Positions 1-64,000 of a stretch of DNA of 64,000 bases are shown one piece after another. Position numbers and translations under genes: made by a program. The DNA is from Clostridium sp. CAG:710 (GTDB lineage Bacteria > Bacillota_I > Bacilli_A > RF39 > UBA660), in NCBI GenBank assembly GCA_000432595.1, contig HF996865.1, positions 116 to 64,115 on the forward strand, in the 5' to 3' direction. Each line of letters begins with the position of its first letter. Positions within the stretch are counted from its first letter, which is position 1. Under the pieces are notes generated by a model. It worked only from the letters and a program-made list of their open reading frames with translations, had not been told where the DNA came from and ran no database searches.

Positions 1-156
1 TACCTCCCCCATAGTGTTTTTTCAAGGCCTAGCAGCATCAGTTTACACAGTAAAATTTTTATTTATGTATAGTAATAAACTTAAAGTAAATACGTAGGAG
101 AGAAAAAATATGCAATTTAAACCATTAAGTATACGCCTATTGTTTTAACAAAAGTA

Positions 157-199
157 AAAAAGTTAATAGCACACATTTATATTGTACCATTAACTTTTT
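157..199 (-). terminator. Rho-independent terminator-like hairpin downstream of the 233..553 ORF
   Basis: Inverted repeat AAAAGTTAAT(A)G / C(C)ATTAACTTTT with one mismatch and a ~17-nt loop. A T-rich tract follows on the minus strand. Confidence 0.5.
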
Positions 200-232
200 A
201 TTGAACATTTTTTAGATTCCTTTAATTCGTAA

Positions 233-553
233 TTATTTTCTTTTATGTATAAAATAATTTGTAACATATCCTAAGAATATAGCAAATATTATAACATATA
301 ACCACATTAATAATGTATAAACAAGTCCAGAAGAATATCTTCCTATTATTGCCGCAATCGACTCTGGTAAATATTTGCCAATTAAACTTTTTAATTCTGG
401 AACAGTATTATTTTTTATAAAAGTCATTATTCTTAAAAATATATCGATAATTGCAAACGCATAAACAAAAGAAGAAAACTTTCTAAAAAATACAACAACA
501 ACTATTAATAAAATTAAAACTATAGCTAAATCTATATACATAACTAACACCAC
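233..553 (-). CDS. small hydrophobic membrane protein, function unknown
   Basis: 106-aa ORF with about three hydrophobic helices (LAIVLILLIVVVVFF, FAIIDIFLRIMTF, LLMWLYVIIFAIFLGYV). No recognisable family. Confidence 0.5.
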   Translation of the reverse strand: MVLVMYIDLAIVLILLIVVVVFFRKFSSFVYAFAIIDIFLRIMTFIKNNTVPELKSLIGKYLPESIAAIIGRYSSGLVYTLLMWLYVIIFAIFLGYVTNYFIHKRK

Positions 554-579
554 CTACAATAACAATAATACCATAAATC

Positions 580-1113
580 TTATACTCTTTCAATCTTAAA
601 ATATTGATTACTACGTCTCTCATCATCTAAAGTAGTTGCTTCCCCATGTCCAGGATACACATTACAATTACTATACTCTTTTATACGAATTATACTATTA
701 AGCATTTCATTTTCATCTCCGCCAGGCAAATCACATCTTCCGATATCACCCCTAAAAATAAAATCCCCTACAAACATCTTTTTATCTTCAAAAAAGTAAT
801 ATGTAGTAGAATCAGCACTATGACCTGGAGTATAAATAACTTCAAACTTAAATTCTCCAATAGAATGAATTCCTTCGCTTAAATTATTATGGTTATAAAT
901 ACTAACACCATAATATTCACTTATATCCTTTAGAGCTCCTACATGATCAAAATGATTATGGGTAATTAATATTCCAATAACACATCTTTTACCAACCACT
1001 TCTTTTATCTTATCAGCATTATCCCCAGGATCAATTATTAAAACATTATTATTTTTTTCTAAAATATAACAATTTTCCTTCAAGTATCCAACTTTTACTA
1101 TATCTAATTTCAT
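580..1113 (-). CDS. MBL-fold metallo-hydrolase (glyoxalase II-like)
   Basis: HxHxDH motif (THNHFDHVGA), TPGHS and a later GHG. Start moved to the ATG at 1113, which is preceded by GGTGAG. Confidence 0.85.
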   Translation of the reverse strand: MKLDIVKVGYLKENCYILEKNNNVLIIDPGDNADKIKEVVGKRCVIGILITHNHFDHVGALKDISEYYGVSIYNHNNLSEGIHSIGEFKFEVIYTPGHSADSTTYYFFEDKKMFVGDFIFRGDIGRCDLPGGDENEMLNSIIRIKEYSNCNVYPGHGEATTLDDERRSNQYFKIERV

Positions 1114-1143
1114 ATTCTCACCATAATAATTATATATCAATAA

Positions 1144-2352
1144 TTATTTGGTATCAAGATTTAGTAGTTTTCTTAAAGATTTTACTTCATTATTTATTTT
1201 TTCATTTTCTGAAGTATTAAATATATAATCATATCTAAATAATGAAAAACCATCATATTTAGATTTAGTCCTACTATATTCTATCTGTCTTGAAATAATA
1301 TTATCATCTTCAATCCATTCATTAGATCCACTCTTCGCATAAACGTCTTCCCGACCTATCTTATAAAATGCAAGTGCAGGTATTAGTTTTATATTATTGG
1401 CTTTAATTAAACTATTCCAAGTATCTAATGTCTCTTTAAATGGCTTAACTTGATTCTTAAATCCAAAATATAACTGAGGCATTATATAATCAACATATCC
1501 ACTACTGCTCAAAATCTCTTCTATATTTAAAAAATGCTTTTTATAATTATTTTCTAAATTACCTTCTGGAGAAATTCCAAAAACCACATCTTTTTTAACA
1601 TCCTTGATCTTAGCATACACTCTTTTTATAAGAGTAGAAACATTATTATACCTATAATCTTCTAAAGATAATGTACCCCCCTTACTAATATATTCATTAT
1701 AATTATCTAAATCTATATCACTATCAGGATAAAAATAATCATCAAAATGTATGCCATCAACATTATAATTAGTAACTAACTCTTCTACTCCACTAACTAT
1801 TAAATCATTAACCTTAGCACTTGCTGGATTATAAAATATCCCCTTATTATCAATTACCTTTACGGAATTAGTTCCCGCTAATTTATATGCTGGATTACTC
1901 TTATCTAACTTAGAAAAATCAGTATTTGTTGATACTCTATAAGGATTAATCCAAGCATGAACATCTATCCCTCTTTTATGAGCCTCATCAATAATATATT
2001 TTAAAACATCATATTCTGGCTTTTTTCCATTATTAGTAACTGTATCCGAAATAGGATAAATATTTGATTCATATATAGCATCAGAAAAAGGTCTAACGTG
2101 TAAAATAATTGTATTAAAACCAAATTCATTCATATTATCTAATATCTTTTTAATATTATTTTGACTAGTAACAGTATCTTTATCCTTTATATATTTATTT
2201 AACTCAATATAAGATAAATATACAGCATGCATAGGATGCATTTCATTATTAACTCTTTCATCATTGATTTTTTCCTCTTCCTTCTTCTCAATCATAAAAA
2301 AAGAAAGTATAAAAAAAACTGTCACTAGAATATAAAATGAGATCTTTTTCAT
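1144..2352 (-). CDS. glycosyl hydrolase-like family 10 (GHL10/DUF187, YngK-like) secreted protein
   Basis: N-terminal signal/anchor. Motifs GFNTIILHVRPFSDAIYES, HKRGIDVHAWINPYR and DGIHFDDYFYP are typical of GHL10. Confidence 0.7.
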   Translation of the reverse strand: MKKISFYILVTVFFILSFFMIEKKEEEKINDERVNNEMHPMHAVYLSYIELNKYIKDKDTVTSQNNIKKILDNMNEFGFNTIILHVRPFSDAIYESNIYPISDTVTNNGKKPEYDVLKYIIDEAHKRGIDVHAWINPYRVSTNTDFSKLDKSNPAYKLAGTNSVKVIDNKGIFYNPASAKVNDLIVSGVEELVTNYNVDGIHFDDYFYPDSDIDLDNYNEYISKGGTLSLEDYRYNNVSTLIKRVYAKIKDVKKDVVFGISPEGNLENNYKKHFLNIEEILSSSGYVDYIMPQLYFGFKNQVKPFKETLDTWNSLIKANNIKLIPALAFYKIGREDVYAKSGSNEWIEDDNIISRQIEYSRTKSKYDGFSLFRYDYIFNTSENEKINNEVKSLRKLLNLDTK

Positions 2353-2409
2353 ATAATCACCTAAATAATTATATGATATATTTCATTATAATTCTTAGTA
2401 AACAGTTCC

Positions 2410-3450
2410 CTATTTATCTACATTATTTGTAATAAACATTGCATCTCCAAATGAGAAAAATCTATATTTATTTAAAACAGCTTCATGGTATGCCTTCATT
2501 ATATTATCTTTTCCAGCAAGAGCACTTACTAGCATAACAAGTGTTGACTTTGGAAGATGAAAATTAGTAATTAAATTATCTACTATTTTAAATTTATATC
2601 CTGGATATATAAATATATCAGTAACTCCACTACACTCTTTTAATTCCCCAAATCTATTCATTACGGTCTCAAGCACACGAACACTAGTAGTTCCAACAAC
2701 AACTATTTTATTTCCGGACTCTTTTGTCTTATTTATAATATCACAAGTCTCTTTAGAAATAGAATAATACTCAGTATGCATCTTATGCTTAGTAACATCT
2801 TCAACATTAACAGGTCTAAAAGTACCAAGTCCAACATGTAATGTCAAATAAGCTATATTAACATTTTTATTTTTAATATCATTTAATAACTCTTTAGTAA
2901 AATGAAGTCCCGCAGTAGGTGCCGCCGCACTACCAATATTTTTTGCATACACCGTTTGGTATCTCGATTGATCTTCAAGTTTTTCATGAATATAAGGCGG
3001 AAGTGGCATAGTTCCTAACTTATCAAGAATCTCATATAGTATTCCATCATAACTAAGACTAAATACCCTAATACCTTCTTCTCCAACACTACTGCATGTA
3101 GCCTTCAACATTCCATCTCCAAAACTTATAACAGTTCCAACCTTAACTCTTTTAGCCGGTCTTGTTAAACACTCCCAGTTATTATCATCAATATTTTTCA
3201 AAAGAAGCAACTCAATTACTGCCCCAGTTTCTTCTTTTACACCAATAATTCTAGCTGGTATTACCTTTGTATCATTTAAAACTAAAGTATCTCCTGGATT
3301 TAAGTAATCTATAATATCAGAAAAAGTTTTATGGAAAATATTTCCATTTTGCTTATCTAAAACTAACATCCTAGAAGAATCTCTCTTTTTTAACGGAGTT
3401 TGAGCAATTAATTCTTCTGGTAAATAATAATCAAAATCATCTGTTTTCAT
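2410..3450 (-). CDS. queA: S-adenosylmethionine:tRNA ribosyltransferase-isomerase
   Basis: Full-length match to QueA hallmarks ([59 protein letters not shown]). Confidence 0.95.
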
Positions 3451-3459
3451 AACACACCT

Positions 3460-4503
3460 CTACTTCTCTTCTCCCATATCAAGTTCAACTTGTACAAGTG
3501 TACCTCCCTTAGGATTAAGCCCTAAATGTTTATATCCCTTATCAGTAACTATTCTACCTCTAGGAGTTCTTTTTATATATCCATTCTGTAACAAGAATGG
3601 TTCATAAACATCCTCAATAGTGGTAACCTCTTCACCAATAACACTAGCAATTGATTCGATTCCTACCGGTCCACCATTAAATTTTTCTATTATTCCACGC
3701 AATAACTGATGGTCAGTTTCATCAAGCCCATCTTGATCAACTTTTAATCTACCTAAAGCTCTTTTAGTAATATCAAGCGTTATTACTCCATCACCATCTA
3801 CAAGTGCAAAATCCCTTACACGTTTAAAAAGTCTGTTTGCAATTCTTGGTGTACCTCTACTACGACTTGCAAGTTCCATAGCAGCATCATCTTCAATTGG
3901 AACACCTAAAACTCTTGAAGTTCTTTTAACTATTTCCATCAATTCTTCATTTTCATAATATTTAAGCTTAGAAATTATTCCAAACCTATCCCTTAATGGT
4001 CCGGTTAAATCACCCGCACGAGTAGTTGCTCCTACTAAAGTAAATGGTGGTAAATTAATTTTAATATTTTTACTATTACCATCACCACCAACAATTATAT
4101 CAAGAGTAAAATCTTCCATAGCTGGATATAATATTTCTTCAATATAAGAAGGCATTCTATGTATCTCATCAATAAATAATACGTTCCCCGGTTCTAGTGA
4201 AGAAAGTATCGCCGCCAAATCTCCAGACTTTTCAATACTAGGACCACTTGCAGTTTTAATAGAAGTACCCATCTCATTTGCGATTATATAAGCAAGTGTT
4301 GTTTTTCCAAGTCCAGGAGGACCATATAATAAAACATGATCAAGTGTCTCGCCTCTCATCTTAGCAGCTTCTATAAAAACCTTAATATTTTCTTTAACAT
4401 CTTTCTGCCCAATATATTCACTTAAGAGTTCTGGTCTTATAGATTCTTCATTTACATCATCACCATCAATTTTCTCTTCACTAAGAATTTTTTCATCATC
4501 CAT
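3460..4503 (-). CDS. ruvB: Holliday junction branch migration helicase RuvB
   Basis: Walker [10 protein letters not shown], Walker [35 protein letters not shown]. Confidence 0.97.
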
Positions 4504-4514
4504 ACTAAAACCTC

Positions 4515-5036
4515 CTATTTTAAAATATCTAAAACTTCACTCCAACTATCTATTCTAGTTCTATTATCACCCTTACCAAATAATATTGGCTTAATAGAAG
4601 TATCAATTAATGAATCATAAACACTAACATTATCATCTATCATATAATCAATTCCTTCTTCTATGCAAATATCTTTTTTGTTTTCATATCCAAATAATAA
4701 TTTATCATATATAATACCATTTTTATTTAAATAATCAACAGTTAAATCATATATATTATCACTATATCTATTGCTTCTAGCAGTAATTATATATATTGTA
4801 TTCCCATCTTCTTTTAACTTTTTAATTGTATCAACGCAACCATCTTTTACAGTAAGAGAAGAAAATACTGGCTCTATATATTCTCTTAAAAATTTCTTAT
4901 ATTTATCAAATTCAGAAACAGTAAAATTAGAGTAATCTAGAGAAGTATCAACTGGAATTTCTAAGCTCTTCATACACTCATAAATCTTCTCTGTTGTATT
5001 TGTTATAGTATCATCAATATCAATTCCTATTTTCAC
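4515..5036 (-). CDS. HAD-superfamily hydrolase, 5'(3')-deoxyribonucleotidase-like
   Basis: N-terminal DxDxT motif ([12 protein letters not shown]) and a C-terminal DD acidic motif (MIDDN). Overlaps the 3' end of tdk. Confidence 0.6.
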
Positions 5037-5643
5037 CTTGTATTTCCCCTTTAACTTTTTTAAAATTTATCTTTTTAACTTTTTTTAAGTAACATTCTCC
5101 ACAAAGTGGAACATATTCTATATTACAAGTTCCATCTATTACAACTTCTTCTCCATTGGTTTCGAAAACACCATTTCTTTTTCTACCAACATATCTTGCG
5201 ATATTGCCACAAGAACAAAGTGTTGTTAACTCTTCTAATACATCAGCAAGTTCTAAAAGCCTTTTACTACCTTCAAAAGACTCAAGCATAAAATTTGTTC
5301 TAAGTCCATAACAAAGCACTGCTACATTCATTATTTTAGAAATCATCCAAAGTTCATCTACTTGAGAAGCTTTTAAAAACTGTGCCTCATCAACTAAAAT
5401 TACATTAACATCTGATATAGATGATCCAATTTTTTTAATAACTGAATCTCCCTCAAATATTAAAAAGTCAACATCTCTTTCAAGACCTATTCTAGAAGAA
5501 ATTTTATTACCTGCTTTTGTATCAATTGCTGGTTTTAAAACCAAAACTTTATAACCATTTTCTTCATAATTATAAGCTGTTCTCATTAAATCAATACTTT
5601 TACCAGAATTCATACTAGCATATTTAAAATGCATCTTTGCCAT
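5020..5643 (-). CDS. tdk: thymidine kinase
   Basis: P-loop SMNSGKS, VDEAQF, and a C-terminal zinc-ribbon cysteine pattern (CSCG...CGECY). Confidence 0.93.
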   Translation of the reverse strand: MAKMHFKYASMNSGKSIDLMRTAYNYEENGYKVLVLKPAIDTKAGNKISSRIGLERDVDFLIFEGDSVIKKIGSSISDVNVILVDEAQFLKASQVDELWMISKIMNVAVLCYGLRTNFMLESFEGSKRLLELADVLEELTTLCSCGNIARYVGRKRNGVFETNGEEVVIDGTCNIEYVPLCGECYLKKVKKINFKKVKGEIQGENRN

Positions 5644-5653
5644 AATAACCTCA

Positions 5654-6214
5654 CTATTTTAACAACAATTTTAAAGCTTCTTTTACTTGATTCTCAATAG
5701 ATAAATTAATATCCACTTTATTTATTACACTCTTAAATTCTTTTTCTTTATAACCCAAACCTTTTAATACTTCAATTAATTCCTCATAAGAATTAGTATC
5801 AACTACCTCTCCAGTAGCTATAACTCCAAGTTTGCCTTTTAAATCAAGTATTATTTGTTTAGCAACCTTATCTCCTATTTTAGGAAATTTCTTTAAATAA
5901 AGAATATTTTCTCTTTCAATAGCGTCTACAACTCCCGCAACTGAACCAGTCGCAAGTATAGGTAGTGTCATCTTAGGTCCTAATCCTTTAACACTTATTA
6001 ACTTTAAGAAAAGTTCTTTTTCTTCAATACTTTTAAACCCATATAATGATAACTCATCTTCTTTAACATTTTGAAAAACAAAAACTTTATATTCGTTTCC
6101 CTCATGAAATGAATATGGGTTTGGTGTATATATCAAATAACCAATACCATTATTATCAAGTATTATTGCGTTTGATACTATATTAGTTACAATACCTTTT
6201 ATATAATCATACAT
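5654..6214 (-). CDS. ruvA: Holliday junction DNA-binding protein RuvA
   Basis: MYDYIKGIV N-terminus, LYGF, helix-hairpin-helix (LISVKGLGPK, LKKFPKIGDKVAKQI). Confidence 0.9.
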   Translation of the reverse strand: MYDYIKGIVTNIVSNAIILDNNGIGYLIYTPNPYSFHEGNEYKVFVFQNVKEDELSLYGFKSIEEKELFLKLISVKGLGPKMTLPILATGSVAGVVDAIERENILYLKKFPKIGDKVAKQIILDLKGKLGVIATGEVVDTNSYEELIEVLKGLGYKEKEFKSVINKVDINLSIENQVKEALKLLLK

Positions 6215-6266
6215 ATTTAAATCCTCCTAAATAATTATACAATAAATTACACAAAAGAAAAAGAGG

Positions 6267-6298
6267 TTGACACCATTTACAACAATTATAATTATAAA
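6267..6298 (+). promoter_or_regulatory. candidate sigma-70-type promoter for the serpin gene
   Basis: Perfect TTGACA at 6267-6272 followed by an A/T-rich stretch with TATAAT-like hexamers (ATTATA at 18-nt spacing). The exact -10 is ambiguous. Confidence 0.35.
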
Positions 6299-6336
6299 AT
6301 ATTGCGGCTAACAAGTACATATGATTTAATATAATT

Positions 6337-7914
6337 ATGAAAGGTATGGTGAATATGGAAAAAGAAAAACAAAACAAAAAGAGCACAAAAATAATAATAG
6401 GAAGTGTTGTAGCCCTACTAATTATAGGCTGTGGAATTATATCTTACTTATATCTTAGTAAAAGTACAACAACAAAAACAAAAAAATTATATTCTCCTTA
6501 TGAATTATCAGGAAACAACTTAGAAAAGTTTGATCTTCAATTCTTAAAACTAGAAAATGAAGAAAAAAACAAAGCTTATAGTCCACTATCTATAAAGTAT
6601 GCATTAGAAATGCTTGCTGAAGGAGCTGATGGAAGTTCTAAAGAACAACTTGATAGTGTTATCGGAAAATATAAAGCAAGAAAATATGAAAATAATAAAA
6701 ATATGTCACTAGCAAATGCAATCTTTATAAAAAATGATTATAAAGATAAAATTAAAAGTGATTATGTAAATGCTTTAAAAAGTAAGTATAATGCAGAAAT
6801 AGTTTATGATAATTTTAAAGATGCTAAAGCATTAAACAATTGGGTAAGTGACAAAACACTTAAATTAATAAAAGGAATAGTAGATGATGATACAATTAGA
6901 GAAAAAAATTTCTCACTTGTAAATGCACTAGCTATTGATATGGAATGGATAAAAAAAATCCAATCTGAAGAGGATGGCATATATGTAGACTACTTTGGTG
7001 AAAGTTATAATTTTGTTATTCAACCACTTGAACTTGCGGGATATACAAACACAAAATTTAACAATAATAAAATCTCTGCAAAATCAGCACAGATAGGCGC
7101 AGTAGCAAATAAATATGATATTGTTAAAACACTAGGCGAAGATAAGATAAGAAAAACTGTTGGTGAAGCATATCAAGAATATTTAAAAGGAGAAATATGT
7201 GAAGATGAAGAAAAAGATGTAAATAAGTTTCTTGATAATTATATTGAAAATATAAATTCAAACTATAAAAGCATTTCTAGTTCTACAGATTTTAGTTTCT
7301 ATGATGATGATAATGTAAAAGTATTCGCAAAAGATTTAAAAACATATAATGGAATTACTATGCAGTATGTTGGAATTATGCCAAAGCAAAATAATCTTAA
7401 AGATTATATCAAATCAGTTGATGCAAAAGATATAAATAATATAATTAATAATTTAAAAGGAATTGAATTATCTGATTTTGAAGAAGGAACAATTACAGAA
7501 ATATATGGAACTATTCCAATGTTCAAATTCGATTATACTCTAAATTTAAAAGAAGATTTACAATCTTTAGGTATTAAAGATGTATTTAATGAAAAGAAAG
7601 CTAATTTATCTAAATTAACAAAAGAAAAAGGAATATTCATAGATAATATAGCACATAAAGCAAACATAGAATTCTCTAACGATGGTATTAAAGCAGGAGC
7701 TGTAACTGAAGTAGGACCTGCTGGTGCAACATCATGTGAATTTAGGTATGATTTCCCAGTTCCTGTTAAAAAGATTGATTTAACATTTAATAATCCTTAT
7801 TTATTCTTAATAAGAGATAAATCTACTGGTGAAGTATGGTTTACCGGTACAGTATATGAACCAATTGAATACACAGAAACCGATGGAATACTTGATAATG
7901 CAGAAGATGAATAA
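6337..7914 (+). CDS. membrane-anchored serpin-family protease inhibitor
   Basis: N-terminal TM helix (IIIGSVVALLIIGCGIISYLYL). Serpin N-terminal motif YSPLSIKYALEMLAEGADGSSKEQL, hinge-like GIKAGAVTEV, and C-terminal signature NNPYLFLIRDKSTGEVWFTGTVYEP. Alternative ATG starts lie at 6346 and 6355. Confidence 0.8.
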   Translation: MKGMVNMEKEKQNKKSTKIIIGSVVALLIIGCGIISYLYLSKSTTTKTKKLYSPYELSGNNLEKFDLQFLKLENEEKNKAYSPLSIKYALEMLAEGADGSSKEQLDSVIGKYKARKYENNKNMSLANAIFIKNDYKDKIKSDYVNALKSKYNAEIVYDNFKDAKALNNWVSDKTLKLIKGIVDDDTIREKNFSLVNALAIDMEWIKKIQSEEDGIYVDYFGESYNFVIQPLELAGYTNTKFNNNKISAKSAQIGAVANKYDIVKTLGEDKIRKTVGEAYQEYLKGEICEDEEKDVNKFLDNYIENINSNYKSISSSTDFSFYDDDNVKVFAKDLKTYNGITMQYVGIMPKQNNLKDYIKSVDAKDINNIINNLKGIELSDFEEGTITEIYGTIPMFKFDYTLNLKEDLQSLGIKDVFNEKKANLSKLTKEKGIFIDNIAHKANIEFSNDGIKAGAVTEVGPAGATSCEFRYDFPVPVKKIDLTFNNPYLFLIRDKSTGEVWFTGTVYEPIEYTETDGILDNAEDE

Positions 7915-7931
7915 AAAGTAAACATTATTAT

Positions 7932-7956
7932 AAAACCCTATCAATGATAGGGTTTT
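7932..7956. terminator. bidirectional terminator between convergent genes
   Basis: Perfect 11-bp stem AAAACCCTATC / GATAGGGTTTT with a 3-nt loop, flanked by A/T runs on both strands. Confidence 0.8.
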
Positions 7957-7975
7957 AATTTATCTTATAATACTT

Positions 7976-8707
7976 TTATAATTTTTCTATACTATAAAAA
8001 TAATAACTTCCATTATCTGTTTTAAATTTTATTCGGTAATGATCCTGATCATAACCTTCCCCTGCTGGATAGTTAAGTTCAATATTAAGTATCGCAAACA
8101 TATCATCATTTTTAAAACTTATAAGTTTAGCAAATTCTTGATAAGTAGTATTAGAGTATTTAAAAACAACAATATCCTTATTTTCAAAGTAATAATATGG
8201 AACAACTTTTTCTGTATTATTTTCTATATCAAGTGTATAATTTGGTCCAAAAATAAGCTTTGAAGTAGCTAATATATCATCTACTGAAGCATAATAATTA
8301 AAACATTCACTACCCTCTACAGATTTACTAGACAAGAAACCATTTTGTAAAAGTTCATCTTCTAAATCTGTTGAACAAACCTTATTTAATTTGTTACTAT
8401 CAATATTAGAAAATACTATTGCTAGTTTTTGTTCAAGCGTCATGTCATCCAATAGTAATTCACCCTTTTTAGTTGGATATGAATAACTAGGGGCAGGATC
8501 ACTTATTATTCTTTCAAATAATTTTGTAGCCTCTAACTTAGTAAATTCTTTCTTTTCTACACTTGCATTGTTATTATTTGAATTAACAACATTTGGCTTC
8601 TTTTCTTTGACCTTAGTATAAATTGTATAAAATACAAATACACATATAGCAACTAAAAGAAGTGAAAATATCAATTTTGTAATACTTATTCCTTTCTTTT
8701 GTTCCAT
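7976..8707 (-). CDS. membrane-anchored hypothetical protein
   Basis: 243-aa ORF with one N-terminal TM helix (LIFSLLLVAICVFVFYTIY) and a probably extracytoplasmic domain. No recognisable family. Confidence 0.5.
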   Translation of the reverse strand: MEQKKGISITKLIFSLLLVAICVFVFYTIYTKVKEKKPNVVNSNNNNASVEKKEFTKLEATKLFERIISDPAPSYSYPTKKGELLLDDMTLEQKLAIVFSNIDSNKLNKVCSTDLEDELLQNGFLSSKSVEGSECFNYYASVDDILATSKLIFGPNYTLDIENNTEKVVPYYYFENKDIVVFKYSNTTYQEFAKLISFKNDDMFAILNIELNYPAGEGYDQDHYRIKFKTDNGSYYFYSIEKL

Positions 8708-8725
8708 AAATTACTCCTTTCTAGA

Positions 8726-10354
8726 TTATCTACGTTCTAAAACCTCAATGATTGGAGGAAGAATTTGTTTTTTTCTAGAAACAACACCATCAAGATAATA
8801 TCCTTGAGTAAGATTTTCTATATTAAAGCTATCTTCCAATATATGTTTAGCTTTATCGTTAAATAATATGTAAGAACCATTCTTCATTACATCAGTAATA
8901 AATAATGTAACTATCATATAATCATTATTTATAGAAGTCTCATTTAATAATTTAACAAATGCAGCTTTATCAAGTTTTAAACTATTATAATCTGTAGTAA
9001 AGATTTGTCCAATACCAGATTCAATATTAGCAACTTTAAAGACTTTAAAGTCACTAAATAAAATTTGTTCCATACTTTTGCCTTTAATAGAAGAACCTGC
9101 CCTAAACATTTCTATTCCATATTTTTCATAATCAACACCGGCAATCATACTTAATCTAAATACAGCTTGTTTATCTAATTGAGTAGTAGTTGGTGATTTT
9201 AATAAAAGTGTATCAGATATTATTCCAGATAACATTATACCAGCAATATCTTTTGGTATAGGAAAATTATTTTCTTCATATAATTGATGTATTATTGTAT
9301 TAGTACTTCCAACTGCCATATTTCTAAAGTTTATTGGCGAAGATGTAGTTAGTGTACCTATTTTATGATGGTCAATCACTTCAATTATGTCCGATTCCTC
9401 TATTCCATCAACACTTTGAACTATTTCATTATGATCAACTAAAATTACTTTTTTCTTATTTTTATCATTTATATCAACAAGTCTTAAAAAGCCTAAACAA
9501 TTATTTTCCTTATCAACTATTGGGTAATTTGTATGTTTTGTCTGATTACTAACTTCAACAAAATCACTCAAATAATCATTTTCCTCAAAATAAATTGGAT
9601 CTCTAGTAAGAATTATATCATCAATATAATTACTTAAATTTATTAATTTAGTAGTATGGAAAGTATCATAGTGGGTCTTAACTACATTTACTTTATTTTT
9701 CTTAGCAACCTCTAAGTGTTCCTCTTTAATTTCTCCATCTCCTACTATTATTATCATTTTAACAGAGGAATTAACTGCATATTCTAGTATACTATGACGA
9801 TCCCCTACTATTAATATAGTATGCTTATCTAAGTCAATATTATTTAAAAAAGTTGTACTTCTATATGATGCAGTTAAAATATTTCCCTCTATTTCATTAT
9901 CGAATCTTAATACTTCACTACCACCTAATGCATCTAAAATATTGTCATAAGAAGTCTTAAGTTTAATTATATCTCCCTCTATAAAATATGAAGATATATC
10001 TTTTAACGTAATTATACCAACTAATTTGCCACCCTCATCAACAACAGGTGCCCCACTTATTTTATCGCTTTTTAATATGTCATAACATTTTTTAATAGAT
10101 ATATGCCTATTAATTGATATTCTATTATAATTAACATCCTTTATTTGGGTTTTAACATCATTCAAATACTCAGGACAATTAACATTAAAATATTTAAGTG
10201 CAAACTTCGTTTCATTGTTTAATCTACCTAAAACTTTTGCTTCTGCATCAAAACCTTGTTTATTTTTCAAATAAGCTAATGATATCGCAGAAGTAACCGA
10301 ATCAGTATCTGGTTTTTTATGTCCAAAAATATATATTTTACCCATTCTATTCAC
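8726..10354 (-). CDS. ppaC: family II (DHH) inorganic pyrophosphatase with CBS/DRTGG insert
   Basis: DHH motifs HKKPDTDS, LVDHNE, EVIDHHKIG and a DHHA2 C-terminus. A CBS-pair-like insert (SGAPVVDEGGKLVGIITLKDI) sits between them. Confidence 0.85.
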   Translation of the reverse strand: MNRMGKIYIFGHKKPDTDSVTSAISLAYLKNKQGFDAEAKVLGRLNNETKFALKYFNVNCPEYLNDVKTQIKDVNYNRISINRHISIKKCYDILKSDKISGAPVVDEGGKLVGIITLKDISSYFIEGDIIKLKTSYDNILDALGGSEVLRFDNEIEGNILTASYRSTTFLNNIDLDKHTILIVGDRHSILEYAVNSSVKMIIIVGDGEIKEEHLEVAKKNKVNVVKTHYDTFHTTKLINLSNYIDDIILTRDPIYFEENDYLSDFVEVSNQTKHTNYPIVDKENNCLGFLRLVDINDKNKKKVILVDHNEIVQSVDGIEESDIIEVIDHHKIGTLTTSSPINFRNMAVGSTNTIIHQLYEENNFPIPKDIAGIMLSGIISDTLLLKSPTTTQLDKQAVFRLSMIAGVDYEKYGIEMFRAGSSIKGKSMEQILFSDFKVFKVANIESGIGQIFTTDYNSLKLDKAAFVKLLNETSINNDYMIVTLFITDVMKNGSYILFNDKAKHILEDSFNIENLTQGYYLDGVVSRKKQILPPIIEVLERR

Positions 10355-10364
10355 CCTTTATTCT

Positions 10365-13300
10365 TTATACTTCTTTTAAAACTCCAGTAAATACAGAATA
10401 TAAATAAGTAGTAACCGTCTTATTAGTTTTACTTTGTATATATTCCCTATAAGCAGTAAGTTGATTTTTATAAGCTTCATCAACAATATTATTTAACTTA
10501 TAATCAATTATTTGTATATGATCATCATAAACTAACATTAAATCTATAATACCATGTCCACTATTACATCCATCATTATACATAAATTCATACTCTTTAT
10601 ATATAGTACAATTATTAAAATCAATCTCAGACTCTAAAAATTGCTTTATATATGGTACATAACGTTTATCCACATTAGTAAAATCAGGATTTAAAAAGTC
10701 AATACACTCTAAATAATGATGTATCTTTCTACCAAGTTCCATTTTATCTCTAGTAGAACTAAGTAAAAGTGAAGGAGACACCTTAGAAAACTTCTTTTCC
10801 TCAATAGTATTATTCTCTATAGAAATATTATCTACCTTAACTACACAATCACTTTTTGGAATAAGTTTTTTATAATCAAGTGCAGTAGCTAAATTATAAT
10901 CTTTAGAAAGAGGAATAGAAGAAATAGGAATATCCACTATATAATCAGCTATACTACTATATACACTATTAATTATATCTAAAAATGACCTATAATTCAA
11001 CTTAGAATCTGATTTATTTATAGTTTTGTTCTCCACCTCACCTACTAAAATCATTTTTTCTCTACATCTAGTAAGTGCAACATAGAAAAGCCTTATTCTC
11101 TCACTTATATCTTCTCTTATATACTTTTCTCTAAATAAGTAGTTATAAATAGTTTTATTTATACCTTCATTAAAATAAGGGCAAATAACTCCATATTCAT
11201 TATCAAATATAAATCTTTCCATTGTATCTCTAACATTAAATGAAGAAGATATTCCTGTATAATAACAAATAGGATATTCTAGTCCTTTAGATTTATGAAT
11301 AGTCATTATACCTACACTATTAGGATTAACATCATTAATCTCTACTTTAATATCAAAATCATCATCAACTAACTTATTTAAATATTCTAAAAAATCTTCA
11401 ACTGAATAATCCATCTCTTCAGCATTACCAGCCAAATTATAAATATATTCAAGTCTTACTATACTATTTTGAATACTTCCAACTGTAATTAACTTCTCAT
11501 AAAATTTAAAAGAAGAAATTAATTTTGATATCAAACTTCTTATTGATAAACTATCATAATCAGTTTCAATATCATCTAATATTTTAATAATTTCACTATC
11601 AGAATAATTACCGTTTTTAAAATAATCAAAAATCAAAGAATCAGGATAATTAAATAAATAACTTCTAGCAATAGATGAGAAATTATATTTAAAATCTATA
11701 TCAAACTCTCTATTATGATATTTAATCATAAGTCCAATTAAGTTTTTAATTATTAATAAATCATTATTTCCAGTAATAGATGTATATGTATATTTAGTAA
11801 GTGGAATATTCATATACTCAAATATTTTTTTATATAAATCAAATCCACTTGCCCTATCCATAAGTACTACAAAATCACTATATTTACAATCCCTAAGAAT
11901 CCCTAAATCTTTATCAAAAACTTGATAATGATCACTTATTTTCTTCTTTATATCAGTTGCTACTATAAAACATTCAACTTCAGCTTTTGTAAATCCAATT
12001 GACTTATCATATTTATAGTTATATATTTCAAAATTTTCATCTTGAGTAGTATTACCTTCTTCAAAATATACATTATTTCCAAATACCATTTGATGTGATT
12101 TTGTATAATCAGCACCACCTATTTTATCATCCATAACAATATTAAAAACTGTATTAATATTATCAAGTGTTTCCTTTCTAGATCTAAAGTTTTTATTTAA
12201 ATCTATTTTAAAACCGCCATCTTCTACTGAGTATTTATCATATTTATTTTTAAATATATATGGATTAGCATTTCTAAATCTATAAATAGATTGTTTAATA
12301 TCACCTACCATGTATACATTATTATTTTCAATAAGTCCAATAAACTCTTCTTGTAAATCAGAAGTATCTTGGTACTCATCAACCATTATTTCTTGAAAAC
12401 CATTTCTAATTTCAGAACAAACATCATCATTCTCTTTAAGTATTTTTATTGCCATTTTACTAATATCATTAAATTCAAATACGTTATTACGACTTTTAAA
12501 TTTATCAAGTCTAGATGTTAGCTCTCTTATTATAGAAATAATTGCTTCTAAATAAGGCTTAGTCTTTAAAATACCACCCTTCATACTAGTAACATCATCA
12601 TATATTGATAATTCTTTTAATGATTTAATTTCCTTAGAAATTTCTTCCTTGCGTTCTTTTACATCATCATCTGAATTTCTAGGTAGCGGTGGAAGTCTAA
12701 ATTCTAATGAGTTTTTTAACTCATCATAACTATCAGCATTCAAAAGTGGTGTTAAAACATCACTAAGTTTTTCTAAATAATCAGAATCAAGATAATTAGA
12801 TAACTCTTCTACTAGTTCACTAATTTTTTCCCTTTTAGATAAAATACTACTTACATACTTATTAATATTTGAGTCAATAAATTCTTCATTATAGAATTTA
12901 TCCATATATGTATCTAGATATTGATATTTATCATATATTAAATCCATTTTATCACTTATAGACAAAATATATTTCTTTATATCATCATCATTCTTTACAC
13001 AAAAATCCCCAATTAGTTTTAAGAAATTTGGATCTTCTTCTTCATATAAAGAATCAAATATTTCATCTATTATTCTACTTTTTTCAGTATATATTACACT
13101 AGAATCCGCTATATTAACATTCCTATCTACTCCAAGTAAATAATAATATTTTTTAACAAGTGATAAGCTATAACTATCAAAAGTAGTAATATATGCGCCA
13201 TCTATCAAATCCAGTTGACTAGATAAATCTGGTGCTTTCTTTATAGCAGATCGAATTCTTTCTTTCATTTCTTTAGCAGCTGCATTAGTAAAAGTTAAAA

Positions 13301-13466
13301 TAAGTAATTTATCTATATCAACACCATTATTTAACTTTCTAATTACTCTAGCAGTTAAAACCGCAGTTTTACCACTTCCAGCACCCGCAGAAACAATTAT
13401 ATTAGTTCCCTCTTTATCTATTGCTAGCTGTTGTTCATTTGTCCATTTTGGCATACTACTTTTCAC
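10365..13466 (-). CDS. addA: ATP-dependent helicase/nuclease subunit A (AddA), compact form
   Basis: UvrD-type Walker A GAGSGKT, VDEYQDTS, and a C-terminal RecB-type nuclease motif GIIDLMLVYDDHIQIIDYK. Confidence 0.9.
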   Translation of the reverse strand: MKSSMPKWTNEQQLAIDKEGTNIIVSAGAGSGKTAVLTARVIRKLNNGVDIDKLLILTFTNAAAKEMKERIRSAIKKAPDLSSQLDLIDGAYITTFDSYSLSLVKKYYYLLGVDRNVNIADSSVIYTEKSRIIDEIFDSLYEEEDPNFLKLIGDFCVKNDDDIKKYILSISDKMDLIYDKYQYLDTYMDKFYNEEFIDSNINKYVSSILSKREKISELVEELSNYLDSDYLEKLSDVLTPLLNADSYDELKNSLEFRLPPLPRNSDDDVKERKEEISKEIKSLKELSIYDDVTSMKGGILKTKPYLEAIISIIRELTSRLDKFKSRNNVFEFNDISKMAIKILKENDDVCSEIRNGFQEIMVDEYQDTSDLQEEFIGLIENNNVYMVGDIKQSIYRFRNANPYIFKNKYDKYSVEDGGFKIDLNKNFRSRKETLDNINTVFNIVMDDKIGGADYTKSHQMVFGNNVYFEEGNTTQDENFEIYNYKYDKSIGFTKAEVECFIVATDIKKKISDHYQVFDKDLGILRDCKYSDFVVLMDRASGFDLYKKIFEYMNIPLTKYTYTSITGNNDLLIIKNLIGLMIKYHNREFDIDFKYNFSSIARSYLFNYPDSLIFDYFKNGNYSDSEIIKILDDIETDYDSLSIRSLISKLISSFKFYEKLITVGSIQNSIVRLEYIYNLAGNAEEMDYSVEDFLEYLNKLVDDDFDIKVEINDVNPNSVGIMTIHKSKGLEYPICYYTGISSSFNVRDTMERFIFDNEYGVICPYFNEGINKTIYNYLFREKYIREDISERIRLFYVALTRCREKMILVGEVENKTINKSDSKLNYRSFLDIINSVYSSIADYIVDIPISSIPLSKDYNLATALDYKKLIPKSDCVVKVDNISIENNTIEEKKFSKVSPSLLLSSTRDKMELGRKIHHYLECIDFLNPDFTNVDKRYVPYIKQFLESEIDFNNCTIYKEYEFMYNDGCNSGHGIIDLMLVYDDHIQIIDYKLNNIVDEAYKNQLTAYREYIQSKTNKTVTTYLYSVFTGVLKEV

Positions 13467-15843
13467 CTCCTAAGAAGCTTAAAGATTTATTTTTATTAAG
13501 TTTCACAAAATCAGATTCACATCTATAACAAATATCTTTGAACTTGCAATAATTACATCCAACTTTATCAAAATCTATTTGTTTAGGATTTATATCAAAA
13601 TTACCCATTAAAATATTATCTCGTGCTTCATCTATTTTATTATCAATAACTGATATAAGCTTATCCATCTGTTCATAACTTAAAACTTTCGCAAATCTAT
13701 CAAATCCCTCTTTATTAGTTCTCATAGATTTAACATAACTACTTTTTTCATAATCAGGAATAAATACCTCTAAATCACTAACATCTGAAGTAGAATAACC
13801 ATCTAATTTTAAATTATCACATTTTAAAGACAAATAGGTTTTACCAGGCACAAACCTTATTTCATTAGATAAAATTCTTTGAAGGTAGAATCCAGTAAAT
13901 CTAACATTTTTAAATAAGTTGCTTTTCTTTACTAAGTATAAATATATAGGCAACTGCATACTAAAACCATATATAACACTATATAAATCAATATTTGTAT
14001 TACCAGTTTTATAATCAACTATACTAACTAAAGTATTTTCTTTTTCCTTATACATAATTTTATCTACAATACCAGTAAATACAACAGGAATAACCGAACT
14101 CTTATCAATTGTAATTTTCTTTTCAAGTAGAAGTTTGGTTAAACCAGTTTCCTCTTGTAAATTTTTAACCTGTTCAATTACAAAAGATAATTCACTCTTT
14201 AATTTTTTTAGTAAAAACTTCTCTTTATTTGTAAGAGTTAAATTACTAACATACTTATTATATTCACTTGAAAAATCAAAGCCTTCATTAAAACAAATAG
14301 AAAGTATGTAATGAAATAATGACCCAATAACGGTATTAAAATTTTCAACATACTTATCAAGTTTTAGTATATTGGTTAAATAATATTTAAAAGCACAGTG
14401 ATAATAATTATCAATCGAAGTATATGAAAGTGTAAGTCTTGGTTTTAATAACTCCAATAAAGAATTATTATTAATACCTGTAAACTTATTATCATAAGTA
14501 AGATAAGGTATTGAAAAATTATTATATAAAATAGGTAATTGTTCACTTTTTATTCCAAACTTTATAAAGTTATCTAATTCTTTTGATAAAAGAACCTCAC
14601 TCCATATTTTAGAATAACTATTTTTATAATCCATCTTATATTCTATCTTATTAAGTCCCATTTCACTTGCTAAATTAGATATTAAAACCTCACCATTTAA
14701 TGAATTTAACTTACAAGAAATAATAAGATTTTTTATTTTTTGAATAGAATTTATAACTTTTTCTTTTTCAAGTCTATTTTTTTCTTCAGTAGTAGATAAT
14801 AACATATTATATTTAGTTTTTAACAAGTCACCAATAAAATCATCATCTTTAAATAATGTAGGTATTGCACCCTGATTAAACCCAAGTAAAAAAACATATT
14901 CATCAGGTTCAAATATATTGTCAGTAATATTAACTAATTCTATTTGATTTTTCTTTTTCTTAGGCATTATTTTAGTATTTTTTACTTCTTGTTTTGTACA
15001 TTTAAATATAAATTGAAAAGGATATTCCATATCATTATATTTATTAGAAATATTAAATAGTGCATTATATGTAGCTAAGTTATTATAATTAGTCATATCA
15101 TATTCAGCTTTAATTATTTCAAGTCCAGCAAAAAATGATTTAGATTCTTCAACTAAGTATAGAAATTTCTTAGTTATTGGAGAAGAATAAATAGAATTAT
15201 CAGGTAATGAAATAGGAATATTATACATATAAGAAAACATTTTAAGAGTATAATAATATTCCTCACTAACATTAGCTAGTTTTATTTTATTTATATCGAC
15301 TCCGCTACTTATTAGCTTAGAAATATTATAAAATACAAAACATACTTCATCTTCTAATGTATTTAAAACATATAAATCCTTAACAGGAAATTTTTCTTCT
15401 TCTTCTATTATAGTTGCATCTATTTTATCAAGCATATTTTGATAAAATTTATCTATTTTAGAATATCCATATACGATTATTTTTTTTCTTTTAATATAGT
15501 CTAGAAACATATCATCATAATATAGTAATTTCTCTTTGTCCAATTCTTCCTTCATTTTTACTAAATTATTAAGTTTATCATCAACATATGAGTCTTTATC
15601 TAAATAATATAATGATTCTAATACATCCTTTGCGGCATCCATATTAAATAAATAATGCTGCATTAAATATAATACAGCCCTAACATCATATGAAAAATAT
15701 ATATGATCCCTAACTTCATCAAGTGACATCATCTTATAATTGACAAAATTATCATAATGATTAAAATAATCCAAAATTTTATTTTTTAGATTATTAGGGA
15801 CAATAAGTAGTACTTCATTAAATTTTGTAAAATCCAGTGTCAT
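13456..15843 (-). CDS. addB: ATP-dependent helicase/nuclease subunit B (AddB), compact form
   Basis: Sits directly upstream of and overlaps addA. C-terminal nuclease motif GIVDKIMY...VDYKTG with Fe-S cysteines (YHCAF ... CNYCKFKDIC). Confidence 0.8.
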   Translation of the reverse strand: MTLDFTKFNEVLLIVPNNLKNKILDYFNHYDNFVNYKMMSLDEVRDHIYFSYDVRAVLYLMQHYLFNMDAAKDVLESLYYLDKDSYVDDKLNNLVKMKEELDKEKLLYYDDMFLDYIKRKKIIVYGYSKIDKFYQNMLDKIDATIIEEEEKFPVKDLYVLNTLEDEVCFVFYNISKLISSGVDINKIKLANVSEEYYYTLKMFSYMYNIPISLPDNSIYSSPITKKFLYLVEESKSFFAGLEIIKAEYDMTNYNNLATYNALFNISNKYNDMEYPFQFIFKCTKQEVKNTKIMPKKKKNQIELVNITDNIFEPDEYVFLLGFNQGAIPTLFKDDDFIGDLLKTKYNMLLSTTEEKNRLEKEKVINSIQKIKNLIISCKLNSLNGEVLISNLASEMGLNKIEYKMDYKNSYSKIWSEVLLSKELDNFIKFGIKSEQLPILYNNFSIPYLTYDNKFTGINNNSLLELLKPRLTLSYTSIDNYYHCAFKYYLTNILKLDKYVENFNTVIGSLFHYILSICFNEGFDFSSEYNKYVSNLTLTNKEKFLLKKLKSELSFVIEQVKNLQEETGLTKLLLEKKITIDKSSVIPVVFTGIVDKIMYKEKENTLVSIVDYKTGNTNIDLYSVIYGFSMQLPIYLYLVKKSNLFKNVRFTGFYLQRILSNEIRFVPGKTYLSLKCDNLKLDGYSTSDVSDLEVFIPDYEKSSYVKSMRTNKEGFDRFAKVLSYEQMDKLISVIDNKIDEARDNILMGNFDINPKQIDFDKVGCNYCKFKDICYRCESDFVKLNKNKSLSFLGGEK

Positions 15844-15901
15844 AATAAGTATCTCCTTCTATTTAATTTTATCATCTTTAGAACAAAAAGACACGCATAA
15901 G

Positions 15902-16525
15902 TTACGTGTTTTTACTACTTTTTACATCTCTTTTTGAATAAATACATCCACAATAGTCTTGTCTATATAAATTATAGATATTAGAAAGTTCAATGCTTCT
16001 TTTATATCCATTTCTTTTCTTAAAATCAGCATATAGATATTTTACGTCATATTTACCTGATAAGTCCTCGCCTATTTCATTTAACCATTTAGCATTTTTA
16101 TAGGGGCTTATTGATAAAGTCGTTGTAAAATATGAGAAATTATGGCTACTAGCATATTTAGCTGCCTCACAAAGTCTAAGTAAATAGCATCTATAGCACC
16201 TACTCCCACCCTCAGGTTCATCTCTCATGCCATCTATAACATCTTCAAAGTCTTCATTTCTATAGCCAATTTCTACTAGTTTAACATTTTTATCAAGCTT
16301 CATTTCTTGAATTAATTTATCAAGTTCATTATATCTCTTAATAAACTCTTCTTCTGGAGAAATATTAGGATTATAATAAAGTATAGTAATATCAAAATAT
16401 GAAGATAAATATTCTAATACATAAGAAGAACATGGAGCACAGCAAGCGTGTAGTAAAAGAGTTGGCTTTTTATTTAACTGTTTTATCTTATCTAACTCTT
16501 CATCCATCATAATTTGATAATTCAT
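15902..16525 (-). CDS. queH: epoxyqueuosine reductase QueH (DUF208)
   Basis: LLHACCAPCS motif and later cysteines (RCYRC, YCGC), as expected for QueH. Confidence 0.85.
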   Translation of the reverse strand: MNYQIMMDEELDKIKQLNKKPTLLLHACCAPCSSYVLEYLSSYFDITILYYNPNISPEEEFIKRYNELDKLIQEMKLDKNVKLVEIGYRNEDFEDVIDGMRDEPEGGSRCYRCYLLRLCEAAKYASSHNFSYFTTTLSISPYKNAKWLNEIGEDLSGKYDVKYLYADFKKRNGYKRSIELSNIYNLYRQDYCGCIYSKRDVKSSKNT

Positions 16526-16527
16526 AC

Positions 16528-18045
16528 TTATCCCCTCATTTCTTTTTTAACTTTTACATTTTGTTCCTTTTTTACATATTTTTTAGGATCAGTTACTGTT
16601 TCTGAATCTATAAAAACATCTGTATTATATAAAACCCCATCTGCAGCATCAGATAAAATTTGTGATAAGGTTTCTGTAACAACTGTCTTTAAAGCACTTG
16701 CTCCCCCACCAGTTAAAAAAGATTTAGAAGCAATCGCATCTATCGCAGAAGAATCACAAGAAAGTCTTATTCTATCAGTGCTAAATAAAGCTGTTTGCCA
16801 CATTCTTAAATTGCTTATCTTAGATGTAGTTAAAATCTCTTTTAAATCTTCTTTTTCTAAAGACTTCATTTGAACTATAACAGGAACTCTTCTTAGAAAT
16901 TCTCTCTCCATTCCGCCTAATTTATGTAAATCATCCCTAGTAATAACAACATTTTCTAAAACCCCATCATCCTGATTAAAACCAATTGCCTTTTTGGAAT
17001 TACTCTTAGCATCTATTATTCTTTGGAAAGCACCTGCAAAAACAAAAGTAATTTTAGAAGTGTCTATTTTTATTGTTTCCTTGTTGTGTTTAATAGTATA
17101 AACCCCTCTATCCATTAATCCATATAGTTCTTGCTGAACATCTTTTGTTCTTATAGAACTATTAGAGGCACTATCTTCACCAAGTTTATCAAATTCATCA
17201 AGTACAATTATACCTTTTTCAGCTTTTTTAACATCTCCATTAGCTTCAATTAATAAATCTTCAAGTAAGCTTACAACATCACCACCAACATATCCAGTAG
17301 TTGAATATTTAGTGGCATCCTTAATTATCATAGGAACATCTAATATTTTTGCAGTTGTCATGCAAGTCTCAGTTTTACCAACACCAGTTGGTCCAATAAT
17401 CATAACATTTGTTTTAAGCCCTTCGAATTCTCCGTATTTTTGATTATTATAAACTGCATTTACAAACGCCTCAACTTGTAAGTCTTGCGCAACTACACGT
17501 TCTTGAACCTTTTTAACAATATCTTTTCTATTTAAGTAAAACTTATTACCTTCAGAATTTCTACATTCCATAAGAGAAGTCCTCAAAGTAGAAGACATAT
17601 CTATATTATATGAAACAGAATCACCCTCAGCAATAAATGAAACTAAATTAACATCATCTTTTAAATCAGTTATGCAAGAAAATTCATAATCACTAGCCTG
17701 TACCAAATACTCATACATCTTTTTTCTTGCGAATCTAAGTTTATCTGAAGGTGATTTAAATTCAACACTCTTAATATAATCACCTAAAAAAATAGGAAGT
17801 CCAAAGAAAGTATCAGTATCATTATTATTAAAGCAATCTTCAACAATAGGAATATACATTGGCTTTCCTGATGTAACAGGATAATCTATTCCTGTAAATT
17901 CATCAATTGGAAAAAACCTTTTTCCTTTCTTAATATAAGTACCAAGATATATTCCAGTTATCTCAATACTGCTTTTCCATGAGGATTCTCTCTTAGCCTT
18001 AAATTTAACTGCTCCCCATAGATTATCAAAATCATTAGCGTTCAT
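16528..18045 (-). CDS. ClpX/HslU-like AAA+ ATPase with a non-canonical N-terminal domain
   Basis: Residues ~215-480 align with ClpX: Walker A GPTGVGKT, pore loop GYVG, Walker B IVLDEFDK, FVFAGAF, AIGF, EFLRRVPV. The first ~200 aa have no C4 zinc-finger cysteines. Confidence 0.75.
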   Translation of the reverse strand: MNANDFDNLWGAVKFKAKRESSWKSSIEITGIYLGTYIKKGKRFFPIDEFTGIDYPVTSGKPMYIPIVEDCFNNNDTDTFFGLPIFLGDYIKSVEFKSPSDKLRFARKKMYEYLVQASDYEFSCITDLKDDVNLVSFIAEGDSVSYNIDMSSTLRTSLMECRNSEGNKFYLNRKDIVKKVQERVVAQDLQVEAFVNAVYNNQKYGEFEGLKTNVMIIGPTGVGKTETCMTTAKILDVPMIIKDATKYSTTGYVGGDVVSLLEDLLIEANGDVKKAEKGIIVLDEFDKLGEDSASNSSIRTKDVQQELYGLMDRGVYTIKHNKETIKIDTSKITFVFAGAFQRIIDAKSNSKKAIGFNQDDGVLENVVITRDDLHKLGGMEREFLRRVPVIVQMKSLEKEDLKEILTTSKISNLRMWQTALFSTDRIRLSCDSSAIDAIASKSFLTGGGASALKTVVTETLSQILSDAADGVLYNTDVFIDSETVTDPKKYVKKEQNVKVKKEMRG

Positions 18046-18116
18046 ACAACAATTCCCCCATCAAGTAATTACTATTCTAGCAAAAATAAGATGAGATATC
18101 AATAAAAAGAAAAAAT

Positions 18117-18145
18117 AAAACAAAGATTATTAAAATCTCTGTTTT
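18117..18145 (-). terminator. terminator after rpmF
   Basis: Hairpin AAAACA(A/G)AGATT ... AATCTCTGTTTT overlaps the rpmF stop codon, with a T-run downstream on the minus strand. Confidence 0.6.
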
Positions 18146-18341
18146 ACTTCTCTGATTTAGTTTCTTCTTTACTTGCAAGAACTTTTTTGCCTTTGTAATT
18201 TCCGCAAGCTTTACATACACGATGAGGTCTAATTACTTCTCCACATTGTGGACATTTAGTAGTTACTGCAGCCTCTAATGCGTTATGACTTCTTCTTAAT
18301 CTTTTTCTAGTTTTTGAAACTTTGTGTTGTGCAACAGCCAT
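18144..18341 (-). CDS. rpmF: 50S ribosomal protein L32
   Basis: MAVAQHKVSKTRKRLRRSH plus CPQCG...CKACG zinc ribbon. Start set to the ATG at 18341, preceded by GAGGAG. Confidence 0.95.
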   Translation of the reverse strand: MAVAQHKVSKTRKRLRRSHNALEAAVTTKCPQCGEVIRPHRVCKACGNYKGKKVLASKEETKSEK

Positions 18342-18346
18342 CTTTA

Positions 18347-18817
18347 TCACTCCTCTTTATATTTTTCTTTAAGTTCAAGAAAAGGATTATTGCTAGTAGA
18401 GCTTGCCTCTTCTTCACTAATTAATTTCCATCCATCGCCATTATATTTACTTAAGTCATTAACCTTAGTAAATCTAAGTGGGACCTCTAATACAATATTT
18501 TGCCACAAAATTGGAAGAATATCAATACTATTTTCATCTTTTTCTAAATTTTCTTCAATATTTTCATCAATATCAATGGAAAATGGATACTCTACGTTAT
18601 CTAAACTAATAGAATCCTCCAAAATCATTTTACCACTAACATTACATCTGATAGTAAGTTCATTGCTTGCATCGAAAAATATATCACCAACTGCCCTAGC
18701 ATCTTCTATATCAATAATATCGCTTTTTTCTAACATATCAGATGGAAAAGTTAATTCTTCATCAAATGAAATCTTATCCTTAACCTCAGAATTTAATTCT
18801 TCTAATCTTATAATCAT
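18347..18817 (-). CDS. yceD: YceD/DUF177 family protein
   Basis: Acidic 156-aa protein directly upstream of rpmF, the conserved yceD-rpmF arrangement. Confidence 0.75.
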   Translation of the reverse strand: MIIRLEELNSEVKDKISFDEELTFPSDMLEKSDIIDIEDARAVGDIFFDASNELTIRCNVSGKMILEDSISLDNVEYPFSIDIDENIEENLEKDENSIDILPILWQNIVLEVPLRFTKVNDLSKYNGDGWKLISEEEASSTSNNPFLELKEKYKEE

Positions 18818-18941
18818 TTTGTATCACCGAACAAATTATATATTAAATTCATAAAAATTGCAAATGTTTATAACAATTACATATATAAATTAGATTTTCA
18901 AATACAATTATTTCTGATATAATACTTCTCGAGGTGGAGAT

Positions 18942-20033
18942 ATGGCTAATATTGGAATAATATGTGAGTATAACCCATTTCATAATGGACACTTATATCA
19001 CATTAATAAAATTAAAGAAATGTTTAAAGACTCAACACTTATATTAGTTATGAGTGGAAACTTTACTCAAAGAGGCATACCAAGTATACTAGCTAAAGAT
19101 GAAAAAACATTAATCGCAAAAAAATACGGAGTTGACCTAGTAGTAGAACTTCCATTCATTTATGCAACAGAAAGTGCAGATATATTTGCAGATGCCGCAG
19201 TTACAATATTAAATGAATTAAAAACAGATTACATTGTATTTGGTAGTGAAAGCAATAACATAGATAATCTTATTAATATCGCAAACATACAATTAAATGA
19301 TAAAGATTTTGATAACAAAGTTAAAACTTATTTAAATGAGGGAATAAACTACCCTACCGCAATATCAAAAGCTCTAAAAGATAAAGCCGATATAGTCAAT
19401 ACTCCAAACGATTTATTAGCTATCTCTTATATAAAATCAATAATAAAAAATAATTATAATATAAAGCCAATCACTATTCAAAGAACAAATGACTTTCATT
19501 CAAAAGAATTAGAAAATAATATAGTAAGCGCAACCGCTATAAGAAAAGCACTAGATAATAATAAAGATATTTCATCATATGTTCCAAAAGAAGTAGCAAA
19601 ACTTTTAAAAAATAGATCTAATATTAATTATTTTCCTTATTTAAAATATAAAATTATCACTGAAGGAACTGATATTAAAAAGTATCTAACTGTTGATGAA
19701 GGAATAGAAAACAGAATTCTAAAAGCAATAGATTCTTGTAATACACTAGAAGACCTTATTAAAAAAGTTAAAACAAAAAGATATACATACAATAAATTAT
19801 CCAGAATGTTTATACATATACTTTGTTCTCTAACAAAAGAAGAAGTTATTAAAAACAAGAATGTAAAATATATAAGAGTGTTAGGTTTTAATGACTTAGG
19901 TAGAAAACATCTAAATAAAATTAAAAAAGATATAACTCTTCCACTTATTACTACCCCAAAATATTATAACGAACTATTAACAATAGAAAATCGCATAGAC
20001 AAAATTTATGACTTAATAAGCAAAAACTATTAA
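18942..20033 (+). CDS. tmcAL: tRNA(Met) cytidine acetate ligase (YlbM/TmcAL family nucleotidyltransferase)
   Basis: N-terminal GIICEYNPFHNGHLYHI (HxGH-type nucleotidyltransferase motif) and a length of ~360 aa. Confidence 0.8.
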   Translation: MANIGIICEYNPFHNGHLYHINKIKEMFKDSTLILVMSGNFTQRGIPSILAKDEKTLIAKKYGVDLVVELPFIYATESADIFADAAVTILNELKTDYIVFGSESNNIDNLINIANIQLNDKDFDNKVKTYLNEGINYPTAISKALKDKADIVNTPNDLLAISYIKSIIKNNYNIKPITIQRTNDFHSKELENNIVSATAIRKALDNNKDISSYVPKEVAKLLKNRSNINYFPYLKYKIITEGTDIKKYLTVDEGIENRILKAIDSCNTLEDLIKKVKTKRYTYNKLSRMFIHILCSLTKEEVIKNKNVKYIRVLGFNDLGRKHLNKIKKDITLPLITTPKYYNELLTIENRIDKIYDLISKNY

Positions 20034-20087
20034 GTCTTTTTTGTTACAAAAAATAAGTAATTACATAATTTATTATAGGTGAAGTAT

Positions 20088-20855
20088 ATGTATTTTGCTT
20101 ATAAATATACAAAAATTTATTATGAAAAACATGGAAATAATAAAAAAGTAATATTAATATTCCCAGGATGGGGAGATAATAGAAAAACATTTTATAAAAT
20201 GATTGATGATTTAAAAGATGATTTTACCATTTATATATTTGATTATCCAGGTTTTGGAAATAGCCCTATCCCACATAAAGATTTAACAATATATGATTAT
20301 GCTGAAATATTTATGGAATTCATAAAAGAAAGCAAAATTAACAATCCAATAGTTATAGGACATTCTTTCGGTGGACGATTAATCATCACAATGAGTGGGT
20401 ATTATAAAGTTAAATTTAAAAAAGTAGTACTAATCTCATCCGCAGGAATAAAGCCAAAAAAGACATTATTTCAAAAAATAAAACAAAAGACATATAAAAT
20501 ACTTAAAAAAATAGGAACAATTTTACCATACAAAAAAAGAAAAAAATACAAAGATTTTCTTCTTAAACACTTCGCATCCAATGATTTTCTAGCACTACCA
20601 CAAACATTACATAAAACATTTATTAATATAGTAAATGAAGATTTAACTAAATATTTAATAAAGATAAAAACAGAAACACTTATAATTTGGGGAGAAAATG
20701 ATGAATCAACTCCAATTAAAGATGCTTATAAAATGAATAAATTAATTAAATCATCTGGACTTGTAGTAATAAAAGGAGCATCGCATTTTTGTTACTTAGA
20801 ATACCCAGGATATATAAAAGTCATATTAGACGAATATTTAAAAGGAGGAAATTAA
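20088..20855 (+). CDS. alpha/beta hydrolase
   Basis: Nucleophile elbow GHSFGG and a C-terminal ASH (probable catalytic His). The ATG at 20088 follows AGGTGA; the ORF track begins at a GTG at 20079. Confidence 0.8.
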   Translation: MYFAYKYTKIYYEKHGNNKKVILIFPGWGDNRKTFYKMIDDLKDDFTIYIFDYPGFGNSPIPHKDLTIYDYAEIFMEFIKESKINNPIVIGHSFGGRLIITMSGYYKVKFKKVVLISSAGIKPKKTLFQKIKQKTYKILKKIGTILPYKKRKKYKDFLLKHFASNDFLALPQTLHKTFINIVNEDLTKYLIKIKTETLIIWGENDESTPIKDAYKMNKLIKSSGLVVIKGASHFCYLEYPGYIKVILDEYLKGGN

Positions 20856-21127
20856 TTACAATTTCCTCCGAAAGATGCAAGAAGTGCTTTTATAGTACTC
20901 ATCGCATCTATATTGTTATTATCATTAACCAAATATGTATTAAATTCTTCTATTTTAGAAGAATCCTCTTCTCTACCAGATTTATCTAAATACTTAATAA
21001 TTTTTCCATCTTCAAAAACTAATGTAAATTTATCATTAGTAAGACTACATTCTAATTTGTTACTATTACAACCTGTAGTAAATATAAATGTAGTTATAAG
21101 TAAGATTAGAAAAATTATTTTTTTCAT
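20852..21127 (-). CDS. small lipoprotein
   Basis: Signal peptide with lipobox (FIFTTGC). 91 aa. Confidence 0.6.
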   Translation of the reverse strand: MKKIIFLILLITTFIFTTGCNSNKLECSLTNDKFTLVFEDGKIIKYLDKSGREEDSSKIEEFNTYLVNDNNNIDAMSTIKALLASFGGNCN

Positions 21128-21140
21128 ATAAACTCCTCTT

Positions 21141-22313
21141 TTATTTAGTTTTAGTTAACACTTTAATAGCATCATTAATGGTAGCTTCATTATTAGAAAC
21201 TTCCTTTTTTAAGTCTTCGTTTTCCTTAGCAAGAATATCGTTTGTAGAAACTAGCTCTTTATTTGCCGAAATTAATGCGTCTCTTGTTGTAGTTAACTCC
21301 TCAACCTCTTTTTTCAAATCTGTATAAGTAGGAACACTAGGGTCATTAATAGCAACAGTAGAATCATGTGATATAAAGTCATTATGTGCATTAATGATAC
21401 CAAGAAGAAATTCATTTACTCCAGCAAAACTTTGTAAATCAAACATTTGAGGAGTTATAATTTTACCGGTTGTAATACAATCTGTAATTATAGTAGCATA
21501 ATCTTTTTGTACATAACCTCCAGAATTCATAGAATCATAATATTTTTTCAAAAGCCATCTGTAGTCTTCTGAAACATCTAATGTAGCAAAACACTTATCA
21601 GCAATCTGTTGTGTTTCTCTAGCTTTTGCAAGTTTTTGATCTCCATGTAAGAAAAATTTACTTGTATTATTAGTACTAGTAGAAGTAAGCATAGTAGGAA
21701 TAGTAAGTTTCTGATTATTAAAAATCAAACCAAATCTTTCTTCTGCTTCTTCTATTGATTCAAAATATTGATTAGACATTGGAACATATATCTTTGACTT
21801 ATTGACCTTATCTATATTAGCAGCTAATCCTAGCATAAATATACCTTTTTCTTCATAAGCAGGTTTATTAACAAGTATATAATCAAATTTATATGTTTCT
21901 TTCCCAGTTGTATATGATCTTGAACTATCATATGGACAAGCAAATATCATATTAAAAATATTAATTTTTAAATTTTGTACAAAAGCAGAATTCTTCTTTT
22001 CAATATGTTCAGAAAATAATTGCTTCTCATCAATAATATTATCATTAATATATCTATAAAGCCTATATCTATCTTCACACATTTTATTTAATAACTCATA
22101 TGAGCTTTTTTCTCTATAAAGACCACTACTCATCAAATAATTTGTATTAACCCCTAATAAATGTGGAACAGATGAATTTGGAACATAAATTTTTATATTA
22201 TCTCCATTAGCAAAAGTCAAACTAAACTTATCTTTATATCTTGAGTTTCTGTTATAAGTTTCAACATTATTTGCAATAAGTTCCATTAAATATTCAAATT
22301 TAGTCATTTGCAT
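21141..22313 (-). CDS. hypothetical protein with C-terminal coiled coil
   Basis: 390-aa ORF with no signal peptide. The last ~60 aa form a heptad-like E/K/L-rich segment (LKKEVEELTTTRDALISANKELVSTNDILAKENEDLKKEV). Confidence 0.5.
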   Translation of the reverse strand: MQMTKFEYLMELIANNVETYNRNSRYKDKFSLTFANGDNIKIYVPNSSVPHLLGVNTNYLMSSGLYREKSSYELLNKMCEDRYRLYRYINDNIIDEKQLFSEHIEKKNSAFVQNLKINIFNMIFACPYDSSRSYTTGKETYKFDYILVNKPAYEEKGIFMLGLAANIDKVNKSKIYVPMSNQYFESIEEAEERFGLIFNNQKLTIPTMLTSTSTNNTSKFFLHGDQKLAKARETQQIADKCFATLDVSEDYRWLLKKYYDSMNSGGYVQKDYATIITDCITTGKIITPQMFDLQSFAGVNEFLLGIINAHNDFISHDSTVAINDPSVPTYTDLKKEVEELTTTRDALISANKELVSTNDILAKENEDLKKEVSNNEATINDAIKVLTKTK

Positions 22314-22373
22314 ATATAAAATCCCCCTTAATTAATGAAGAGATTATACCACATTTTACTAAAAAAAGCAAGC

Positions 22374-22399
22374 ACAAAAAAAGTGCTCATCAAAGCACT
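22374..22399 (-). terminator. terminator after tagH
   Basis: AGTGCT-N6-AGCACT hairpin overlaps the stop codon and is followed by a T7 run on the minus strand. Confidence 0.6.
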
Positions 22400-23132
22400 A
22401 ATTTTGTCTCATAAATTCTTCATATTTAGGAATTACATCTTCAGGTTTACCTATCATCATAACCTTACCATCATTAAGCCATAAAACTTCATTGCATAAT
22501 TCCTTAATTGTACCTAAACTATGTGAAACAATTATAACTGTTCTATGTTCATCAGAAATAAGTTCTTTCATTTTATTATAACTTTTCTCTTTAAACTTAA
22601 CATCACCAACACTTAAAACCTCATCAATTAACATTATATCAGTTTCAAGTATCGCAGTGATTGCAAATGCAAGTTTAGAATACATTCCCGAAGAATAAGT
22701 TTTTACAGGTTTATTAATAAAATCGCCGATATCAGCAAATTTAATTATTTCTTTTTCTTTTCTCTTTATTTCTTCTTCACTAAATCCAAGAAGCATTCCA
22801 GATAAATATATATTTTCTTTTCCAGTTAGTTTTCTATTAAAACCTACTCCAATACTTAAAAGTGAAATAGAATTACCATGTAAATCTATACTACCTTTAT
22901 CTGGTGAAAATATACCAGCAATTGCTTTTAACATAGTAGATTTACCACTACCATTTTTACCAATTATACCAAGGATCTTACCCTCTTCTATTTCAAAACT
23001 AACTCCTTTTAAAGCATGGAATAATTCAGCTTTATGACCAATTTGTTTCCAAGATGCTCTAATTGAAGTCTTTTTTAAACTCTTATAAGTGATATGTAAA
23101 TTTTTTACTGTTACTGTTATATTCTTTTTCAT
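22398..23132 (-). CDS. tagH: teichoic acid/polysaccharide export ABC transporter ATP-binding protein
   Basis: Walker A GKNGSGKST, signature YSSGM, Walker B MLIDEVLSVGD. Overlaps the upstream ABC-2 permease gene by 1 nt. Confidence 0.85.
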   Translation of the reverse strand: MKKNITVTVKNLHITYKSLKKTSIRASWKQIGHKAELFHALKGVSFEIEEGKILGIIGKNGSGKSTMLKAIAGIFSPDKGSIDLHGNSISLLSIGVGFNRKLTGKENIYLSGMLLGFSEEEIKRKEKEIIKFADIGDFINKPVKTYSSGMYSKLAFAITAILETDIMLIDEVLSVGDVKFKEKSYNKMKELISDEHRTVIIVSHSLGTIKELCNEVLWLNDGKVMMIGKPEDVIPKYEEFMRQN

Positions 23133-23914
23133 TATATCACCTTCGCATAACTATTTTCATAATCATTTATTAGACTAACACCAATAACACATAATATTAT
23201 TCCAATAAATAACCAAATACCTAACATTTCAAAATTAGGCATTACTCCTTGAAGCATTACTTTTCTAAGTTCATTCATACAAAGAGCTATAGGATTTAAT
23301 CTTAGTAAGAAAAATCTTAACTTACCTTTAAGTCTTTCATTGATATTATAGAAAATACCAGATAAGTAAAACACCATTCTTAAAGCTATATTAGTCAAAT
23401 TACCAAGGTCATTCAATGTAACGCCAAAATGCATTAATATCATACCAATACCAAATGATATTATGTAAAGTACAATAAATATTGGAATAATAAATAACAT
23501 ATGCCAAGTAAATGGAACACCTTGATATAACATAAGTGCAAAAGTAATTAATAATGATATTCCCATTTTAAATAGATAGGTAAATGACTTAGATAAAAGT
23601 AAGATATACTTAGGTATATATACTTTTGTAACTAAATCCCTATTATTAATTATTAATTTAACACTACCATTAATCATTCTGTTAAAGAAATCCCATGCAG
23701 TTAATCCTATAAATACAAACGATGCAAAGTAAGGTGTATTATTTTTAAATACAACACCAAATACAAATGTATAAATTAACATAAAACAGAATGGTTCGAT
23801 TATCCACCATAACCAGTTTAAATATGAATCTGCAACTTCTGACTTTAATTCAGCTTTTGCAGAGTAGACAGCATATTTATAATATTTAGCTATATTGTTT
23901 ATAAACTTTTTCAT
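23132..23914 (-). CDS. tagG: teichoic acid/polysaccharide export ABC-2 permease
   Basis: 260 aa with about six TM helices, ABC-2 type. Translationally coupled (TAATG) to the ATPase gene. Confidence 0.85.
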   Translation of the reverse strand: MKKFINNIAKYYKYAVYSAKAELKSEVADSYLNWLWWIIEPFCFMLIYTFVFGVVFKNNTPYFASFVFIGLTAWDFFNRMINGSVKLIINNRDLVTKVYIPKYILLLSKSFTYLFKMGISLLITFALMLYQGVPFTWHMLFIIPIFIVLYIISFGIGMILMHFGVTLNDLGNLTNIALRMVFYLSGIFYNINERLKGKLRFFLLRLNPIALCMNELRKVMLQGVMPNFEMLGIWLFIGIILCVIGVSLINDYENSYAKVI

Positions 23915-23941
23915 TTATATTTTTACCTCCACAATAATAAT

Positions 23942-23970
23942 ATTTTATCATATTATCATATCTTTTCCAA
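23942..23970 (-). promoter_or_regulatory. candidate promoter for tagGH
   Basis: On the minus strand: TTGGAA, 17 nt, TAAAAT. The -10 lies 27 nt upstream of the tagG ATG and is followed by GGAGG. Confidence 0.45.
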
Positions 23971-24084
23971 TAGAAAAAAAAGAACTATTTAATTTATACT
24001 AAATAATATGGTATATAAGTTTTTATGAAAAGAAGCAATATAATTTAAAAATTAAAAAACTAATTATCAGTTTTTCTAATAATT

Positions 24085-24107
24085 AAAACAGGACATTCGC
24101 CTGTTTT
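24085..24107 (-). terminator. terminator after the small peptide ORF
   Basis: Perfect 8-bp stem AAAACAGG / CCTGTTTT with a 7-nt loop, 13 nt downstream of the peptide stop codon. Confidence 0.6.
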
Positions 24108-24119
24108 AATTTTGTATCA

Positions 24120-24269
24120 TTAAGATTCATAACCATCAGTGGAACAGTCTCCATCTACACAGTCACAGTCAAGATCACTTATTTGATATGTAGAAGATAA
24201 TCCAATCGTTTCCGATGAATCAAGACCAGAATTGGTCATTTTTTTCTTTACTAATTCTAGCGCTGTCAT
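24120..24269 (-). CDS. unannotated 49-aa Asp/Cys-rich peptide, candidate RiPP precursor
   Basis: My translation: MTALELVKKKMTNSGLDSSETIGLSSTYQISDLDCDCVDGDCSTDGYES. Its ATG overlaps the TGA of the upstream radical SAM gene (ATGA), and a terminator follows. It is too short for the ORF track. Confidence 0.45.
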   Translation of the reverse strand: MTALELVKKKMTNSGLDSSETIGLSSTYQISDLDCDCVDGDCSTDGYES

Positions 24270-25813
24270 TTTCTCACTTTACTTGTATAAATATATTTAT
24301 CATTTATGACTTCAGACGGATCAGATGATAACCACCTTATAGCACATCCACCACCACATTGATACCATTTTTTACATCTAGAACATATTTCAGAAGGATA
24401 CTTTCCTATTATCTTTCTAAATTGCTTAATAACATCCGAATTCCAAAATTCAATTAATTTATCTAATTCAATATTAGTGTCATTTAAAGGATGTCCCATG
24501 AAATGATTGCATGGTAATATATTAAAATCAGGATCAAAAACCATACCAGTGCCTTTTGTTATATGACAGCAAGTTATTATTCTATTTTTAAGTATCATAT
24601 GAGTAAGCATATTCTTATCTAAAGAGCATAATGGTATTGACATTTCAAAGACAAAGTTAATTTCATCTTTATAAATTTTATCATATACGTACTTACATAG
24701 TATTGAAAGTTCTTCAATAGAAATAATCTGGTTTTCATCTTCCGCCGATGGCTTATAAAGTTGAAAAAGAATGTTATTTAGATGATGCTCTTTTACAACT
24801 TTCCAAAAATTATCAAATTTTTTTGTATCAGTATTGCATAAAACATAAGATAAGCTAGTTTTAATTCCACAATAACTAGCATTTTCATATCCTTTTATAG
24901 TTTCAAGAAATCCATTACTATTAGTATTTATAATATATTCTTCTTCATTTGAACCTTTTATTGATATATTAATGCTATATAAACCTGCTTCATACGCTCT
25001 TTTACAAAATTCTATATCTTTAAATTTTCTACCATTAGTTGCCATAGACACTTTGATATTATTTCTAGATATATATTTAATTATCTTTAAAATGCCAGGA
25101 TGTATACTTGGTTCTCCGCCTATTAAGATTATCTTTTTTATACCAATACCTTTCAAATAAGAAACATACTTTTTAACATTTTGATACGACATATTTCTGT
25201 TTATTTTTAAATACTTTTTTGCATAACACCATTTACAATTGTTATTACAAGTCATATTGGTTGTTAACCATACGGTATTGGGAATTACATTTTCATCATT
25301 AATAATATTAATCCAAAATCTTTGAATATATTTTTGGGTAACATCGTCATAAAATGTTTTTTCAAATTTACCGCCATTTTTTTCTATAACTTTTCTTGAC
25401 GCATAATTATCTTCAAAACAAGTAATTAATATATTTTTCATTTTATGCTTTTTATACTTTTTAATAGCTAATGATAGTGCTTTAGTTGCATAACCCTTTT
25501 TTCTTTCTTCAGGTTTTATATAATATGCAACATGACCCAGCCTAGAAAAATAATTATCATTTAATTTATGCCTTAAATCAATTGTTCCAACGACTTTATG
25601 ATTATCTATTATGAAATAAACAGTAGCGGGAACATCTCTGTTTGAAATTCCTATACCATTACGTCTATCCTTTAACCTATTTAACATATTTTGATAACTT
25701 TCACCATTTCTATATGCATTTCCCATCTCTAATTCATCTTTATTTTTTATGGCACTATTCACTAGTTCATAATACCCTTTCTCATATTTTTTACATGGTA
25801 AAACTAAATTCAT
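24266..25813 (-). CDS. fusion protein: N-terminal GNAT acetyltransferase plus radical SAM/SPASM-domain maturase
   Basis: aa ~1-170 are GNAT-like (GHVAYYIKPEERKKGYATKAL, NYASRKVIEKNGG). A CX3CX2C radical SAM motif (CNNNCKWC) follows. The C-terminus carries a SPASM motif CX2CX5CX3C (CSRCKKWYQCGGGC) plus extra cysteines (CCH, PCNH). Strong RBS GGAGG. Confidence 0.85.
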   Translation of the reverse strand: MNLVLPCKKYEKGYYELVNSAIKNKDELEMGNAYRNGESYQNMLNRLKDRRNGIGISNRDVPATVYFIIDNHKVVGTIDLRHKLNDNYFSRLGHVAYYIKPEERKKGYATKALSLAIKKYKKHKMKNILITCFEDNYASRKVIEKNGGKFEKTFYDDVTQKYIQRFWINIINDENVIPNTVWLTTNMTCNNNCKWCYAKKYLKINRNMSYQNVKKYVSYLKGIGIKKIILIGGEPSIHPGILKIIKYISRNNIKVSMATNGRKFKDIEFCKRAYEAGLYSINISIKGSNEEEYIINTNSNGFLETIKGYENASYCGIKTSLSYVLCNTDTKKFDNFWKVVKEHHLNNILFQLYKPSAEDENQIISIEELSILCKYVYDKIYKDEINFVFEMSIPLCSLDKNMLTHMILKNRIITCCHITKGTGMVFDPDFNILPCNHFMGHPLNDTNIELDKLIEFWNSDVIKQFRKIIGKYPSEICSRCKKWYQCGGGCAIRWLSSDPSEVINDKYIYTSKVRK

Positions 25814-25860
25814 GATACACCTCCAACATTTTTCAAAACTCTTTATAATACTTCTTATAT

Positions 25861-25910
25861 AACAAAAGGCAGTAGCCCAAAAGACTAATTGTCTCTAAAA
25901 GTTACTGCCC
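25861..25910 (-). terminator. terminator-like extended hairpin in the long intergenic region upstream of the rSAM gene
   Basis: On the minus strand: GGGCAGTAAC...(inner AGAC/GTCT pairing)...GCTACTGCC followed by TTTTGTT. Confidence 0.5.
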
Positions 25911-26157
25911 TAAATCTTTTTATAAAAAATCAATAAATATAGAAAAAGTTAATTACCAAAATTATTTTTATACCTATGCCTATATACAATTTCATTAAAC
26001 TTAAAATACATACTATTTTGATAAATGTCAGCATATTTTCATCAAAAATTCGGATGGGTAAGCACATTTAATCATTCATATTTTGGCCCATTTACTCATT
26101 TAGTTCCCTTATTTTACAACATTTTTTTATTTGGTCAATTTAATTTTTCATTTGAGC

Positions 26158-26634
26158 CTATTTATTCTCTTTATTTCTAAATACAAGTATTTTACTTAAT
26201 ACATAATTAAGTACAACTATTATGAATTGTACTAATACTTTAGATATCATATCATTTAGTTTTAATACATTAACCAAAATAAACATAACTAGAATCTCAC
26301 TACCAAGAGTAAGTAATCTGCATGAAACGAACTTAACAAACTCAGCTAATACATTTTTATCTTTACTTTCAAATACAAATACACGATTAGTAATATATGC
26401 AAATAAAACAGCTGCAATCCAAGATAGTACAGTACATACCATATAATTACTAATAAATACTCTAAATAATGCATAACTTCCTATACTAACCAAAGTAGTA
26501 AGTCCACCAACTATTAAATAATTTATAATTTCTTTGTTTTTATAGTATAAACCAAGTCCCCATTTGAATAGTTTTGTTTTAGGGTTAGTTAATTCCTCAC
26601 ATATACTACCAATTAATAATAAAATTCCTACCAT
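26158..26634 (-). CDS. GtrA-family membrane protein (putative lipid-linked sugar flippase)
   Basis: 158 aa with four TM helices. GtrA-like pattern (YLIVGGLTTLV, NRVFVF) immediately downstream of a GT2 gene. Confidence 0.8.
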   Translation of the reverse strand: MVGILLLIGSICEELTNPKTKLFKWGLGLYYKNKEIINYLIVGGLTTLVSIGSYALFRVFISNYMVCTVLSWIAAVLFAYITNRVFVFESKDKNVLAEFVKFVSCRLLTLGSEILVMFILVNVLKLNDMISKVLVQFIIVVLNYVLSKILVFRNKENK

Positions 26635-26643
26635 ACTATTCCC

Positions 26644-27564
26644 CTACTTTTTTTTACTTTCTAATCTTTCCTTAACAATATATATTGGTCTTTGTTTAAC
26701 TTGTATATAAGTTCTAGATAAGTATTCTCCAATTACTCCTACTACCATAAATAATAATGAGAATAAGAATAACATAATTAATAAAATAACTTTAAACTCA
26801 CTTACACCTTTAAATAAAGCTACTATAAAATATATAAAGCCAACAAGGAAAGTTACTATTGATATATAAAATGGTGCTCTAAGTGGTGAAGTTGTAAATG
26901 CAACTATTCCATCTATAGCGTAATTAAACAACTTGAAAAAATTCCATTTAGATGTTCCACTATTTCTTTCTTCCACTTCATAAGGTAAATAATAAGTATT
27001 ATATCCAACAAAACTAAATATTCCCTTAGAAAATCTATGATATTCACTAAGTTCTAATATTGAATCTACAACCTTTCTTCTAAAAGTTCTAAAATCACTT
27101 GCTCCTTGAACAAAAGGAACTGTTGACATAGAATTAATAACTTTATAAAAAGTATCCTTAAAAAATGTTAATACCTTGCCTTCTTTTCTAACTTCTTGAA
27201 AGGCAGCAACTGAATCAAATTGTTCATTTTCATTTAATATATCAATCATACGCAATATTAATTCTGGTCTTTGTTGTAAATCAGCATCAATTATAGTAAC
27301 TAACTCCCCTTCTGCCTCTTTTAATCCTGCATACATCGCAGCCTCTTTTCCAAAGTTTCTAGAAAAGTTAATAACTTTAATATTCTGCTTCTTTTGATCA
27401 ACTATATTAGTTAACCTATCTAAAGTATTGTCACTACTACCATCATTGACAAAAACAATTTCATATTTAATTTTTTTCCCTTTAAAAACCTTTTGTACTT
27501 CTTCATAAAAAAGTTCTACATTACCTTCTTCATTATAACAAGGTACGACTATTGATAAATCCAT
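26644..27564 (-). CDS. family 2 glycosyltransferase, polyprenyl-phosphate sugar synthase type (CsbB/GtrB-like)
   Basis: SIVVPCYNEE, VNDGSSD and IDADLQ (DxD) motifs, plus two C-terminal TM helices. Confidence 0.85.
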   Translation of the reverse strand: MDLSIVVPCYNEEGNVELFYEEVQKVFKGKKIKYEIVFVNDGSSDNTLDRLTNIVDQKKQNIKVINFSRNFGKEAAMYAGLKEAEGELVTIIDADLQQRPELILRMIDILNENEQFDSVAAFQEVRKEGKVLTFFKDTFYKVINSMSTVPFVQGASDFRTFRRKVVDSILELSEYHRFSKGIFSFVGYNTYYLPYEVEERNSGTSKWNFFKLFNYAIDGIVAFTTSPLRAPFYISIVTFLVGFIYFIVALFKGVSEFKVILLIMLFLFSLLFMVVGVIGEYLSRTYIQVKQRPIYIVKERLESKKK

Positions 27565-27577
27565 TTAAATCACCCAC

Positions 27578-29077
27578 TTACTTATTTATTATATCATGCC
27601 ACTCCAAGTAGTCAATAAATTTAAGCTTAACGTTCTCATTTATATTATAAAATGCCTTAAATTTTTTCATATTTTCCTCATCATGCGGATAAGGATGCTT
27701 CATATAATCTTCATATGGTGCTTTAGGTAATAACATAGTAACAGAGTTATTAGCTTTTTCTTTTTTAATATAGTTAGTCATTTTATTATCAACATAAAAC
27801 GCACTAGAAGCTATGATTAAAAGACGTACCATACAAACTAAACTAGAAATTATACAAATATAATTAATAACTTTAATACCCATTTTAGATTTAAAAAATT
27901 TTAGTGTATCATTAACAAGTTCTAAAGCAAACAAACACCAAAAAACATACATAGGATAAAAACATCTAGGAGTTATTGGACTAAGCGCAAATAAAGGCAT
28001 AACTAGAAGTATTATACTTCCTAAATAAAACAATAATTTCTTCTTAGAAATTTCAAAGGGTGCCAATAAAATAAATATTATTAGGAAAACTAAATAAACT
28101 AAAGTTAAACAGCCCTCTATAAACATAAAAACCAACTTGAAGGTTTGCCACTCTGGGAAGAACAAAGCTATTAATGAATAAATAGAATAAAACACAATAT
28201 AATACAAACTAATACTAAGTAATTTATAATGCTTTATATCTTTTTTATAAATAAACTTTAAAAATAAATACGTTAAACATACAGATATTATTACTAGTAC
28301 AACAACATTATTAGAAACTAAATTATGATATACAGTATAAAAATATCTCTTTATAGATTGCATAATTATTCCACTTCGAGGAACACTTCTATAAAAATCT
28401 TCACCCTTAACAACATTTAGATAAGCACCATTTTGAAACATAAGAACTGCGCCAACTAAAGTCCCAATAAAATAAGTTACTTGATTTATATTTATTTTAA
28501 TCTCTCTTTTATAACAATAAATTAAACTAACTAAAGAAGCTATAACTATATATATAGTTACATGTTCCATAAATAAACAAGTTATAACGCCTAAAACAAA
28601 CATCAAAAATACTCTTCTTCTATTTAAGATAATACACTTATCATTAAGTATTCCTTTATTTATAAAGATCCATATCAAAACAAATATCATTGGAGGAACG
28701 TAATTAGTAAAACCACTTGTCCAATTAACAACCTGCCTAAATAAAGTACGTGGCATAAAAAGTACTAATATTATAGATATTAAGAATATAGACAAACTCT
28801 TTTTGTTAACAATTTTAAAACTTAGTAAAATTATACTAGTATAAGAAAGACCAAGTGTTAAAGCTCTTATAACTCTATATCTAGTAAGTAAAATAACAAG
28901 TAAATTACCTAAATACCTTCCATTATAATTTGAAAAGAAATTATTTAATCTATCTATTCCAATATAACTACCCCATGCCCAATCATCATTTGTATATGGG
29001 ACTAAATATCCAATAATAGAAAAAAAGAAAAATAGAACTACAACTAAAATTATATTTATGTACTTCTTATTTTTCAT
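27578..29077 (-). CDS. polytopic membrane protein, putative GT-C-type glycosyltransferase (GtrC-like role)
   Basis: 499 aa with at least 10 hydrophobic helices. Early periplasmic-loop acidic motif (YTNDDWAWGS). Position next to GT2 and GtrA. Confidence 0.5.
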   Translation of the reverse strand: MKNKKYINIILVVVLFFFFSIIGYLVPYTNDDWAWGSYIGIDRLNNFFSNYNGRYLGNLLVILLTRYRVIRALTLGLSYTSIILLSFKIVNKKSLSIFLISIILVLFMPRTLFRQVVNWTSGFTNYVPPMIFVLIWIFINKGILNDKCIILNRRRVFLMFVLGVITCLFMEHVTIYIVIASLVSLIYCYKREIKININQVTYFIGTLVGAVLMFQNGAYLNVVKGEDFYRSVPRSGIIMQSIKRYFYTVYHNLVSNNVVVLVIISVCLTYLFLKFIYKKDIKHYKLLSISLYYIVFYSIYSLIALFFPEWQTFKLVFMFIEGCLTLVYLVFLIIFILLAPFEISKKKLLFYLGSIILLVMPLFALSPITPRCFYPMYVFWCLFALELVNDTLKFFKSKMGIKVINYICIISSLVCMVRLLIIASSAFYVDNKMTNYIKKEKANNSVTMLLPKAPYEDYMKHPYPHDEENMKKFKAFYNINENVKLKFIDYLEWHDIINK

Positions 29078-29092
29078 TTTTATTCCCCCTAT

Positions 29093-29851
29093 CTAAACAT
29101 CTGGATTCCAATCTTTATTGAATACAAAGTTCTCATAATTAAACATATGCTTAAAATCATTTTGAGCATTAATTTGAGAAACATAAATAGGAATTAATTT
29201 TTTTATTTTATTTTTTTGACTTTCACTACTAATAGTAGGCATTCCTTCTATATTTTTTGTATCCCCCTTAGAAACATAATATCCAAAGTAATACAAAACA
29301 TCTTTATCCGCAAGTTCTGTAACCATACCACTAGTCATTTTATGATGAACATGTCCATATTCACCTAAAGGATTATGAGTAACTATCATCTTCCAGTTTT
29401 TATAATTAATTATTTTATCCAAATCTGCCTTTATTTTCTCATGGACCTTTGACCAGTCATCTCTTTTTCCTTTTGTCACATCAGGATATCCAAGCATTAT
29501 GTATTCATCTTTTGTAATAGCCATAGCTTTTTTAAACTCTTCTACTCTTCTCTTTACAGGACCACATGTTATACATACTACTAAATAATCATCCTCAAGT
29601 AAATGTGCTCCACCCCAAAATGATTCATCATCAGGATGTGCAACTATCATTAATTTATCTATTCCCTTATATTTTTCGTCTTTAGCTTTGCTACTATCTT
29701 CATTACTTTCTTTTTCTGTTTTAATCTCTTTCTTAACTGGTTCACTAACAACACTTTTATTATTAATATTGTCAAAAATGTTGGAAATAATACTTACACT
29801 AATAATAGGAACTAACAACATCAAAAAAACAGCATAATATTTTTTAAACAT
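29093..29851 (-). CDS. membrane-anchored PIG-L/LmbE-family deacetylase
   Basis: N-terminal TM helix, then AHPDDESFWGG and a later HVHH. Start set to the ATG at 29851, after AAGGTGA. Confidence 0.8.
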   Translation of the reverse strand: MFKKYYAVFLMLLVPIISVSIISNIFDNINNKSVVSEPVKKEIKTEKESNEDSSKAKDEKYKGIDKLMIVAHPDDESFWGGAHLLEDDYLVVCITCGPVKRRVEEFKKAMAITKDEYIMLGYPDVTKGKRDDWSKVHEKIKADLDKIINYKNWKMIVTHNPLGEYGHVHHKMTSGMVTELADKDVLYYFGYYVSKGDTKNIEGMPTISSESQKNKIKKLIPIYVSQINAQNDFKHMFNYENFVFNKDWNPDV

Positions 29852-29865
29852 ACCAATCACCTTAC

Positions 29866-30978
29866 TTACATAAACTTAAATATAAAATCTACTAAATTAC
29901 TAGTGCATTTTCCTTCATTTAGTTCAATATATTTATCCCTAAATCCTTCTACTCTATCTAAATCAAATTGATTATTCTCAATTGAATTAACTATTTCTTT
30001 TGCATCATCTGTTATAATACCAGGCATTTCTTCCTTATAGTTAATATAAAAGTTTCTTCTTCTATAATATTTATCATAATCATAACAATAAAAGAAAAGA
30101 GGCTTTTCTAATATTGAAGCTTCAAAAACTATCGCAGAATAATCAGTAATAACATAATCCCCCATAGTAATCATATCAATTGATGAAAAATATTTATCAC
30201 ATATAACTCTCTCATCCTTAATCTTAATATTAGATAATGGATGAGGCTTAACTATAAGATTATACTTTGAATAATCAATACAATTTATTAGTTCATTAAT
30301 TTTATCTATATCTTCCATACCTTTTCTAAAAGTAGGAACATATATAATATTTTTTTTGCTTTTACATTGTGGATATTTTTTAATGACTTTTTTTATAACT
30401 TCTTTTTTACGCTTTTTATCAGTCAAATAATCAACTCTAGGTAAAGGCATAACAATAACTCTATTTATATCATATCCAAATGCATCTTTAAAATACCTTC
30501 TTGTATTACTGCTACTAGTAAGTATATAATCATAATTTTTATGCATCTTCATGACTTTAGATAACTTAGAACTAGTACCTTCTTCACTATCAATTATACT
30601 AAGACCAAATTTTTTAAATGCACCTAACGCATGCCACATCTGTATTATAGTAGTATTTTTTTTCTTTTTCAATACACTAGCACAAATACAATATCCATCT
30701 AAAATTATAACCTTACTAGTAGACAAATAATACATTTGCTTAAACATATGAAAAAAGTATTTAACTTTTGAAGCAAGACCTTTTTCTATTTTTTTACATA
30801 GTACAACAACATCAATAGATGAATCACGCTTTTTTATTTCCTTTTCCAATAAAGAAATATCATCACTTTTTTTATTGCTTTGTCTTGATATAAAAGTTAT
30901 TCTTTTTCTTTGTGGAAATAATTTTATAAAGAAATATATAATATTTAAAACTAATATTCCAAATTTAACTAAAATCAT
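29866..30978 (-). CDS. CDP-glycerol glycerophosphotransferase family protein (TagB/TagF-like)
   Basis: MWHALGAFKKFG, YVPTFR and ITDYSAIVFE motifs shared with the paralogues in this locus. Confidence 0.8.
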   Translation of the reverse strand: MILVKFGILVLNIIYFFIKLFPQRKRITFISRQSNKKSDDISLLEKEIKKRDSSIDVVVLCKKIEKGLASKVKYFFHMFKQMYYLSTSKVIILDGYCICASVLKKKKNTTIIQMWHALGAFKKFGLSIIDSEEGTSSKLSKVMKMHKNYDYILTSSSNTRRYFKDAFGYDINRVIVMPLPRVDYLTDKKRKKEVIKKVIKKYPQCKSKKNIIYVPTFRKGMEDIDKINELINCIDYSKYNLIVKPHPLSNIKIKDERVICDKYFSSIDMITMGDYVITDYSAIVFEASILEKPLFFYCYDYDKYYRRRNFYINYKEEMPGIITDDAKEIVNSIENNQFDLDRVEGFRDKYIELNEGKCTSNLVDFIFKFM

Positions 30979-30987
30979 AACATTCTC

Positions 30988-32130
30988 CTACTTATTATCC
31001 ATAAAATACTTAACAACCCTTTTAGTTGATTTACCATCACAAGAAGAACAAAAGTAATTATAAAAACTATCAAGTTTACCTAAATCAACCTTTGCAGTTT
31101 TAATTTCTTTTAAAAGAGAATTAAAATTTTTAACAACTGGCCCATATGTATATTTAGATAATGGATAATAAAAATCTCTACTCTTTTTATATTCATCTAA
31201 ATCCGGAGTATAGAATATAACAGGCTTTTTAAAGAAAGAATACTCAAATATAACAGATGAATAATCAGTTATTAATATATCAGTAATAAACAAGATATCA
31301 TTTATTTCCCTCTCACTTGTCATATCAATATAAAATGAATCCTTTTCAATTTTATAAATAGGTCTATTTTTTATAAAAGGATGAAGCTTTATTATACAAA
31401 CATATTCATCACTAAAAGTATCACTAAACCTCTTAAAGTCAAACCAATCAAAATTATAATGAGCAGCTTTTTGACCAGCACCTCTAAAAGTAGGCGCAAA
31501 TAATATAACCTTTTTATCCTTTAAAACAGGATACTTTTTATAATATGTATTTTTTACTTTATCAGCATATTTTTTATCAAAGAATATATCAGTTCTAGGA
31601 ATTCCTAAAGCATGAACTTTATCAATAGAAATACCAAAAGCTTCAGCATAATCTTTTCTAATATTTTCACTGCTTACAATAGCACCAGTATAATTCTTAT
31701 GCGTTAGTGAGTTCTTAGCAGGACCCCCATCCTTATCTAATCTACTATAACCAACTCTTTTAAAAGCTCCCATCGCATGCCATAACTGTATAAGATTTGT
31801 TCCTTTTCTAAGTTTTAATGCATAAATAATAGGATAAAAATCATCTAAATAAATATACTTTGAAGTTGAAATAAGATACATTAATCTAATACTTTGACTA
31901 AATGTATATCTAACTTTAAGACTTGATTTAAGCATCAAGTTAATATCATATTTGTTTTTCTTCTTTATCTCATCATAAACAAACTTAAAATTACCAGTTA
32001 AAGAGGCACGTGAAGCCGATAAGAATAACACTCTATCATCATTTAATCTGTTAAAGAAACAGAAAATTTTATATAAAATTATATAAAATATCTGTCTTAC
32101 TCTTTGTAAAAATGGTTTTAAAACATTCAT
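30988..32130 (-). CDS. CDP-glycerol glycerophosphotransferase family protein (TagB/TagF-like)
   Basis: LWHAMGAFKRVGY, FAPTFRG and ITDYSSVIFEY motifs. The ATG at 32130 is preferred over the TTG at 32145. Confidence 0.85.
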   Translation of the reverse strand: MNVLKPFLQRVRQIFYIILYKIFCFFNRLNDDRVLFLSASRASLTGNFKFVYDEIKKKNKYDINLMLKSSLKVRYTFSQSIRLMYLISTSKYIYLDDFYPIIYALKLRKGTNLIQLWHAMGAFKRVGYSRLDKDGGPAKNSLTHKNYTGAIVSSENIRKDYAEAFGISIDKVHALGIPRTDIFFDKKYADKVKNTYYKKYPVLKDKKVILFAPTFRGAGQKAAHYNFDWFDFKRFSDTFSDEYVCIIKLHPFIKNRPIYKIEKDSFYIDMTSEREINDILFITDILITDYSSVIFEYSFFKKPVIFYTPDLDEYKKSRDFYYPLSKYTYGPVVKNFNSLLKEIKTAKVDLGKLDSFYNYFCSSCDGKSTKRVVKYFMDNK

Positions 32131-32148
32131 AATATCGCCACACAATCA

Positions 32149-34797
32149 TTATAACTTTTTGTTTAACTTCATTATTTCTTTATAAACTCTTTGACTATTC
32201 TTATTATCCCTATAAAAGAAGAAATTCTTCATTCTTTTTTCATATTTTTTATCTAATTTACATCCTGATTTTATTAATTTGATAATTTCATCTAAGAAAC
32301 TATCATAATCCTTACAATTTGGACCAAATCCATGCTTATCATAATCAAAGTATCCCTTATTATAATAGTGAACATCAAAAATATGGTCAAAATCAAAGTT
32401 AGCATATATAACAGGTTTATTTAAATATGCAAAATCACACGCAGCAGATGAATAATCTGTAACTAAGAATTTTGAAGTTACTGTTTCATATTGAGAATTA
32501 ACATCAATTGCGAATTCAACATATTCATTACCAACAAAATCATGGAACTGTGCCCTAAAACTTGGATGAATACAGAATTTTACTTTAAGTCCAGATTCTT
32601 TTAATACATCTAAGAATCTAGGATCAGAGAATAATCTCTTATAGAACAAGAAATATTCACTTTCCTTAAACTTTGGATTGTATTGTCTATGTTGACTTCC
32701 AGGTATTACAGGTCCTGTTAGAGTACTCCTCCAACTAGGCATAAATAAAATTTTATTTTCTTCTTTCTCTTTCATATTCATCAAGTTATCATATCTTGGC
32801 ATACCAGTTTTAATTATTTGATCAGGTTCAAAGAAATATTTATCATCAAGTAGGCTTTCATATTCCATTGGACTTGTCGCAACATTTAATGCAAAGTTCT
32901 TGTTTATTCTGTTTAACCACAAAGAAGAATCATGAAGTAAAATTCCGTGTGTTAAATATACATATTTAAATCTATAAAAATCTACATAATAATTACGTTT
33001 TTTACCAAATTCATTATTTACATATCCATCAGCATGAGAAGATATTAAGAATTTAGCATGAAGAAATAACATCTTATATTTTAATCCATGATAAGCAACT
33101 ACTCTTCCATATTCCTGCATCCTCTTATAATCCAAAGAAGACTTCTCTACTGCAAAATAAGTTTTAATCTTCTTATCTTTATTTGTCTTATTAAAGTATT
33201 TAAATAATACCTCAGCACTATCTCCTGCCATAAACTCTCTATCAGCAAATAAGAATATATTTTTACTCATAAATGGTTTAGTTAACCAATATAGAGTTCT
33301 AATAACACCTACTTTAGGTTGACGAACAAAAATCCTAGCAAGATAATTTAATTCTCTACCGATAACAGATAATATAGATGGATTCTTTCTTATATTTATT
33401 TGATTCTTATCCTTATTTTGAGTAAATAAATACTTCTTTTCATAATAATAAGCATTTTTCCTACCACTTAATCTTGAAAAATGAACAAGCTTATTATTTA
33501 ATTTATATCTTACACCATCAATTTCTAAATAAAACTTGATTACTCCACCATCTTTAACATTAATTATTGTTTTGTACTCACGTTTATTCATATCTACATT
33601 TAAATCTGTTGTTGATGGTGATTTTCTTAAAATAGTAGGAAGTTTAGTGAATACCCCATTATATTCATAATATATATTAAATTCGCCAATATAACTTACA
33701 TTTCCAATAATAAGAAGGTCATTGTCATTTTTCATTTCAAAAATCTCAATACTATTAGCTATTTTACCCACTTCATCAACCAAAACATTATTAACATAAA
33801 ATAAGTTATCTTTTATACTAATCTTTTTACTTAAGTTTTTATCATATTTAAGAAAATATGCTTCTAGTTTTTCATATATTCCTATATTTCTTTGTTCTGC
33901 GATTACCGTATCATCAATATAAGACATTAAATATCTCAAGTTTGTCCTGTACATTTCTTTTTGTTCAAGAGTTAGTGCGGCTTTGATTCCACTTTTAATT
34001 CTCCATTGTAATTCATACATTATAAAATATTGAACATAAGGAATTACCTTACCAAATTTTTCCATAGACAACTTAATAAGATATTTATGAGCATATTCAA
34101 TAGTATCTGTATACCAATAAACTTTAGTTTTAGATCCTTGTATAGCAGAACTTTGATCTTCTCTTTTCCTATAATTATAATTAGAAGAAGAAATTATTCC
34201 GTACTTTAACTTATTTAATATAATTTGATATAAAACCTTTGTATCCTCACAAATTCTAAGTCTAGAATCAAAAGGATCAACAGGAATAGCTTCTCTACGA
34301 ATAACTGATGTATTAACGTGTAATACAATAGAAGAAGGTTCTTCATTAACATCAACAATTCCATCACGAGTAAATTTATAATCTAATGCGTGATACCCAG
34401 TACTCTTTTCAAAAAACTTTAATCTAAATGCAACTAAATCAACAGAAAGGTTGGAATCCAAAAATTTAACAGCTTTTTCATATACATTTCTATCCCAAAT
34501 ATCATCACTATCAAAAAAATTAACATACTTACCTGTTGCATGTTTTAAACCATTATTTCTTGCAGAACTTACTCCTGCATTTTCTTGTTTTATATAAACC
34601 ACATTATCAGGATACTTTTCCTTATATTTTAAACAAATCTCTTCAGAATTATCCGGAGAACCATCATTTACTAAAATCATTTGAATATTATCAAATCCAA
34701 TAGTTTGATTAACAACACTTTCTATAGTTTCCTCCAAATATTTTTCTACATTATAAACAGGAATTATAACTGATATTTTGTACTCTTTTTTCTTCAT
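32149..34797 (-). CDS. bifunctional GT2 glycosyltransferase / CDP-glycerol glycerophosphotransferase (TarL/TagF-like polymerase)
   Basis: N-terminal GT2 (SVIIPVYNVEKYL, VNDGSPD, FFDSDD). C-terminal TagF-type domain (THGILLHD, FMPSWR, VTDYSSAACDFAY). Confidence 0.85.
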   Translation of the reverse strand: MKKKEYKISVIIPVYNVEKYLEETIESVVNQTIGFDNIQMILVNDGSPDNSEEICLKYKEKYPDNVVYIKQENAGVSSARNNGLKHATGKYVNFFDSDDIWDRNVYEKAVKFLDSNLSVDLVAFRLKFFEKSTGYHALDYKFTRDGIVDVNEEPSSIVLHVNTSVIRREAIPVDPFDSRLRICEDTKVLYQIILNKLKYGIISSSNYNYRKREDQSSAIQGSKTKVYWYTDTIEYAHKYLIKLSMEKFGKVIPYVQYFIMYELQWRIKSGIKAALTLEQKEMYRTNLRYLMSYIDDTVIAEQRNIGIYEKLEAYFLKYDKNLSKKISIKDNLFYVNNVLVDEVGKIANSIEIFEMKNDNDLLIIGNVSYIGEFNIYYEYNGVFTKLPTILRKSPSTTDLNVDMNKREYKTIINVKDGGVIKFYLEIDGVRYKLNNKLVHFSRLSGRKNAYYYEKKYLFTQNKDKNQINIRKNPSILSVIGRELNYLARIFVRQPKVGVIRTLYWLTKPFMSKNIFLFADREFMAGDSAEVLFKYFNKTNKDKKIKTYFAVEKSSLDYKRMQEYGRVVAYHGLKYKMLFLHAKFLISSHADGYVNNEFGKKRNYYVDFYRFKYVYLTHGILLHDSSLWLNRINKNFALNVATSPMEYESLLDDKYFFEPDQIIKTGMPRYDNLMNMKEKEENKILFMPSWRSTLTGPVIPGSQHRQYNPKFKESEYFLFYKRLFSDPRFLDVLKESGLKVKFCIHPSFRAQFHDFVGNEYVEFAIDVNSQYETVTSKFLVTDYSSAACDFAYLNKPVIYANFDFDHIFDVHYYNKGYFDYDKHGFGPNCKDYDSFLDEIIKLIKSGCKLDKKYEKRMKNFFFYRDNKNSQRVYKEIMKLNKKL

Positions 34798-34871
34798 TAT
34801 ATTGCCTCCAACTTTAACTTATCATGTTACAAATAAATTATATCAAATACCATCATATTTATCAACGTATA

Positions 34872-37502
34872 TTACGTAAGAGTTCTCTTCTTATCATAAT
34901 AACAAAGTATACCAAATGCAATGAAACCAACAATTGTTGCAAAAGAACAAGCCTCTTTAAATGGCTCATTATACTTATATTCAATAACATGTTCACCGCT
35001 AGGTAAAGCTATAGATAAAAATGATTTATCTGTAGCGAATGTATTCACCCGTTTACCATCTACTAACACATTCCATCCCTTAGAATAACCTGTGGAAAGT
35101 TGTAATATGCCATCAACATCATTATTAATTTTACCCTTTATGTAACCATCCTTCCAGTCTTCTATTTCAAACTTGTTTTTTGATAAGGTTTCAATTTTCT
35201 CTGAATATGAATCCATAGAAACTGCATAAACTTCTATACTTGAGACCTTATATTCTCTATCTTTTCTTGCATCAATTACTATTTTATTACTATCATTTGA
35301 AGAGACATATCCCAAGTTTAATAATAATTCAGGAATTTCTTGGTAATAAGCAGAAACAAATTTATTTGCGAAACTTTTTGTATTAACAACATCATCTCTT
35401 ACCGCCGTAATATCATAACTATAAGATCCATCATATGATTTTAATATTTCAAAGCCAACTATATTTACAAAAATATTAGAATTTGAAACTCCATCACAAT
35501 CAAGTTCAAAATGTGAGTTATTCCTATCTCTATCAGTAATCTTACAATCAAGCTTTTTAATATTATCAATGTTAGGCATATTATTATTAATATCTAATTC
35601 ACCTACTACATCCTTACTTTTTATAGAAACAGTAGATAAATTGGACTCTTCCTTATATAATGGATCTAACTTATTATAATCTTTTTCTAAAACATAATTA
35701 TCATAAAAAATAAACGGAGAAAGATAATATTTATTCTTTAAAACAAGTGTATTACCATTGTTAAAATCCATATAATCATAATATCCATATGGAACCTTTT
35801 CTAAATTGCTTTTATCAACAATAAAGTATTTACCACCCAATATATTAGTAGCAATAGTCCTATTGTCAAAATTTCCAATACTATTACTTGTACGTCTAAC
35901 AGAATTATTTAAATCCTTACTATAATTAACTTGAGCTCCATTAACAAGTGAAAGATAGGAATCAAAACTATTATAATTATAGAGAATAGATAAATTTCCA
36001 TATGAATTAGGATACTTGCTAATTCTATAGAAACCATCATCAGACTCTTTTATTTTATCAATAATCTTATCAAAGTCATTAAAAGAACCACCAGACTCTT
36101 TATAAACATAATCTAAATTTTTATATTGTAAAAACCACTTAGAATATCTATAACCATGTGAACTATAATAATATAAACCATTAAATGTAACATTAAGACA
36201 AACAACTATTAAAAGTGCATATTTAGAAATTTTATTTATCTTAAACCTATAATTTAAAATAAATATAGCTAATATTAAAAGTGCAAACAATAATTCCATT
36301 TTATATTCAAATTTATCTAGAGAATAACTAAATTTAAAATAAAGTGCGAAATATATTAATGTAGTAAAAGACATAAGTATAATTTCTTTAATAGAAAACT
36401 CTATATTATCTTTTAATGCACATGGTATAAACCAAGCAAGTAAAAATATAAATGTAAATATCCACCTATTAGATGGAAAAGAAAGTCCATTCATTATTGA
36501 ACCAAAAATTGGAAACAACAACATTATAAACATAATGATAAATAGCACCACTTCTTTTTTATGTTCTTTATAGTTCTTAAAAATAATCGGTATTAAAATA
36601 ATAACTAAAGAAGAAACTCCTATCTGTATCCAAAAATCATAAGACTTAACTATAGTAAATGTTCTAATAAAGTCATAATAATATTGAATTGGATACAACC
36701 CAGTTAAAGTATTTCTATTTAAGGAAGTCATATTTAAAAAAGTGTATACAACAGGAATAAGAAGAGAGCTGGCCATTAAAAATGCAATAGCAAAGCAAAT
36801 GAAAGCTTTTAATACAAGTATAAAGAATTCTTTAATGCTCTTTTGCTTAACATCAAAAATATACATAACTAAAGCATATAATATTCCCATAACAAACATT
36901 ATATATGAAAAATAAAAATTAGATAATAAACAAAAGAAAAATATAACTGTAAGAAAAACTTTTTTATCTTCTCTAATAAGTTTTTCAATCCCTATAATAA
37001 GAAGAGGAAATAATATCATAGGATTAGTAAAATAAGGATGCCTTGCAGATGCAAAAATAATAAAACTACAAAAAGTATATATAATCGCACTAAGTAAGCT
37101 TTTATAATTAGAAACATTTTTATATTTACAATAACATAACATACTAATTCCAACAAAGAATATTCTAACTATAATCAAAAAAGAATATACAAAAGGATAT
37201 GCACTTTTTGGAAACAATAATCCAATATATGCAAAAACATCACCAATAATATAATAAGCATATTGTGCAATTACATTTTCTCCTAGTCCTATACTCCATT
37301 TAAAAGTACTAAAACCATTCCCCAGCAAAAAATTCTTTAAACTAGATATATAATCACAAAAAATAATATAATGTTGTCTACTACCATCATCATCTAATAT
37401 AAGGCTTCTACCATTAGAATAAAATGGGTAAAATATAATTAAACTAATTATAGTAAAAAGTATAGTATAACAAATAAATAATTTAACTTTTTTCTTCTTC
37501 AT
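34872..37502 (-). CDS. YfhO-family membrane glycosyltransferase (GT-C)
   Basis: About 13 TM helices followed by a large C-terminal extracytoplasmic domain and a terminal TM helix. Start set to the ATG at 37502, after AGGAGG. Confidence 0.75.
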   Translation of the reverse strand: MKKKKVKLFICYTILFTIISLIIFYPFYSNGRSLILDDDGSRQHYIIFCDYISSLKNFLLGNGFSTFKWSIGLGENVIAQYAYYIIGDVFAYIGLLFPKSAYPFVYSFLIIVRIFFVGISMLCYCKYKNVSNYKSLLSAIIYTFCSFIIFASARHPYFTNPMILFPLLIIGIEKLIREDKKVFLTVIFFFCLLSNFYFSYIMFVMGILYALVMYIFDVKQKSIKEFFILVLKAFICFAIAFLMASSLLIPVVYTFLNMTSLNRNTLTGLYPIQYYYDFIRTFTIVKSYDFWIQIGVSSLVIILIPIIFKNYKEHKKEVVLFIIMFIMLLFPIFGSIMNGLSFPSNRWIFTFIFLLAWFIPCALKDNIEFSIKEIILMSFTTLIYFALYFKFSYSLDKFEYKMELLFALLILAIFILNYRFKINKISKYALLIVVCLNVTFNGLYYYSSHGYRYSKWFLQYKNLDYVYKESGGSFNDFDKIIDKIKESDDGFYRISKYPNSYGNLSILYNYNSFDSYLSLVNGAQVNYSKDLNNSVRRTSNSIGNFDNRTIATNILGGKYFIVDKSNLEKVPYGYYDYMDFNNGNTLVLKNKYYLSPFIFYDNYVLEKDYNKLDPLYKEESNLSTVSIKSKDVVGELDINNNMPNIDNIKKLDCKITDRDRNNSHFELDCDGVSNSNIFVNIVGFEILKSYDGSYSYDITAVRDDVVNTKSFANKFVSAYYQEIPELLLNLGYVSSNDSNKIVIDARKDREYKVSSIEVYAVSMDSYSEKIETLSKNKFEIEDWKDGYIKGKINNDVDGILQLSTGYSKGWNVLVDGKRVNTFATDKSFLSIALPSGEHVIEYKYNEPFKEACSFATIVGFIAFGILCYYDKKRTLT

Positions 37503-37532
37503 ATGTATCCTCCTCATGTAAAATTCATCTAA

Positions 37533-38231
37533 TTACTCAGAAGATAATGCATCTGCAATCTTCAAATCAGTAATATTAGTAATTTTAATATTATAAGATT
37601 CCCCATTTACTATTGCTACTTTATATCCTTTTATAGAAAATATTTTACAAGCATCAGTTAAAATGTCTTTCTCTTCAGATGTAAGAGAATTATATAAATT
37701 AATAAGTTCTTCTATATTAAAACTTTGTGGTGTTTGTCCTTGATACATAAATGCTCTATTTGGAATATTTGATATTACTTTTCCATCAAGACTTTCAACA
37801 ATAGTATCAGTAGCTGGAATAACAGTATCAACCGCACTACTTTCTTCCAATGCCTTAATATTATCACTTATAATTCTTTCAGTAACAAAAGGTCTAACTG
37901 CATCATGTGTAATTATCTTATCATCACTACTTAAGCCATATTTTTCACTAATAAACTTACACCCATTCATTATTGTTTCGTTCCTTGTAGATCCTCCTAC
38001 AACAATATCAATATCAGTATCTGGTAAATATTCAGCAATTAAAACCTCTGTATATGATACCCATTCTTTAGGACAACAAACAAGTATTTTATCGATCTCA
38101 CTACTTTTTAAGAATTGTTCAATTGTATGTATAAGTATTGGCTTATTCTTAAGCATTAAAAATTGTTTAGGTCTCTCGGTCTTACCCATTCTAGTACCTT
38201 TTCCACCAGCTAATATTTCTGCATATATCAT
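37533..38231 (-). CDS. tarI: TarI/IspD-family cytidylyltransferase (probable polyol-phosphate, e.g. ribitol-5-phosphate, cytidylyltransferase)
   Basis: MIYAEILAGGKGTRMG...PKQFLMLKNKPILIHTIEQF. Start set to the ATG at 38231, after AGGAG. Located in the teichoic acid locus. Confidence 0.8.
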   Translation of the reverse strand: MIYAEILAGGKGTRMGKTERPKQFLMLKNKPILIHTIEQFLKSSEIDKILVCCPKEWVSYTEVLIAEYLPDTDIDIVVGGSTRNETIMNGCKFISEKYGLSSDDKIITHDAVRPFVTERIISDNIKALEESSAVDTVIPATDTIVESLDGKVISNIPNRAFMYQGQTPQSFNIEELINLYNSLTSEEKDILTDACKIFSIKGYKVAIVNGESYNIKITNITDLKIADALSSE

Positions 38232-38235
38232 AAAA

Positions 38236-39405
38236 TCACTCCTTATCTTTAAAAATAAATTCATATGTTTTCTTGGTAGAATTTCCATCACAAGATGACA
38301 TAAATTTATCCTTAAACTTTTTTCTTTCTTTTCTCTTCATTTTTGCTTCCTTAATGGAAGTGGCTAACTCTAAAGAATTCTTCGCAACGCTTCCATATAC
38401 ATAATCATTAAAAGGATAATATAATCCTCTATCATTCTCATATTCTTCCAAATCATAAGTAAAATATACAACTGGCTTATCAAGAAGGACATAATCAAAT
38501 ATAACAGATGAATAATCAGTAACTAAAATATCACTAACAATAAGTAAATCATTTATATCCCTATATTTAGATAAATCCCAATAAAAATCACCATATTTAC
38601 TAAAGTCATATCTTTCTAATATATTTAGTTGCATATTATTATAAATTGCTGGATGCCATTTAAACACAAATACATAATCTTTAGAAAGCTTTTTATATAA
38701 TAAATCTAAATCTAATTTATCAAATTCATAATTTGCAACCTTAAGGTTAGTTCCTCTATAAGTAGGCGCAAAAAGAATAATTCTTTTGCCTTTTAATTCA
38801 GGATATTCCTTATAAAATTTAGTTTTAACTTTTTTAATATAATCTTGATCAAAGAAACAGTCACATCTAGGAAAACCAGTCGCAGATACAACTCCCTTCT
38901 TTTTCATACCAAAACCTTCTTCAAAACACCATTTGATTGAAGGAGAAGTTACTATTGCCTTAGTATAATTTCTATGTGATGCATATTTAGAGAACATTCC
39001 ACTTTTTTTATCTGGTCTACTATAGCCCATTTTTTTAAATGCTCCAGGTCCATGCCAAAGTTGAACAATTTCTTGATTCTTTCTAGGTATCATCATAGAA
39101 ATACTATTAGAAAAGTCATCAAGTAAAATATATTTAGAAGTAGATAAAAGCTTAATTAGCTTTAACTTTTCACCTATACTTCTTTTTACTCTTCTATCTG
39201 CTTTAAGTGAGACAATTTTTTTATAATAATCAGAATCAAGATAATCATACATCACTTTCAAATTTCCACCTAAAGTATCTCTAACATCAGATAAAAAAAG
39301 AACCTGATTAGATTTTAACCTATGAGTTATATTAAAATATATATTAATACAATGTATTACAAAAATTTCAAAAATCTTTTTTACCTTTCCAAATATCTTC
39401 ATCAT
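38236..39405 (-). CDS. CDP-glycerol glycerophosphotransferase family protein (TagB/TarK-like)
   Basis: LWHGPGAFKKMGY, FAPTYRG and VTDYSSVIFDY motifs. Confidence 0.85.
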   Translation of the reverse strand: MMKIFGKVKKIFEIFVIHCINIYFNITHRLKSNQVLFLSDVRDTLGGNLKVMYDYLDSDYYKKIVSLKADRRVKRSIGEKLKLIKLLSTSKYILLDDFSNSISMMIPRKNQEIVQLWHGPGAFKKMGYSRPDKKSGMFSKYASHRNYTKAIVTSPSIKWCFEEGFGMKKKGVVSATGFPRCDCFFDQDYIKKVKTKFYKEYPELKGKRIILFAPTYRGTNLKVANYEFDKLDLDLLYKKLSKDYVFVFKWHPAIYNNMQLNILERYDFSKYGDFYWDLSKYRDINDLLIVSDILVTDYSSVIFDYVLLDKPVVYFTYDLEEYENDRGLYYPFNDYVYGSVAKNSLELATSIKEAKMKRKERKKFKDKFMSSCDGNSTKKTYEFIFKDKE

Positions 39406-39501
39406 ACACACTACCTCTATGTAATTATATCTTAAAAAGCAATCTTTTTAAAGTGTGTTTACATCTTTTGTCGAAAAAAGTAAAAAAAAAGACTAATTTA
39501 A

Positions 39502-40218
39502 TTAGCCTAAATTACTATATACATTTTGAACATCATCTATATCTTCAAGTGTATCAATTAAGTTTTGTACCTTTTCAGTTTGTTCTTCATCAAGTTCAAT
39601 TAAGTTACTAGCAACAAATGTAACCTCACTAGTAATAAATTCCTTAACACCTAATTCTTCTAAAGCTTCTTTAACCTTAATGAAATCCTCAACTGGAGTA
39701 TAAATCTCATAGTTATCATCATTAACAACAAAATCAAGTGCTCCATTATCAAGTGCAACCATCATAGCTTCATCTTCATCAACACTCTTATCAGTAACAA
39801 TTACTCCTTTTCTCTCAAATAAATAACTTACTGAACCATCAGTTCCTAAGTTACCCCCACGTTTTGTTAATGTAGATCTAACAAGCATCGCAGTTCTGTT
39901 TCTATTATCAGTTAAACAATCAATCATTAATGCAACTCCACTTGGTCCATATCCTTCATATCTAACTGATTCGTATTCTTCACCACCAGCTCCACCTACA
40001 GCTTTATCAATAGCCTTTTGAATATTATCCTTAGGCATATTGTTACTTCTAGCCTTTTCAAGTACTGCTCTTAAACCAGGATTATCATCAGGATTTCCAT
40101 TAGTTCCTTTTGCAGCAACATAAATTTCTTTAGCAATTTTTTGAAAAACTTTTCCTCTAGCAGCATCCAATTCACCTTTTTTTCTATGAATTGTTGCCCA
40201 TTTTGAATGTCCACTCAT
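39502..40218 (-). CDS. yebC: YebC/PmpR-family DNA-binding regulator
   Basis: MSGHSKWATIHRKKG...KARSNNMPKDNI is diagnostic. Confidence 0.95.
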   Translation of the reverse strand: MSGHSKWATIHRKKGELDAARGKVFQKIAKEIYVAAKGTNGNPDDNPGLRAVLEKARSNNMPKDNIQKAIDKAVGGAGGEEYESVRYEGYGPSGVALMIDCLTDNRNRTAMLVRSTLTKRGGNLGTDGSVSYLFERKGVIVTDKSVDEDEAMMVALDNGALDFVVNDDNYEIYTPVEDFIKVKEALEELGVKEFITSEVTFVASNLIELDEEQTEKVQNLIDTLEDIDDVQNVYSNLG

Positions 40219-40228
40219 AAATACTCTC

Positions 40229-40933
40229 CTAACTTAAATAATCAATTATTACTGGTGATAATATTAATAGTAACAATAATGGTATAAAGAATATAACTGA
40301 TACAACAGAAACCTTTAAAGGAATCTTATTAATTCTTGCCTTTGTTCTCATTATTTGTCTATCTCTTATATAATCTATTTGATTATACATAGTCTCAATA
40401 ATACTATTACCGAAAATATTAGACTGAGAAATATTAAGAATAATATTATTTATAGTATCAGAAGGTATTCTAGTCTTTAAACTATCAAGTGCTTCATTAA
40501 GACTTTTACCATACTTTACTTCATCAAGTGCCCTCTTAAATTCATCAGATAACTCAGAGTCTATATTCCTAGCAGTTATCTCAAGTGCTGTTTTTAAATT
40601 TCTTCCTGTCTCAAGCGATAATGTTAATACTTCAAAAAAGTACATTGCCTCATTATCTAGTTTTTCTGCCCTTTTCTCGACTTTTTTATCAATTACGAAC
40701 CTAGGAAGTATCAAAAAATATAAGAATGTAGCAATTGGTGCAATAATATACCCGTATTTCAGAAAATATAATAGCACAAAAAATAGTAAAATGGAAGAAA
40801 CTAATCTCACATTAAGAAAAATAATTGCACTATAACTATCTTTATATCCCAAAAGATCAATTTTCTTTTGATATTTATTAACAGTATCTTCAGAATAGAT
40901 TTTATAAGCCATACTATATTTTTTCTTTTTCAT
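40229..40933 (-). CDS. tadC: Tad/type II secretion system F-family membrane protein (TadC-like)
   Basis: T2SSF-like topology. Located downstream of tadB and tadA. Confidence 0.7.
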   Translation of the reverse strand: MKKKKYSMAYKIYSEDTVNKYQKKIDLLGYKDSYSAIIFLNVRLVSSILLFFVLLYFLKYGYIIAPIATFLYFLILPRFVIDKKVEKRAEKLDNEAMYFFEVLTLSLETGRNLKTALEITARNIDSELSDEFKRALDEVKYGKSLNEALDSLKTRIPSDTINNIILNISQSNIFGNSIIETMYNQIDYIRDRQIMRTKARINKIPLKVSVVSVIFFIPLLLLLILSPVIIDYLS

Positions 40934-40937
40934 AAAA

Positions 40938-41948
40938 TCATCCCTTCATTTCTACAATTCTCTTTATTATAATTATATATGAAATATATATAAAAAGTAT
41001 TATTAACAATATACACATACCAATAGTAGTATTAAAAAGTGGTTTAAAATAATTTGGATTCAATAAAAGTATAATTCCTGATAATAATGGAGGAATTGCT
41101 ACTAATATTTTATAAATTGCCTTAGCAGATGAAGCAAGTGCTCCCAATTCTTCTTTTAATTTCTTTCTAGTAAATGCATTTCTTTCAACGGAAGCAAATA
41201 CTTGTACTATATTACCACCAGTTTTATTTAAAACAGATAAAGAAGTAGTAATATATTTTGCTTCTTCAGTATTAACTCTTCTAGAGAACCTTTCAAATAC
41301 CATATCCATATCAAGTCCAAAACTTATATCTATATACATTTTTCTAAATTCATCAGATATAGGTCCTTCCAATTCATCAGATACCATATATATGGCTTGC
41401 ATAATACTAAGTCCTGATTTAAATGAATTGTTCATAATTATTATAGCTTTAAGCATATCTTTCTCTATCTGGAGTTTTCTATATTTTTCACGAGATTTCC
41501 AGAATATATCAGGTACAAAGAATCCAATAAGGAAAACTGTAAGTAATTGCATAAATGTAATAGCACTATACCTAAACACATCAGATAATATAATTATTAA
41601 AATACAAATAAATCCCCAGATAAACTTACTAGATACATAGTCCATACTACTTTCTCTAATAATTTTAGATTTATCTAAATATTTATTATATTTCTTACTG
41701 TATTTTCTTAAAAATTCACTTTTAGATAATACAGTAGATAATTTTTTTCTAAATGAATAATACCATTTCTTAATTTTATCTAGAAAGGGTTTTTCATCAT
41801 TATTTAATGGATCTATACAAAATCTTTTATATCTTTTTTCAAGAGTTGTAGCTCTATTTAACCTTAAGAACCATATTACAATGCATAACAGCATTAATAT
41901 AATAACAATCTGGATAATAAATAAATTAAAATTAAACTGTGTCTGCAT
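40938..41948 (-). CDS. tadB: Tad/type II secretion system F-family membrane protein (TadB-like)
   Basis: T2SSF-like: an N-terminal TM helix, a cytoplasmic domain, and C-terminal TM helices. Confidence 0.7.
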   Translation of the reverse strand: MQTQFNFNLFIIQIVIILMLLCIVIWFLRLNRATTLEKRYKRFCIDPLNNDEKPFLDKIKKWYYSFRKKLSTVLSKSEFLRKYSKKYNKYLDKSKIIRESSMDYVSSKFIWGFICILIIILSDVFRYSAITFMQLLTVFLIGFFVPDIFWKSREKYRKLQIEKDMLKAIIIMNNSFKSGLSIMQAIYMVSDELEGPISDEFRKMYIDISFGLDMDMVFERFSRRVNTEEAKYITTSLSVLNKTGGNIVQVFASVERNAFTRKKLKEELGALASSAKAIYKILVAIPPLLSGIILLLNPNYFKPLFNTTIGMCILLIILFIYISYIIIIKRIVEMKG

Positions 41949-41959
41949 TGTACACCCTC

Positions 41960-43351
41960 CTATTTATCTTTTTTAGCTTTTGCTTTTTTCTTTTCTATTT
42001 CCTTTAAGTGTTCTGAAACTTCATTAAAAATATCATCAACACTATCTATACCACGGTTTTTAATTTTCTTATAAACTTTAGGAATATAGCTGTATAAAAC
42101 AAATTCTCCATCAACTTCGCCATTTTCAGTAAGACCATTTTGGTTAAACGCAAATATTTCTTTTAATATTATATTCTCACCATCAAATCCTACTATTTCA
42201 GAAATTGAAGTAACTTTTCTTCTACCATCAGATAATCTTTCAACGTTTACAACAAGATCAAGTGCTTTATCAATATATCCTCTTATAGCCTTAAGAGGGA
42301 TATCCATTTCACTCATAAGAATCATTGTCTCTAATCTATTTAATGCATCTGAAGGCGAATTAGCATGAAGTGTAGTAAGTGAACCATCATGTCCTGTATT
42401 CATAGCCTGAAGCATATCAAAAGCTTCTTTACCACGAACCTCACCTACTATAATTCTATCAGGTCTCATACGTAGTGAGTTTCTAACCAAATCCCTAATT
42501 GTTACCTCACCATCATTATCATAATTAACATTTCTTGTTTCTAGTGATATAACATGTTGTTGTTTTAGTCTTAATTCAACAGCATCCTCTATAGTAATAA
42601 TTCTCTCATTTGAACCAATAAAGTTAGATAGAATATTAAGAAGTGTTGTTTTACCACTACCAGTACCACCACAAACTATAATATTTAATTTAGCTTCAAC
42701 ACATGCTTGTAAGAATCTTGCCATATAAGGAGTAAGGGTACCATTGCCAATTAATGTTTCTATATTATCCATACTCTTTTTAAATTTACGAATAGTAAGA
42801 ACAGGGCCCTTTACAGCTAAAGGCGGAATTATCGCGTTAATTCTAGAGCCATCAGGTAAATGTGAATCCACCATAGGATTAGAAGAATCTATTGTTCTAC
42901 CAAGTGGTTGTACTATTCTTTGGATAGTACGAATTATATGCTCATCATTTATAAATGATATAGTTTCATCTCTTAAAAGTTGTCCATCAACCTCAATATA
43001 TATTTCATTTGGACTATTAACCATTATTTCAGTAACACTATCATCATCTAAAAGCTCAGTTATAGGTCCATAACCATTTATTTCGTTTTCAATCAAATTG
43101 AATAAGTGATTTCTCTCTAAGTTAGATAAATCATAACCTTCAGTAATTATATCTATCTCTTCATTAATATATTGAGTAAGAAGCTTATCATCAGGTATTT
43201 GATTATCTATTAACTCTTGAATTATAGTATCTCTAAATTTATCAAGAAGCTTTTTATCTTTAAATACATCATAATCATTTTGATTTTCTTGTATAGTTAT
43301 ATCATTATCATAATCAATTTGGAACTCATCAAACCAGTTATTTTTCTTCAT
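41960..43351 (-). CDS. tadA: CpaF/TadA-family pilus assembly ATPase
   Basis: Walker A GGTGSGKTT, Asp box and RPDRIIVGEVRG, His box GHDGSLTTLHAN. Confidence 0.92.
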   Translation of the reverse strand: MKKNNWFDEFQIDYDNDITIQENQNDYDVFKDKKLLDKFRDTIIQELIDNQIPDDKLLTQYINEEIDIITEGYDLSNLERNHLFNLIENEINGYGPITELLDDDSVTEIMVNSPNEIYIEVDGQLLRDETISFINDEHIIRTIQRIVQPLGRTIDSSNPMVDSHLPDGSRINAIIPPLAVKGPVLTIRKFKKSMDNIETLIGNGTLTPYMARFLQACVEAKLNIIVCGGTGSGKTTLLNILSNFIGSNERIITIEDAVELRLKQQHVISLETRNVNYDNDGEVTIRDLVRNSLRMRPDRIIVGEVRGKEAFDMLQAMNTGHDGSLTTLHANSPSDALNRLETMILMSEMDIPLKAIRGYIDKALDLVVNVERLSDGRRKVTSISEIVGFDGENIILKEIFAFNQNGLTENGEVDGEFVLYSYIPKVYKKIKNRGIDSVDDIFNEVSEHLKEIEKKKAKAKKDK

Positions 43352-44135
43352 TTCTTAACTCCTCCTTTTTGCTAACCTCTAACAATTTAAGAGCAAGTTT
43401 TTCTACCTCAGCGTAACCCTTTCTTGATGTCGATTTTAATCTTAATAACGTTTTAAGCAAAGTACCATCAACAACATAAGAGTCATAATTTTTAATATAA
43501 AGTGAAGCTGGTATAACATAATCAATATTTGCTTTTATTACACCTTTTATATCATAGTTAGAAAAATAGTTCTTTCTATTATCAAAAGCATTATTTAAAG
43601 CAAGAACCAAATTATCTACTCCAATATTCTTACATATTGATATAAATGTTTTAGTACCCTTAAGATCAAGTGCATCATTTGTAAATACATTAAGAATTCT
43701 ATCAGAATATTCAAAGGCAATCATATTATGCATATCAAGTATATGATTAGTATCTATTAGTATAACATCATAATAACTGCTTAATGTATTAAGTAAAACT
43801 TCTATGCAGTTCTTATCTATCTTACTAGCTTGCCTTGGATCCTTAGGAGAAGCAAGTATATCAATATGATCATCATAATGACATAAATATTCTCCGTTTG
43901 TTATACCTTTAAATCTATTGTTTGCAATATCATCAGAAACATTATAAATGCTATATTTAACATTAGCATTTAATGAAAATGCAATACTTCCCGCATATAA
44001 ATCTAAATCAAGTAATAACACCTTTTTGCCAAGATTTTCATATATTGCAGCTAATAAAAGTGTAGTAGCAGTTTTACCTACTCCACCCTTCATAGAAGTA
44101 ATTGTAATTATTCTACCTCTTTTAGTCTTTGCCAT
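43338..44135 (-). CDS. tadZ: ParA/MinD-like ATPase (TadZ/CpaE-like)
   Basis: Deviant Walker A MKGGVGKT. Position immediately upstream of tadA. Confidence 0.75.
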   Translation of the reverse strand: MAKTKRGRIITITSMKGGVGKTATTLLLAAIYENLGKKVLLLDLDLYAGSIAFSLNANVKYSIYNVSDDIANNRFKGITNGEYLCHYDDHIDILASPKDPRQASKIDKNCIEVLLNTLSSYYDVILIDTNHILDMHNMIAFEYSDRILNVFTNDALDLKGTKTFISICKNIGVDNLVLALNNAFDNRKNYFSNYDIKGVIKANIDYVIPASLYIKNYDSYVVDGTLLKTLLRLKSTSRKGYAEVEKLALKLLEVSKKEELRNEEK

Positions 44136-44152
44136 TTTATCACACTCTTTCG

Positions 44153-44476
44153 TTATTTTTCTGTATAAACTCTAACATCATAATAATCTCTACCAACTAT
44201 TTTCCCAAATATACTCTTTACTTTTTTCGAAAGTTCTATCTTATATTTTCCATCAGATTCAGTAATATTAATATTTATATTTTCATCGTTTTTTCTTATT
44301 ACGTTTCTAACTCCATCTATATCTTTTTCTGTATTAACAGCAGTATTTGCTAGATTTTGAATTCTATTCTTTTCGTAATTAGCATTAACTGTATCGTATA
44401 CATATGCAGAAAACAAAATCAAAAGTGGTAAAAATAATACAAACACTACTATAGTTTGTCCTCTATTGTTTTTCAT
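44153..44476 (-). CDS. TadE/TadG-like pseudopilin-type protein
   Basis: N-terminus MKNNRGQTIVVFVLFLPLLILF resembles the Tad pseudopilin N-terminal helix. Start moved to the ATG at 44476. Confidence 0.5.
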   Translation of the reverse strand: MKNNRGQTIVVFVLFLPLLILFSAYVYDTVNANYEKNRIQNLANTAVNTEKDIDGVRNVIRKNDENININITESDGKYKIELSKKVKSIFGKIVGRDYYDVRVYTEK

Positions 44477-44849
44477 ATAGAACCACTCTTTCAACACTAG
44501 TCTTATGAGGAGAACCAAGTATTAGATTTAAGCCAGGAGTTATAACCTTAACATCAGAAGTAAGTCTTATCCTCATATAATTGCTTTCACTATCAAGTAT
44601 AATTTCAGCTTTTATATCGTCTTTTCCATCTTCATTAACGGCTTTTTTAACATTTTCATATAAGTCTGATCCATCAACAGTATTCTTAGCAGCCTCATAT
44701 GCTTCATTTATTTTGTTTTCAAGTTCACTTTTTCTAATTAGTATTGTTCCAAAATCAATTATTGAAAATAACAGCATAATAAGAATTGGTAATACTAATA
44801 CGAATTCTATTAAAGCTTGTGCACGTTTATTTGTAATAAGCTTTTGCAT
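44463..44849 (-). CDS. tadE: TadE-like protein
   Basis: N-terminus KRAQALIEFVLVLPILIMLLFSIIDFG matches the TadE N-terminal motif. Confidence 0.65.
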   Translation of the reverse strand: MQKLITNKRAQALIEFVLVLPILIMLLFSIIDFGTILIRKSELENKINEAYEAAKNTVDGSDLYENVKKAVNEDGKDDIKAEIILDSESNYMRIRLTSDVKVITPGLNLILGSPHKTSVERVVLYEKQ

Positions 44850-44895
44850 CTTACCATCCCCTATTATCTATCATAACTAATTATAACATAGCACT

Positions 44896-44939
44896 AAAAA
44901 AAATAGAATACCTAAATCTTACTTTTAAGTACTCTATTT
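44896..44939 (-). terminator. terminator after the alpha/beta hydrolase gene, upstream of the Tad operon
   Basis: Imperfect long hairpin (AAATAGA.TAC.TAAA arms) followed by a T8 run on the minus strand. Confidence 0.5.
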
Positions 44940-44983
44940 AATATTATGTTGGTTTAAATTTGTATTTCCTCAGCTAGCAAAAC

Positions 44984-45733
44984 TTAATTATTTAAAATAA
45001 ATTCAACAACATCATTATCAAATCCGTATAATTCGTGTTTACCACCCTTTATTATTTTATAAAGCAAATTATTTTTATTGCTAAAATCTTTAATATCATT
45101 TACCAAAACAGTTGTATCCGCATCACCTTGAATAATAAATACATTGTTAAATTTAGTATTTTTTATAAATTTATCACCATTTTTAAATTCTTCATAAGCA
45201 CCTCTAAATATTTTAATATTTTTATATAAGGATATAAAATCATTGTTATTAAAGTAATCTATATCTAAATTTCCAACTTTCTTTTCCATGATTTCACAAA
45301 AATTAATTGCAGGACACATTAAATATATCTTATTAATATTATTTATTATATCATTATAAGCATTTAATAAAACAAAACCACCATAACTGCATCCAAGCAA
45401 ATAAATATTACAATTTTCATGAACTGTTTTAATATATTCAATTGTTTCTTTAACATATTGAATACAATTACTCAGATTAAAATTCTCAAAAGAAGTATTA
45501 TCTTGCCCATGTCCTATTAAATCTAAACTATAAACATTATAATTATTATCTAATAGTTTATTATAAAATCTAGTAACCCAATTCTTATTGCTTCCTAATC
45601 CATGTACATATAAAATGATATCTTTGTTATTTACATCTCCAATAGCCCTAAATATATGAATCCTATCATTAATAACAAAATCACACTCAACTCTTATATC
45701 CTTTTTTGCAATTTCAAATAATTCTTCTATCAT
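44984..45733 (-). CDS. alpha/beta hydrolase
   Basis: HGLGSN and nucleophile elbow GCSYGG, with a late GDAD and GGKH. Start set to the ATG at 45733, after AGAGGGTGA. Confidence 0.75.
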   Translation of the reverse strand: MIEELFEIAKKDIRVECDFVINDRIHIFRAIGDVNNKDIILYVHGLGSNKNWVTRFYNKLLDNNYNVYSLDLIGHGQDNTSFENFNLSNCIQYVKETIEYIKTVHENCNIYLLGCSYGGFVLLNAYNDIINNINKIYLMCPAINFCEIMEKKVGNLDIDYFNNNDFISLYKNIKIFRGAYEEFKNGDKFIKNTKFNNVFIIQGDADTTVLVNDIKDFSNKNNLLYKIIKGGKHELYGFDNDVVEFILNN

Positions 45734-45946
45734 AGTTATCACCCTCTTACTAATGTTTATAAAAAAACTCCTTAGCAAGATACTCCTATTATTTAATTTA
45801 CCATAAAGTCATTCATAATCATAGATTTTTTGGCTTTTCATAAAAACATTTCGAAATTATAATAATTATTTATCTGTTCTGTAAAAACATCTCTAGCATT
45901 TTCATTATCACTAAATATAACATTAAGTCTTTCAGTATAATCTTCT

Positions 45947-47074
45947 CTATTCATAATTTATCCTATCACCCAATTTATCTACGCTCTCTATAAAATAATT
46001 TAATGATTTATACCATTCAAACATCCCAAATTTTTTATTTTTATATTTTTCTAATTCTTCATCGGTATAGTGTTTATTTATTTCTTTCCACCTATTTACT
46101 ACCCTCTTATAACATTCTTCTATAGAAGTTCTTATAATTATTATTTTTCCTTTTATTAATTTAATTTCTTCCTCTGCCCTTAAATTTCTAAACTGCGCTG
46201 AATCTATAACTAGTGTTTTATCAGTACTTTTATAATATTCTAATATATCTTTATAAATGGTACTAAACTCATTACATATATCTGGAATGCTACTATTATA
46301 TTTTTTCTTTAAATATTCTCTAAATTCAATGCAATTTTTATTATTAGTTGGTGTATCTTTAGTTATTTCATCAGTATCTATTACAATATATTTATCATCA
46401 TCAATATATTTCTTAGTATATGTTGATTTACCACTTCCAGACTCTCCTGTTATATTTATAACCTTATCATTAGTAATATCTTTTATATATGGTTCTTTAT
46501 CAACAAATCTACTTATTAATAATTCTGATTTAACTTCATATAGATAGTTCTCTATTTCTTTAACAAGAGCATTTATATCTTTTCTATCATCTTTATTACC
46601 ATGTGAAATAAAATCATTCCATTCTTCTAAAACAATATCTATATTATCCCTATTAACCTTATCCTTAAAAATTCTATAAGCAGTTTTCTTATAATTCATA
46701 ATGCTTACAACAGCCAATGCTTTGTAGTAAGACTTTTCAGGTATTTTAGATATTTTGTAAAAATGAAGTGCTAAATCATCATCAACTTTTCTAGGATTCT
46801 TAATAATTATTTTATTGGTTCTATAAATTGTTGTTGCTCCATCTAATCTAATATTTTCTGCATCATCTGGTACTATTACATCATAAATTGTATCTCCACG
46901 ATGAAGCCATCTTAAAATACATTCTTCACTGCAATAATTAAAGCCTCCAAAATCTCTTCCATTTTCGGCTTTAGGATTCCAATTATTTGCAACATTTATT
47001 TCATTTAACTTATATTCAAAATCACTCTTAGCACCACTTGTTGTACCCCACATTACTTTTACATATTTAGCCAT
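45947..47074 (-). CDS. two-domain protein: unknown N-terminal domain plus C-terminal P-loop kinase-like domain
   Basis: Walker A GESGSGKST at ~aa 210, followed by VIDTDE and LVIDSAQ. The N-terminal ~190 aa matched no family I recognise. Confidence 0.6.
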   Translation of the reverse strand: MAKYVKVMWGTTSGAKSDFEYKLNEINVANNWNPKAENGRDFGGFNYCSEECILRWLHRGDTIYDVIVPDDAENIRLDGATTIYRTNKIIIKNPRKVDDDLALHFYKISKIPEKSYYKALAVVSIMNYKKTAYRIFKDKVNRDNIDIVLEEWNDFISHGNKDDRKDINALVKEIENYLYEVKSELLISRFVDKEPYIKDITNDKVINITGESGSGKSTYTKKYIDDDKYIVIDTDEITKDTPTNNKNCIEFREYLKKKYNSSIPDICNEFSTIYKDILEYYKSTDKTLVIDSAQFRNLRAEEEIKLIKGKIIIIRTSIEECYKRVVNRWKEINKHYTDEELEKYKNKKFGMFEWYKSLNYFIESVDKLGDRINYE

Positions 47075-47191
47075 TTTCCCACCTCATAAAAATATACTGT
47101 TTTGTATTAAAAATTATCAAGTTATTTATTCTAATAAAATTATATCAAAACAAACAAAAAAAATCTCCATTATACAGAAGATTTACATTAA

Positions 47192-47875
47192 TTATACATT
47201 TTTTAATATTTCATTCATCATACAAGCAACCTTTTTAGAACTCTTATCTAAAAACTCTTCATATGTCAAAACATTATTTCCACCAGGGATATCAGAAATA
47301 CTTCTAATAATTAAAAAAGGAACATGACTTAAAAAGCATACTTGGGCAATGCTTGCGCCTTCCATTTCAACAGCTAAAGCATTGAACTTTTTATTAATTT
47401 TATTACTCATTGCAATATCAGTACAAAAAATATCACCAGAAGCAATTACACCTATTTTATATGTATCATCACAAATAGCATTACTAGCAATGTTAAGTAA
47501 ATAATCATCACTATCTATAAATGTTCCAACATTAGGTATATATCCCTTTTCATGATTAAAAGCCGTTATATCAAAATCATGTTGAACTAACCTCTTACCT
47601 ATAACAACATCCAAAACATTCAATGAATCGTCAACACCACCAGCTACACCTATATTGAAAATACAATCAACCTTCATATTATCAATCAATATCTGTGTCG
47701 TCCTAGCCGCATTAACTTTACCAACTCCACTCTCAACTAAAATACATATAGTATCATTTATCTTGCCCTCATAAAACTTTAAATCAAATATCTCATACTC
47801 ATTATCAATTGTTAAATATTCACATAAAGCATCCAACTCTTCCCTCATCGCAAATATAATACCAATTTTTTCCAT
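47192..47875 (-). CDS. mtnN: 5'-methylthioadenosine/S-adenosylhomocysteine nucleosidase
   Basis: IGIIFAMREE, GVGKVNAA, VEMEGASIAQV, IRSISD. Confidence 0.9.
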   Translation of the reverse strand: MEKIGIIFAMREELDALCEYLTIDNEYEIFDLKFYEGKINDTICILVESGVGKVNAARTTQILIDNMKVDCIFNIGVAGGVDDSLNVLDVVIGKRLVQHDFDITAFNHEKGYIPNVGTFIDSDDYLLNIASNAICDDTYKIGVIASGDIFCTDIAMSNKINKKFNALAVEMEGASIAQVCFLSHVPFLIIRSISDIPGGNNVLTYEEFLDKSSKKVACMMNEILKNV

Positions 47876-47884
47876 ATACATCAC

Positions 47885-48373
47885 CTATATTTCTACAACA
47901 AAAACTTCATTTCCATGTTCTTTTATTATATTTATTAAATCTTCTACTTTTAACCATACATCAGCAGTATTATCATTTGGATGTACTCCAATTATATGAT
48001 CTCCCATAAAAAACTCACTATCCAAGTAAAATTGTACCCTCAAATTCTTATCATTTAATAACCCCATTGGTGTAACTGAACCAGGAACTAGCCCCATAAT
48101 ATTATTTAAGTCATCTGAAGATGCAAATGTTAAAGGTCGTGTATTGTTATTCTTCCTAAACTTCTTTAAATCAACTCTTTTATCACCCTTAACAGTTATT
48201 AAATAATAATTATTTTTCTTATCATCCCTAACAAAAAGGTTTTTAGCAGCATCGGAAGGATATAACAAATCAAGTTCACTAGACTCCTTCATATTATAAA
48301 TGGGTTTATGTTCATCTATTTCATACCATATATTTCTTGTTTTTAAATAATCATAAACATCTTGTTTTTTCAT
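47885..48373 (-). CDS. YbaK/ProX-type aminoacyl-tRNA deacylase domain protein
   Basis: The pattern KNLFVRDDKKNNYYLI...PGSVTPMGL is typical of YbaK/EbsC/ProX editing domains. Start set to the ATG at 48373, after AGGTG. Confidence 0.75.
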   Translation of the reverse strand: MKKQDVYDYLKTRNIWYEIDEHKPIYNMKESSELDLLYPSDAAKNLFVRDDKKNNYYLITVKGDKRVDLKKFRKNNNTRPLTFASSDDLNNIMGLVPGSVTPMGLLNDKNLRVQFYLDSEFFMGDHIIGVHPNDNTADVWLKVEDLINIIKEHGNEVFVVEI

Positions 48374-48461
48374 AACACACCTCTTAAGCAATTACTAAAT
48401 TACTATATCATAAAATAAAAGAAAACTCCATCTTGTAATGAAGTTGTCTAATAGCTTATAT

Positions 48462-49688
48462 CTACAACTTCGCCTTAAAATATTTTATTATAAATGTTGT
48501 ACCCTTTTCCTTTTTTGATTCAACAACAATTTGACCATTATCTTTTTCTATAATTGCTTTTGATAAAGATAGACCTATTCCTATACTATCCTTATTAATA
48601 TCAGTATTTTCCCCCTTATAAAATCTTTTAAAAATATTAATTGTATCTTCCGCACTCATTCCCTTACCAAAATCTTTTATCCTAAATTCAGTATATAAAT
48701 TATTATCATTACATTCAAGAATTACTTTATTATCATCATGCGAATATTCAATGGCATTTTTTAAAATATTAGTTAAAGCCTCAACTTGCCATTTAAAATC
48801 ACATTTAATTTTGTTTTTACATCTATTATCAACTACAATACAAATATTTTTTAAATCACTTAAATTAGATACATTACTAATTACCGCATCAATGATTTTT
48901 TGCACAGAAACTTCTTTTGGATAAAAAGTTATAGTATTAGATTCAAATCTAGATAATTTAAGTATTGCTTGAACTAAAAAAGTTATACTAGCCATTTCTC
49001 TTTTAATATGTCTTATAAATTCTTCTCTTACTTCTACTTTCATATTAGGATCGTCACTTATATTATCAAGCATTATATTAATTGACGTTAAAGGAGTTTT
49101 CAATTGATGAGAAATATCTTGTAAAGAATTCTTTATATTTATTTTATCTTTTAGAGAATTATCTGCATTCTCCTTTAACATAATAGTTGTTTTATATATT
49201 TCTTCCCTTAGTATAGATAATTTATCTTCAGATAGTTCATCAATATTTAGTTCATAATTCTTATGATTAATTTTTTCTAACAACCGAATTATTTTATCTA
49301 TTTCCTTATCACTTTCTAGGTGTGAGGTAACAAACAAATATATTAAAGTCACTAAACATAATCCAATAATTACTACTTTATATATATTATACCTAACATT
49401 AAGTTTATCATTTTGAATAAGTAATGAATCAATTTCTATATCATAACCATATTCTTTTAAAATATTAGTTTTAGAGTTATCTGAATTTAATATTTTTATT
49501 AAATCATCCTTTGTTATATCAGGATATTTTTCCTGTAAGAGAAGAAATATACCGTTTATTTTATAATTAAAATTCCTTTTATATTCATTATATTCTAACT
49601 TACTAATAAATATAAAACTTATTAAAAAGACAATCACAACAATTAAAATTTGTATTAAATACTTTTTTAAATATTTTCTATTCTTCAT
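48462..49688 (-). CDS. sensor histidine kinase
   Basis: Two TM helices, H-box ISHQLKTPLT, N-box NILKNAIEYS, G-boxes DFGKGM and GIGLSL. Confidence 0.9.
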   Translation of the reverse strand: MKNRKYLKKYLIQILIVVIVFLISFIFISKLEYNEYKRNFNYKINGIFLLLQEKYPDITKDDLIKILNSDNSKTNILKEYGYDIEIDSLLIQNDKLNVRYNIYKVVIIGLCLVTLIYLFVTSHLESDKEIDKIIRLLEKINHKNYELNIDELSEDKLSILREEIYKTTIMLKENADNSLKDKINIKNSLQDISHQLKTPLTSINIMLDNISDDPNMKVEVREEFIRHIKREMASITFLVQAILKLSRFESNTITFYPKEVSVQKIIDAVISNVSNLSDLKNICIVVDNRCKNKIKCDFKWQVEALTNILKNAIEYSHDDNKVILECNDNNLYTEFRIKDFGKGMSAEDTINIFKRFYKGENTDINKDSIGIGLSLSKAIIEKDNGQIVVESKKEKGTTFIIKYFKAKL

Positions 49689-50331
49689 CTATTCTATACC
49701 CTATACCCTTTATTGTTATAATTATATCAGTACCTAGCTTTTCCCTGATTCTTTTTAAATAAACAGTTATAGTATGATCATCAACATCATTACCAGTCCA
49801 TTCCCAAATCTTTTCTAAAATAGTATTTCTACTTACAGCACTACCAATATTTATAAATAATAAATGTAGTATCTTTAGTTCCAAACTTGATAATTCTACC
49901 TTTATATTATTCTTATTAACTACCATCTTATCTAAATCAAAACTAATGTCTTTAACCTTAATTACTGATGAGTTCTTATTTCTTAAAATAATTTTATTTA
50001 CTCTTGCTAATAACTCCCTTGTAGAAAAAGGTTTTGTCATATAATCCTCTGCGCCAAGATTAAGACCTTTTATAATATCATCTTCATCATCTCGTGCCGT
50101 TAAAAATATAACTGGTATTTGACTTTTTTTAATATTATCCTCATACAAATTAAAACCATTCCCATCAGGAAGCGAAACATCTAAAATTATAAGTTCTGGA
50201 GTATTGTTATTCAAATATTCTATTGCGTCTTTCATAGTAGTTTTATAATCCAAACAATAACTATTCATTTTAAACGCATATACTAATCCTTCCGCAATAC
50301 TTTCATTATCTTCAACCAATAATATACACAT
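49678..50331 (-). CDS. OmpR-family response regulator
   Basis: Receiver domain (LLVEDN, LIILDVSLPDG, KPF) and a winged-helix output domain (TVYLKRIREKL, IKGIGYR). Confidence 0.92.
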   Translation of the reverse strand: MCILLVEDNESIAEGLVYAFKMNSYCLDYKTTMKDAIEYLNNNTPELIILDVSLPDGNGFNLYEDNIKKSQIPVIFLTARDDEDDIIKGLNLGAEDYMTKPFSTRELLARVNKIILRNKNSSVIKVKDISFDLDKMVVNKNNIKVELSSLELKILHLLFINIGSAVSRNTILEKIWEWTGNDVDDHTITVYLKRIREKLGTDIIITIKGIGYRIDEE

Positions 50332-50397
50332 AACTTCTCCTCCTATCAATAATTATAGCATATAAACAAAGGGATATGTTAAATATCCCATAGCTTA

Positions 50398-52944
50398 CTA
50401 TATGTTCTCTTTTCTGATTGTTTCAATCATATTTTGCTTATTAATTTTATTCATTGAGTATTTCATTATCATATAGACCACTATAAAGACAAATAAAATA
50501 CAAATAAGAATTGCTTTATAAGGTAAAACAAATTGTGTATCAATTTTACCAGCAAAAGCTCTATGAACAAAGTATGATCCAATTATGCCTAGAATACTAC
50601 CATATATTAGTGACTTAGAAGAATAAAATAATGTCTCCAAATTAATCATATGATTAAATTCTTTTTTAGTCATACCAACACTTTTTAGCATTGCAAATTC
50701 TTTTTGCCTTAACTCCATATTTGAAGTAATTGTATTAAAGATATTAGTAACACCAATTAATGTAATAACACAAATAAATCCATATAAGAATATACTAATT
50801 ACAATTACTATAGATTTTTCTGCTTTTGCTTCTTCATCCATATCATAATAATTTAATTCATCATCCATATTTAAAATATTATTAGTTAACTGTTCCGTAT
50901 CTGATGAATCTATCATTAAGTCAGCACCATAATAATCAATATTATTAAAGTATTTATTATTTAATACTATATAACCACCATTTGAATAAACGTTTTCAAA
51001 TCCATAAGGCATTATATTACTAACCAAACCAATATCAATACTTATGTTATCTTCATTAAGAAGTTTAGAATCTATTGTATCACCTGATTTATAAGTATAT
51101 ATTCTATCCTCATATTCTTTTTTACTTTTATTATCATAAAATCTATACATATCAGTTAAGATACTTTTATCTTTTAAATAATCATAATTACCCTTGACTT
51201 TTTTCACATAAGATTTAAAAGTACTATCATCTAATAATATAATATTTAAGCGTGCATACTTTTTAATGCATTTATCATTTTTGTCATATTCACATTCCAA
51301 AGGCTCTTTTGGATTAATTTTAGAAATATCATCAATTAAAATACTTGGTTTAGCATAATATACTAAATAACTTGCATTTACACTATCTAAATTCCTTATT
51401 TCGTTTATTTCATCCATTGAACTATTATTATTAAAAGTTATTCTATAATTGTAGTCATAATTCTGATAATAATTACCAGATTGTTTAAAGCCTTCATTTA
51501 TGAAAGTAAACATCGAAATAAATACAAATATACTTACTGTTAAGGAAACAACTGTTGTACGATATTTTTTCTTACTTCTTTTTAAATTTTTATATGCTAG
51601 AACCCCACCTGTTTTAAATACATTTTTAATCAATTTTGGAGTTTTAAGTTTTTTAGAACTTATTTTAATGTCATTAGTATTTCTCAAATTATCAATTGGG
51701 CTTACTTTTGATGCTTTCTTTGCTGAGGATATTGCTGAAAAATAAATTGTAACAAAACCAAGTATTATAGAAATTATAATTGCTACAAACGATACTTTAA
51801 ATACCATTCCATCAATATTATTGAACAAGAAATCTCCTAAAAATAAGTTTACTATTTTTAAAAGTACAAATACAGCAATAATCCCACATATAATACCTAT
51901 TGGAATAGCAATCAACCCTAAGATAAATCCCTCAGTTAAAACACTCTTTTTAATTTGCTTTTTAGTTGCACCTACACTAGATAACATTCCATACATCCTC
52001 ATTTTCTCAGTTGTAGAAATAGCAAACGAGTTTCTTATACAAAATATACTTGTAAAAATAATAATAAATATTACAACTTCAGCAATAGATAGCAACATAC
52101 TAAATGTTGAATCAGAAAACTTTAATGCTTCCCATCTTAACAATTCATTATTAAGTGTATAATCATATCGAGGATTATTAATTCCCATATTAACAACTTC
52201 ATCGTAATTTCTAGCCCCTAATAATTCTACAAATGAATTTTTATCTCTAGGATTCTTTAAAGAAATAAAAACACTAAAATTATCTTTATTAGTTGAAGTT
52301 GTTATTGTAGTATAAGCAGGTGCAGACATAGGTTCAAAACTAACATCTGGTCTTTTTATAATACCAACAACTCTATATTTTTTTGTATTAGGATTTTTAA
52401 TTATTTCATTACCTTTATCAAATGGATTACTATCATTTAAAACATAATCATCTTCAAGTGTTACTCTATCTCCAACATTAACAGTTATTTCATCATCAAT
52501 TTTTAAATTAGCTTTACCATTTTTATTAAGATGTTCACTAATTATTATTTCATTATCATTTTTGGGAAATCTTCCCTTAATTAATTTGAATTCTAAATTA
52601 TTAAAAGCCTCTTTATTCATTCCATAAAATTTTAGATATGGTTTATACTCATTTTTAATTGTATCTAACTTTGCATATCCATCTTCAGATATTGTATAAA
52701 TATTATCAATATCTTTATTTAATTTTAGCCTCTTAAGTTTGTCATTAGATACATTATATAATCTAATATGCCAATAACCAGATTCATTAATTGCATTTTG
52801 AATTAGCGTTTCTCTAAAACTTGATACCATATTACTAACAGCGCATATTAAAGCAACTGATAAAATAATGCCTATTATCGTGCCCAGACTTCTTTTTTTA
52901 TTCAATTTCAAATTTTTTATAGTTAATTTATTAAGGATATTCAT
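50398..52944 (-). CDS. FtsX/MacB-type ABC transporter permease with two FtsX domains
   Basis: 848 aa. An N-terminal TM helix and a large extracytoplasmic domain, then two blocks of FtsX-like helices (~aa 280-400 and ~700-848). Confidence 0.88.
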   Translation of the reverse strand: MNILNKLTIKNLKLNKKRSLGTIIGIILSVALICAVSNMVSSFRETLIQNAINESGYWHIRLYNVSNDKLKRLKLNKDIDNIYTISEDGYAKLDTIKNEYKPYLKFYGMNKEAFNNLEFKLIKGRFPKNDNEIIISEHLNKNGKANLKIDDEITVNVGDRVTLEDDYVLNDSNPFDKGNEIIKNPNTKKYRVVGIIKRPDVSFEPMSAPAYTTITTSTNKDNFSVFISLKNPRDKNSFVELLGARNYDEVVNMGINNPRYDYTLNNELLRWEALKFSDSTFSMLLSIAEVVIFIIIFTSIFCIRNSFAISTTEKMRMYGMLSSVGATKKQIKKSVLTEGFILGLIAIPIGIICGIIAVFVLLKIVNLFLGDFLFNNIDGMVFKVSFVAIIISIILGFVTIYFSAISSAKKASKVSPIDNLRNTNDIKISSKKLKTPKLIKNVFKTGGVLAYKNLKRSKKKYRTTVVSLTVSIFVFISMFTFINEGFKQSGNYYQNYDYNYRITFNNNSSMDEINEIRNLDSVNASYLVYYAKPSILIDDISKINPKEPLECEYDKNDKCIKKYARLNIILLDDSTFKSYVKKVKGNYDYLKDKSILTDMYRFYDNKSKKEYEDRIYTYKSGDTIDSKLLNEDNISIDIGLVSNIMPYGFENVYSNGGYIVLNNKYFNNIDYYGADLMIDSSDTEQLTNNILNMDDELNYYDMDEEAKAEKSIVIVISIFLYGFICVITLIGVTNIFNTITSNMELRQKEFAMLKSVGMTKKEFNHMINLETLFYSSKSLIYGSILGIIGSYFVHRAFAGKIDTQFVLPYKAILICILFVFIVVYMIMKYSMNKINKQNMIETIRKENI

Positions 52945-52947
52945 ATT

Positions 52948-53619
52948 CTACATCCCCTTAACAATTCTTCCATCTTCTATTTTAATTATTCTATCAGCAC
53001 ATTTAGCAATTTCCATATTATGAGTAATCATTATAATAGTTTGTTTATATTCTTTATTAGATTTTTTAAGTAGCTCCATAATTTCATCACTAGACTTTGA
53101 ATCCAAGTTTCCAGTTGGTTCATCCGCTAGAATAATAGTTGGATTAGTTATCAAAGCTCTACCTATTGATGTTCTTTGTTGCTGACCGCCTGATAATTCA
53201 TTTGGTAAATGATCCTTCCTATTTTCTAACCCTAGTAATTTTATTAATTGATTTAAATATCCACTATCTGGTTTTCTATTATCTAAATCAAGAGGTAATG
53301 TAATATTCTCTACTACATTAAGTATAGGTATTAGATTATAAAATTGATAAATTAAACCTACCTGTCTTCTTCTAAATATAGCTAGTTTATCATCATCATA
53401 ATTGTAAATGTTTTTCCCATCAATAAAAACTTTACCAGAAGTCGGGCGATCCACCCCTCCAATTAAATGAAGTAATGTAGATTTACCTGAACCAGATGCA
53501 CCAACTATTGCGACAAATTCACCTTTTTCTACTGAAAATGATACATCATTAAGTGCAATAACTTTAGTTGTACCACTGCCATAAACTTTTGTAAGATTCT
53601 CTACTCTTAAAATTTCCAT
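52948..53619 (-). CDS. ABC transporter ATP-binding protein (MacB/LolD-like)
   Basis: Walker A GASGSGKST, Q-loop, signature LSGGQQQR, Walker B ILADEPTGNLD. Confidence 0.93.
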   Translation of the reverse strand: MEILRVENLTKVYGSGTTKVIALNDVSFSVEKGEFVAIVGASGSGKSTLLHLIGGVDRPTSGKVFIDGKNIYNYDDDKLAIFRRRQVGLIYQFYNLIPILNVVENITLPLDLDNRKPDSGYLNQLIKLLGLENRKDHLPNELSGGQQQRTSIGRALITNPTIILADEPTGNLDSKSSDEIMELLKKSNKEYKQTIIMITHNMEIAKCADRIIKIEDGRIVKGM

Positions 53620-53645
53620 ATACATTTCTCCCTTCTTACAACTTC

Positions 53646-53679
53646 ATTATATACTTTCAAAGTTACAACTAAGTTACAA
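53646..53679 (-). promoter_or_regulatory. candidate activator-dependent promoter with tandem response-regulator boxes
   Basis: On the minus strand: TTGTAACTT, 2 nt, TTGTAACTT (exact 9-bp direct repeat, 11-bp period; 53660-53668 and 53671-53679), then a perfect TATAAT at 53646-53651. No consensus -35. Confidence 0.5.
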
Positions 53680-53736
53680 AAGTAAATTTTAATTTAATTA
53701 TATCCTTTATTTACTATTATGAAAACAAATATACAT

Positions 53737-53766
53737 AATAAAAAGGCCAGTTTTACCTAGCCTTTT
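53737..53766 (-). terminator. terminator behind the relic ppdK 3' end
   Basis: On the minus strand: AAAAGGCTAG-GTAAAA-CTGGCCTTTT (10-bp stem, one mismatch) followed by TTATTAT. It lies 18 nt after the relic stop codon. Confidence 0.65.
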
Positions 53767-53781
53767 ATACTTCAAATATTA

Positions 53782-53811
53782 TTTTACTTTCCTGCTTTGA
53801 TTGCAGCTTGT
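53782..53811. repeat. direct repeat copy 1 (30 bp, 1 mismatch) duplicating the ppdK 3' end
   Basis: TTTTACTTTCCTGCTTTGATTGCAGCTTGT here versus TTTTATTTTCCTGCTTTGATTGCAGCTTGT at 55240-55269. The core 24 nt are identical. Confidence 0.9.
53784..53810 (-). pseudogene. relic 3' fragment of ppdK (QAAIKAGK-stop)
   Basis: The minus-strand reading CAA GCT GCA ATC AAA GCA GGA AAG TAA equals the last 8 codons plus stop of the intact ppdK at 55242, with one synonymous change. Confidence 0.6.
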
Positions 53812-53888
53812 ACCACAGTTTAGTTTGGGATGCTTTAATATTTTTTCCAACTAATTGACTTAATGTTTTTTTCTTTTAAATTTTTTGC

Positions 53889-53920
53889 AAAAAATAGGGC
53901 TCTATCCTAAAATAGACCCC
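53889..53920 (-). terminator. terminator after the Abi gene
   Basis: On the minus strand: GGGGTCTAT-N6-ATAGAGCCC (one G-G mismatch) followed by TATTTTTT. Confidence 0.55.
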
Positions 53921-53987
53921 TTACAAAAATGATTTAACATTTTTTCCTTGCACAGATAATATATCACAAATATTTTTCTATGTCAAA

Positions 53988-54980
53988 CTATTGTTCCAAA
54001 TTTTCTTTATAATTTTTCTCAATAATTTTATCGAAATAATTATATATGGATTTCAATAGTCCATTATTATTATAGTATTTTCCGTTTAAAATTATTCTTC
54101 CATAAAATAATTTTGTAATATCGTGTTTTACATTATTCTTTATGCCCTCACTACTTACTATAATATTAAACATATATAAAGTATAGGTAATTTGTCTTAT
54201 TCTAGAATTAGAAAGTTTAGTATTTCTGTTCTCTTTCCCAATGTCACAATCCTTTAAATAATTAATAACTAGCGTATCAACTCTATGTGTATTGTCTTTT
54301 TTGTCTAGATCACATAATACACAAGAATTATGAGCAACAGCATTTCTAAGTTTATTTACTTCTCTTAAAATAAATATATATTTATTGTCGTCTAAAATAT
54401 AATACTTAGTAAAGAAATCAAAGAAATTAATCAATTCACCAAATGTGATTATTTCAAGAAATTCCCAAATAGGTATATTTTCTATTTTAGTATCTTTATC
54501 TAAATCGTATTTAGAAAATATTTTTTGATAATACTCATTTGATACTTTTTTTCTAATGCTTTCATGCACTCTTTTAGGACGTTCCTTATCATTAAAATCT
54601 TTTTCCAAATATAAATTAACAATTTTATAACCATCTTCTTCTGATATTTCCTCAATAGTATTTAGTATTCTTATTTTTAAATAATGTTCTATATCAATTA
54701 TCATTTTAAATAATACTAGTCTAGTTCTATAGTCTATAATAGATAAATCTTTTAAATATGCAAAATCTAAATCTATATATTTTCCTTCAAGCTCACCACA
54801 TTGATATTTAACAAAATCATTTTTATATGATGTTACATTATAATAGTTATTATTTTCTTTTAAATATATTTCAGCATCCTGTTCTAAACAACATTCAAAT
54901 TTAATGTTTTTATTTTTCAAATAAGGAACCATATCAGATATTTTCATCATTGGACTTAATATCAAAGTTTTATTATTCAT
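53988..54980 (-). CDS. Abi_2 (AbiD/AbiF-like) abortive infection family protein
   Basis: 330 aa with the LRNAVAHNSCV motif (RNxxAHxxx) typical of Abi_2/AbiD-type proteins. Strong RBS GGAGGG. Confidence 0.7.
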   Translation of the reverse strand: MNNKTLILSPMMKISDMVPYLKNKNIKFECCLEQDAEIYLKENNNYYNVTSYKNDFVKYQCGELEGKYIDLDFAYLKDLSIIDYRTRLVLFKMIIDIEHYLKIRILNTIEEISEEDGYKIVNLYLEKDFNDKERPKRVHESIRKKVSNEYYQKIFSKYDLDKDTKIENIPIWEFLEIITFGELINFFDFFTKYYILDDNKYIFILREVNKLRNAVAHNSCVLCDLDKKDNTHRVDTLVINYLKDCDIGKENRNTKLSNSRIRQITYTLYMFNIIVSSEGIKNNVKHDITKLFYGRIILNGKYYNNNGLLKSIYNYFDKIIEKNYKENLEQ

Positions 54981-55056
54981 AATTACCCTCCTATTTGGAT
55001 TTTTAATAGATAATTATATTTTATCATAAATATTAATGGATTTTTACTTTAGACGC

Positions 55057-55097
55057 AAAAAAAGGCTGAGATTTACGACATAAAAGTCATCTCAGTC
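55057..55097 (-). terminator. terminator after the intact ppdK
   Basis: On the minus strand: GACTGAGAT-N16-ATCTCAGCC followed by a T7 run. Confidence 0.7.
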
Positions 55098-55239
55098 TTA
55101 AAATTATATATAAGCATCAAGAATAATAAGTGGTTTTTTAATGACTATATTTTTGCATTCAGGTATATCATTTCTATACCTCATAATATCGTCATTTATA
55201 ATAATTATATGAGTTAAAACACTTTATTCTCTTATCTAT

Positions 55240-55269
55240 TTTTATTTTCCTGCTTTGATTGCAGCTTGT
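55240..55269. repeat. direct repeat copy 2 (functional ppdK 3' end)
   Basis: See copy 1. Covers the last 8 codons and part of the ninth, the stop codon and 3 nt of flank. Confidence 0.9.
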
Positions 55270-57866
55270 GCAGCAGCAAGTCTAGCTATTGGAACTCTAA
55301 ATGGTGAACAAGATACATAATCAAGTCCAATCTTGTTACAGAATTCAACACTTGATGGATCTCCACCATGTTCTCCACAAATACCAATATGTAATTTTGG
55401 ATTAACTGGTTTTCCAAGTTTTACAGCAATTTCCATTAATTTTCCAACACCATCTTGATCAAGTTTAGCAAATGGATCATTTTCAAAAATCTTATTATCA
55501 TAGTAAGAATTTAAGAATTTACCAGCATCATCTCTTGAGAATCCAAATGTCATTTGAGTTAAGTCATTTGTACCGAAGCAGAAGAAGTCAGCTTCTTTAG
55601 CTATTTCATCAGCAGTTAAAGCAGCTCTTGGAATTTCTATCATAGTACCAACTTCGTATTCTAAGTCAATACCCGCAGCTTTAATTTCTGCATCAGCAGT
55701 TTCAACTACTACATTCTTAACAAATTTTAATTCTTTAACTTCACAAACAAGTGGAATCATTATTTCTGGTTTAATATTCCAATCTGGATGTGCTTTTTTA
55801 ACATTAATTGCAGCACGAATTACAGCTTTAGTTTGCATTTTAGCTATTTCTGGATAAGTTACAGCTAAACGACATCCTCTATGTCCCATCATTGGGTTAA
55901 ATTCATGTAAAGATGCAATTAAGTTTTTAATATATTCAACACTCTTACCTTGTGCATCAGCAAGTTTTTTGATATCAGCTTCTTCAGTTGGAACGAACTC
56001 ATGTAGAGGTGGATCCAAGAATCTTATTGTAACTGGATATCCTTCTAGTGCTTCATATAATTTTTCAAAGTCACCTTGTTGGTAAGGTAAAATCTTATCA
56101 AGGGCAGTTTCTCTTTCTTCAACACTGTCAGAACAAATCATTTCTCTAAATGCAGCAATTCTATCTGCTTCAAAGAACATATGCTCTGTACGGCAAAGAC
56201 CAATTCCTTCTGCACCAAGTTCTTTTGCTTTTTTAGCATCAGCAGGTGTATCAGCATTAGTTCTAACTTTTAATGTTCTGAATTTATCAGCCCATTCCAT
56301 AACTCTACCGAATTCTCCAGCAATTTTAGCATCAACTGTAGGAATAATTCCATCATATATATTACCAGTAGAACCATCTATTGAGATATAATCTCCTTCA
56401 TGATAAGTTTTACCAGCAAGAGTAAATTTCTTATTTTCTTCATCCATTGCGATATCCCCGCAACCAGATACACAGCAAGTACCCATACCACGAGCAACAA
56501 CAGCAGCGTGACTTGTCATTCCTCCACGAACAGTTAAGATACCTTGACTAGCTTTCATACCAGTAATATCTTCTGGAGAAGTTTCAAGTCTAACAAGTAC
56601 AACTTTTTCTCCTCTTTCATTCCATTTTTCTGCATCTTCTGCAGTAAATACGATTTTACCACAAGCAGCTCCTGGAGATGCTCCTAAACCTTTACCAGCA
56701 GGTACAGCTTTTTTAAGTGCAGCCCCATCAAATTGTGGATGTAGTAATGTGTCTAAGTTACGAGGATCAATCATAGCTACAGCTTCTTCCTCTGTTCTCA
56801 TACCTTCGTCAACTAAATCACAAGCAATTTTTAAAGCAGCTTGAGCTGTTCTTTTACCATTTCTTGTTTGTAACATATAAAGTTTACCATGTTCAACAGT
56901 AAATTCCATATCTTGCATATCTCTATAATGATTTTCAAGTGTTTCACAAACTTTTTTAAATTCTTTAAATGCTTCTGGAAATTTTTCTTCCATTTCAGCA
57001 ATATGCATTGGAGTTCTAACACCAGCAACAACGTCTTCACCTTGTGCGTTAGTTAAGAATTCTCCGAATAATCCTTTTTCTCCTGTTGCTGGGTCACGAG
57101 TAAATGCAACACCAGTACCACAGTCATCTCCCATGTTACCAAAAGCCATTGCTTGTACGTTTACAGCAGTTCCCCATGAATAAGGAATATCATTATCTCT
57201 TCTGTAAACATTAGCTCTTGGGTTATCCCATGAACGGAATACTGCTTTAATAGCACCCATTAATTGTTCTTTTGGATCAGTTGGGAAATCAGTTCCTATT
57301 TTTTCCTTATATTCAGCTTTGAACTTTCTAGCTAATTCTTTTAAATCATCAGCATCAAGTTCAATATCTTGGGTAACTCCTTTTTTAGTTTTCATCTCAT
57401 CAATAAGTTGTTCAAAATATTTTTTACCAACTTCCATAACTACATCAGAATACATTTGGATAAATCTTCTGTAGCAGTCCCAAGCCCAACGTGGATTATT
57501 TGATTTTTCAGCTATTACATTAACAACATCTTCATTAAGACCTAAGTTAAGAATAGTATCCATCATACCAGGCATAGATGCTCTAGCACCACTTCTTACA
57601 GAAACTAATAATGGATTTTCCTTATCTCCAAATTTCTTTCCTGTAATTTCTTCCATTTTTCCAATGTACTCATTAATTTGAGATTGAATTTCTTCATTAA
57701 TCTCTCTACCATCTTCATAGTATTGAGTACATGCTTCAGTAGTAATTGTAAAACCTTGAGGTACTGGTAAACCAATGTTAGTCATTTCTGCTAAGTTAGC
57801 ACCTTTACCACCAAGAAGGTTTCTCATATCAGCATTACCTTCACTGAATAAATATACATATTTCAT
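55242..57866 (-). CDS. ppdK: pyruvate, phosphate dikinase
   Basis: 874 aa. GGKGANLAEM, phosphohistidine region GGMTSHAAVVARG, and C-terminal PEP-utilising motifs (CRTEHMF, FFCFGTNDLTQ, GICGE). Confidence 0.97.
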   Translation of the reverse strand: MKYVYLFSEGNADMRNLLGGKGANLAEMTNIGLPVPQGFTITTEACTQYYEDGREINEEIQSQINEYIGKMEEITGKKFGDKENPLLVSVRSGARASMPGMMDTILNLGLNEDVVNVIAEKSNNPRWAWDCYRRFIQMYSDVVMEVGKKYFEQLIDEMKTKKGVTQDIELDADDLKELARKFKAEYKEKIGTDFPTDPKEQLMGAIKAVFRSWDNPRANVYRRDNDIPYSWGTAVNVQAMAFGNMGDDCGTGVAFTRDPATGEKGLFGEFLTNAQGEDVVAGVRTPMHIAEMEEKFPEAFKEFKKVCETLENHYRDMQDMEFTVEHGKLYMLQTRNGKRTAQAALKIACDLVDEGMRTEEEAVAMIDPRNLDTLLHPQFDGAALKKAVPAGKGLGASPGAACGKIVFTAEDAEKWNERGEKVVLVRLETSPEDITGMKASQGILTVRGGMTSHAAVVARGMGTCCVSGCGDIAMDEENKKFTLAGKTYHEGDYISIDGSTGNIYDGIIPTVDAKIAGEFGRVMEWADKFRTLKVRTNADTPADAKKAKELGAEGIGLCRTEHMFFEADRIAAFREMICSDSVEERETALDKILPYQQGDFEKLYEALEGYPVTIRFLDPPLHEFVPTEEADIKKLADAQGKSVEYIKNLIASLHEFNPMMGHRGCRLAVTYPEIAKMQTKAVIRAAINVKKAHPDWNIKPEIMIPLVCEVKELKFVKNVVVETADAEIKAAGIDLEYEVGTMIEIPRAALTADEIAKEADFFCFGTNDLTQMTFGFSRDDAGKFLNSYYDNKIFENDPFAKLDQDGVGKLMEIAVKLGKPVNPKLHIGICGEHGGDPSSVEFCNKIGLDYVSCSPFRVPIARLAAAQAAIKAGK

Positions 57867-57992
57867 GTCTATATCTTGCTCCTTCCTTAACGATATTTAT
57901 TATAACATAATTACATCTTACAATTAAAGGCTTTTTATTACTTTTTTTATGTCTTTTACGTATATTTAGTATAATTTTTACTAATAAAGAAA

Positions 57993-58445
57993 CTAATTAA
58001 GTATTGCAATTCCTAAATTTAAATAAAAAGCAAATATAATCCATAAAACATATGGTATTAAATAATTAGAAGCACTCTTATTAATTTGTCTAAACTTAAT
58101 AAAAGTTATAACGACACTCAAAATAAGCAAGGCAAGTATTACAACTGCAAAACTAAACATCCTAAATCTAAAAAAGATTATTGACCATATAAAATTTAAA
58201 AATAGTTGAACATAATACCAAACACATGCATTATTTAAAATATAGTTATCTTTCTTTATATAATAAAAAGATATACCCATAAGTAAATACAAAATTGGCC
58301 ATACAATCCCAAATACATATCCCGGTGGAGATAATGGAGGTTTAATAATAGAAGAATATAAATCAAAATTCCCACTAAATAATGCACTTACCCAACCACC
58401 TAATAATGGAAAAAATAAATAAAATAAATTTTTTCTCAATTTCAA
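57993..58445 (-). CDS. tspO: TspO/MBR family tryptophan-rich sensory protein
   Basis: 150 aa with five TM helices. Pattern IKPPLSPPGYVFGIVWPILYLLMG. TTG start preceded by GGTGAT. Confidence 0.8.
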   Translation of the reverse strand: MKLRKNLFYLFFPLLGGWVSALFSGNFDLYSSIIKPPLSPPGYVFGIVWPILYLLMGISFYYIKKDNYILNNACVWYYVQLFLNFIWSIIFFRFRMFSFAVVILALLILSVVITFIKFRQINKSASNYLIPYVLWIIFAFYLNLGIAILN

Positions 58446-58481
58446 ATATAATCACCCATTATTATTTATTCATTTGTAAAG

Positions 58482-58505
58482 AAAAAAGACTAGTTACCTA
58501 GTCTA
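58482..58505 (-). terminator. terminator after the 58515..59768 gene
   Basis: AGACTAG-TTAC-CTAGTCT hairpin followed by a T6 run on the minus strand. Confidence 0.7.
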
Positions 58506-58514
58506 AAATAAAAA

Positions 58515-59768
58515 TTAATTACAAAGTCCAAAAATACAATCACATGGATCATTACCAACACCAAAGTATTGAATAAAATCATCATTTTTTGTTAAAATTT
58601 TCTTAGTATCTGAATTAAAGCAAACCCTAACGCCACTATCTCCATTAGTAAAATATTCAAATCCCCATGTATTAAGTCCAGTATTATCGCCAAAATGTTC
58701 ACTATCACAAGAATTAAATACTTCACCTTGACTATTAATACTATAATTTTCCTTCCAAACGCCAATTTTTTGAGCAAAAGAATTGTTAAGACCTCTAATA
58801 TAAAGATAACCATTATAAATAGTTAAATAATATTCATTATTGTCAAACAATGTTTGAAAGTCACCAACTATCTTATATGAATTTAATTTTTTACCATTTG
58901 CATCATATAAACTTACACTATCTTTATTTTTATTCATTACATAAATACCATCTGAAGTAACATTGTAATAACTAGAAAAAATCTTCTTGAATTTCGAGTT
59001 ATATAATCCAGAATCAATATGATATACCACACCACTATTTGTATGGAATTTATCAACAAATTTTTCTCCAGATAAAGAATAAACCTTTTTACCAGAATCA
59101 ATATTAAAAATATATGTATTTGAATTTATTGGTTTTCCATCATTATATTCTTGTTTTATCGCAACAACTTCATTCTCATCTAAAATATGTAAATAGTCAT
59201 AATCATCATTAAACATTATCTTATCTGTCTTAAAATTATACATTCCAGCATTCTTATATTCTTCGTGTCTTATAAGACATGCTTCAGGAAAATCATCATC
59301 TTTAGGCTTTTCCTTATGTTCTTCTATATTATAAAAAACAATACCCACAATTTTATTATCCTTTGATAATCCTATCTCATAATTTTCATATTTATTATCT
59401 AAATTAATCTTATACACTCTACTATCAAGAGTACTATATATTTTAAGTCCATTATCATCATATAAAATGTATGGTTCTTTATTTAAAGAAGAAATAGGAA
59501 TAACTAAAAATTTAGCATCCTTACTCTCTGTAGGAATAGTAAATGCTGTATCGCAGTCAAAACACTTATTTTCAAAATAAGTATCGCCAGACTTATAAAG
59601 ATTAAGTGTATATGGATATCTAGATGTATCCACTGCCTTCTTAACTTCTTTTTTATTATTTTTTATAACTTTACTATTAGTTAAAAAATATATCAAAGGA
59701 GATACTATACACGCAATAAGTAAAACAACTAAAACCTCTAAAATTAAATTATTATTCTTTTTCATCAA
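58515..59768 (-). CDS. membrane-anchored hypothetical protein (probably extracytoplasmic, repeat-like beta-rich domain)
   Basis: N-terminal TM helix. Recurrent aromatic/Gly/Asn-rich segments. C-terminus GNDPCDCIFGLCN. Confidence 0.5.
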   Translation of the reverse strand: MMKKNNNLILEVLVVLLIACIVSPLIYFLTNSKVIKNNKKEVKKAVDTSRYPYTLNLYKSGDTYFENKCFDCDTAFTIPTESKDAKFLVIPISSLNKEPYILYDDNGLKIYSTLDSRVYKINLDNKYENYEIGLSKDNKIVGIVFYNIEEHKEKPKDDDFPEACLIRHEEYKNAGMYNFKTDKIMFNDDYDYLHILDENEVVAIKQEYNDGKPINSNTYIFNIDSGKKVYSLSGEKFVDKFHTNSGVVYHIDSGLYNSKFKKIFSSYYNVTSDGIYVMNKNKDSVSLYDANGKKLNSYKIVGDFQTLFDNNEYYLTIYNGYLYIRGLNNSFAQKIGVWKENYSINSQGEVFNSCDSEHFGDNTGLNTWGFEYFTNGDSGVRVCFNSDTKKILTKNDDFIQYFGVGNDPCDCIFGLCN

Positions 59769-59840
59769 ATCAAGCCTTTCTCTTACAACTTAATTATAAT
59801 ATATTGGTACAACAATTCCTAAAAGAATGTAAAGAATTTA

Positions 59841-59868
59841 AAAAACTTTACAAAAATTTGTAAAGTTT
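59841..59868 (-). terminator. terminator after aspS
   Basis: AAACTTTACA-N6-TGTAAAGTTT hairpin followed by T's on the minus strand. Confidence 0.7.
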
Positions 59869-59875
59869 CTATAAA

Positions 59876-61195
59876 TTATGGATTTAATCTATTAGGGCCT
59901 CTAAATATAAACATAGACTCTTTAAGTGATGGAAGACCTAAAAGTAACATAGTAAGTCTATCCACTCCAAGTCCAAATCCACCATGTGGAGGACATCCAT
60001 ATTTGAAGAACTCTAAATAGAACTTAACGTCTTTATCAAGCCCCTTTTCACGCGCTTGTTCACATAATACATCATATCTATGTTCCCTTTGTGCACCAGT
60101 AGTTATTTCTACCCCTCTCCAAATAAGATCATATCCTTGTGGAATATCATTTTTCCTTAAATGATAGAATGCACGTTTATTCTTTGGATAATCAGTAACA
60201 AATAAGAACTCACTATTATGTACTTCCATTGAATACTTAAAAGATAATTTTTCAGCTTCAGTAGTCAAATCAACCTTAGCATCTTCACTAACTTTATATC
60301 CATAGCGATTTTCTAATTCATCATATAAATCATGTAATTTAATTCTAGGAAATTTACCAGTTGGCACAATTACTTCTTGTCCATACTCTTCTTTTATTAA
60401 TTCCCCATAAGAATCTTTTACCTTACCTAATGCATAAGTTAAAAGTTCTTCTTCCATACACATAACATCTTCAACTGAATCAATATAACTAAATTCTAGG
60501 TCAAATCCAGTAAATTCTGTAGTATGCCTATTTGTATTGGAATTCTCGGCTCTAAACACAGGACCAACCTCAAATATTCTATCAAGTCCTGCAGACATAG
60601 CCATTTGTTTATAGAATTGTGGAGACTGTGCAAGATATGCAAGACGATCAAAATATTTAACCTCAAATACTTCACTACCAGACTCACTAGCAGCACCAAT
60701 TAATTTTGGTGTATGAATTTCCATAAAGTTTTTACTATAAAGAAATTCTCTCATTGCTTCTACAAATTTAGATTGAATTCTAAATATATCAGCATTATAT
60801 GGATTTCTTAAATCTAGCCATCTGTTGTCGAGTCTAGCATCTATTAAACTAGCATCTTTATCTTTAATATTAATTGGAAGTTCACTTTCTAATGCTTTAG
60901 AAGTAACTACGATACTGGATGGAATTATTTCCTTACCACCAAGTTTAACTTTTGGACTTTCTAATATCTTACCAATAACTTTAACTGTACTCTCATTGTT
61001 AAGCGAAGATATAATATCAATCATTTCCTTATTAGATTCTTCACTTTTTTCTATAGTAACTTGTACTTTACCAGTATTATCTCTTATTATAACAAAGGCT
61101 ACCCATTGAAGGTTTCTTATATTTTCAACAAATCCTTGTACCTCTACTTCTTCATTAAAATGTTTTTCTAAATCCTTTATGTATACTCTATTCAT
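59876..61195 (-). CDS. aspS: aspartate--tRNA ligase, short archaeal/type-2 form
   Basis: 439 aa. LAQSPQFYKQ, GPVFRAENSNTNRH, GGFGLGVDRL and a C-terminal FRGPNRLNP. Lies downstream of hisS as in the Firmicutes hisS-aspS operon. AsnRS is not fully excluded. Confidence 0.75.
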   Translation of the reverse strand: MNRVYIKDLEKHFNEEVEVQGFVENIRNLQWVAFVIIRDNTGKVQVTIEKSEESNKEMIDIISSLNNESTVKVIGKILESPKVKLGGKEIIPSSIVVTSKALESELPINIKDKDASLIDARLDNRWLDLRNPYNADIFRIQSKFVEAMREFLYSKNFMEIHTPKLIGAASESGSEVFEVKYFDRLAYLAQSPQFYKQMAMSAGLDRIFEVGPVFRAENSNTNRHTTEFTGFDLEFSYIDSVEDVMCMEEELLTYALGKVKDSYGELIKEEYGQEVIVPTGKFPRIKLHDLYDELENRYGYKVSEDAKVDLTTEAEKLSFKYSMEVHNSEFLFVTDYPKNKRAFYHLRKNDIPQGYDLIWRGVEITTGAQREHRYDVLCEQAREKGLDKDVKFYLEFFKYGCPPHGGFGLGVDRLTMLLLGLPSLKESMFIFRGPNRLNP

Positions 61196-61197
61196 TT

Positions 61198-62553
61198 TTA
61201 CTCCTCCATATCATCATCATGACAACAACAAGTAGAAGAATCATGGTGAGTATCACATCCACAATCACACTCTTCATCATCATCTTCTTGTAGATGTTCA
61301 TCTAAATAATACATTATATAATCAACACCAACTAGTTCTTCCTCTTTAGTTTTATTATTTTTTATTTTTACTTCATCATGTGATAAATCATCATCATTTA
61401 AAATTATTAAGAATTTACTTTTTAATCTATCAGCTTGTTTAAATTGTGCCTTAAGTCCTCTTCCATTATACTCAGTTTCAGCTCTAAATCCATTCATTCT
61501 AAGCATTTGAACAAGACTTGCCGCATACATTTTTTCAGTATCCGAAACATACATAACAAAAGCCTCAATATCATCTACTATAGGAAGACTTATATGTTCA
61601 AGTTCCAATGCCATCATAAGACGTCCCATGCCAAGCCCAAATCCAATACCAGGAGTAGATGGTCCATCTAATAATTCTACTAAACCATTATATCTACCTC
61701 CACCTGCTAAAACGTTGTTAGTTCCAAATCCATCAACATGAGCTTCTATTTCAAAAACAGTATGACTATAATAATCAAGTCCTCTAACAACACCAGGATC
61801 TACTTCATAATCAATTTCAAGTTCAGACAAATAAGCTTTTACTTTATCAAATCTTTCACGTGATACATCATTTAAATAATCAATTGTACGAGGTGCAGTT
61901 TTTAATGCAATATGTTCTTTATCAAATTTACAATCAAGAATTCTCATTGGATTCTTTTTATATCTTTCCTGACAATCAGGACATAACTCATTAATATATT
62001 TAGAAAAATGTTCAACAAGTGCATCCCTATACATATTACGAGATTCAATATCCCCTAAAGTATTAATTTTAACTTTAACCTCTTTAAGTCCTAACAGCTT
62101 AAATAAATTAACAGGTATTGAAATAACTTCAGCATCAATAATAGGATCATCACTTCCAAGAACCTCAACACCAAATTGTGTAAGTTCTCTATCTCTTCCA
62201 GATTGTGGTCTCTCATATCTATACATTGTACCATTATAATATAATTTTATAGGTTGAGTAGCATCACCATACATTTTATTTTCAACAAAGCTTCTTACAA
62301 TTCCCGCAGTTCCTTCAGGTCTTAAGGTCATTGACCTATCTCCTCTATCTTTAAAATCATAAGTTTCTTTTGAAACTATATCAGTTGTTTCTCCTACACC
62401 TCTATGAAAAACTTCACTCGATTCAAATATTGGTGTACGAATAAAATTATAATTATATTTTTCCATTAAAGAATCTATAACTTTAGATACATATTGCCAT
62501 CTCTTAGCTTCATAACCATAGATATCATGACAACCTTTAGGTTTTATTATCAT
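61198..62553 (-). CDS. hisS: histidine--tRNA ligase with a C-terminal Cys/His/Asp-rich extension
   Basis: Class II motifs (LRPEGTAG, YRYERPQSGRDREL, AGGGRYNGL, GFGLGMGRL). An extra tail reads EDDDEECDCGCDTHHDSSTCCCHDDDMEE. Confidence 0.95.
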   Translation of the reverse strand: MIIKPKGCHDIYGYEAKRWQYVSKVIDSLMEKYNYNFIRTPIFESSEVFHRGVGETTDIVSKETYDFKDRGDRSMTLRPEGTAGIVRSFVENKMYGDATQPIKLYYNGTMYRYERPQSGRDRELTQFGVEVLGSDDPIIDAEVISIPVNLFKLLGLKEVKVKINTLGDIESRNMYRDALVEHFSKYINELCPDCQERYKKNPMRILDCKFDKEHIALKTAPRTIDYLNDVSRERFDKVKAYLSELEIDYEVDPGVVRGLDYYSHTVFEIEAHVDGFGTNNVLAGGGRYNGLVELLDGPSTPGIGFGLGMGRLMMALELEHISLPIVDDIEAFVMYVSDTEKMYAASLVQMLRMNGFRAETEYNGRGLKAQFKQADRLKSKFLIILNDDDLSHDEVKIKNNKTKEEELVGVDYIMYYLDEHLQEDDDEECDCGCDTHHDSSTCCCHDDDMEE

Positions 62554-62616
62554 AAATTCCCCTCCTCATATAAACATATTATATATTTAAAAGCCTTATT
62601 TGTCCATTATTAAAAG

Positions 62617-62639
62617 AAAAAAGTAACTATACTAGTTAC
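62617..62639 (-). terminator. terminator overlapping the hpt stop codon
   Basis: GTAACTA-N3-TAGTTAC hairpin followed by TTTTTTCTTTT on the minus strand. Confidence 0.6.
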
Positions 62640-63174
62640 CTTTAAACTGTTTAACTTTAACTATAAAAGGCTTATTTCTTTCATGCTCCTTATAATCAAG
62701 TCCATATCCTGCGACAAACACATCTTCTATATCAAAACCAATATAATTAGGTTCAATATCAAATTCTCTTCTAGATGGTTTATTTAATAGTGTACAAAGC
62801 TTAATAGATTTTGGCCTTTCTTCACTTATAATTCTATTTTTAATATAGTCAAGTGTTCTACCAGAATCAATAATATCATCCACTATTAAAACATTTTTAT
62901 CACATACTGAGTCCCTTAACCATTTCTTAGGTATAACCTCACCCATTGATGAAGTATTATTACCATAACTAGATACATCTATATAGTCAACTACAACAGG
63001 AGTAGATTTTAACTCCAACATTAAACTACAAGCAAATATCATTCCACCCTTTAACACCGGAACTACAACAACTTCCTCACCACTATAATCATAATCAATT
63101 TTAGCTGCAAGCTCACCTATTCTAGTTTCAATTTCATCTTTACCTATTAACGTTTCAAACATTTCTTTTTCCAT
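62632..63174 (-). CDS. hpt: hypoxanthine phosphoribosyltransferase
   Basis: PRPP-binding motif VLIVDDIIDSGRT, plus KGGMIF and VAGYGLDY. Confidence 0.92.
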   Translation of the reverse strand: MEKEMFETLIGKDEIETRIGELAAKIDYDYSGEEVVVVPVLKGGMIFACSLMLELKSTPVVVDYIDVSSYGNNTSSMGEVIPKKWLRDSVCDKNVLIVDDIIDSGRTLDYIKNRIISEERPKSIKLCTLLNKPSRREFDIEPNYIGFDIEDVFVAGYGLDYKEHERNKPFIVKVKQFKGN

Positions 63175-63293
63175 AACAAACCTCCCATAATTACATTCTA
63201 CAGCAATAAATATATCATTTCAAGGAAATACCCATATAACTTTGTTATCTTAAAAATAAAAGTTTGTTATAAGAAAAAGATTAGATTATATCT

Positions 63294-63319
63294 AAAAAAG
63301 AATCAAATTATTTGATTCT
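63294..63319 (-). terminator. terminator after the LRR protein gene
   Basis: Perfect AGAATCAAA-TTA-TTTGATTCT hairpin followed by a T-run on the minus strand. Confidence 0.7.
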
Positions 63320-63326
63320 AATTTAA

Positions 63327-64000
63327 TTATCTTTCGTATACTACTGTTATATTATCATTTGTACCAGCTGGCCAATTACTTAAATCTGTTGGCGTAGTAA
63401 GTGTAAGATTAATTGGATTTGAATTTCCCCAAAAAACCGAGCTATCCATATACTTTAATTTAGAATTTGCTTCAAATGAAACAGTAGTTAAGTTGTTATA
63501 TGCAAAAGCATGATAACCAATATATTCAACTGATTTTGGAATTATTACATTAGATAATTTATTTCTTCCAAAGGCACCTTCATCATAATCATTTCTTTCA
63601 TCTCCATATATTGCGATTAGATGAGAATCTTTTTCAAATTTTAGTGATGCAATATTCCCTTGCCCTAAGTGCTTTGCCGCAAAGGCATTTTCACCTATTC
63701 TAACAACTGATGATGGAATTACAACCGATGTCAAAGATTTGCCTTGAAATGCATTATTACCAATAGCTTTTAATGTTTTAGGAAAAACAATAGACTCTAT
63801 AGAAGCGGGTCCTGGAAAAATGACTTCTGTTATTGAATTGCTAGGAAATATAACTTCTTTTGCACAAGGCAAATCTATAGTTTTAATGTTTGGGGGAAGT
63901 ATAACTTTTGAAATAAGTTGCCCTGAATCATCTGAAGTCAACATAACTGTTGCATAAGAAGATAATTCTTCAATATATATAGCTTGAGAAAAATCAAGCG
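63327..64000 (-). CDS. BspA-like leucine-rich repeat (LRR_5) surface protein, C-terminal part (5' end outside the window)
   Basis: Repeats such as IGNNAFQGKSLTSVVIPSSVVRIGENAFA and VEYIGYHAFAYNNLTTVSF. The frame stays open upstream of the ATG at 63944 to the window edge. Confidence 0.7.
   Translation of the reverse strand, partial: LDFSQAIYIEELSSYATVMLTSDDSGQLISKVILPPNIKTIDLPCAKEVIFPSNSITEVIFPGPASIESIVFPKTLKAIGNNAFQGKSLTSVVIPSSVVRIGENAFAAKHLGQGNIASLKFEKDSHLIAIYGDERNDYDEGAFGRNKLSNVIIPKSVEYIGYHAFAYNNLTTVSFEANSKLKYMDSSVFWGNSNPINLTLTTPTDLSNWPAGTNDNITVVYER

Follow-up and report, generated by a model that had tools for sequence, protein, structure and literature searches.

Among the peptide-modifying SPASM enzymes of the radical SAM superfamily is SuiB, the streptide enzyme, and SPASM enzymes also produce PQQ and mycofactocin. 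N-acetyltransferases of the GNAT type act on the modified peptides microviridin and goadsporin, and to our knowledge, Elp3, whose substrate is tRNA (cm5U synthesis), is the sole well-known protein that carries a radical SAM and a GNAT domain on a single chain. In the freyrasin system, PapB links Cys-S to Asp-C-beta by thioethers and tolerates Cys-Xn-Asp with n = 0–6 (PMC9413430). The known ranthipeptide acceptors are Asp, Asn, and Thr, with Cys-Asp bonds in freyrasin, a Cys23-Asn20 bond in NxxcA, and Cys-Asp/Glu bonds for QhpD, and SCIFF peptides, for which an exporter is often absent, have been proposed to be non-antimicrobial (PMC8326336). For Elp3, the radical SAM domain and the acetyl-CoA-binding GNAT domain are described as working together (PMC13315578), and a preprint on lasso-peptide acyltransferases presents GNATs that acylate an already modified ribosomal peptide (bioRxiv 10.1101/2024.12.31.630886).

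In the human-gut bacterium Clostridium sp. CAG:710, we identified a two-gene cassette of 2 kb, which looks like a representative of an undescribed family of enzyme-modified peptides. It is located on the reverse strand of the window, i.e., the whole stretch of 64,000 nt analyzed here, and encodes a GNAT-radical SAM-SPASM fusion enzyme followed by a short peptide. Based on its sequence features, the system is most likely a variant of radical SAM/SPASM peptide maturation, whose chemistry would comprise Cys-to-Asp/Asn thioethers and acetylation.

Comparison with described maturation systems

Similar to PapB, the SPASM radical SAM part of the enzyme comprises about 330 aa and lacks a long N-terminal recognition domain, and the core of the peptide is rich in Asp and Cys, as in PapA. 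However, while freyrasin has six CX3D repeats, the core found here displays [D/N]C units with an invariant LDC[D/N]C, its leader family is unlike that of PapA, and a GNAT is fused or adjacent. The PapB model (NF047865) was outside the best 25 families for the enzyme, all with at least 39.7 bits, and reached 63.6 bits (cut-off of 340) on L013, a relative with a stand-alone radical SAM enzyme; by the equivalog cut-off, the enzyme does not appear to belong to the PapB family. The Streptococcus system NxxcB/NxxcA resembles the cassette in having an acid or amide acceptor N-terminal to the Cys (Asn20-Cys23), with a spacing equal to that of D34-x-x-C37, but NxxcA harbors only one link in an unrelated peptide and no GNAT is present there; the NxxcB enzyme family gave no match to the enzyme. 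SCIFF and its CteB/Tte1186-type maturases share the short precursor with a Cys-rich C-terminus, whose gene adjoins that of a SPASM radical SAM enzyme, but SCIFF maturases possess an N-terminal recognition domain. As TIGR03974 was likewise outside the best 25 families for the enzyme and resulted in 35.5 bits (cut-off of 425) on the distant relative L084, the cassette does not seem to be a SCIFF system (TIGR03973/TIGR03974).

The model for StsB-type sactipeptide enzymes revealed 59.5 bits (cut-off of 625) and that for mycofactocin (TIGR03962) 50.6 bits (cut-off of 265), while PqqE was only a weak PDB match and no linked cofactor genes were detected beside the fusion-gene loci; a mycofactocin or PQQ maturase is thus not indicated. 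Altogether, the enzyme scored below every equivalog cut-off among the NCBIfam models. The best solved relative by profile was SuiB (PDB 5v1q, E = 1.9e-16, aa 164–505), which is also among the top fold matches, but identity is only about 16–18%, and SuiB forms a Lys-Trp C-C crosslink and has a recognition domain, whereas no Trp/Lys motif is present here. Elp3 shares the combination of radical SAM and acetyl-CoA-binding GNAT on one chain, but with the opposite domain order and without SPASM, and no Elp3-specific domain was found among the nine Pfam families detected in the 515-aa protein at E up to 1, which speaks against an Elp3 enzyme. Scans with Pfam and NCBIfam revealed no curated family fitting the peptide or the fusion, and a literature search found no publication on either; the initial annotation had likewise known of no described family with this fusion and core, to which the caveat applies that radical SAM and GNAT domains are already combined in Elp3. 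In known RiPP tailoring, GNATs are separate and accompany other core enzymes, whereas in the 515-aa protein a single chain unites the GNAT with the putative radical SAM maturase. A pathway from Asp to aminomalonate (PMC12186529) was also considered and rejected, as its enzymes are unrelated.

Organization of the cassette

The cassette block, delimited by blastn, spans positions 24080..26048 (-) and comprises a 5' region, the fusion gene, the peptide gene, and a hairpin. The fusion gene (24266..25813 (-)) encodes a product of 515 aa (CCZ59675.1) and is preceded by a GGAGG ribosome-binding site (25820..25824 (-)), read from the sequence 6 nt upstream of its ATG. Within an ATGA overlap, its TGA is shared with the ATG of a 49-aa ORF (24120..24269 (-)); this ORF, with the sequence reported in the initial annotation, and the overlap were both recovered by our ORF call. 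The peptide had been regarded as unannotated, which is incorrect, since a public record lists it as "unknown [Clostridium sp. CAG:710]" (CCZ59673.1) and the enzyme as "predicted protein".

A hairpin past the peptide stop had also been noticed before. Folding and the blastn edge placed a putative terminator stem-loop at about 24085..24110 (-), which begins 9–13 nt past the stop and has a dG of -14.1 kcal/mol (z = -4.6), with 0 of 200 shuffled sequences being equally stable. The block shared with loci L002/L048 has its 3' edge just past this stem-loop in the blastn comparison. Its U-tract is poor, and it was not among the sites listed by a consensus terminator scan; judged from its sequence, it is likely to act as a transcription terminator. 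A further long hairpin followed by UUUUGUU was present in both the MFE and the centroid structures of the 5' region (25866..25908 (-)) and may be a leftover terminator or an attenuator. A scan of the cassette against Rfam resulted in no matches, and with a GC content of only 26%, searching for promoter consensus sites gave no information (22 sites versus 22.5 expected). Around the 2-kb block, a search for direct or inverted terminal repeats revealed only AT-rich chance matches.

Domains of the fusion enzyme

Judged by curated Pfam and NCBIfam cut-offs, all three domains ascribed to the 515-aa ORF in the initial annotation were detected, namely Radical_SAM (PF04055, 70.7 bits, cut-off of 29.5, aa 188–328), Acetyltransf_3 (PF13302, 44.8 bits, cut-off of 25.4), Acetyltransf_1 (PF00583, 38.5 bits, cut-off of 20.7), and SPASM (PF13186, 24.2 bits, cut-off of 21.5; TIGR04085, 40.1 bits, cut-off of 27). 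The N-terminal part (aa 1–172, 25298..25813 (-)) displays the complete, canonical beta-alpha topology of GNATs, as assigned by DSSP in the AF2 model, and an acetyl-CoA motif R-x-x-G-x-A (R104, G107, A109) that is invariant or almost so. By model score, motif, and predicted fold, it is a GNAT-family domain, though scanning it alone against NCBIfam and Pfam did not lead to a specific family. In a plasmid collection, no homologue of the whole fusion was found, only generic stand-alone GNATs of about 168 aa with 33% identity to aa 1–170.

The radical SAM core (aa 178–360, 24734..25282 (-)) harbors the motif CNNNCKWC (25226–25249 (-)), i.e., a CxxxCxxC arrangement of C189, C193, and C196, of which C193 and C196 were invariant across 57 sequences and C189 was present in at least 90%; motif and PF04055 score place the enzyme in the radical SAM superfamily. 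Based on PF13186, TIGR04085, and conservation, the SPASM region was assigned to aa 396–497 (24323..24628 (-)). It has eight conserved Cys residues (C396, C415, C416, C435, C477, C480, C486, and C490), the last four of which form CSRCKKWYQCGGGC, a CX2CX5CX3C arrangement (C477-x2-C480-x5-C486-x3-C490). Motif and model scores accordingly classify the enzyme within the SPASM subfamily, and eight Cys would be enough for two auxiliary 4Fe-4S clusters. The AF2 model revealed a mean pLDDT of 93, and among solved structures it most resembles SPASM/twitch enzymes, with BlsE, a sugar-nucleotide radical SAM enzyme, as top match and with SuiB, anSME, and SkfB as examples that modify peptides; the fold search resulted in generic neighbors of this kind and gave no hint on the chemistry.

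The precursor peptide

A family alignment, along with 79 public peptide clusters, divided the 49-aa product into a leader-like half (aa 1–32, 24174..24269 (-)) with the pattern M-x-A-L...Y-x-G-T-x-I...T-x-G-[IL], and, supported by dN/dS, a core (aa 33–49, LDCDCVDGDCSTDGYES, with the stop codon 24120..24173 (-)). The numbering of C35, C37, C42, D39, D41, and D45 given previously was correct. Within the core, no variation was seen at D34 and C35, while C37 and C42 occur in at least 90%. Position 36 varies between Asp and Asn, and LDC[D/N]C as a whole is invariant or nearly so. Among 68 distinct cores, which consist of 24% Asp, 22% Cys, and 10% Asn, Asp or Asn directly precedes 256 of the 267 Cys residues (96%), while Asp or Glu follows at +4 in only 121 (45%); [D/N]C units, not CX3D, are the dominant regularity of the core. 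Such a composition is compatible with the ranthipeptide class. No conserved Trp, Lys, or Arg was found in the 68 cores, and subtypes with four or five Cys exist (…DCGDSADCSTPW, …DCGxDxNCxNCD). The peptide of locus L001 is almost identical apart from C42Y, so the third Cys is perhaps dispensable. A search of the peptide against NCBIfam resulted in no family at E up to 1.

Pairing, selection, and mobility

When the 64-kb window was searched with the peptide HMM, a single ORF matched (E = 2.9e-23), with no other below E = 0.3. Related peptides (E = 1e-10 to 1e-24) adjoin homologous enzymes at about 30 loci with unrelated flanks (L001–L011, L013–L017, L024, L038, L046–L049, L052–L054, L068, and L126–L128), and a same-strand Cys-rich small ORF, defined by at least three Cys in the last 22 residues, adjoined 76 of 94 homologous radical SAM genes compared to 35 of 302 control genes from the same loci. 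A looser criterion of at least two Cys had shown a background of 31% and was replaced by the stricter one. A strong ribosome-binding site, AAAGGAGGTGA, is present ahead of the peptide ATG at many loci. Values of dN/dS were 0.09–0.36 for the peptide and 0.11–0.35 for the enzyme, pointing to a real gene under purifying selection, and the identical peptide was found on 786 contigs. The proposal of a two-gene module of enzyme and precursor, together with the conservation of the small ORF beside homologues on which it depends, was thus borne out. By its leader/core precursor gene, co-conserved with a modifying enzyme, the cassette has the general features of a RiPP system.

Comparison by blastn showed 97.7% identity between L001 and window positions 26048–23987 and 90% between L002/L048 and 26048–24081, while the flanks of these loci revealed zero similarity to those of the window; L046/L047 share the genomic context of the window. 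Judged from these alignments, the 2-kb block is laterally mobile and travels as one unit. The cassette is patchily distributed and adjoins an IS insertion site. Decay of the cassette was observed in L012, L018, L024, and L057; the enzyme gene of L024 was full of frameshifts and left out. In L018, P0044, and P0052, the radical SAM Cys triad is missing and no peptide follows downstream. A supposed remnant of the L046 IS element in the window was dropped, as the 'MGKH' match was due to chance. P0031, an apparent stand-alone enzyme of 66% identity, in all likelihood arose artificially where an in-frame TGA splits an L004-like fusion gene, because its length of 329 aa and its identity are the same as for L004 and the contig size is similar.

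Neighboring genes and stand-alone relatives

In the window, the cassette is flanked by TagF-like, GT2, GtrA, and ABC-2 exporter genes, while the flanking genes differ at every other cassette locus. Among the compared loci, the fused form lacks conserved neighbors for leader cleavage, export, or immunity, in line with the earlier statement that neither a dedicated protease nor an exporter is adjacent, and the leader removal and export expected of a generic RiPP system thus have no apparent counterpart there. For this reason, a classical secreted RiPP is not assured.

Beside about 30 fusion clusters with identities of 50–99%, the broader family comprises about 190 clusters at 50% identity, with lineage labels of Mollicutes/Tenericutes-like Bacilli, Patescibacteria, Saccharibacteria, Woesearchaeota, and Pacearchaeota. 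Many belong to CPR bacteria and DPANN archaea, which encode CxCxC peptides and an HExxH-like partner. These HExxH or Peptidase_MA-like partners are confined to stand-alone relatives and were assigned to no specific family in NCBIfam and Pfam scans. The majority of members have no GNAT. The stand-alone relatives L013 and L128 display the gene order radical SAM enzyme, peptide, and separate GNAT. Together with the conserved R-x-x-G-x-A, this supports a functional tie of the GNAT to the module, as had been suggested. The fused and the separate GNATs are only distantly related (27% identity, E = 3e-4), so the link could reflect two independent recruitments.

Proposed maturation and alternative readings

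In our preferred explanation, which we consider probable, the two genes form a laterally mobile and self-contained unit for peptide maturation, with likely Cys-Asp/Asn thioethers and acylation. The ATGA overlap would couple translation of the 49-aa product to the enzyme gene, the conserved N-terminal half would serve as recognition (leader) segment, and the C-terminal LDC[D/N]C-V-D-x-D-C core would be the substrate of the radical SAM/SPASM part. As the most likely chemistry, the 5'-deoxyadenosyl radical would take a side-chain hydrogen from Asp or Asn, and a Cys thiolate, probably bound to an auxiliary SPASM cluster, would close the thioether, leading to ranthipeptide-like Cys-to-Asp/Asn crosslinks, at most three for three Cys. 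The N-terminal GNAT most likely acylates the same peptide for tailoring or self-protection, a step that a separate GNAT gene would perform in stand-alone relatives. The product may be a secreted signal or antimicrobial, or an intracellular factor.

With regard to the bonds, the initial annotation had proposed three interleaved PapB-type thioethers (C35-x3-D39, C37-x3-D41, and C42-x2-D45) and N-acetylation by one polypeptide. Though D39 is retained in 61 of the 68 distinct cores, PapB forms Cys-X3-Asp links (PMC9413430), and the GNAT motif is conserved, this register appears distinctly unlikely, since position 41 is D/N/E in just 44 and position 45 D in 21 of the 68, the residue at -1 is far better conserved than that at +4, four- and five-Cys subtypes do not fit, and the PapB family model is not reached. 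Other radical chemistry on the core, i.e., C-alpha sactionines, [D/N](i)-Cys(i+1) or D34-x-x-C37 rings, or bonds other than thioethers, is rather unlikely. It would match the [D/N]C unit and the (almost) invariant D34-C35-[D/N]36-C37, the NxxcB link between a Cys and the Asn three positions before it (PMC8326336), the C-C bond formed by SuiB as closest solved relative by sequence, and the equal distance of the family from many SPASM chemistries; however, the core is devoid of conserved Trp, Lys, and Arg, and distant CPR/DPANN members retain only CxC, suggesting that Cys is the reactive residue shared across the family. The substrate of the enzyme might also be no peptide at all but belong to the teichoic-acid-type glycopolymer locus in which the cassette lies, with the small ORF being incidental. 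The flanking genes and BlsE as top fold match would suit such a role, but it is extremely improbable given the different flanks of all other loci, the co-conserved peptide under selection, and block edges that leave out the glycopolymer genes.

Regarding the product, an intracellular peptide-derived factor, e.g., a cofactor for redox reactions or a thiol/carboxylate peptide that binds metal, instead of a secreted antimicrobial, is possible but doubtful. An intracellular product could do without export, immunity, and a dedicated protease, and the lack of conserved neighbors other than the two genes in the fused form, the wide spread of the family over Bacilli, Patescibacteria, and archaea, the identical peptide on hundreds of contigs, and the making of PQQ and mycofactocin by SPASM enzymes (weak matches here) would be in agreement; on the other hand, a patchy, mobile (98% identity in unrelated contexts), and decaying cassette typically serves an accessory function and not a housekeeping one, and no partner dehydrogenase or cofactor-using gene is linked. 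For the GNAT, a role as leader-binding module replacing a RiPP recognition element, or as Elp3-like supplier of acetyl-CoA for radical C-C bond formation on the peptide, seems improbable. The radical SAM part begins at the core itself, the GNAT occupies the N-terminal place of the recognition domains in SuiB-type enzymes, and Elp3 is a precedent for joint action (PMC13315578), but about 190 stand-alone clusters lack any N-terminal domain and are paired with leaders of a similar kind, L013 and L128 encode the GNAT as a protein of its own, Elp3-specific Pfam domains are absent, and fusion enzymes without an intact radical SAM triad still keep the acetyl-CoA motif. We likewise give little credit to a combination of both, in which LDC[D/N]C and CxCxC peptides would not be antibiotics but precursors of a small intracellular cofactor or metal carrier rich in thiols and carboxylates, and GNAT and radical SAM domains of the fused form would act jointly, possibly by Elp3-like acetyl-CoA radical chemistry. 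Such peptides would be kept by host-dependent lineages, namely the Mollicutes-like Bacilli of the gut, CPR bacteria, and DPANN archaea.

Implications

The cassette belongs to a large unnamed family, which counts 79 clusters of peptides and, at 50% identity, about 190 of enzymes, and which ranges from abundant uncultured human-gut Bacilli to CPR bacteria and DPANN archaea. The Asp or Asn before almost all Cys residues hints at new thioether or other ring topologies, and should the joint cofactor and Elp3-like reading be true, it would represent a new type of peptide modification by a single polypeptide. As a prevalent, self-contained unit of 2 kb, the cassette is suited to simple heterologous expression. 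If the maturation proposed as our preferred explanation is confirmed, the fusion of an acyltransferase with a radical SAM maturase would provide a compact one-enzyme route to crosslinked and capped peptides.

Fusion enzyme and adjacent small gene

In the ORF listing and raw sequence, the 515-aa fusion gene (window 24266–25813, minus strand) was followed by a 49-aa peptide gene (24120–24269, minus strand), whose sequence and ATGA overlap with the enzyme stop codon were exactly as given in the initial annotation. The domain composition claimed for the enzyme was borne out by Pfam and NCBIfam, with all scores above the curated cut-offs: a GNAT domain (aa 59–148; PF13302, 44.8 bits; PF00583, 38.5 bits), a radical SAM domain (aa 188–328; PF04055, 70.7 bits) with the motif CNNNCKWC (C189/C193/C196), and a SPASM domain (aa 418–497; PF13186, 24.2 bits; TIGR04085, 40.1 bits) with C477-x2-C480-x5-C486-x3-C490. 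Comparison of homologues revealed an intact radical SAM Cys triad and eight conserved SPASM cysteines. The closest solved relatives were SPASM/twitch enzymes (SuiB, E = 1.9e-16 by profile), a fold search resulted in BlsE, SuiB, MoaA, anSME, and SkfB as nearest folds, and the predicted structure was confident (mean pLDDT 93), its GNAT part forming a complete GNAT fold. No equivalog-level NCBIfam model was reached, the best being MoaA-archaeal (80.8 bits vs. a cut-off of 325). The public record names the enzyme "predicted protein" (CCZ59675.1, Clostridium sp. CAG:710). The peptide, considered unannotated, was indeed absent from the initial ORF track but is public as "unknown" (CCZ59673.1, Clostridium sp. 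CAG:710); its comparison with NCBIfam gave no family match.

Searching 5.8 billion proteins yielded about 30 clusters of full-length fusions (50–99% identity) along with numerous radical SAM/SPASM proteins that stand alone (about 335 aa, 36–57% identity), and 45 genome and 80 metagenome loci (L numbers) were fetched for neighborhood comparison. The anticipated conservation of a short Cys/Asp-rich ORF downstream of the enzyme was found in every intact fusion locus (L001–L011, L046–L048), with the related ORF at the enzyme stop codon or at most 26 nt beyond. Among close stand-alone relatives, the peptide ORF lay downstream in L013–L015, L017, L049, L068, and L126–L128, and upstream in L016, L038, and L052–L054. 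A peptide HMM built from 14 locus peptides retrieved each of these with E-values of 1e-10 to 1e-24 and gave one single match within the entire 64-kb window. Of 94 near-complete homologous genes, 76 were accompanied on the same strand by a neighboring small ORF whose last 22 residues contained three or more Cys, vs. 35 of 302 controls, i.e., other genes of the same loci (at least four Cys: 54/94 vs. 13/302). Pairwise dN/dS of the small ORF (0.09–0.36) was in the same range as that of the enzyme (0.11–0.35), and many loci showed a perfect AAAGGAGGTGA ribosome-binding site ahead of the peptide ATG. Profile searches revealed 79 peptide clusters, every one unnamed or "hypothetical", and the identical window peptide was present on 786 contigs.

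Peptide family

In the alignment, the N-terminal half was conserved, with the pattern M-x-A-L-x-x-[LIV]...Y-x-G-T-x-I-x-[AS]-P...T/A-x-G-[IL], and the core that comes after it starts with L-D-C-[D/N]-C-[VI]-D. Among 68 distinct cores, D34 and C35 were invariant, position 36 was D or N in 66, and C37 was retained in 65. Three subtypes were distinguished, with three Cys (...VD[GS]DCS[TI]E[TG]YE[YS], including the window peptide), four Cys (...DCGD[SD][AS]DCSTPW), or five Cys (...DCGxDxNCxNC[DN]), the first two being found with fused enzymes. In L001 (7545–7694), a near-identical peptide beside a 97%-identical enzyme had its third Cys replaced by Tyr (C42Y).

Genomic context of the cassette

Flanking genes differed between loci and included tRNA synthetases, TatD, KsgA-like genes, and surface proteins. 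In the window, the neighbors of the cassette make up a locus of the teichoic-acid type, with two TagF-like genes, PIG-L, DUF6056, GT2, and GtrA to one side and, to the other, an ABC-2 permease with ATPase; downstream of this transporter, ORFs of 390 aa (21141–22313, minus strand) and 91 aa (20852–21127, minus strand) had no Pfam match. In blastn comparisons of 13.5-kb loci, L001 shared only window 26048–23987 (97.7% identity), and L002 and L048 only 26048–24081 (90% identity), with nothing else similar to the window. Since sharing was limited to this block, both genes, the 5' region, and the hairpin move as one unit, which argues against a functional tie to the glycopolymer genes and thus against a glycopolymer as substrate of the enzyme, an alternative that their proximity in the window raises. 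L046 and L047, from sibling strains, had the same context as the window, but with a fragmented IS30-like element of 1.3 kb (HTH_38) inserted between the flank and the block (window 26053–26056), precisely at the 5' edge of the latter; the element, at L046:2423–3757 and in L047, is broken into three ORFs. No terminal repeats were found around the 2-kb block. In L002 (8499–11601, Clostridium sp. CAG:594), a MacB/FtsX-type ABC transporter lies roughly 1 kb beyond the cassette on its downstream side, outside the conserved block; conserved nowhere else, it could be a local exporter or immunity system.

The hairpin claimed after the peptide gene was present, starting 9–13 nt past the stop (dG −14.1 kcal/mol, z = −4.6, 0/200 shuffles as stable); its U-tract is weak, and a consensus terminator scan did not pick it up. 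A long terminator-like hairpin followed by UUUUGUU (25866–25908, minus strand) lies within the cassette, ahead of the fusion gene's GGAGG site; Rfam gave no match for it, and it could represent either an attenuator or a terminator left behind.

GNAT part and wider family

GNAT–radical SAM fusions are rare within the enzyme family, with only about five fusion-length proteins among 193 representatives (E ≤ 1e-30; 1.84-billion-protein library). In the stand-alone relatives L013 and L128, the gene order is radical SAM, peptide, and a 179–183-aa Acetyltransf_3 gene, which lends Rosetta-stone-type support to a common pathway of GNAT, radical SAM enzyme, and peptide, as judged from gene arrangement; in L126, such a gene sits 3.4 kb upstream. 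The fused GNAT and the separate ones of L013/L128 displayed distant kinship only (27% identity, E = 3e-4). The fusions of L018 and proteins P0044 and P0052 have lost the CxxxCxxC triad, kept the GNAT motif, and lack a neighboring peptide gene, which ties the peptide to radical SAM function. These fusions (that of L018 at 5974–7551) are at about 40% identity, and part of their SPASM cysteines is also gone. In L004 (uncultured Bacilli MAG), an in-frame TGA at the invariant Trp182 (6547–6549), either a nonsense mutation or decoded as Trp, yields separate GNAT and 329-aa radical SAM ORFs; the apparent stand-alone cluster P0031 probably arose from a similarly split gene.

Distant relatives (25–35% identity) came from MAGs labelled, among others, Patescibacteria, Saccharibacteria, Woesearchaeota, Pacearchaeota, and Diapherotrites, and their neighboring small ORF terminates in CxCxC-type runs. 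A partner protein of 125–230 aa, often with an HExxH-like motif, was also present in 52 loci; neither these partners nor the peptides of distant relatives matched a Pfam/NCBIfam family. CPR/DPANN triads of radical SAM/SPASM gene, CxCxC-rich small ORF, and HExxH-like partner occur in L019–L023, L026, L027, L031, and L055–L116 (e.g., L020:7025–7678, L083:1934–2548). The fused gut clade is devoid of this partner, and gut relatives L068 and L128 carry a Peptidase_MA_2-like protein close by. Downstream of a 28%-identical radical SAM/SPASM gene in L034 (7206–7550, Erysipelotrichaceae MAG), a 114-aa ORF consisting mostly of CNCDC/CDC repeats may be a multi-core precursor.

Putative mechanism and relation to known systems

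Because of core composition (24% D, 22% C, 10% N) and precedent, we propose that the enzyme would crosslink Cys to Asp/Asn side chains; the leader would dock on it, though a recognition domain was not recognizable. Known non-alpha thioether acceptors are all Asp, Asn, or Thr, with six Cys–Asp C-beta links in freyrasin, a Cys23–Asn20 link in NxxcA, and Cys–Asp/Glu links made by QhpD (PMC8326336), and PapB tolerates Cys-Xn-Asp with n = 0–6 (PMC9413430). The NxxC spacing is identical to D34-x-x-C37 of the window peptide. The initially proposed CX3D register stood in part: D39 was kept in 61/68 cores, but position 41 was D/N/E in only 44/68 and position 45 D in only 21/68. D/E occurred at +4 of 121/267 Cys, and the strongest rule was Asp or Asn directly before Cys (256/267, 96%). 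Rings of other topology or bond type are an alternative to these links; for the product, an intracellular role as a cofactor or in metal binding is a rival reading.

The GNAT part most likely acylates the peptide; it could instead be non-catalytic or Elp3-like. R104-x-x-G107-x-A109 was invariant or nearly so in 14 fusions, and many other N-terminal residues were invariant. Family models assigned it to no specific GNAT subfamily, and its nearest free-standing relatives were generic 168-aa GNATs (33% identity). Elp3, the known radical SAM–GNAT fusion, differs in its opposite domain order, lack of SPASM, and tRNA substrate. The cassette works similarly to ranthipeptide or SCIFF-type systems, and, judged by the curated models, belongs to none of the PapB, SCIFF, StsB, mycofactocin, and PQQ families. 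In agreement with the claimed novelty of fusion and core, a full-text literature search found neither this peptide family nor a GNAT–SPASM fusion maturase described. Altogether, with a chemistry that is putative, this peptide–enzyme family is well supported, prevalent, and easy to test.

Follow-up and report, generated by a model that had tools for sequence, protein, structure and literature searches.

The window, by which we mean the whole 64,000-nucleotide stretch of DNA analysed here, carries on its reverse strand a ppdK gene whose last codons occur twice, once at the functional end of the gene and once beyond a cassette of 1.46 kb (1,458-1,459 bp) in which abi is the sole protein gene (Table 1). 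As first described, the two copies (53782-53811 and 55240-55269) form a direct repeat of 30 nt with one mismatch that runs from the ppdK codons for ..QAAIKAGK through the stop into a few nucleotides of flank, and the distal copy is in frame and ends in a stop, with AAG replacing AAA. All of this was seen again here, and the 30-mer, sought with as many as three mismatches allowed, has exactly two sites within the 64 kb, against none expected from 100 shuffles. The terminator said to lie shortly past the distal stop was also found, starting 17 nt beyond it. The statement that similarity ends sharply at the repeat edges needs amending on the ppdK side, where a repeat search stretches the match to 37 nt at 89% identity (53782-53818 / 55240-55276) and similarity fades over the seven extra nucleotides (CTGTGGT versus CTGCTGC).

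Table 1. ppdK, the cassette and the displaced gene end in the window, listed in the ppdK direction (a slash marks the cassette junction; L numbers denote other contigs and loci).
Feature	Position	Strand	Basis
ppdK, pyruvate phosphate dikinase, 874 aa, target gene	55242..57866	-	Pfam PPDK_N, PEP-utilizers, PEP-utilizers_C
Proximal repeat copy (attL side), functional ppdK tail ..AAA/QAAIKAGK and stop	55240..55276	-	same codon position as junction in all other hosts
AAATAG immediately 3' of ppdK stop	55236..55241	-	direct reading and tail comparison
7-bp perfect inverted repeat AGGTATA-N7-TATACCT, cassette left end, no T-run after it	55161..55181	.	kept in other cassette copies
Cassette-borne hairpin CTGAGAT..ATCTCAG, then T7	55057..55097	-	direct reading; kept in L155, L166, L258
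Extended -10 element TGATAAAAT, about 40 nt upstream of abi ATG	55018..55026	-	direct reading; kept in L155, L176, L257, L258
abi, 330 aa, Abi_2 / AbiD-AbiF family, HEPN motif RNAVAH at residues 212-217	53988..54980	-	Pfam, PADLOC, motif
Near-consensus sigma-70 promoter TTGACA-17-TATATT with TG, 11/12 positions, 2 nt past abi stop	53958..53986	-	promoter scan; alignment
Candidate small RNA of about 65 nt, two hairpins, the second a terminator	53889..53951	-	fold z-score -4.1; consensus structure
Right-end arm ('P arm') ATATTAAAGCATCCCAAACTAAACTGTGGTA, conserved	53811..53841	-	Abi cassette of all hosts and MazG cassette of L155
Distal repeat copy, displaced native ppdK tail CAA..AAG TAA (QAAIKAGK and stop)	53784..53810	-	
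Original ppdK intrinsic terminator	53741..53766	-	same hairpin directly 3' of ppdK in empty-site L002, L003, L139

Between the repeats, the Abi_2 gene and the 7-bp inverted repeat stand as described, but the accompanying sequence had been taken for terminators only, and it also holds a strong promoter and an RNA-like unit of about 65 nt. Thus, while abi is indeed the only protein gene of what was called a minimal single-gene cassette, the cassette is probably not strictly single-gene, since a conserved small RNA unit comes after abi. On the other side of abi, the hairpin and T7 run likely constitute the terminator that now serves ppdK (the terminator scanner passed over it, its loop being longer than 8 nt), and the extended -10 element is the likely abi promoter. 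The AAATAG that immediately follows the ppdK stop is a vestige of the last lysine codon and the stop of a surrogate tail borne by the cassette, which reads ..QK, TAG ATA in L155, L166, L168 and L258. The right-end arm is about 31 nt long, with the consensus C[CT]CAAAC-N12-/CAAGC. We considered that the arm might be decayed upstream ppdK sequence and dropped the idea, the resemblance being gapped and not significant.

The 330-aa Abi protein had been assigned to the Abi_2 family, and the profile search agrees: Pfam Abi_2 (PF07751) matches residues 42-221 with E 4.7e-23 and 82.9 bits (cut-off 25.6), and the PADLOC AbiD model matches with E 2e-15. NCBIfam models gave no match to Abi, nor did a PDB sequence search. 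Its HEPN Rx4-6H motif, here of the Rx4H form, sits at the AbiF active-site position, which is R202/H207 and R210/H215 in characterised proteins, and among 30 homologs R212 is invariant and H217 nearly so. The AlphaFold (AF2) model is poor (mean pLDDT 59, pTM 0.48), and with it the top PDB fold match, PbAbiF (8vz6_A), is not significant (E 0.39, TM 0.27-0.30). Taken together, the profile and the catalytic motif indicate that Abi is very probably a HEPN toxin, and its toxicity would be that of an RNase.

Noncoding RNA antitoxins are known for AbiF (PMC12373285, PMC12737573), and in C. difficile the RNA partner RCd22 lies 5' of the gene (PMC12373285). Here the candidate lies on the opposite side. 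The hexamers of its sigma-70 promoter are invariant in 13 of 13 aligned contexts; the 17 pairs of its consensus structure include one compensatory change and several that are one-sided; and the promoter-RNA-terminator unit accompanies abi even outside ppdK contexts. A single orphan copy of the unit was found without abi, in L256, and we rejected the notion that it is a phage anti-defence decoy, its setting being a chromosomal restriction-modification / IS110 island, not a phage. A 12-codon mini-ORF (MLNHFCKGSILG, then stop) was likewise rejected as the main product of the 3' unit because in L170 it is frameshifted and starts with GTG, whereas a compensatory change preserves the hairpin. Searches of Rfam over both flanks of abi and over five loci gave no credible match, and the abiF motif RF03085 had none at E up to 10. 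We offer only tentatively the idea that the RNA of about 65 nt may be the antitoxin of Abi.

The empty site predicted for related strains, namely a ppdK stop, a short spacer and the terminator, does exist. Contigs with identical PpdK protein fall into four arrangements, and in the contigs L003 and L002 the ppdK stop is followed by AATAATATTTGAAGTAT, 17 nt, and then by the same terminator as in the window. Comparison of L006 with L003 reveals a clean insertion of 1,459 bp with 30 bp duplicated, between flanks that are 98.9% and 99.4% identical, and the empty L003 and occupied L006 have a common ppdK haplotype. In the same species, a different cassette, of the HTH_3/KilA-N type, is flanked at this site by a repeat of 62-68 nt, and the repeat/cassette structure recurs in more than 20 independent assemblies. 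A degenerate pattern for AAIKAGK and stop, run over genome contigs, matched mainly at the end of ppdK in unrelated taxa and revealed no second copies, but turned up the species representative, L139. Within the species, 11 of 1,494 columns vary, a level that would suit a cassette long resident and spreading by ordinary homologous recombination, as opposed to one still transposing.

Beyond this species, the cassette end joins identical ppdK codons in at least seven host backgrounds, all gut Bacilli. The junction reads GTA/CAAGC in every host, falling between the codons AAA/QA, and the arm (..CTAAACTGTGGTA) is followed by the host's own tail and terminator; in the proximal copy of the window, the corresponding junction is GCA/CAAGC, between 55269 and 55268. 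The displaced tails are those of their hosts: KAGK in the window, INNK in L154 and L168, IKANN in L164, AKVKETMNK in L165, L166 and L169, IKNN in L257 and IKAKNNK in L258, each before a stop. Transfer has been horizontal, to judge from identities: hosts with PpdK at 65-66% identity (L154, L166) have Abi at 95.5%, and with PpdK at 70% (L160) Abi is at 88%, or 88-96% overall in hosts with PpdK merely 65-70% identical, and the whole cassette retains 93-97% nucleotide identity, its non-coding portions included. The genes downstream of the site differ from host to host. The preliminary description had proposed a site-specific insertion that rebuilt the ppdK 3' end, and the same cassette end at the same codons in at least seven hosts supports it: this is a site-specific horizontal insertion at ppdK, a conclusion of which we are all but certain.

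The cassettes also stack. In L258 the order is ppdK, an HTH_3 cassette, the Abi cassette and the native tail, so that three tails stand in a row; in L155 it is ppdK, a MazG cassette and then Abi; and in L168 it is ppdK, a cassette with a 420-aa ORF, and then the Abi cassette with abi deleted. Each of these partners (HTH_3/KilA-N, MazG and the 420-aa ORF) leaves a displaced tail, and the 31-nt arm is common to two different cassettes, those of Abi and of MazG in L155.

The same comparison bears on the nature of the repeat. In other hosts the cassette brings a surrogate tail, QAA[IV]KS..QK and stop, that differs from that of the host: in L166, for example, the functional tail QAAVKSGMQK is followed by the cassette left end and the remnant is AKVKETMNK, with only ACAAGC in common, and the same cassette tail is the middle remnant in L155, L168 and L258. 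Because these hosts have a different surrogate tail and ACAAGC alone is common, the repeat of 24-30 nt is not the recombination (att) core; attL and attR in other hosts share only these 6 or so nucleotides. The proximal tail resembles that of the host in the window species, in L154 and in the HTH_3/KilA-N cassette, giving repeats of 21-68 nt. Repeats of that length are not explained by a single conservative exchange at ACA/AGC with a foreign attP, and one has to suppose either a secondary conversion or a lineage of the cassette adapted to its host.

What moves the cassette is a separate question. The absence of an integrase noted earlier is borne out, in that neither the cassette nor the 64-kb window holds a recombinase gene. 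We searched all ORFs of the window and of the low-GC loci by tblastn and phmmer with Xer-like, phage-type tyrosine, and large and small serine recombinase seeds, and found no tyrosine or serine recombinase in the cassette, in the window or beside the site in any low-GC locus; the sole seed matches were an Xer-like gene upstream of ppdK (L155-L160) and a resolvase (L150), and no recombinase recognising the ppdK site was found in low-GC Bacilli. No ICE or IME occupies the site in any low-GC locus examined, and no parent element was found, the tandem partners being other small cassettes. Neither a circular form nor a free attP was found; L257, a contig of 1,459 nt, was entertained as a circle and rejected, being a chromosomal fragment of another host. 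The suggested search for the core beside integrases or other cargo gave nothing relevant when core, arm and cassette-tail patterns were run against IMG/VR, and the IMG/VR, phage and plasmid collections contain neither the cassette nor its arm nor Abi relatives. ppdK itself is present on 79 IMG/VR contigs, commonly at or near the contig end, with tyrosine integrases or a large serine recombinase directly downstream; the large serine recombinases adjoin ppdK on high-GC Clostridia contigs only, one ppdK-adjacent example being L191 (3066-4850), and the BVU3359-type tyrosine integrase, the BVU3432/3433 regulatory pair and T4SS genes are present in the Bacteroidota-type loci. The reconstructed attP and attB show no more dyad symmetry than shuffles do (the best case, the L166 reconstruction, pairs 15 of 27 positions about the junction, p about 0.08), and we therefore claim neither a serine nor a tyrosine mechanism. 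Nonetheless, since the cassette is without a recombinase, one encoded elsewhere must move it, in trans or in cis, and a dedicated, trans-acting enzyme seems likely. We infer, rather than observe, what can be said of the class and identity of that enzyme and of the current mobility of the cassette.

Overall, the account that we favour, and regard as quite probable, is that of a discrete, horizontally mobile mini-cassette, site-specific for the last codons of ppdK, moved by a recombinase encoded elsewhere and carrying an AbiF-like toxin with a small RNA. In such a scheme, the cassette of 1,458-1,459 bp would recombine site-specifically at GCA/CAAGC (..AAA/QAAI.. in the protein). Its order in the ppdK direction is surrogate tail and stop, hairpin and terminator, promoter and abi, the RNA of about 65 nt and the 31-nt arm, and its insertion displaces the native ppdK tail and terminator, leaving them as an untranslated remnant. 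The expected circular junction would read ..AACTAAACTGTGGTA/CAAGC, tail, TAGATAAGAG.., and the reconstructed attP would be ..CTAAACTGTGGTA/CAAGC..TAG ATA.., with ppdK attB as its partner. The recombinase encoded elsewhere would shuttle the cassette as for cis-mobilizable and pseudo-SCC elements, and successive insertions of different cassettes at one point would give rise to short tandem rows of genes of the defence type. After establishment in a host, Abi would most likely be a toxic HEPN RNase, inactive until phage infection, and the co-inherited small RNA would be what restrains it, as in the AbiF type III-like toxin-antitoxin.

One can go further and see in the ppdK tail of a clade of uncultured low-GC gut Bacilli the place where an array of cassettes docks, a functional analogue of the integron built on the coding end of a housekeeping gene. 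A dedicated recombinase, encoded elsewhere in the genome or on a helper element, would carry self-expressed defence mini-cassettes from species to species, each with its surrogate tail and arm. In this view the Abi cassette represents an AbiF subclass with a 3' RNA antitoxin that lacks the abiF motif, but we consider this fuller reading rather unlikely. Unlikely too is the rival that survives best, in which a larger prophage, ICE or IME once integrated at the ppdK tail and decayed to att sites and one cargo gene, an immobile relic that has since spread only vertically or by homologous recombination. Large integrase-bearing elements do use the ppdK site in other phyla and classes, the HTH_3/KilA-N cassette resembles the regulatory end of one, some diversity, though little, exists within the species, and the searches for a recombinase and a circle came up empty. 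What a relic does not account for is that the 1.46-kb unit, intact at either end, occupies one and the same junction in hosts that differ by 30-35% in PpdK and also in their downstream genes. Identical boundaries are not expected from independent decay, and homologous recombination cannot put the unit beside unrelated flanks; thus, the unit has moved between species in small form at least several times. The earlier suggestion of a remnant of a larger island fares no better, in that the cassette is not a one-off but a discrete unit that recurs across species.

A site-specific enzyme could be dispensed with altogether if, after DNA uptake, ppdK served as a homologous anchor and the other joint was made by illegitimate recombination at microhomology. 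ppdK is conserved highly enough to act as an anchor, the attL joint of the window can be written, by direct reading, as an exchange within an AAAA microhomology, and a 5.9 kb microhomology deletion adjoins. We judge this highly improbable: illegitimate joints would scatter, whereas the right joint falls at the identical nucleotide in seven hosts, beside a 31-nt arm that belongs to two cassettes; the ppdK 3' end of carriers shows no donor-like SNP tract or cluster; and elsewhere an integrase has been proven to target these codons. Less credible still, to the point where we give it hardly any weight, is the idea that the common ancestor of these Bacilli acquired the insertion once, and that its descendants inherited it vertically and lost it many times over via the repeats. 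The repeats could mediate deletion, and the ppdK haplotype common to L003 and L006 would fit, but hosts with PpdK at 65-66% identity have Abi at 95.5%, the remnant tails match the current tail of each host instead of having drifted, the downstream genes differ per host, and the 93-97% nucleotide identity of the whole cassette rules out extreme purifying selection with matching synonymous divergence. A chance repeat or an assembly artefact, which has only the AT-richness of the region in its favour, is already refuted by two matches against none expected and by the more than 20 independent assemblies, and its probability is practically nil.

With the mobile mini-cassette as the preferred reading, the ppdK 3' end widens from a published attB of conjugative transposons in Bacteroidota to an insertion hotspot across phyla, occupied by integrase-bearing elements in Clostridia and by very small, recombinase-less defence cassettes in uncultured Bacilli. 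The cassettes offer a clear natural case of single defence genes crossing between distant hosts without visible mobility genes, a question that recurs for defence islands. Their ends are known to the nucleotide, and attP and attB could be synthesized to seek the recombinase, which might in turn be put to use as an integration tool where genetic manipulation is difficult. As for the conserved 3' RNA unit, it may represent a second kind of antitoxin RNA for AbiF, and it bears on the proposed evolutionary path from AbiF to Cas13.

Among known systems, the nearest in target is that of the PvCTn-like elements, conjugative transposons of gut Bacteroidota for which the ppdK 3' end is the attB (PMC11005914). 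Both they and the cassette use the target codons A-A-Q-A-A-I/V near the ppdK stop (by direct reading, GCT GCA CAA GCT GCA ATC AA in the window agrees with the published motif at 18 of 20 positions), and both show imperfect attL/attR direct repeats, a regenerated gene end and stop, and a site common to different elements. The PvCTn-like elements, however, are tens of kilobases long, belong to Bacteroidota and carry T4SS genes and a BVU3359-type tyrosine integrase directly downstream of ppdK, whereas the cassette is 1.46 kb, has no integrase or transfer genes, and resides in uncultured Bacilli of 26% GC. Searches of the cassette and window found no BVU3359-type integrase, BVU3432/3433 regulatory pair or T4SS genes.

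In size and content, the cassette is closer to the CIMEs of streptococci (PMC7563491), elements of 1.2-13 kb that sit at the 3' ends of fda, rpsI, rpmG and tRNA-Lys and grow by tandem accretion; like them, it is small, has att-derived repeats and cargo without an integrase or relaxase, and stacks in tandem. Of the features by which CIMEs are recognised, att-derived repeats at an integrative-element site and an empty allele are present here, and genes for an integrase, a relaxase and a coupling protein are absent. CIMEs, for their part, are defined as decay products of an ICE or IME and lie beside a functional ICE or IME able to mobilise them, and the identical ends of the cassette in many species speak for repeated movement in small form.

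A further parallel lies in the SCC and pseudo-SCC elements of staphylococci, which insert at the 3' end of rlmH (orfX), restore the gene end, are flanked by short direct repeats and build composite tandem islands, and whose recombinase-less members are thought to be moved in trans by the Ccr serine recombinases. Gene, host and scale of cargo all differ from ours, and no Ccr-like gene was found here. Integron cassettes are likewise small and recombinase-less, gather in an array at a single site and terminate in a recombination arm; in contrast to them, the Abi cassette lacks an adjacent intI and imperfect palindromes of the attC type and has promoters and terminators of its own, and the counterpart of the 'attI' is the coding end of a housekeeping gene, rebuilt by each cassette.

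The toxin, for its part, resembles AbiF, AbiD and AbiD1 in its Abi_2 profile match and in the placing of RNxxxH, at residues 212-217 here and 202-207 and 210-215 there. As in C. difficile AbiF-RCd22 (PMC12373285) and PbAbiF-AbiFr (PDB 8VZ6), a single toxin on a mobile element is closely linked with a small structured RNA that has a terminator of its own. It departs from AbiF in that the RNA is 3' of the gene, with its own promoter, in single copy and without RF03085, and in having no significant match to the solved structures. By analogy, then, the cassette appears most akin to CIME or pseudo-SCC-like elements, and its toxin to the AbiF toxin-antitoxin.

Repeat search and profile matches confirm what the preliminary description had read from the sequence by eye, an Abi_2-type gene at the 3' end of ppdK flanked by 30-bp direct repeats with one mismatch. 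The inner 30 nt of the repeat pair differ only in the last Lys codon, AAA versus AAG, and the 30-mer has exactly two occurrences across the 64-kb window and none in 100 shuffles. Direct reading of the distal copy as ..TVVQAAIKAGK*, in frame and with its stop, likewise agrees with the earlier account, as do the persistence of the displaced ppdK end with its terminator and the lack of an integrase in the cassette. The site-specific insertion proposed there is upheld, and is extended by the comparison of hosts that follows.

Coordinates of features in the window and in comparison loci (L-numbers denote contigs or loci fetched from genome, metagenome or IMG/VR collections)
Sequence	Feature	Position	Strand	Remarks
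Window	ppdK	55242-57866	minus	874-aa ORF, all three PPDK domains
Window	direct repeat pair	53782-53818 / 55240-55276		37 nt at 89%, repeat search
Window	intrinsic terminator	53741-53766		17 nt past distal stop; sole one the scanner finds in the area
Window	abi ORF	53988-54980	minus	330 aa; Pfam Abi_2 E 4.7e-23, PADLOC AbiD E 2e-15
Window	inverted repeat	55161-55181		matches the preliminary description
Window	150-aa protein just upstream of ppdK	57993-58445	minus	TspO match sub-threshold (78.8 bits vs cut-off 180)
Window	conserved 417-aa protein just upstream of ppdK	58515-59768	minus	no family match
L002	HTH_3/KilA-N cassette bounds	8607-8670 and 9879-9939		62-68-nt direct repeat = ppdK tail + terminator
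L002	inverted repeat, HTH_3 promoter region	8683-8700		perfect 8+8, TGTTGCGT-AA-ACGCAACA
L155	Xer-like tyrosine recombinase gene	1160-2053		~300 aa; low-GC Bacilli background
L160	Xer-like tyrosine recombinase gene	238-1161		~300 aa; second low-GC Bacilli background
L155	tRNA-like sequence after Abi cassette	7240-7320		anticodon loop CTCTTAATC; where arm + remnant would be
L169	block of ORFs with 5'-truncated Abi	79-1578, 3421-4413, 4394-5095	reverse as fetched	
L175	polynucleotide kinase/phosphatase/ligase-type protein	1-1207		AAA_33, Metallophos, RNA_lig_T4_1; upstream of remnant + Abi
L175	methyltransferase, Rce1-like, acyltransferase, AMP-binding, radical-SAM, HAD genes	3214-9668		upstream of remnant + Abi
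L256	orphan promoter + ~65-nt RNA unit	2483-2587	minus	91% identical over 115 nt, without abi

Contigs encoding exactly the window's PpdK protein were looked up; they come from gut metagenome assemblies and show four arrangements downstream of ppdK: A, that of the window, with Abi and then ABC/FtsX/RR/HK genes; B, with HTH_3, KilA-N and the ABC genes onward; C, with HTH_3, a truncated KilA-N and tRNA_edit onward; and D, with Abi, HTH_3 and a remainder like that of C. The Abi-free site that had been predicted is found in B and C, where the ppdK stop is followed by AATAATATTTGAAGTAT and then the terminator hairpin, identical to the window downstream of the distal copy. Contigs L006 (arrangement D) and L003 (arrangement C) have a common ppdK synonymous-site haplotype and align at 98.9% identity as far as the repeat and at 99.4% starting with its second copy, both L006 repeat copies aligning to the one copy in L003; what separates the two contigs is therefore a clean 1,459-bp insertion that duplicates 30 bp. 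Variation among the cassette copies of this species affects 11 of 1,494 columns, and residence of the cassette there is thus not very recent. The species representative in the genome collection (L139, an 'uncultured Bacilli bacterium' MAG from Hadza samples, PpdK 98.7% identical) probably has arrangement B, going by BLAST similarity. Arrangements C and D also lack about 5.9 kb comprising the KilA-N 3' part, the tail remnant and the ABC/FtsX/RR/HK genes; the joint (L003:9267-9309 compared with L022:4213-4255 and L022:10095-10137) has a short imperfect microhomology (GGT..AACATTT), and in the resulting fusion the N-terminal part of KilA-N runs into the histidine kinase gene's end.

The same cassette is found, at the same nucleotide, in other hosts. 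The protein collection holds about 950 relatives of the Abi protein, the best 120 of which are all at least 79-80% identical. Those at 88-96% identity lie directly 3' of ppdK in genomes with different neighbouring genes. Those at 80-84% are not at ppdK and have in common the gene and its 3' unit but not the cassette ends. A metagenome collection was scanned for the cassette's conserved right end and the hits were pooled with the looked-up loci. The 31-nt right-end arm, ATATTAARGCATYYCRAMCTAAACTGTRGTA, is always joined, at one and the same codon, to the CA[AG]GC.. of a ppdK tail, and the host's own tail and terminator come next. That native tail reads QAAIKAGK* in the window, QAAINNK* in L154 and L168, QAAIKANN* in L164, (Q)AKVKETMNK* in L165, L166 and L169, QAAIKNN* in L257, and QAAIKAKNNK* in L258, whose whole cassette (own tail to arm) has 93.7% nucleotide identity to the window copy over 1,550 nt.

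Decay of a larger element is a possible origin for the cassette, but it leaves unexplained why distant hosts have the unit again and again with the same ends. Homology-facilitated illegitimate recombination is unlikely to have made the insertion: the joint is invariant, and the carriers' ppdK has no donor-like SNP tract, its synonymous variation being scattered over 38 sites of which none is linked to Abi except the last Lys codon, which is polymorphic. A strictly vertical relic is contradicted, and vertical inheritance ruled out, by PpdK being much more divergent than Abi (65% against 95.5% in L154, 66% against 95.5% in L166, 70% against 88% in L160).

The site-specific insertion can be placed more exactly from the junctions. 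In L166 the functional ppdK end, QAAVKSGMQK*, is followed immediately by the cassette left end (TAG ATAAAAGAGC..), the remnant past the arm is AKVKETMNK*, and only ACAAGC is common to both junctions. Tails of the cassette type (QAAIKSGAQK*, QAAIKSKTQK*, QAAINSKTQK*) form the middle remnant in L155, L168 and L258, abutting the cassette left end. The cassette thus acts like a classical 3'-end-integrating element that brings a replacement gene end. Judged from these junctions, the long repeat is not the recombination core, and the exchange point lies at GCA|CAAGC or immediately beside it. In the window species, host-like and cassette tails are both 11 codons long, and the proximal tail resembles the host's as far as TAA AA and then reads A TAG ATA AGA G, a vestige of the cassette tail's last codons. 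Given this host-like proximal tail, the 30-nt repeat needs either a secondary event, which might have been conversion or exchange at an A-run, or a cassette lineage that would have adapted to the host; the 21-nt repeat of L154 raises the same need.

Neither the cassette nor the rest of the 64-kb window encodes a tyrosine or serine recombinase, and none adjoins the site in any of the low-GC loci; the sole related gene among the low-GC loci is Xer-like, lies one or two genes upstream of ppdK (L155-L160) and is absent from the window. Six Bacteroidota genomes (L029, L031, L056, L099, L135, L141) also have an Xer-like gene immediately upstream of ppdK. These positions may be accidental, or the gene may be connected with the ppdK tail serving as an attachment site. 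Pattern scans, with one circle candidate checked, found neither a circular form nor a free attP, and dyad symmetry at the att site is not significant.

In gut Bacteroidota, PvCTn-like conjugative transposons and other elements use the same ppdK codons as their attB, and integration by a BVU3359-type integrase leaves imperfect attL/attR repeats and a regenerated stop codon (PMC11005914). The window's GCT GCA CAA GCT GCA ATC AA matches the published motif at 18 of 20 positions. Scanning IMG/VR with PpdK gave 79 'viral' contigs (L177-L255) that carry ppdK, commonly at or near the contig end. About 28 of them are Bacteroidota-type, with a 401-498-aa integrase 200-300 nt past ppdK (~1 kb in L211). 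The Clostridia-type contigs have many different surrogate tails; L191 encodes a 594-aa large serine recombinase 133 nt after ppdK, in L247 and L254 tyrosine integrases follow ppdK at a distance of about 8 kb, and L189 carries a compact element that, with its D5-type primase and large serine recombinase, looks like a phage satellite. Only L185 (32% GC) falls below 36% GC, and none is near the window's 26.5%. These elements and the published attB together make the ppdK tail a cross-phylum hotspot for recombinase-bearing elements, and the cassettes described here are the small, recombinase-less end of that range. The presence of ppdK on these 79 contigs implies prophages, satellites or conjugative elements at this site in many gut Bacteroidota and Clostridia; more than 15 different regenerated ppdK tails occur among them.

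The ppdK attB gathers other mini-cassettes as well. In arrangement B the HTH_3 (82 aa) and KilA-N (274 aa) pair is itself a ppdK-site cassette, with a right-end arm (..AAAGTTGTCAGTTACA|CATGTTGC in L002) unlike that of Abi; the inverted repeat in its promoter region is likely an operator for HTH_3 autoregulation. Loci L155-L159 read ppdK(..KSKNN*), terminator, MazG, arm and remnant, Abi, and the right end of the MazG cassette is the Abi cassette's 31-nt arm. L168 reads ppdK(..NEKK*), a 420-aa ORF, remnant, an Abi cassette whose abi is reduced by deletion to its last 19 codons, arm and native remnant, and L258 has three ppdK tails in series. Arms of different cassettes have a loose common pattern, C[CT]CAAAC-N12-|CAAGC or GTGG[CT]A|CAAGC. 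In L175 and L176, a tail remnant and Abi come after a long biosynthetic gene cluster, and no ppdK lies within 10 kb; the upstream genes of L175 may be a very large cassette at the ppdK site or a relocated block. In L169, a 5'-truncated Abi gene still ends in the cassette arm and ppdK-tail remnant. The ORFs directly upstream, assigned by eye only, resemble the C-terminal part of Cas1, Cas2 and Csn2 (type II CRISPR-associated-like), another there is NERD/HRDC-like by eye, and a gap of about 1.8 kb may contain a CRISPR array; the Abi cassette may here have taken up a larger defence block by recombination.

Abi_2 and AbiD-AbiF proteins are toxic HEPN RNase dimers neutralised by a cis-encoded ncRNA, as in C. 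difficile RCd22 with its two abiF motifs and PbAbiF-AbiFr (PDB 8VZ6); the catalytic residues of characterised AbiF proteins are R202/H207 and R210/H215, and proteins of this type are regarded as Cas13 ancestors (PMC12373285, PMC12737573). The cassette's protein has the motif RNAVAH at residues 212-217, with R212 invariant and H217 nearly so in an alignment of 30 homologs. Its AlphaFold model is poor (pLDDT 59; best PDB match 8vz6_A, E 0.39, not significant) and PDB sequence searches gave no match, so family membership rests on the profile matches and the motif.

Two nucleotides past the abi stop lies a near-consensus promoter (TTGACA-17-TATATT with TG), and the next ~65 nt fold into two hairpins, the second being a terminator (z-score -4.1). 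Across 13 contexts this unit hardly varies, even in those away from ppdK whose abi is only 80% identical, so that its conservation exceeds that of the coding sequence; upstream regions of abi have no conservation between contexts. The consensus fold comprises 17 pairs, among which one change (A-U to G-C) is compensatory and several others are one-sided; a 12-codon ORF embedded in the unit is frameshifted in L170; and no Rfam family, the abiF motif included, matches it. We tentatively propose, with the balance of doubt against it, that this RNA could be the cognate AbiF-type partner (antitoxin). The orphan unit in L256, amid a radical-SAM gene, a short-chain dehydrogenase, a DpnII restriction-modification system and an IS110 transposase, is probably a leftover after abi was replaced.

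Overall, the feature is a defined AbiF cassette at the ppdK attB, mobile across species and without a recombinase of its own. What is new is its very small size with exact ends, its host range and the arrays, together with a 3' RNA unit that lacks the abiF motif beside Abi. Both components are nonetheless of known kinds, 3'-end-restoring integrative elements or CIME-like derivatives on the one hand and AbiD/F toxins on the other. Pseudo-SCC elements are comparable to these recombinase-less cassettes. So are the cis-mobilizable elements (CIMEs), which the Abi cassette resembles as a small element without a recombinase (PMC7563491).
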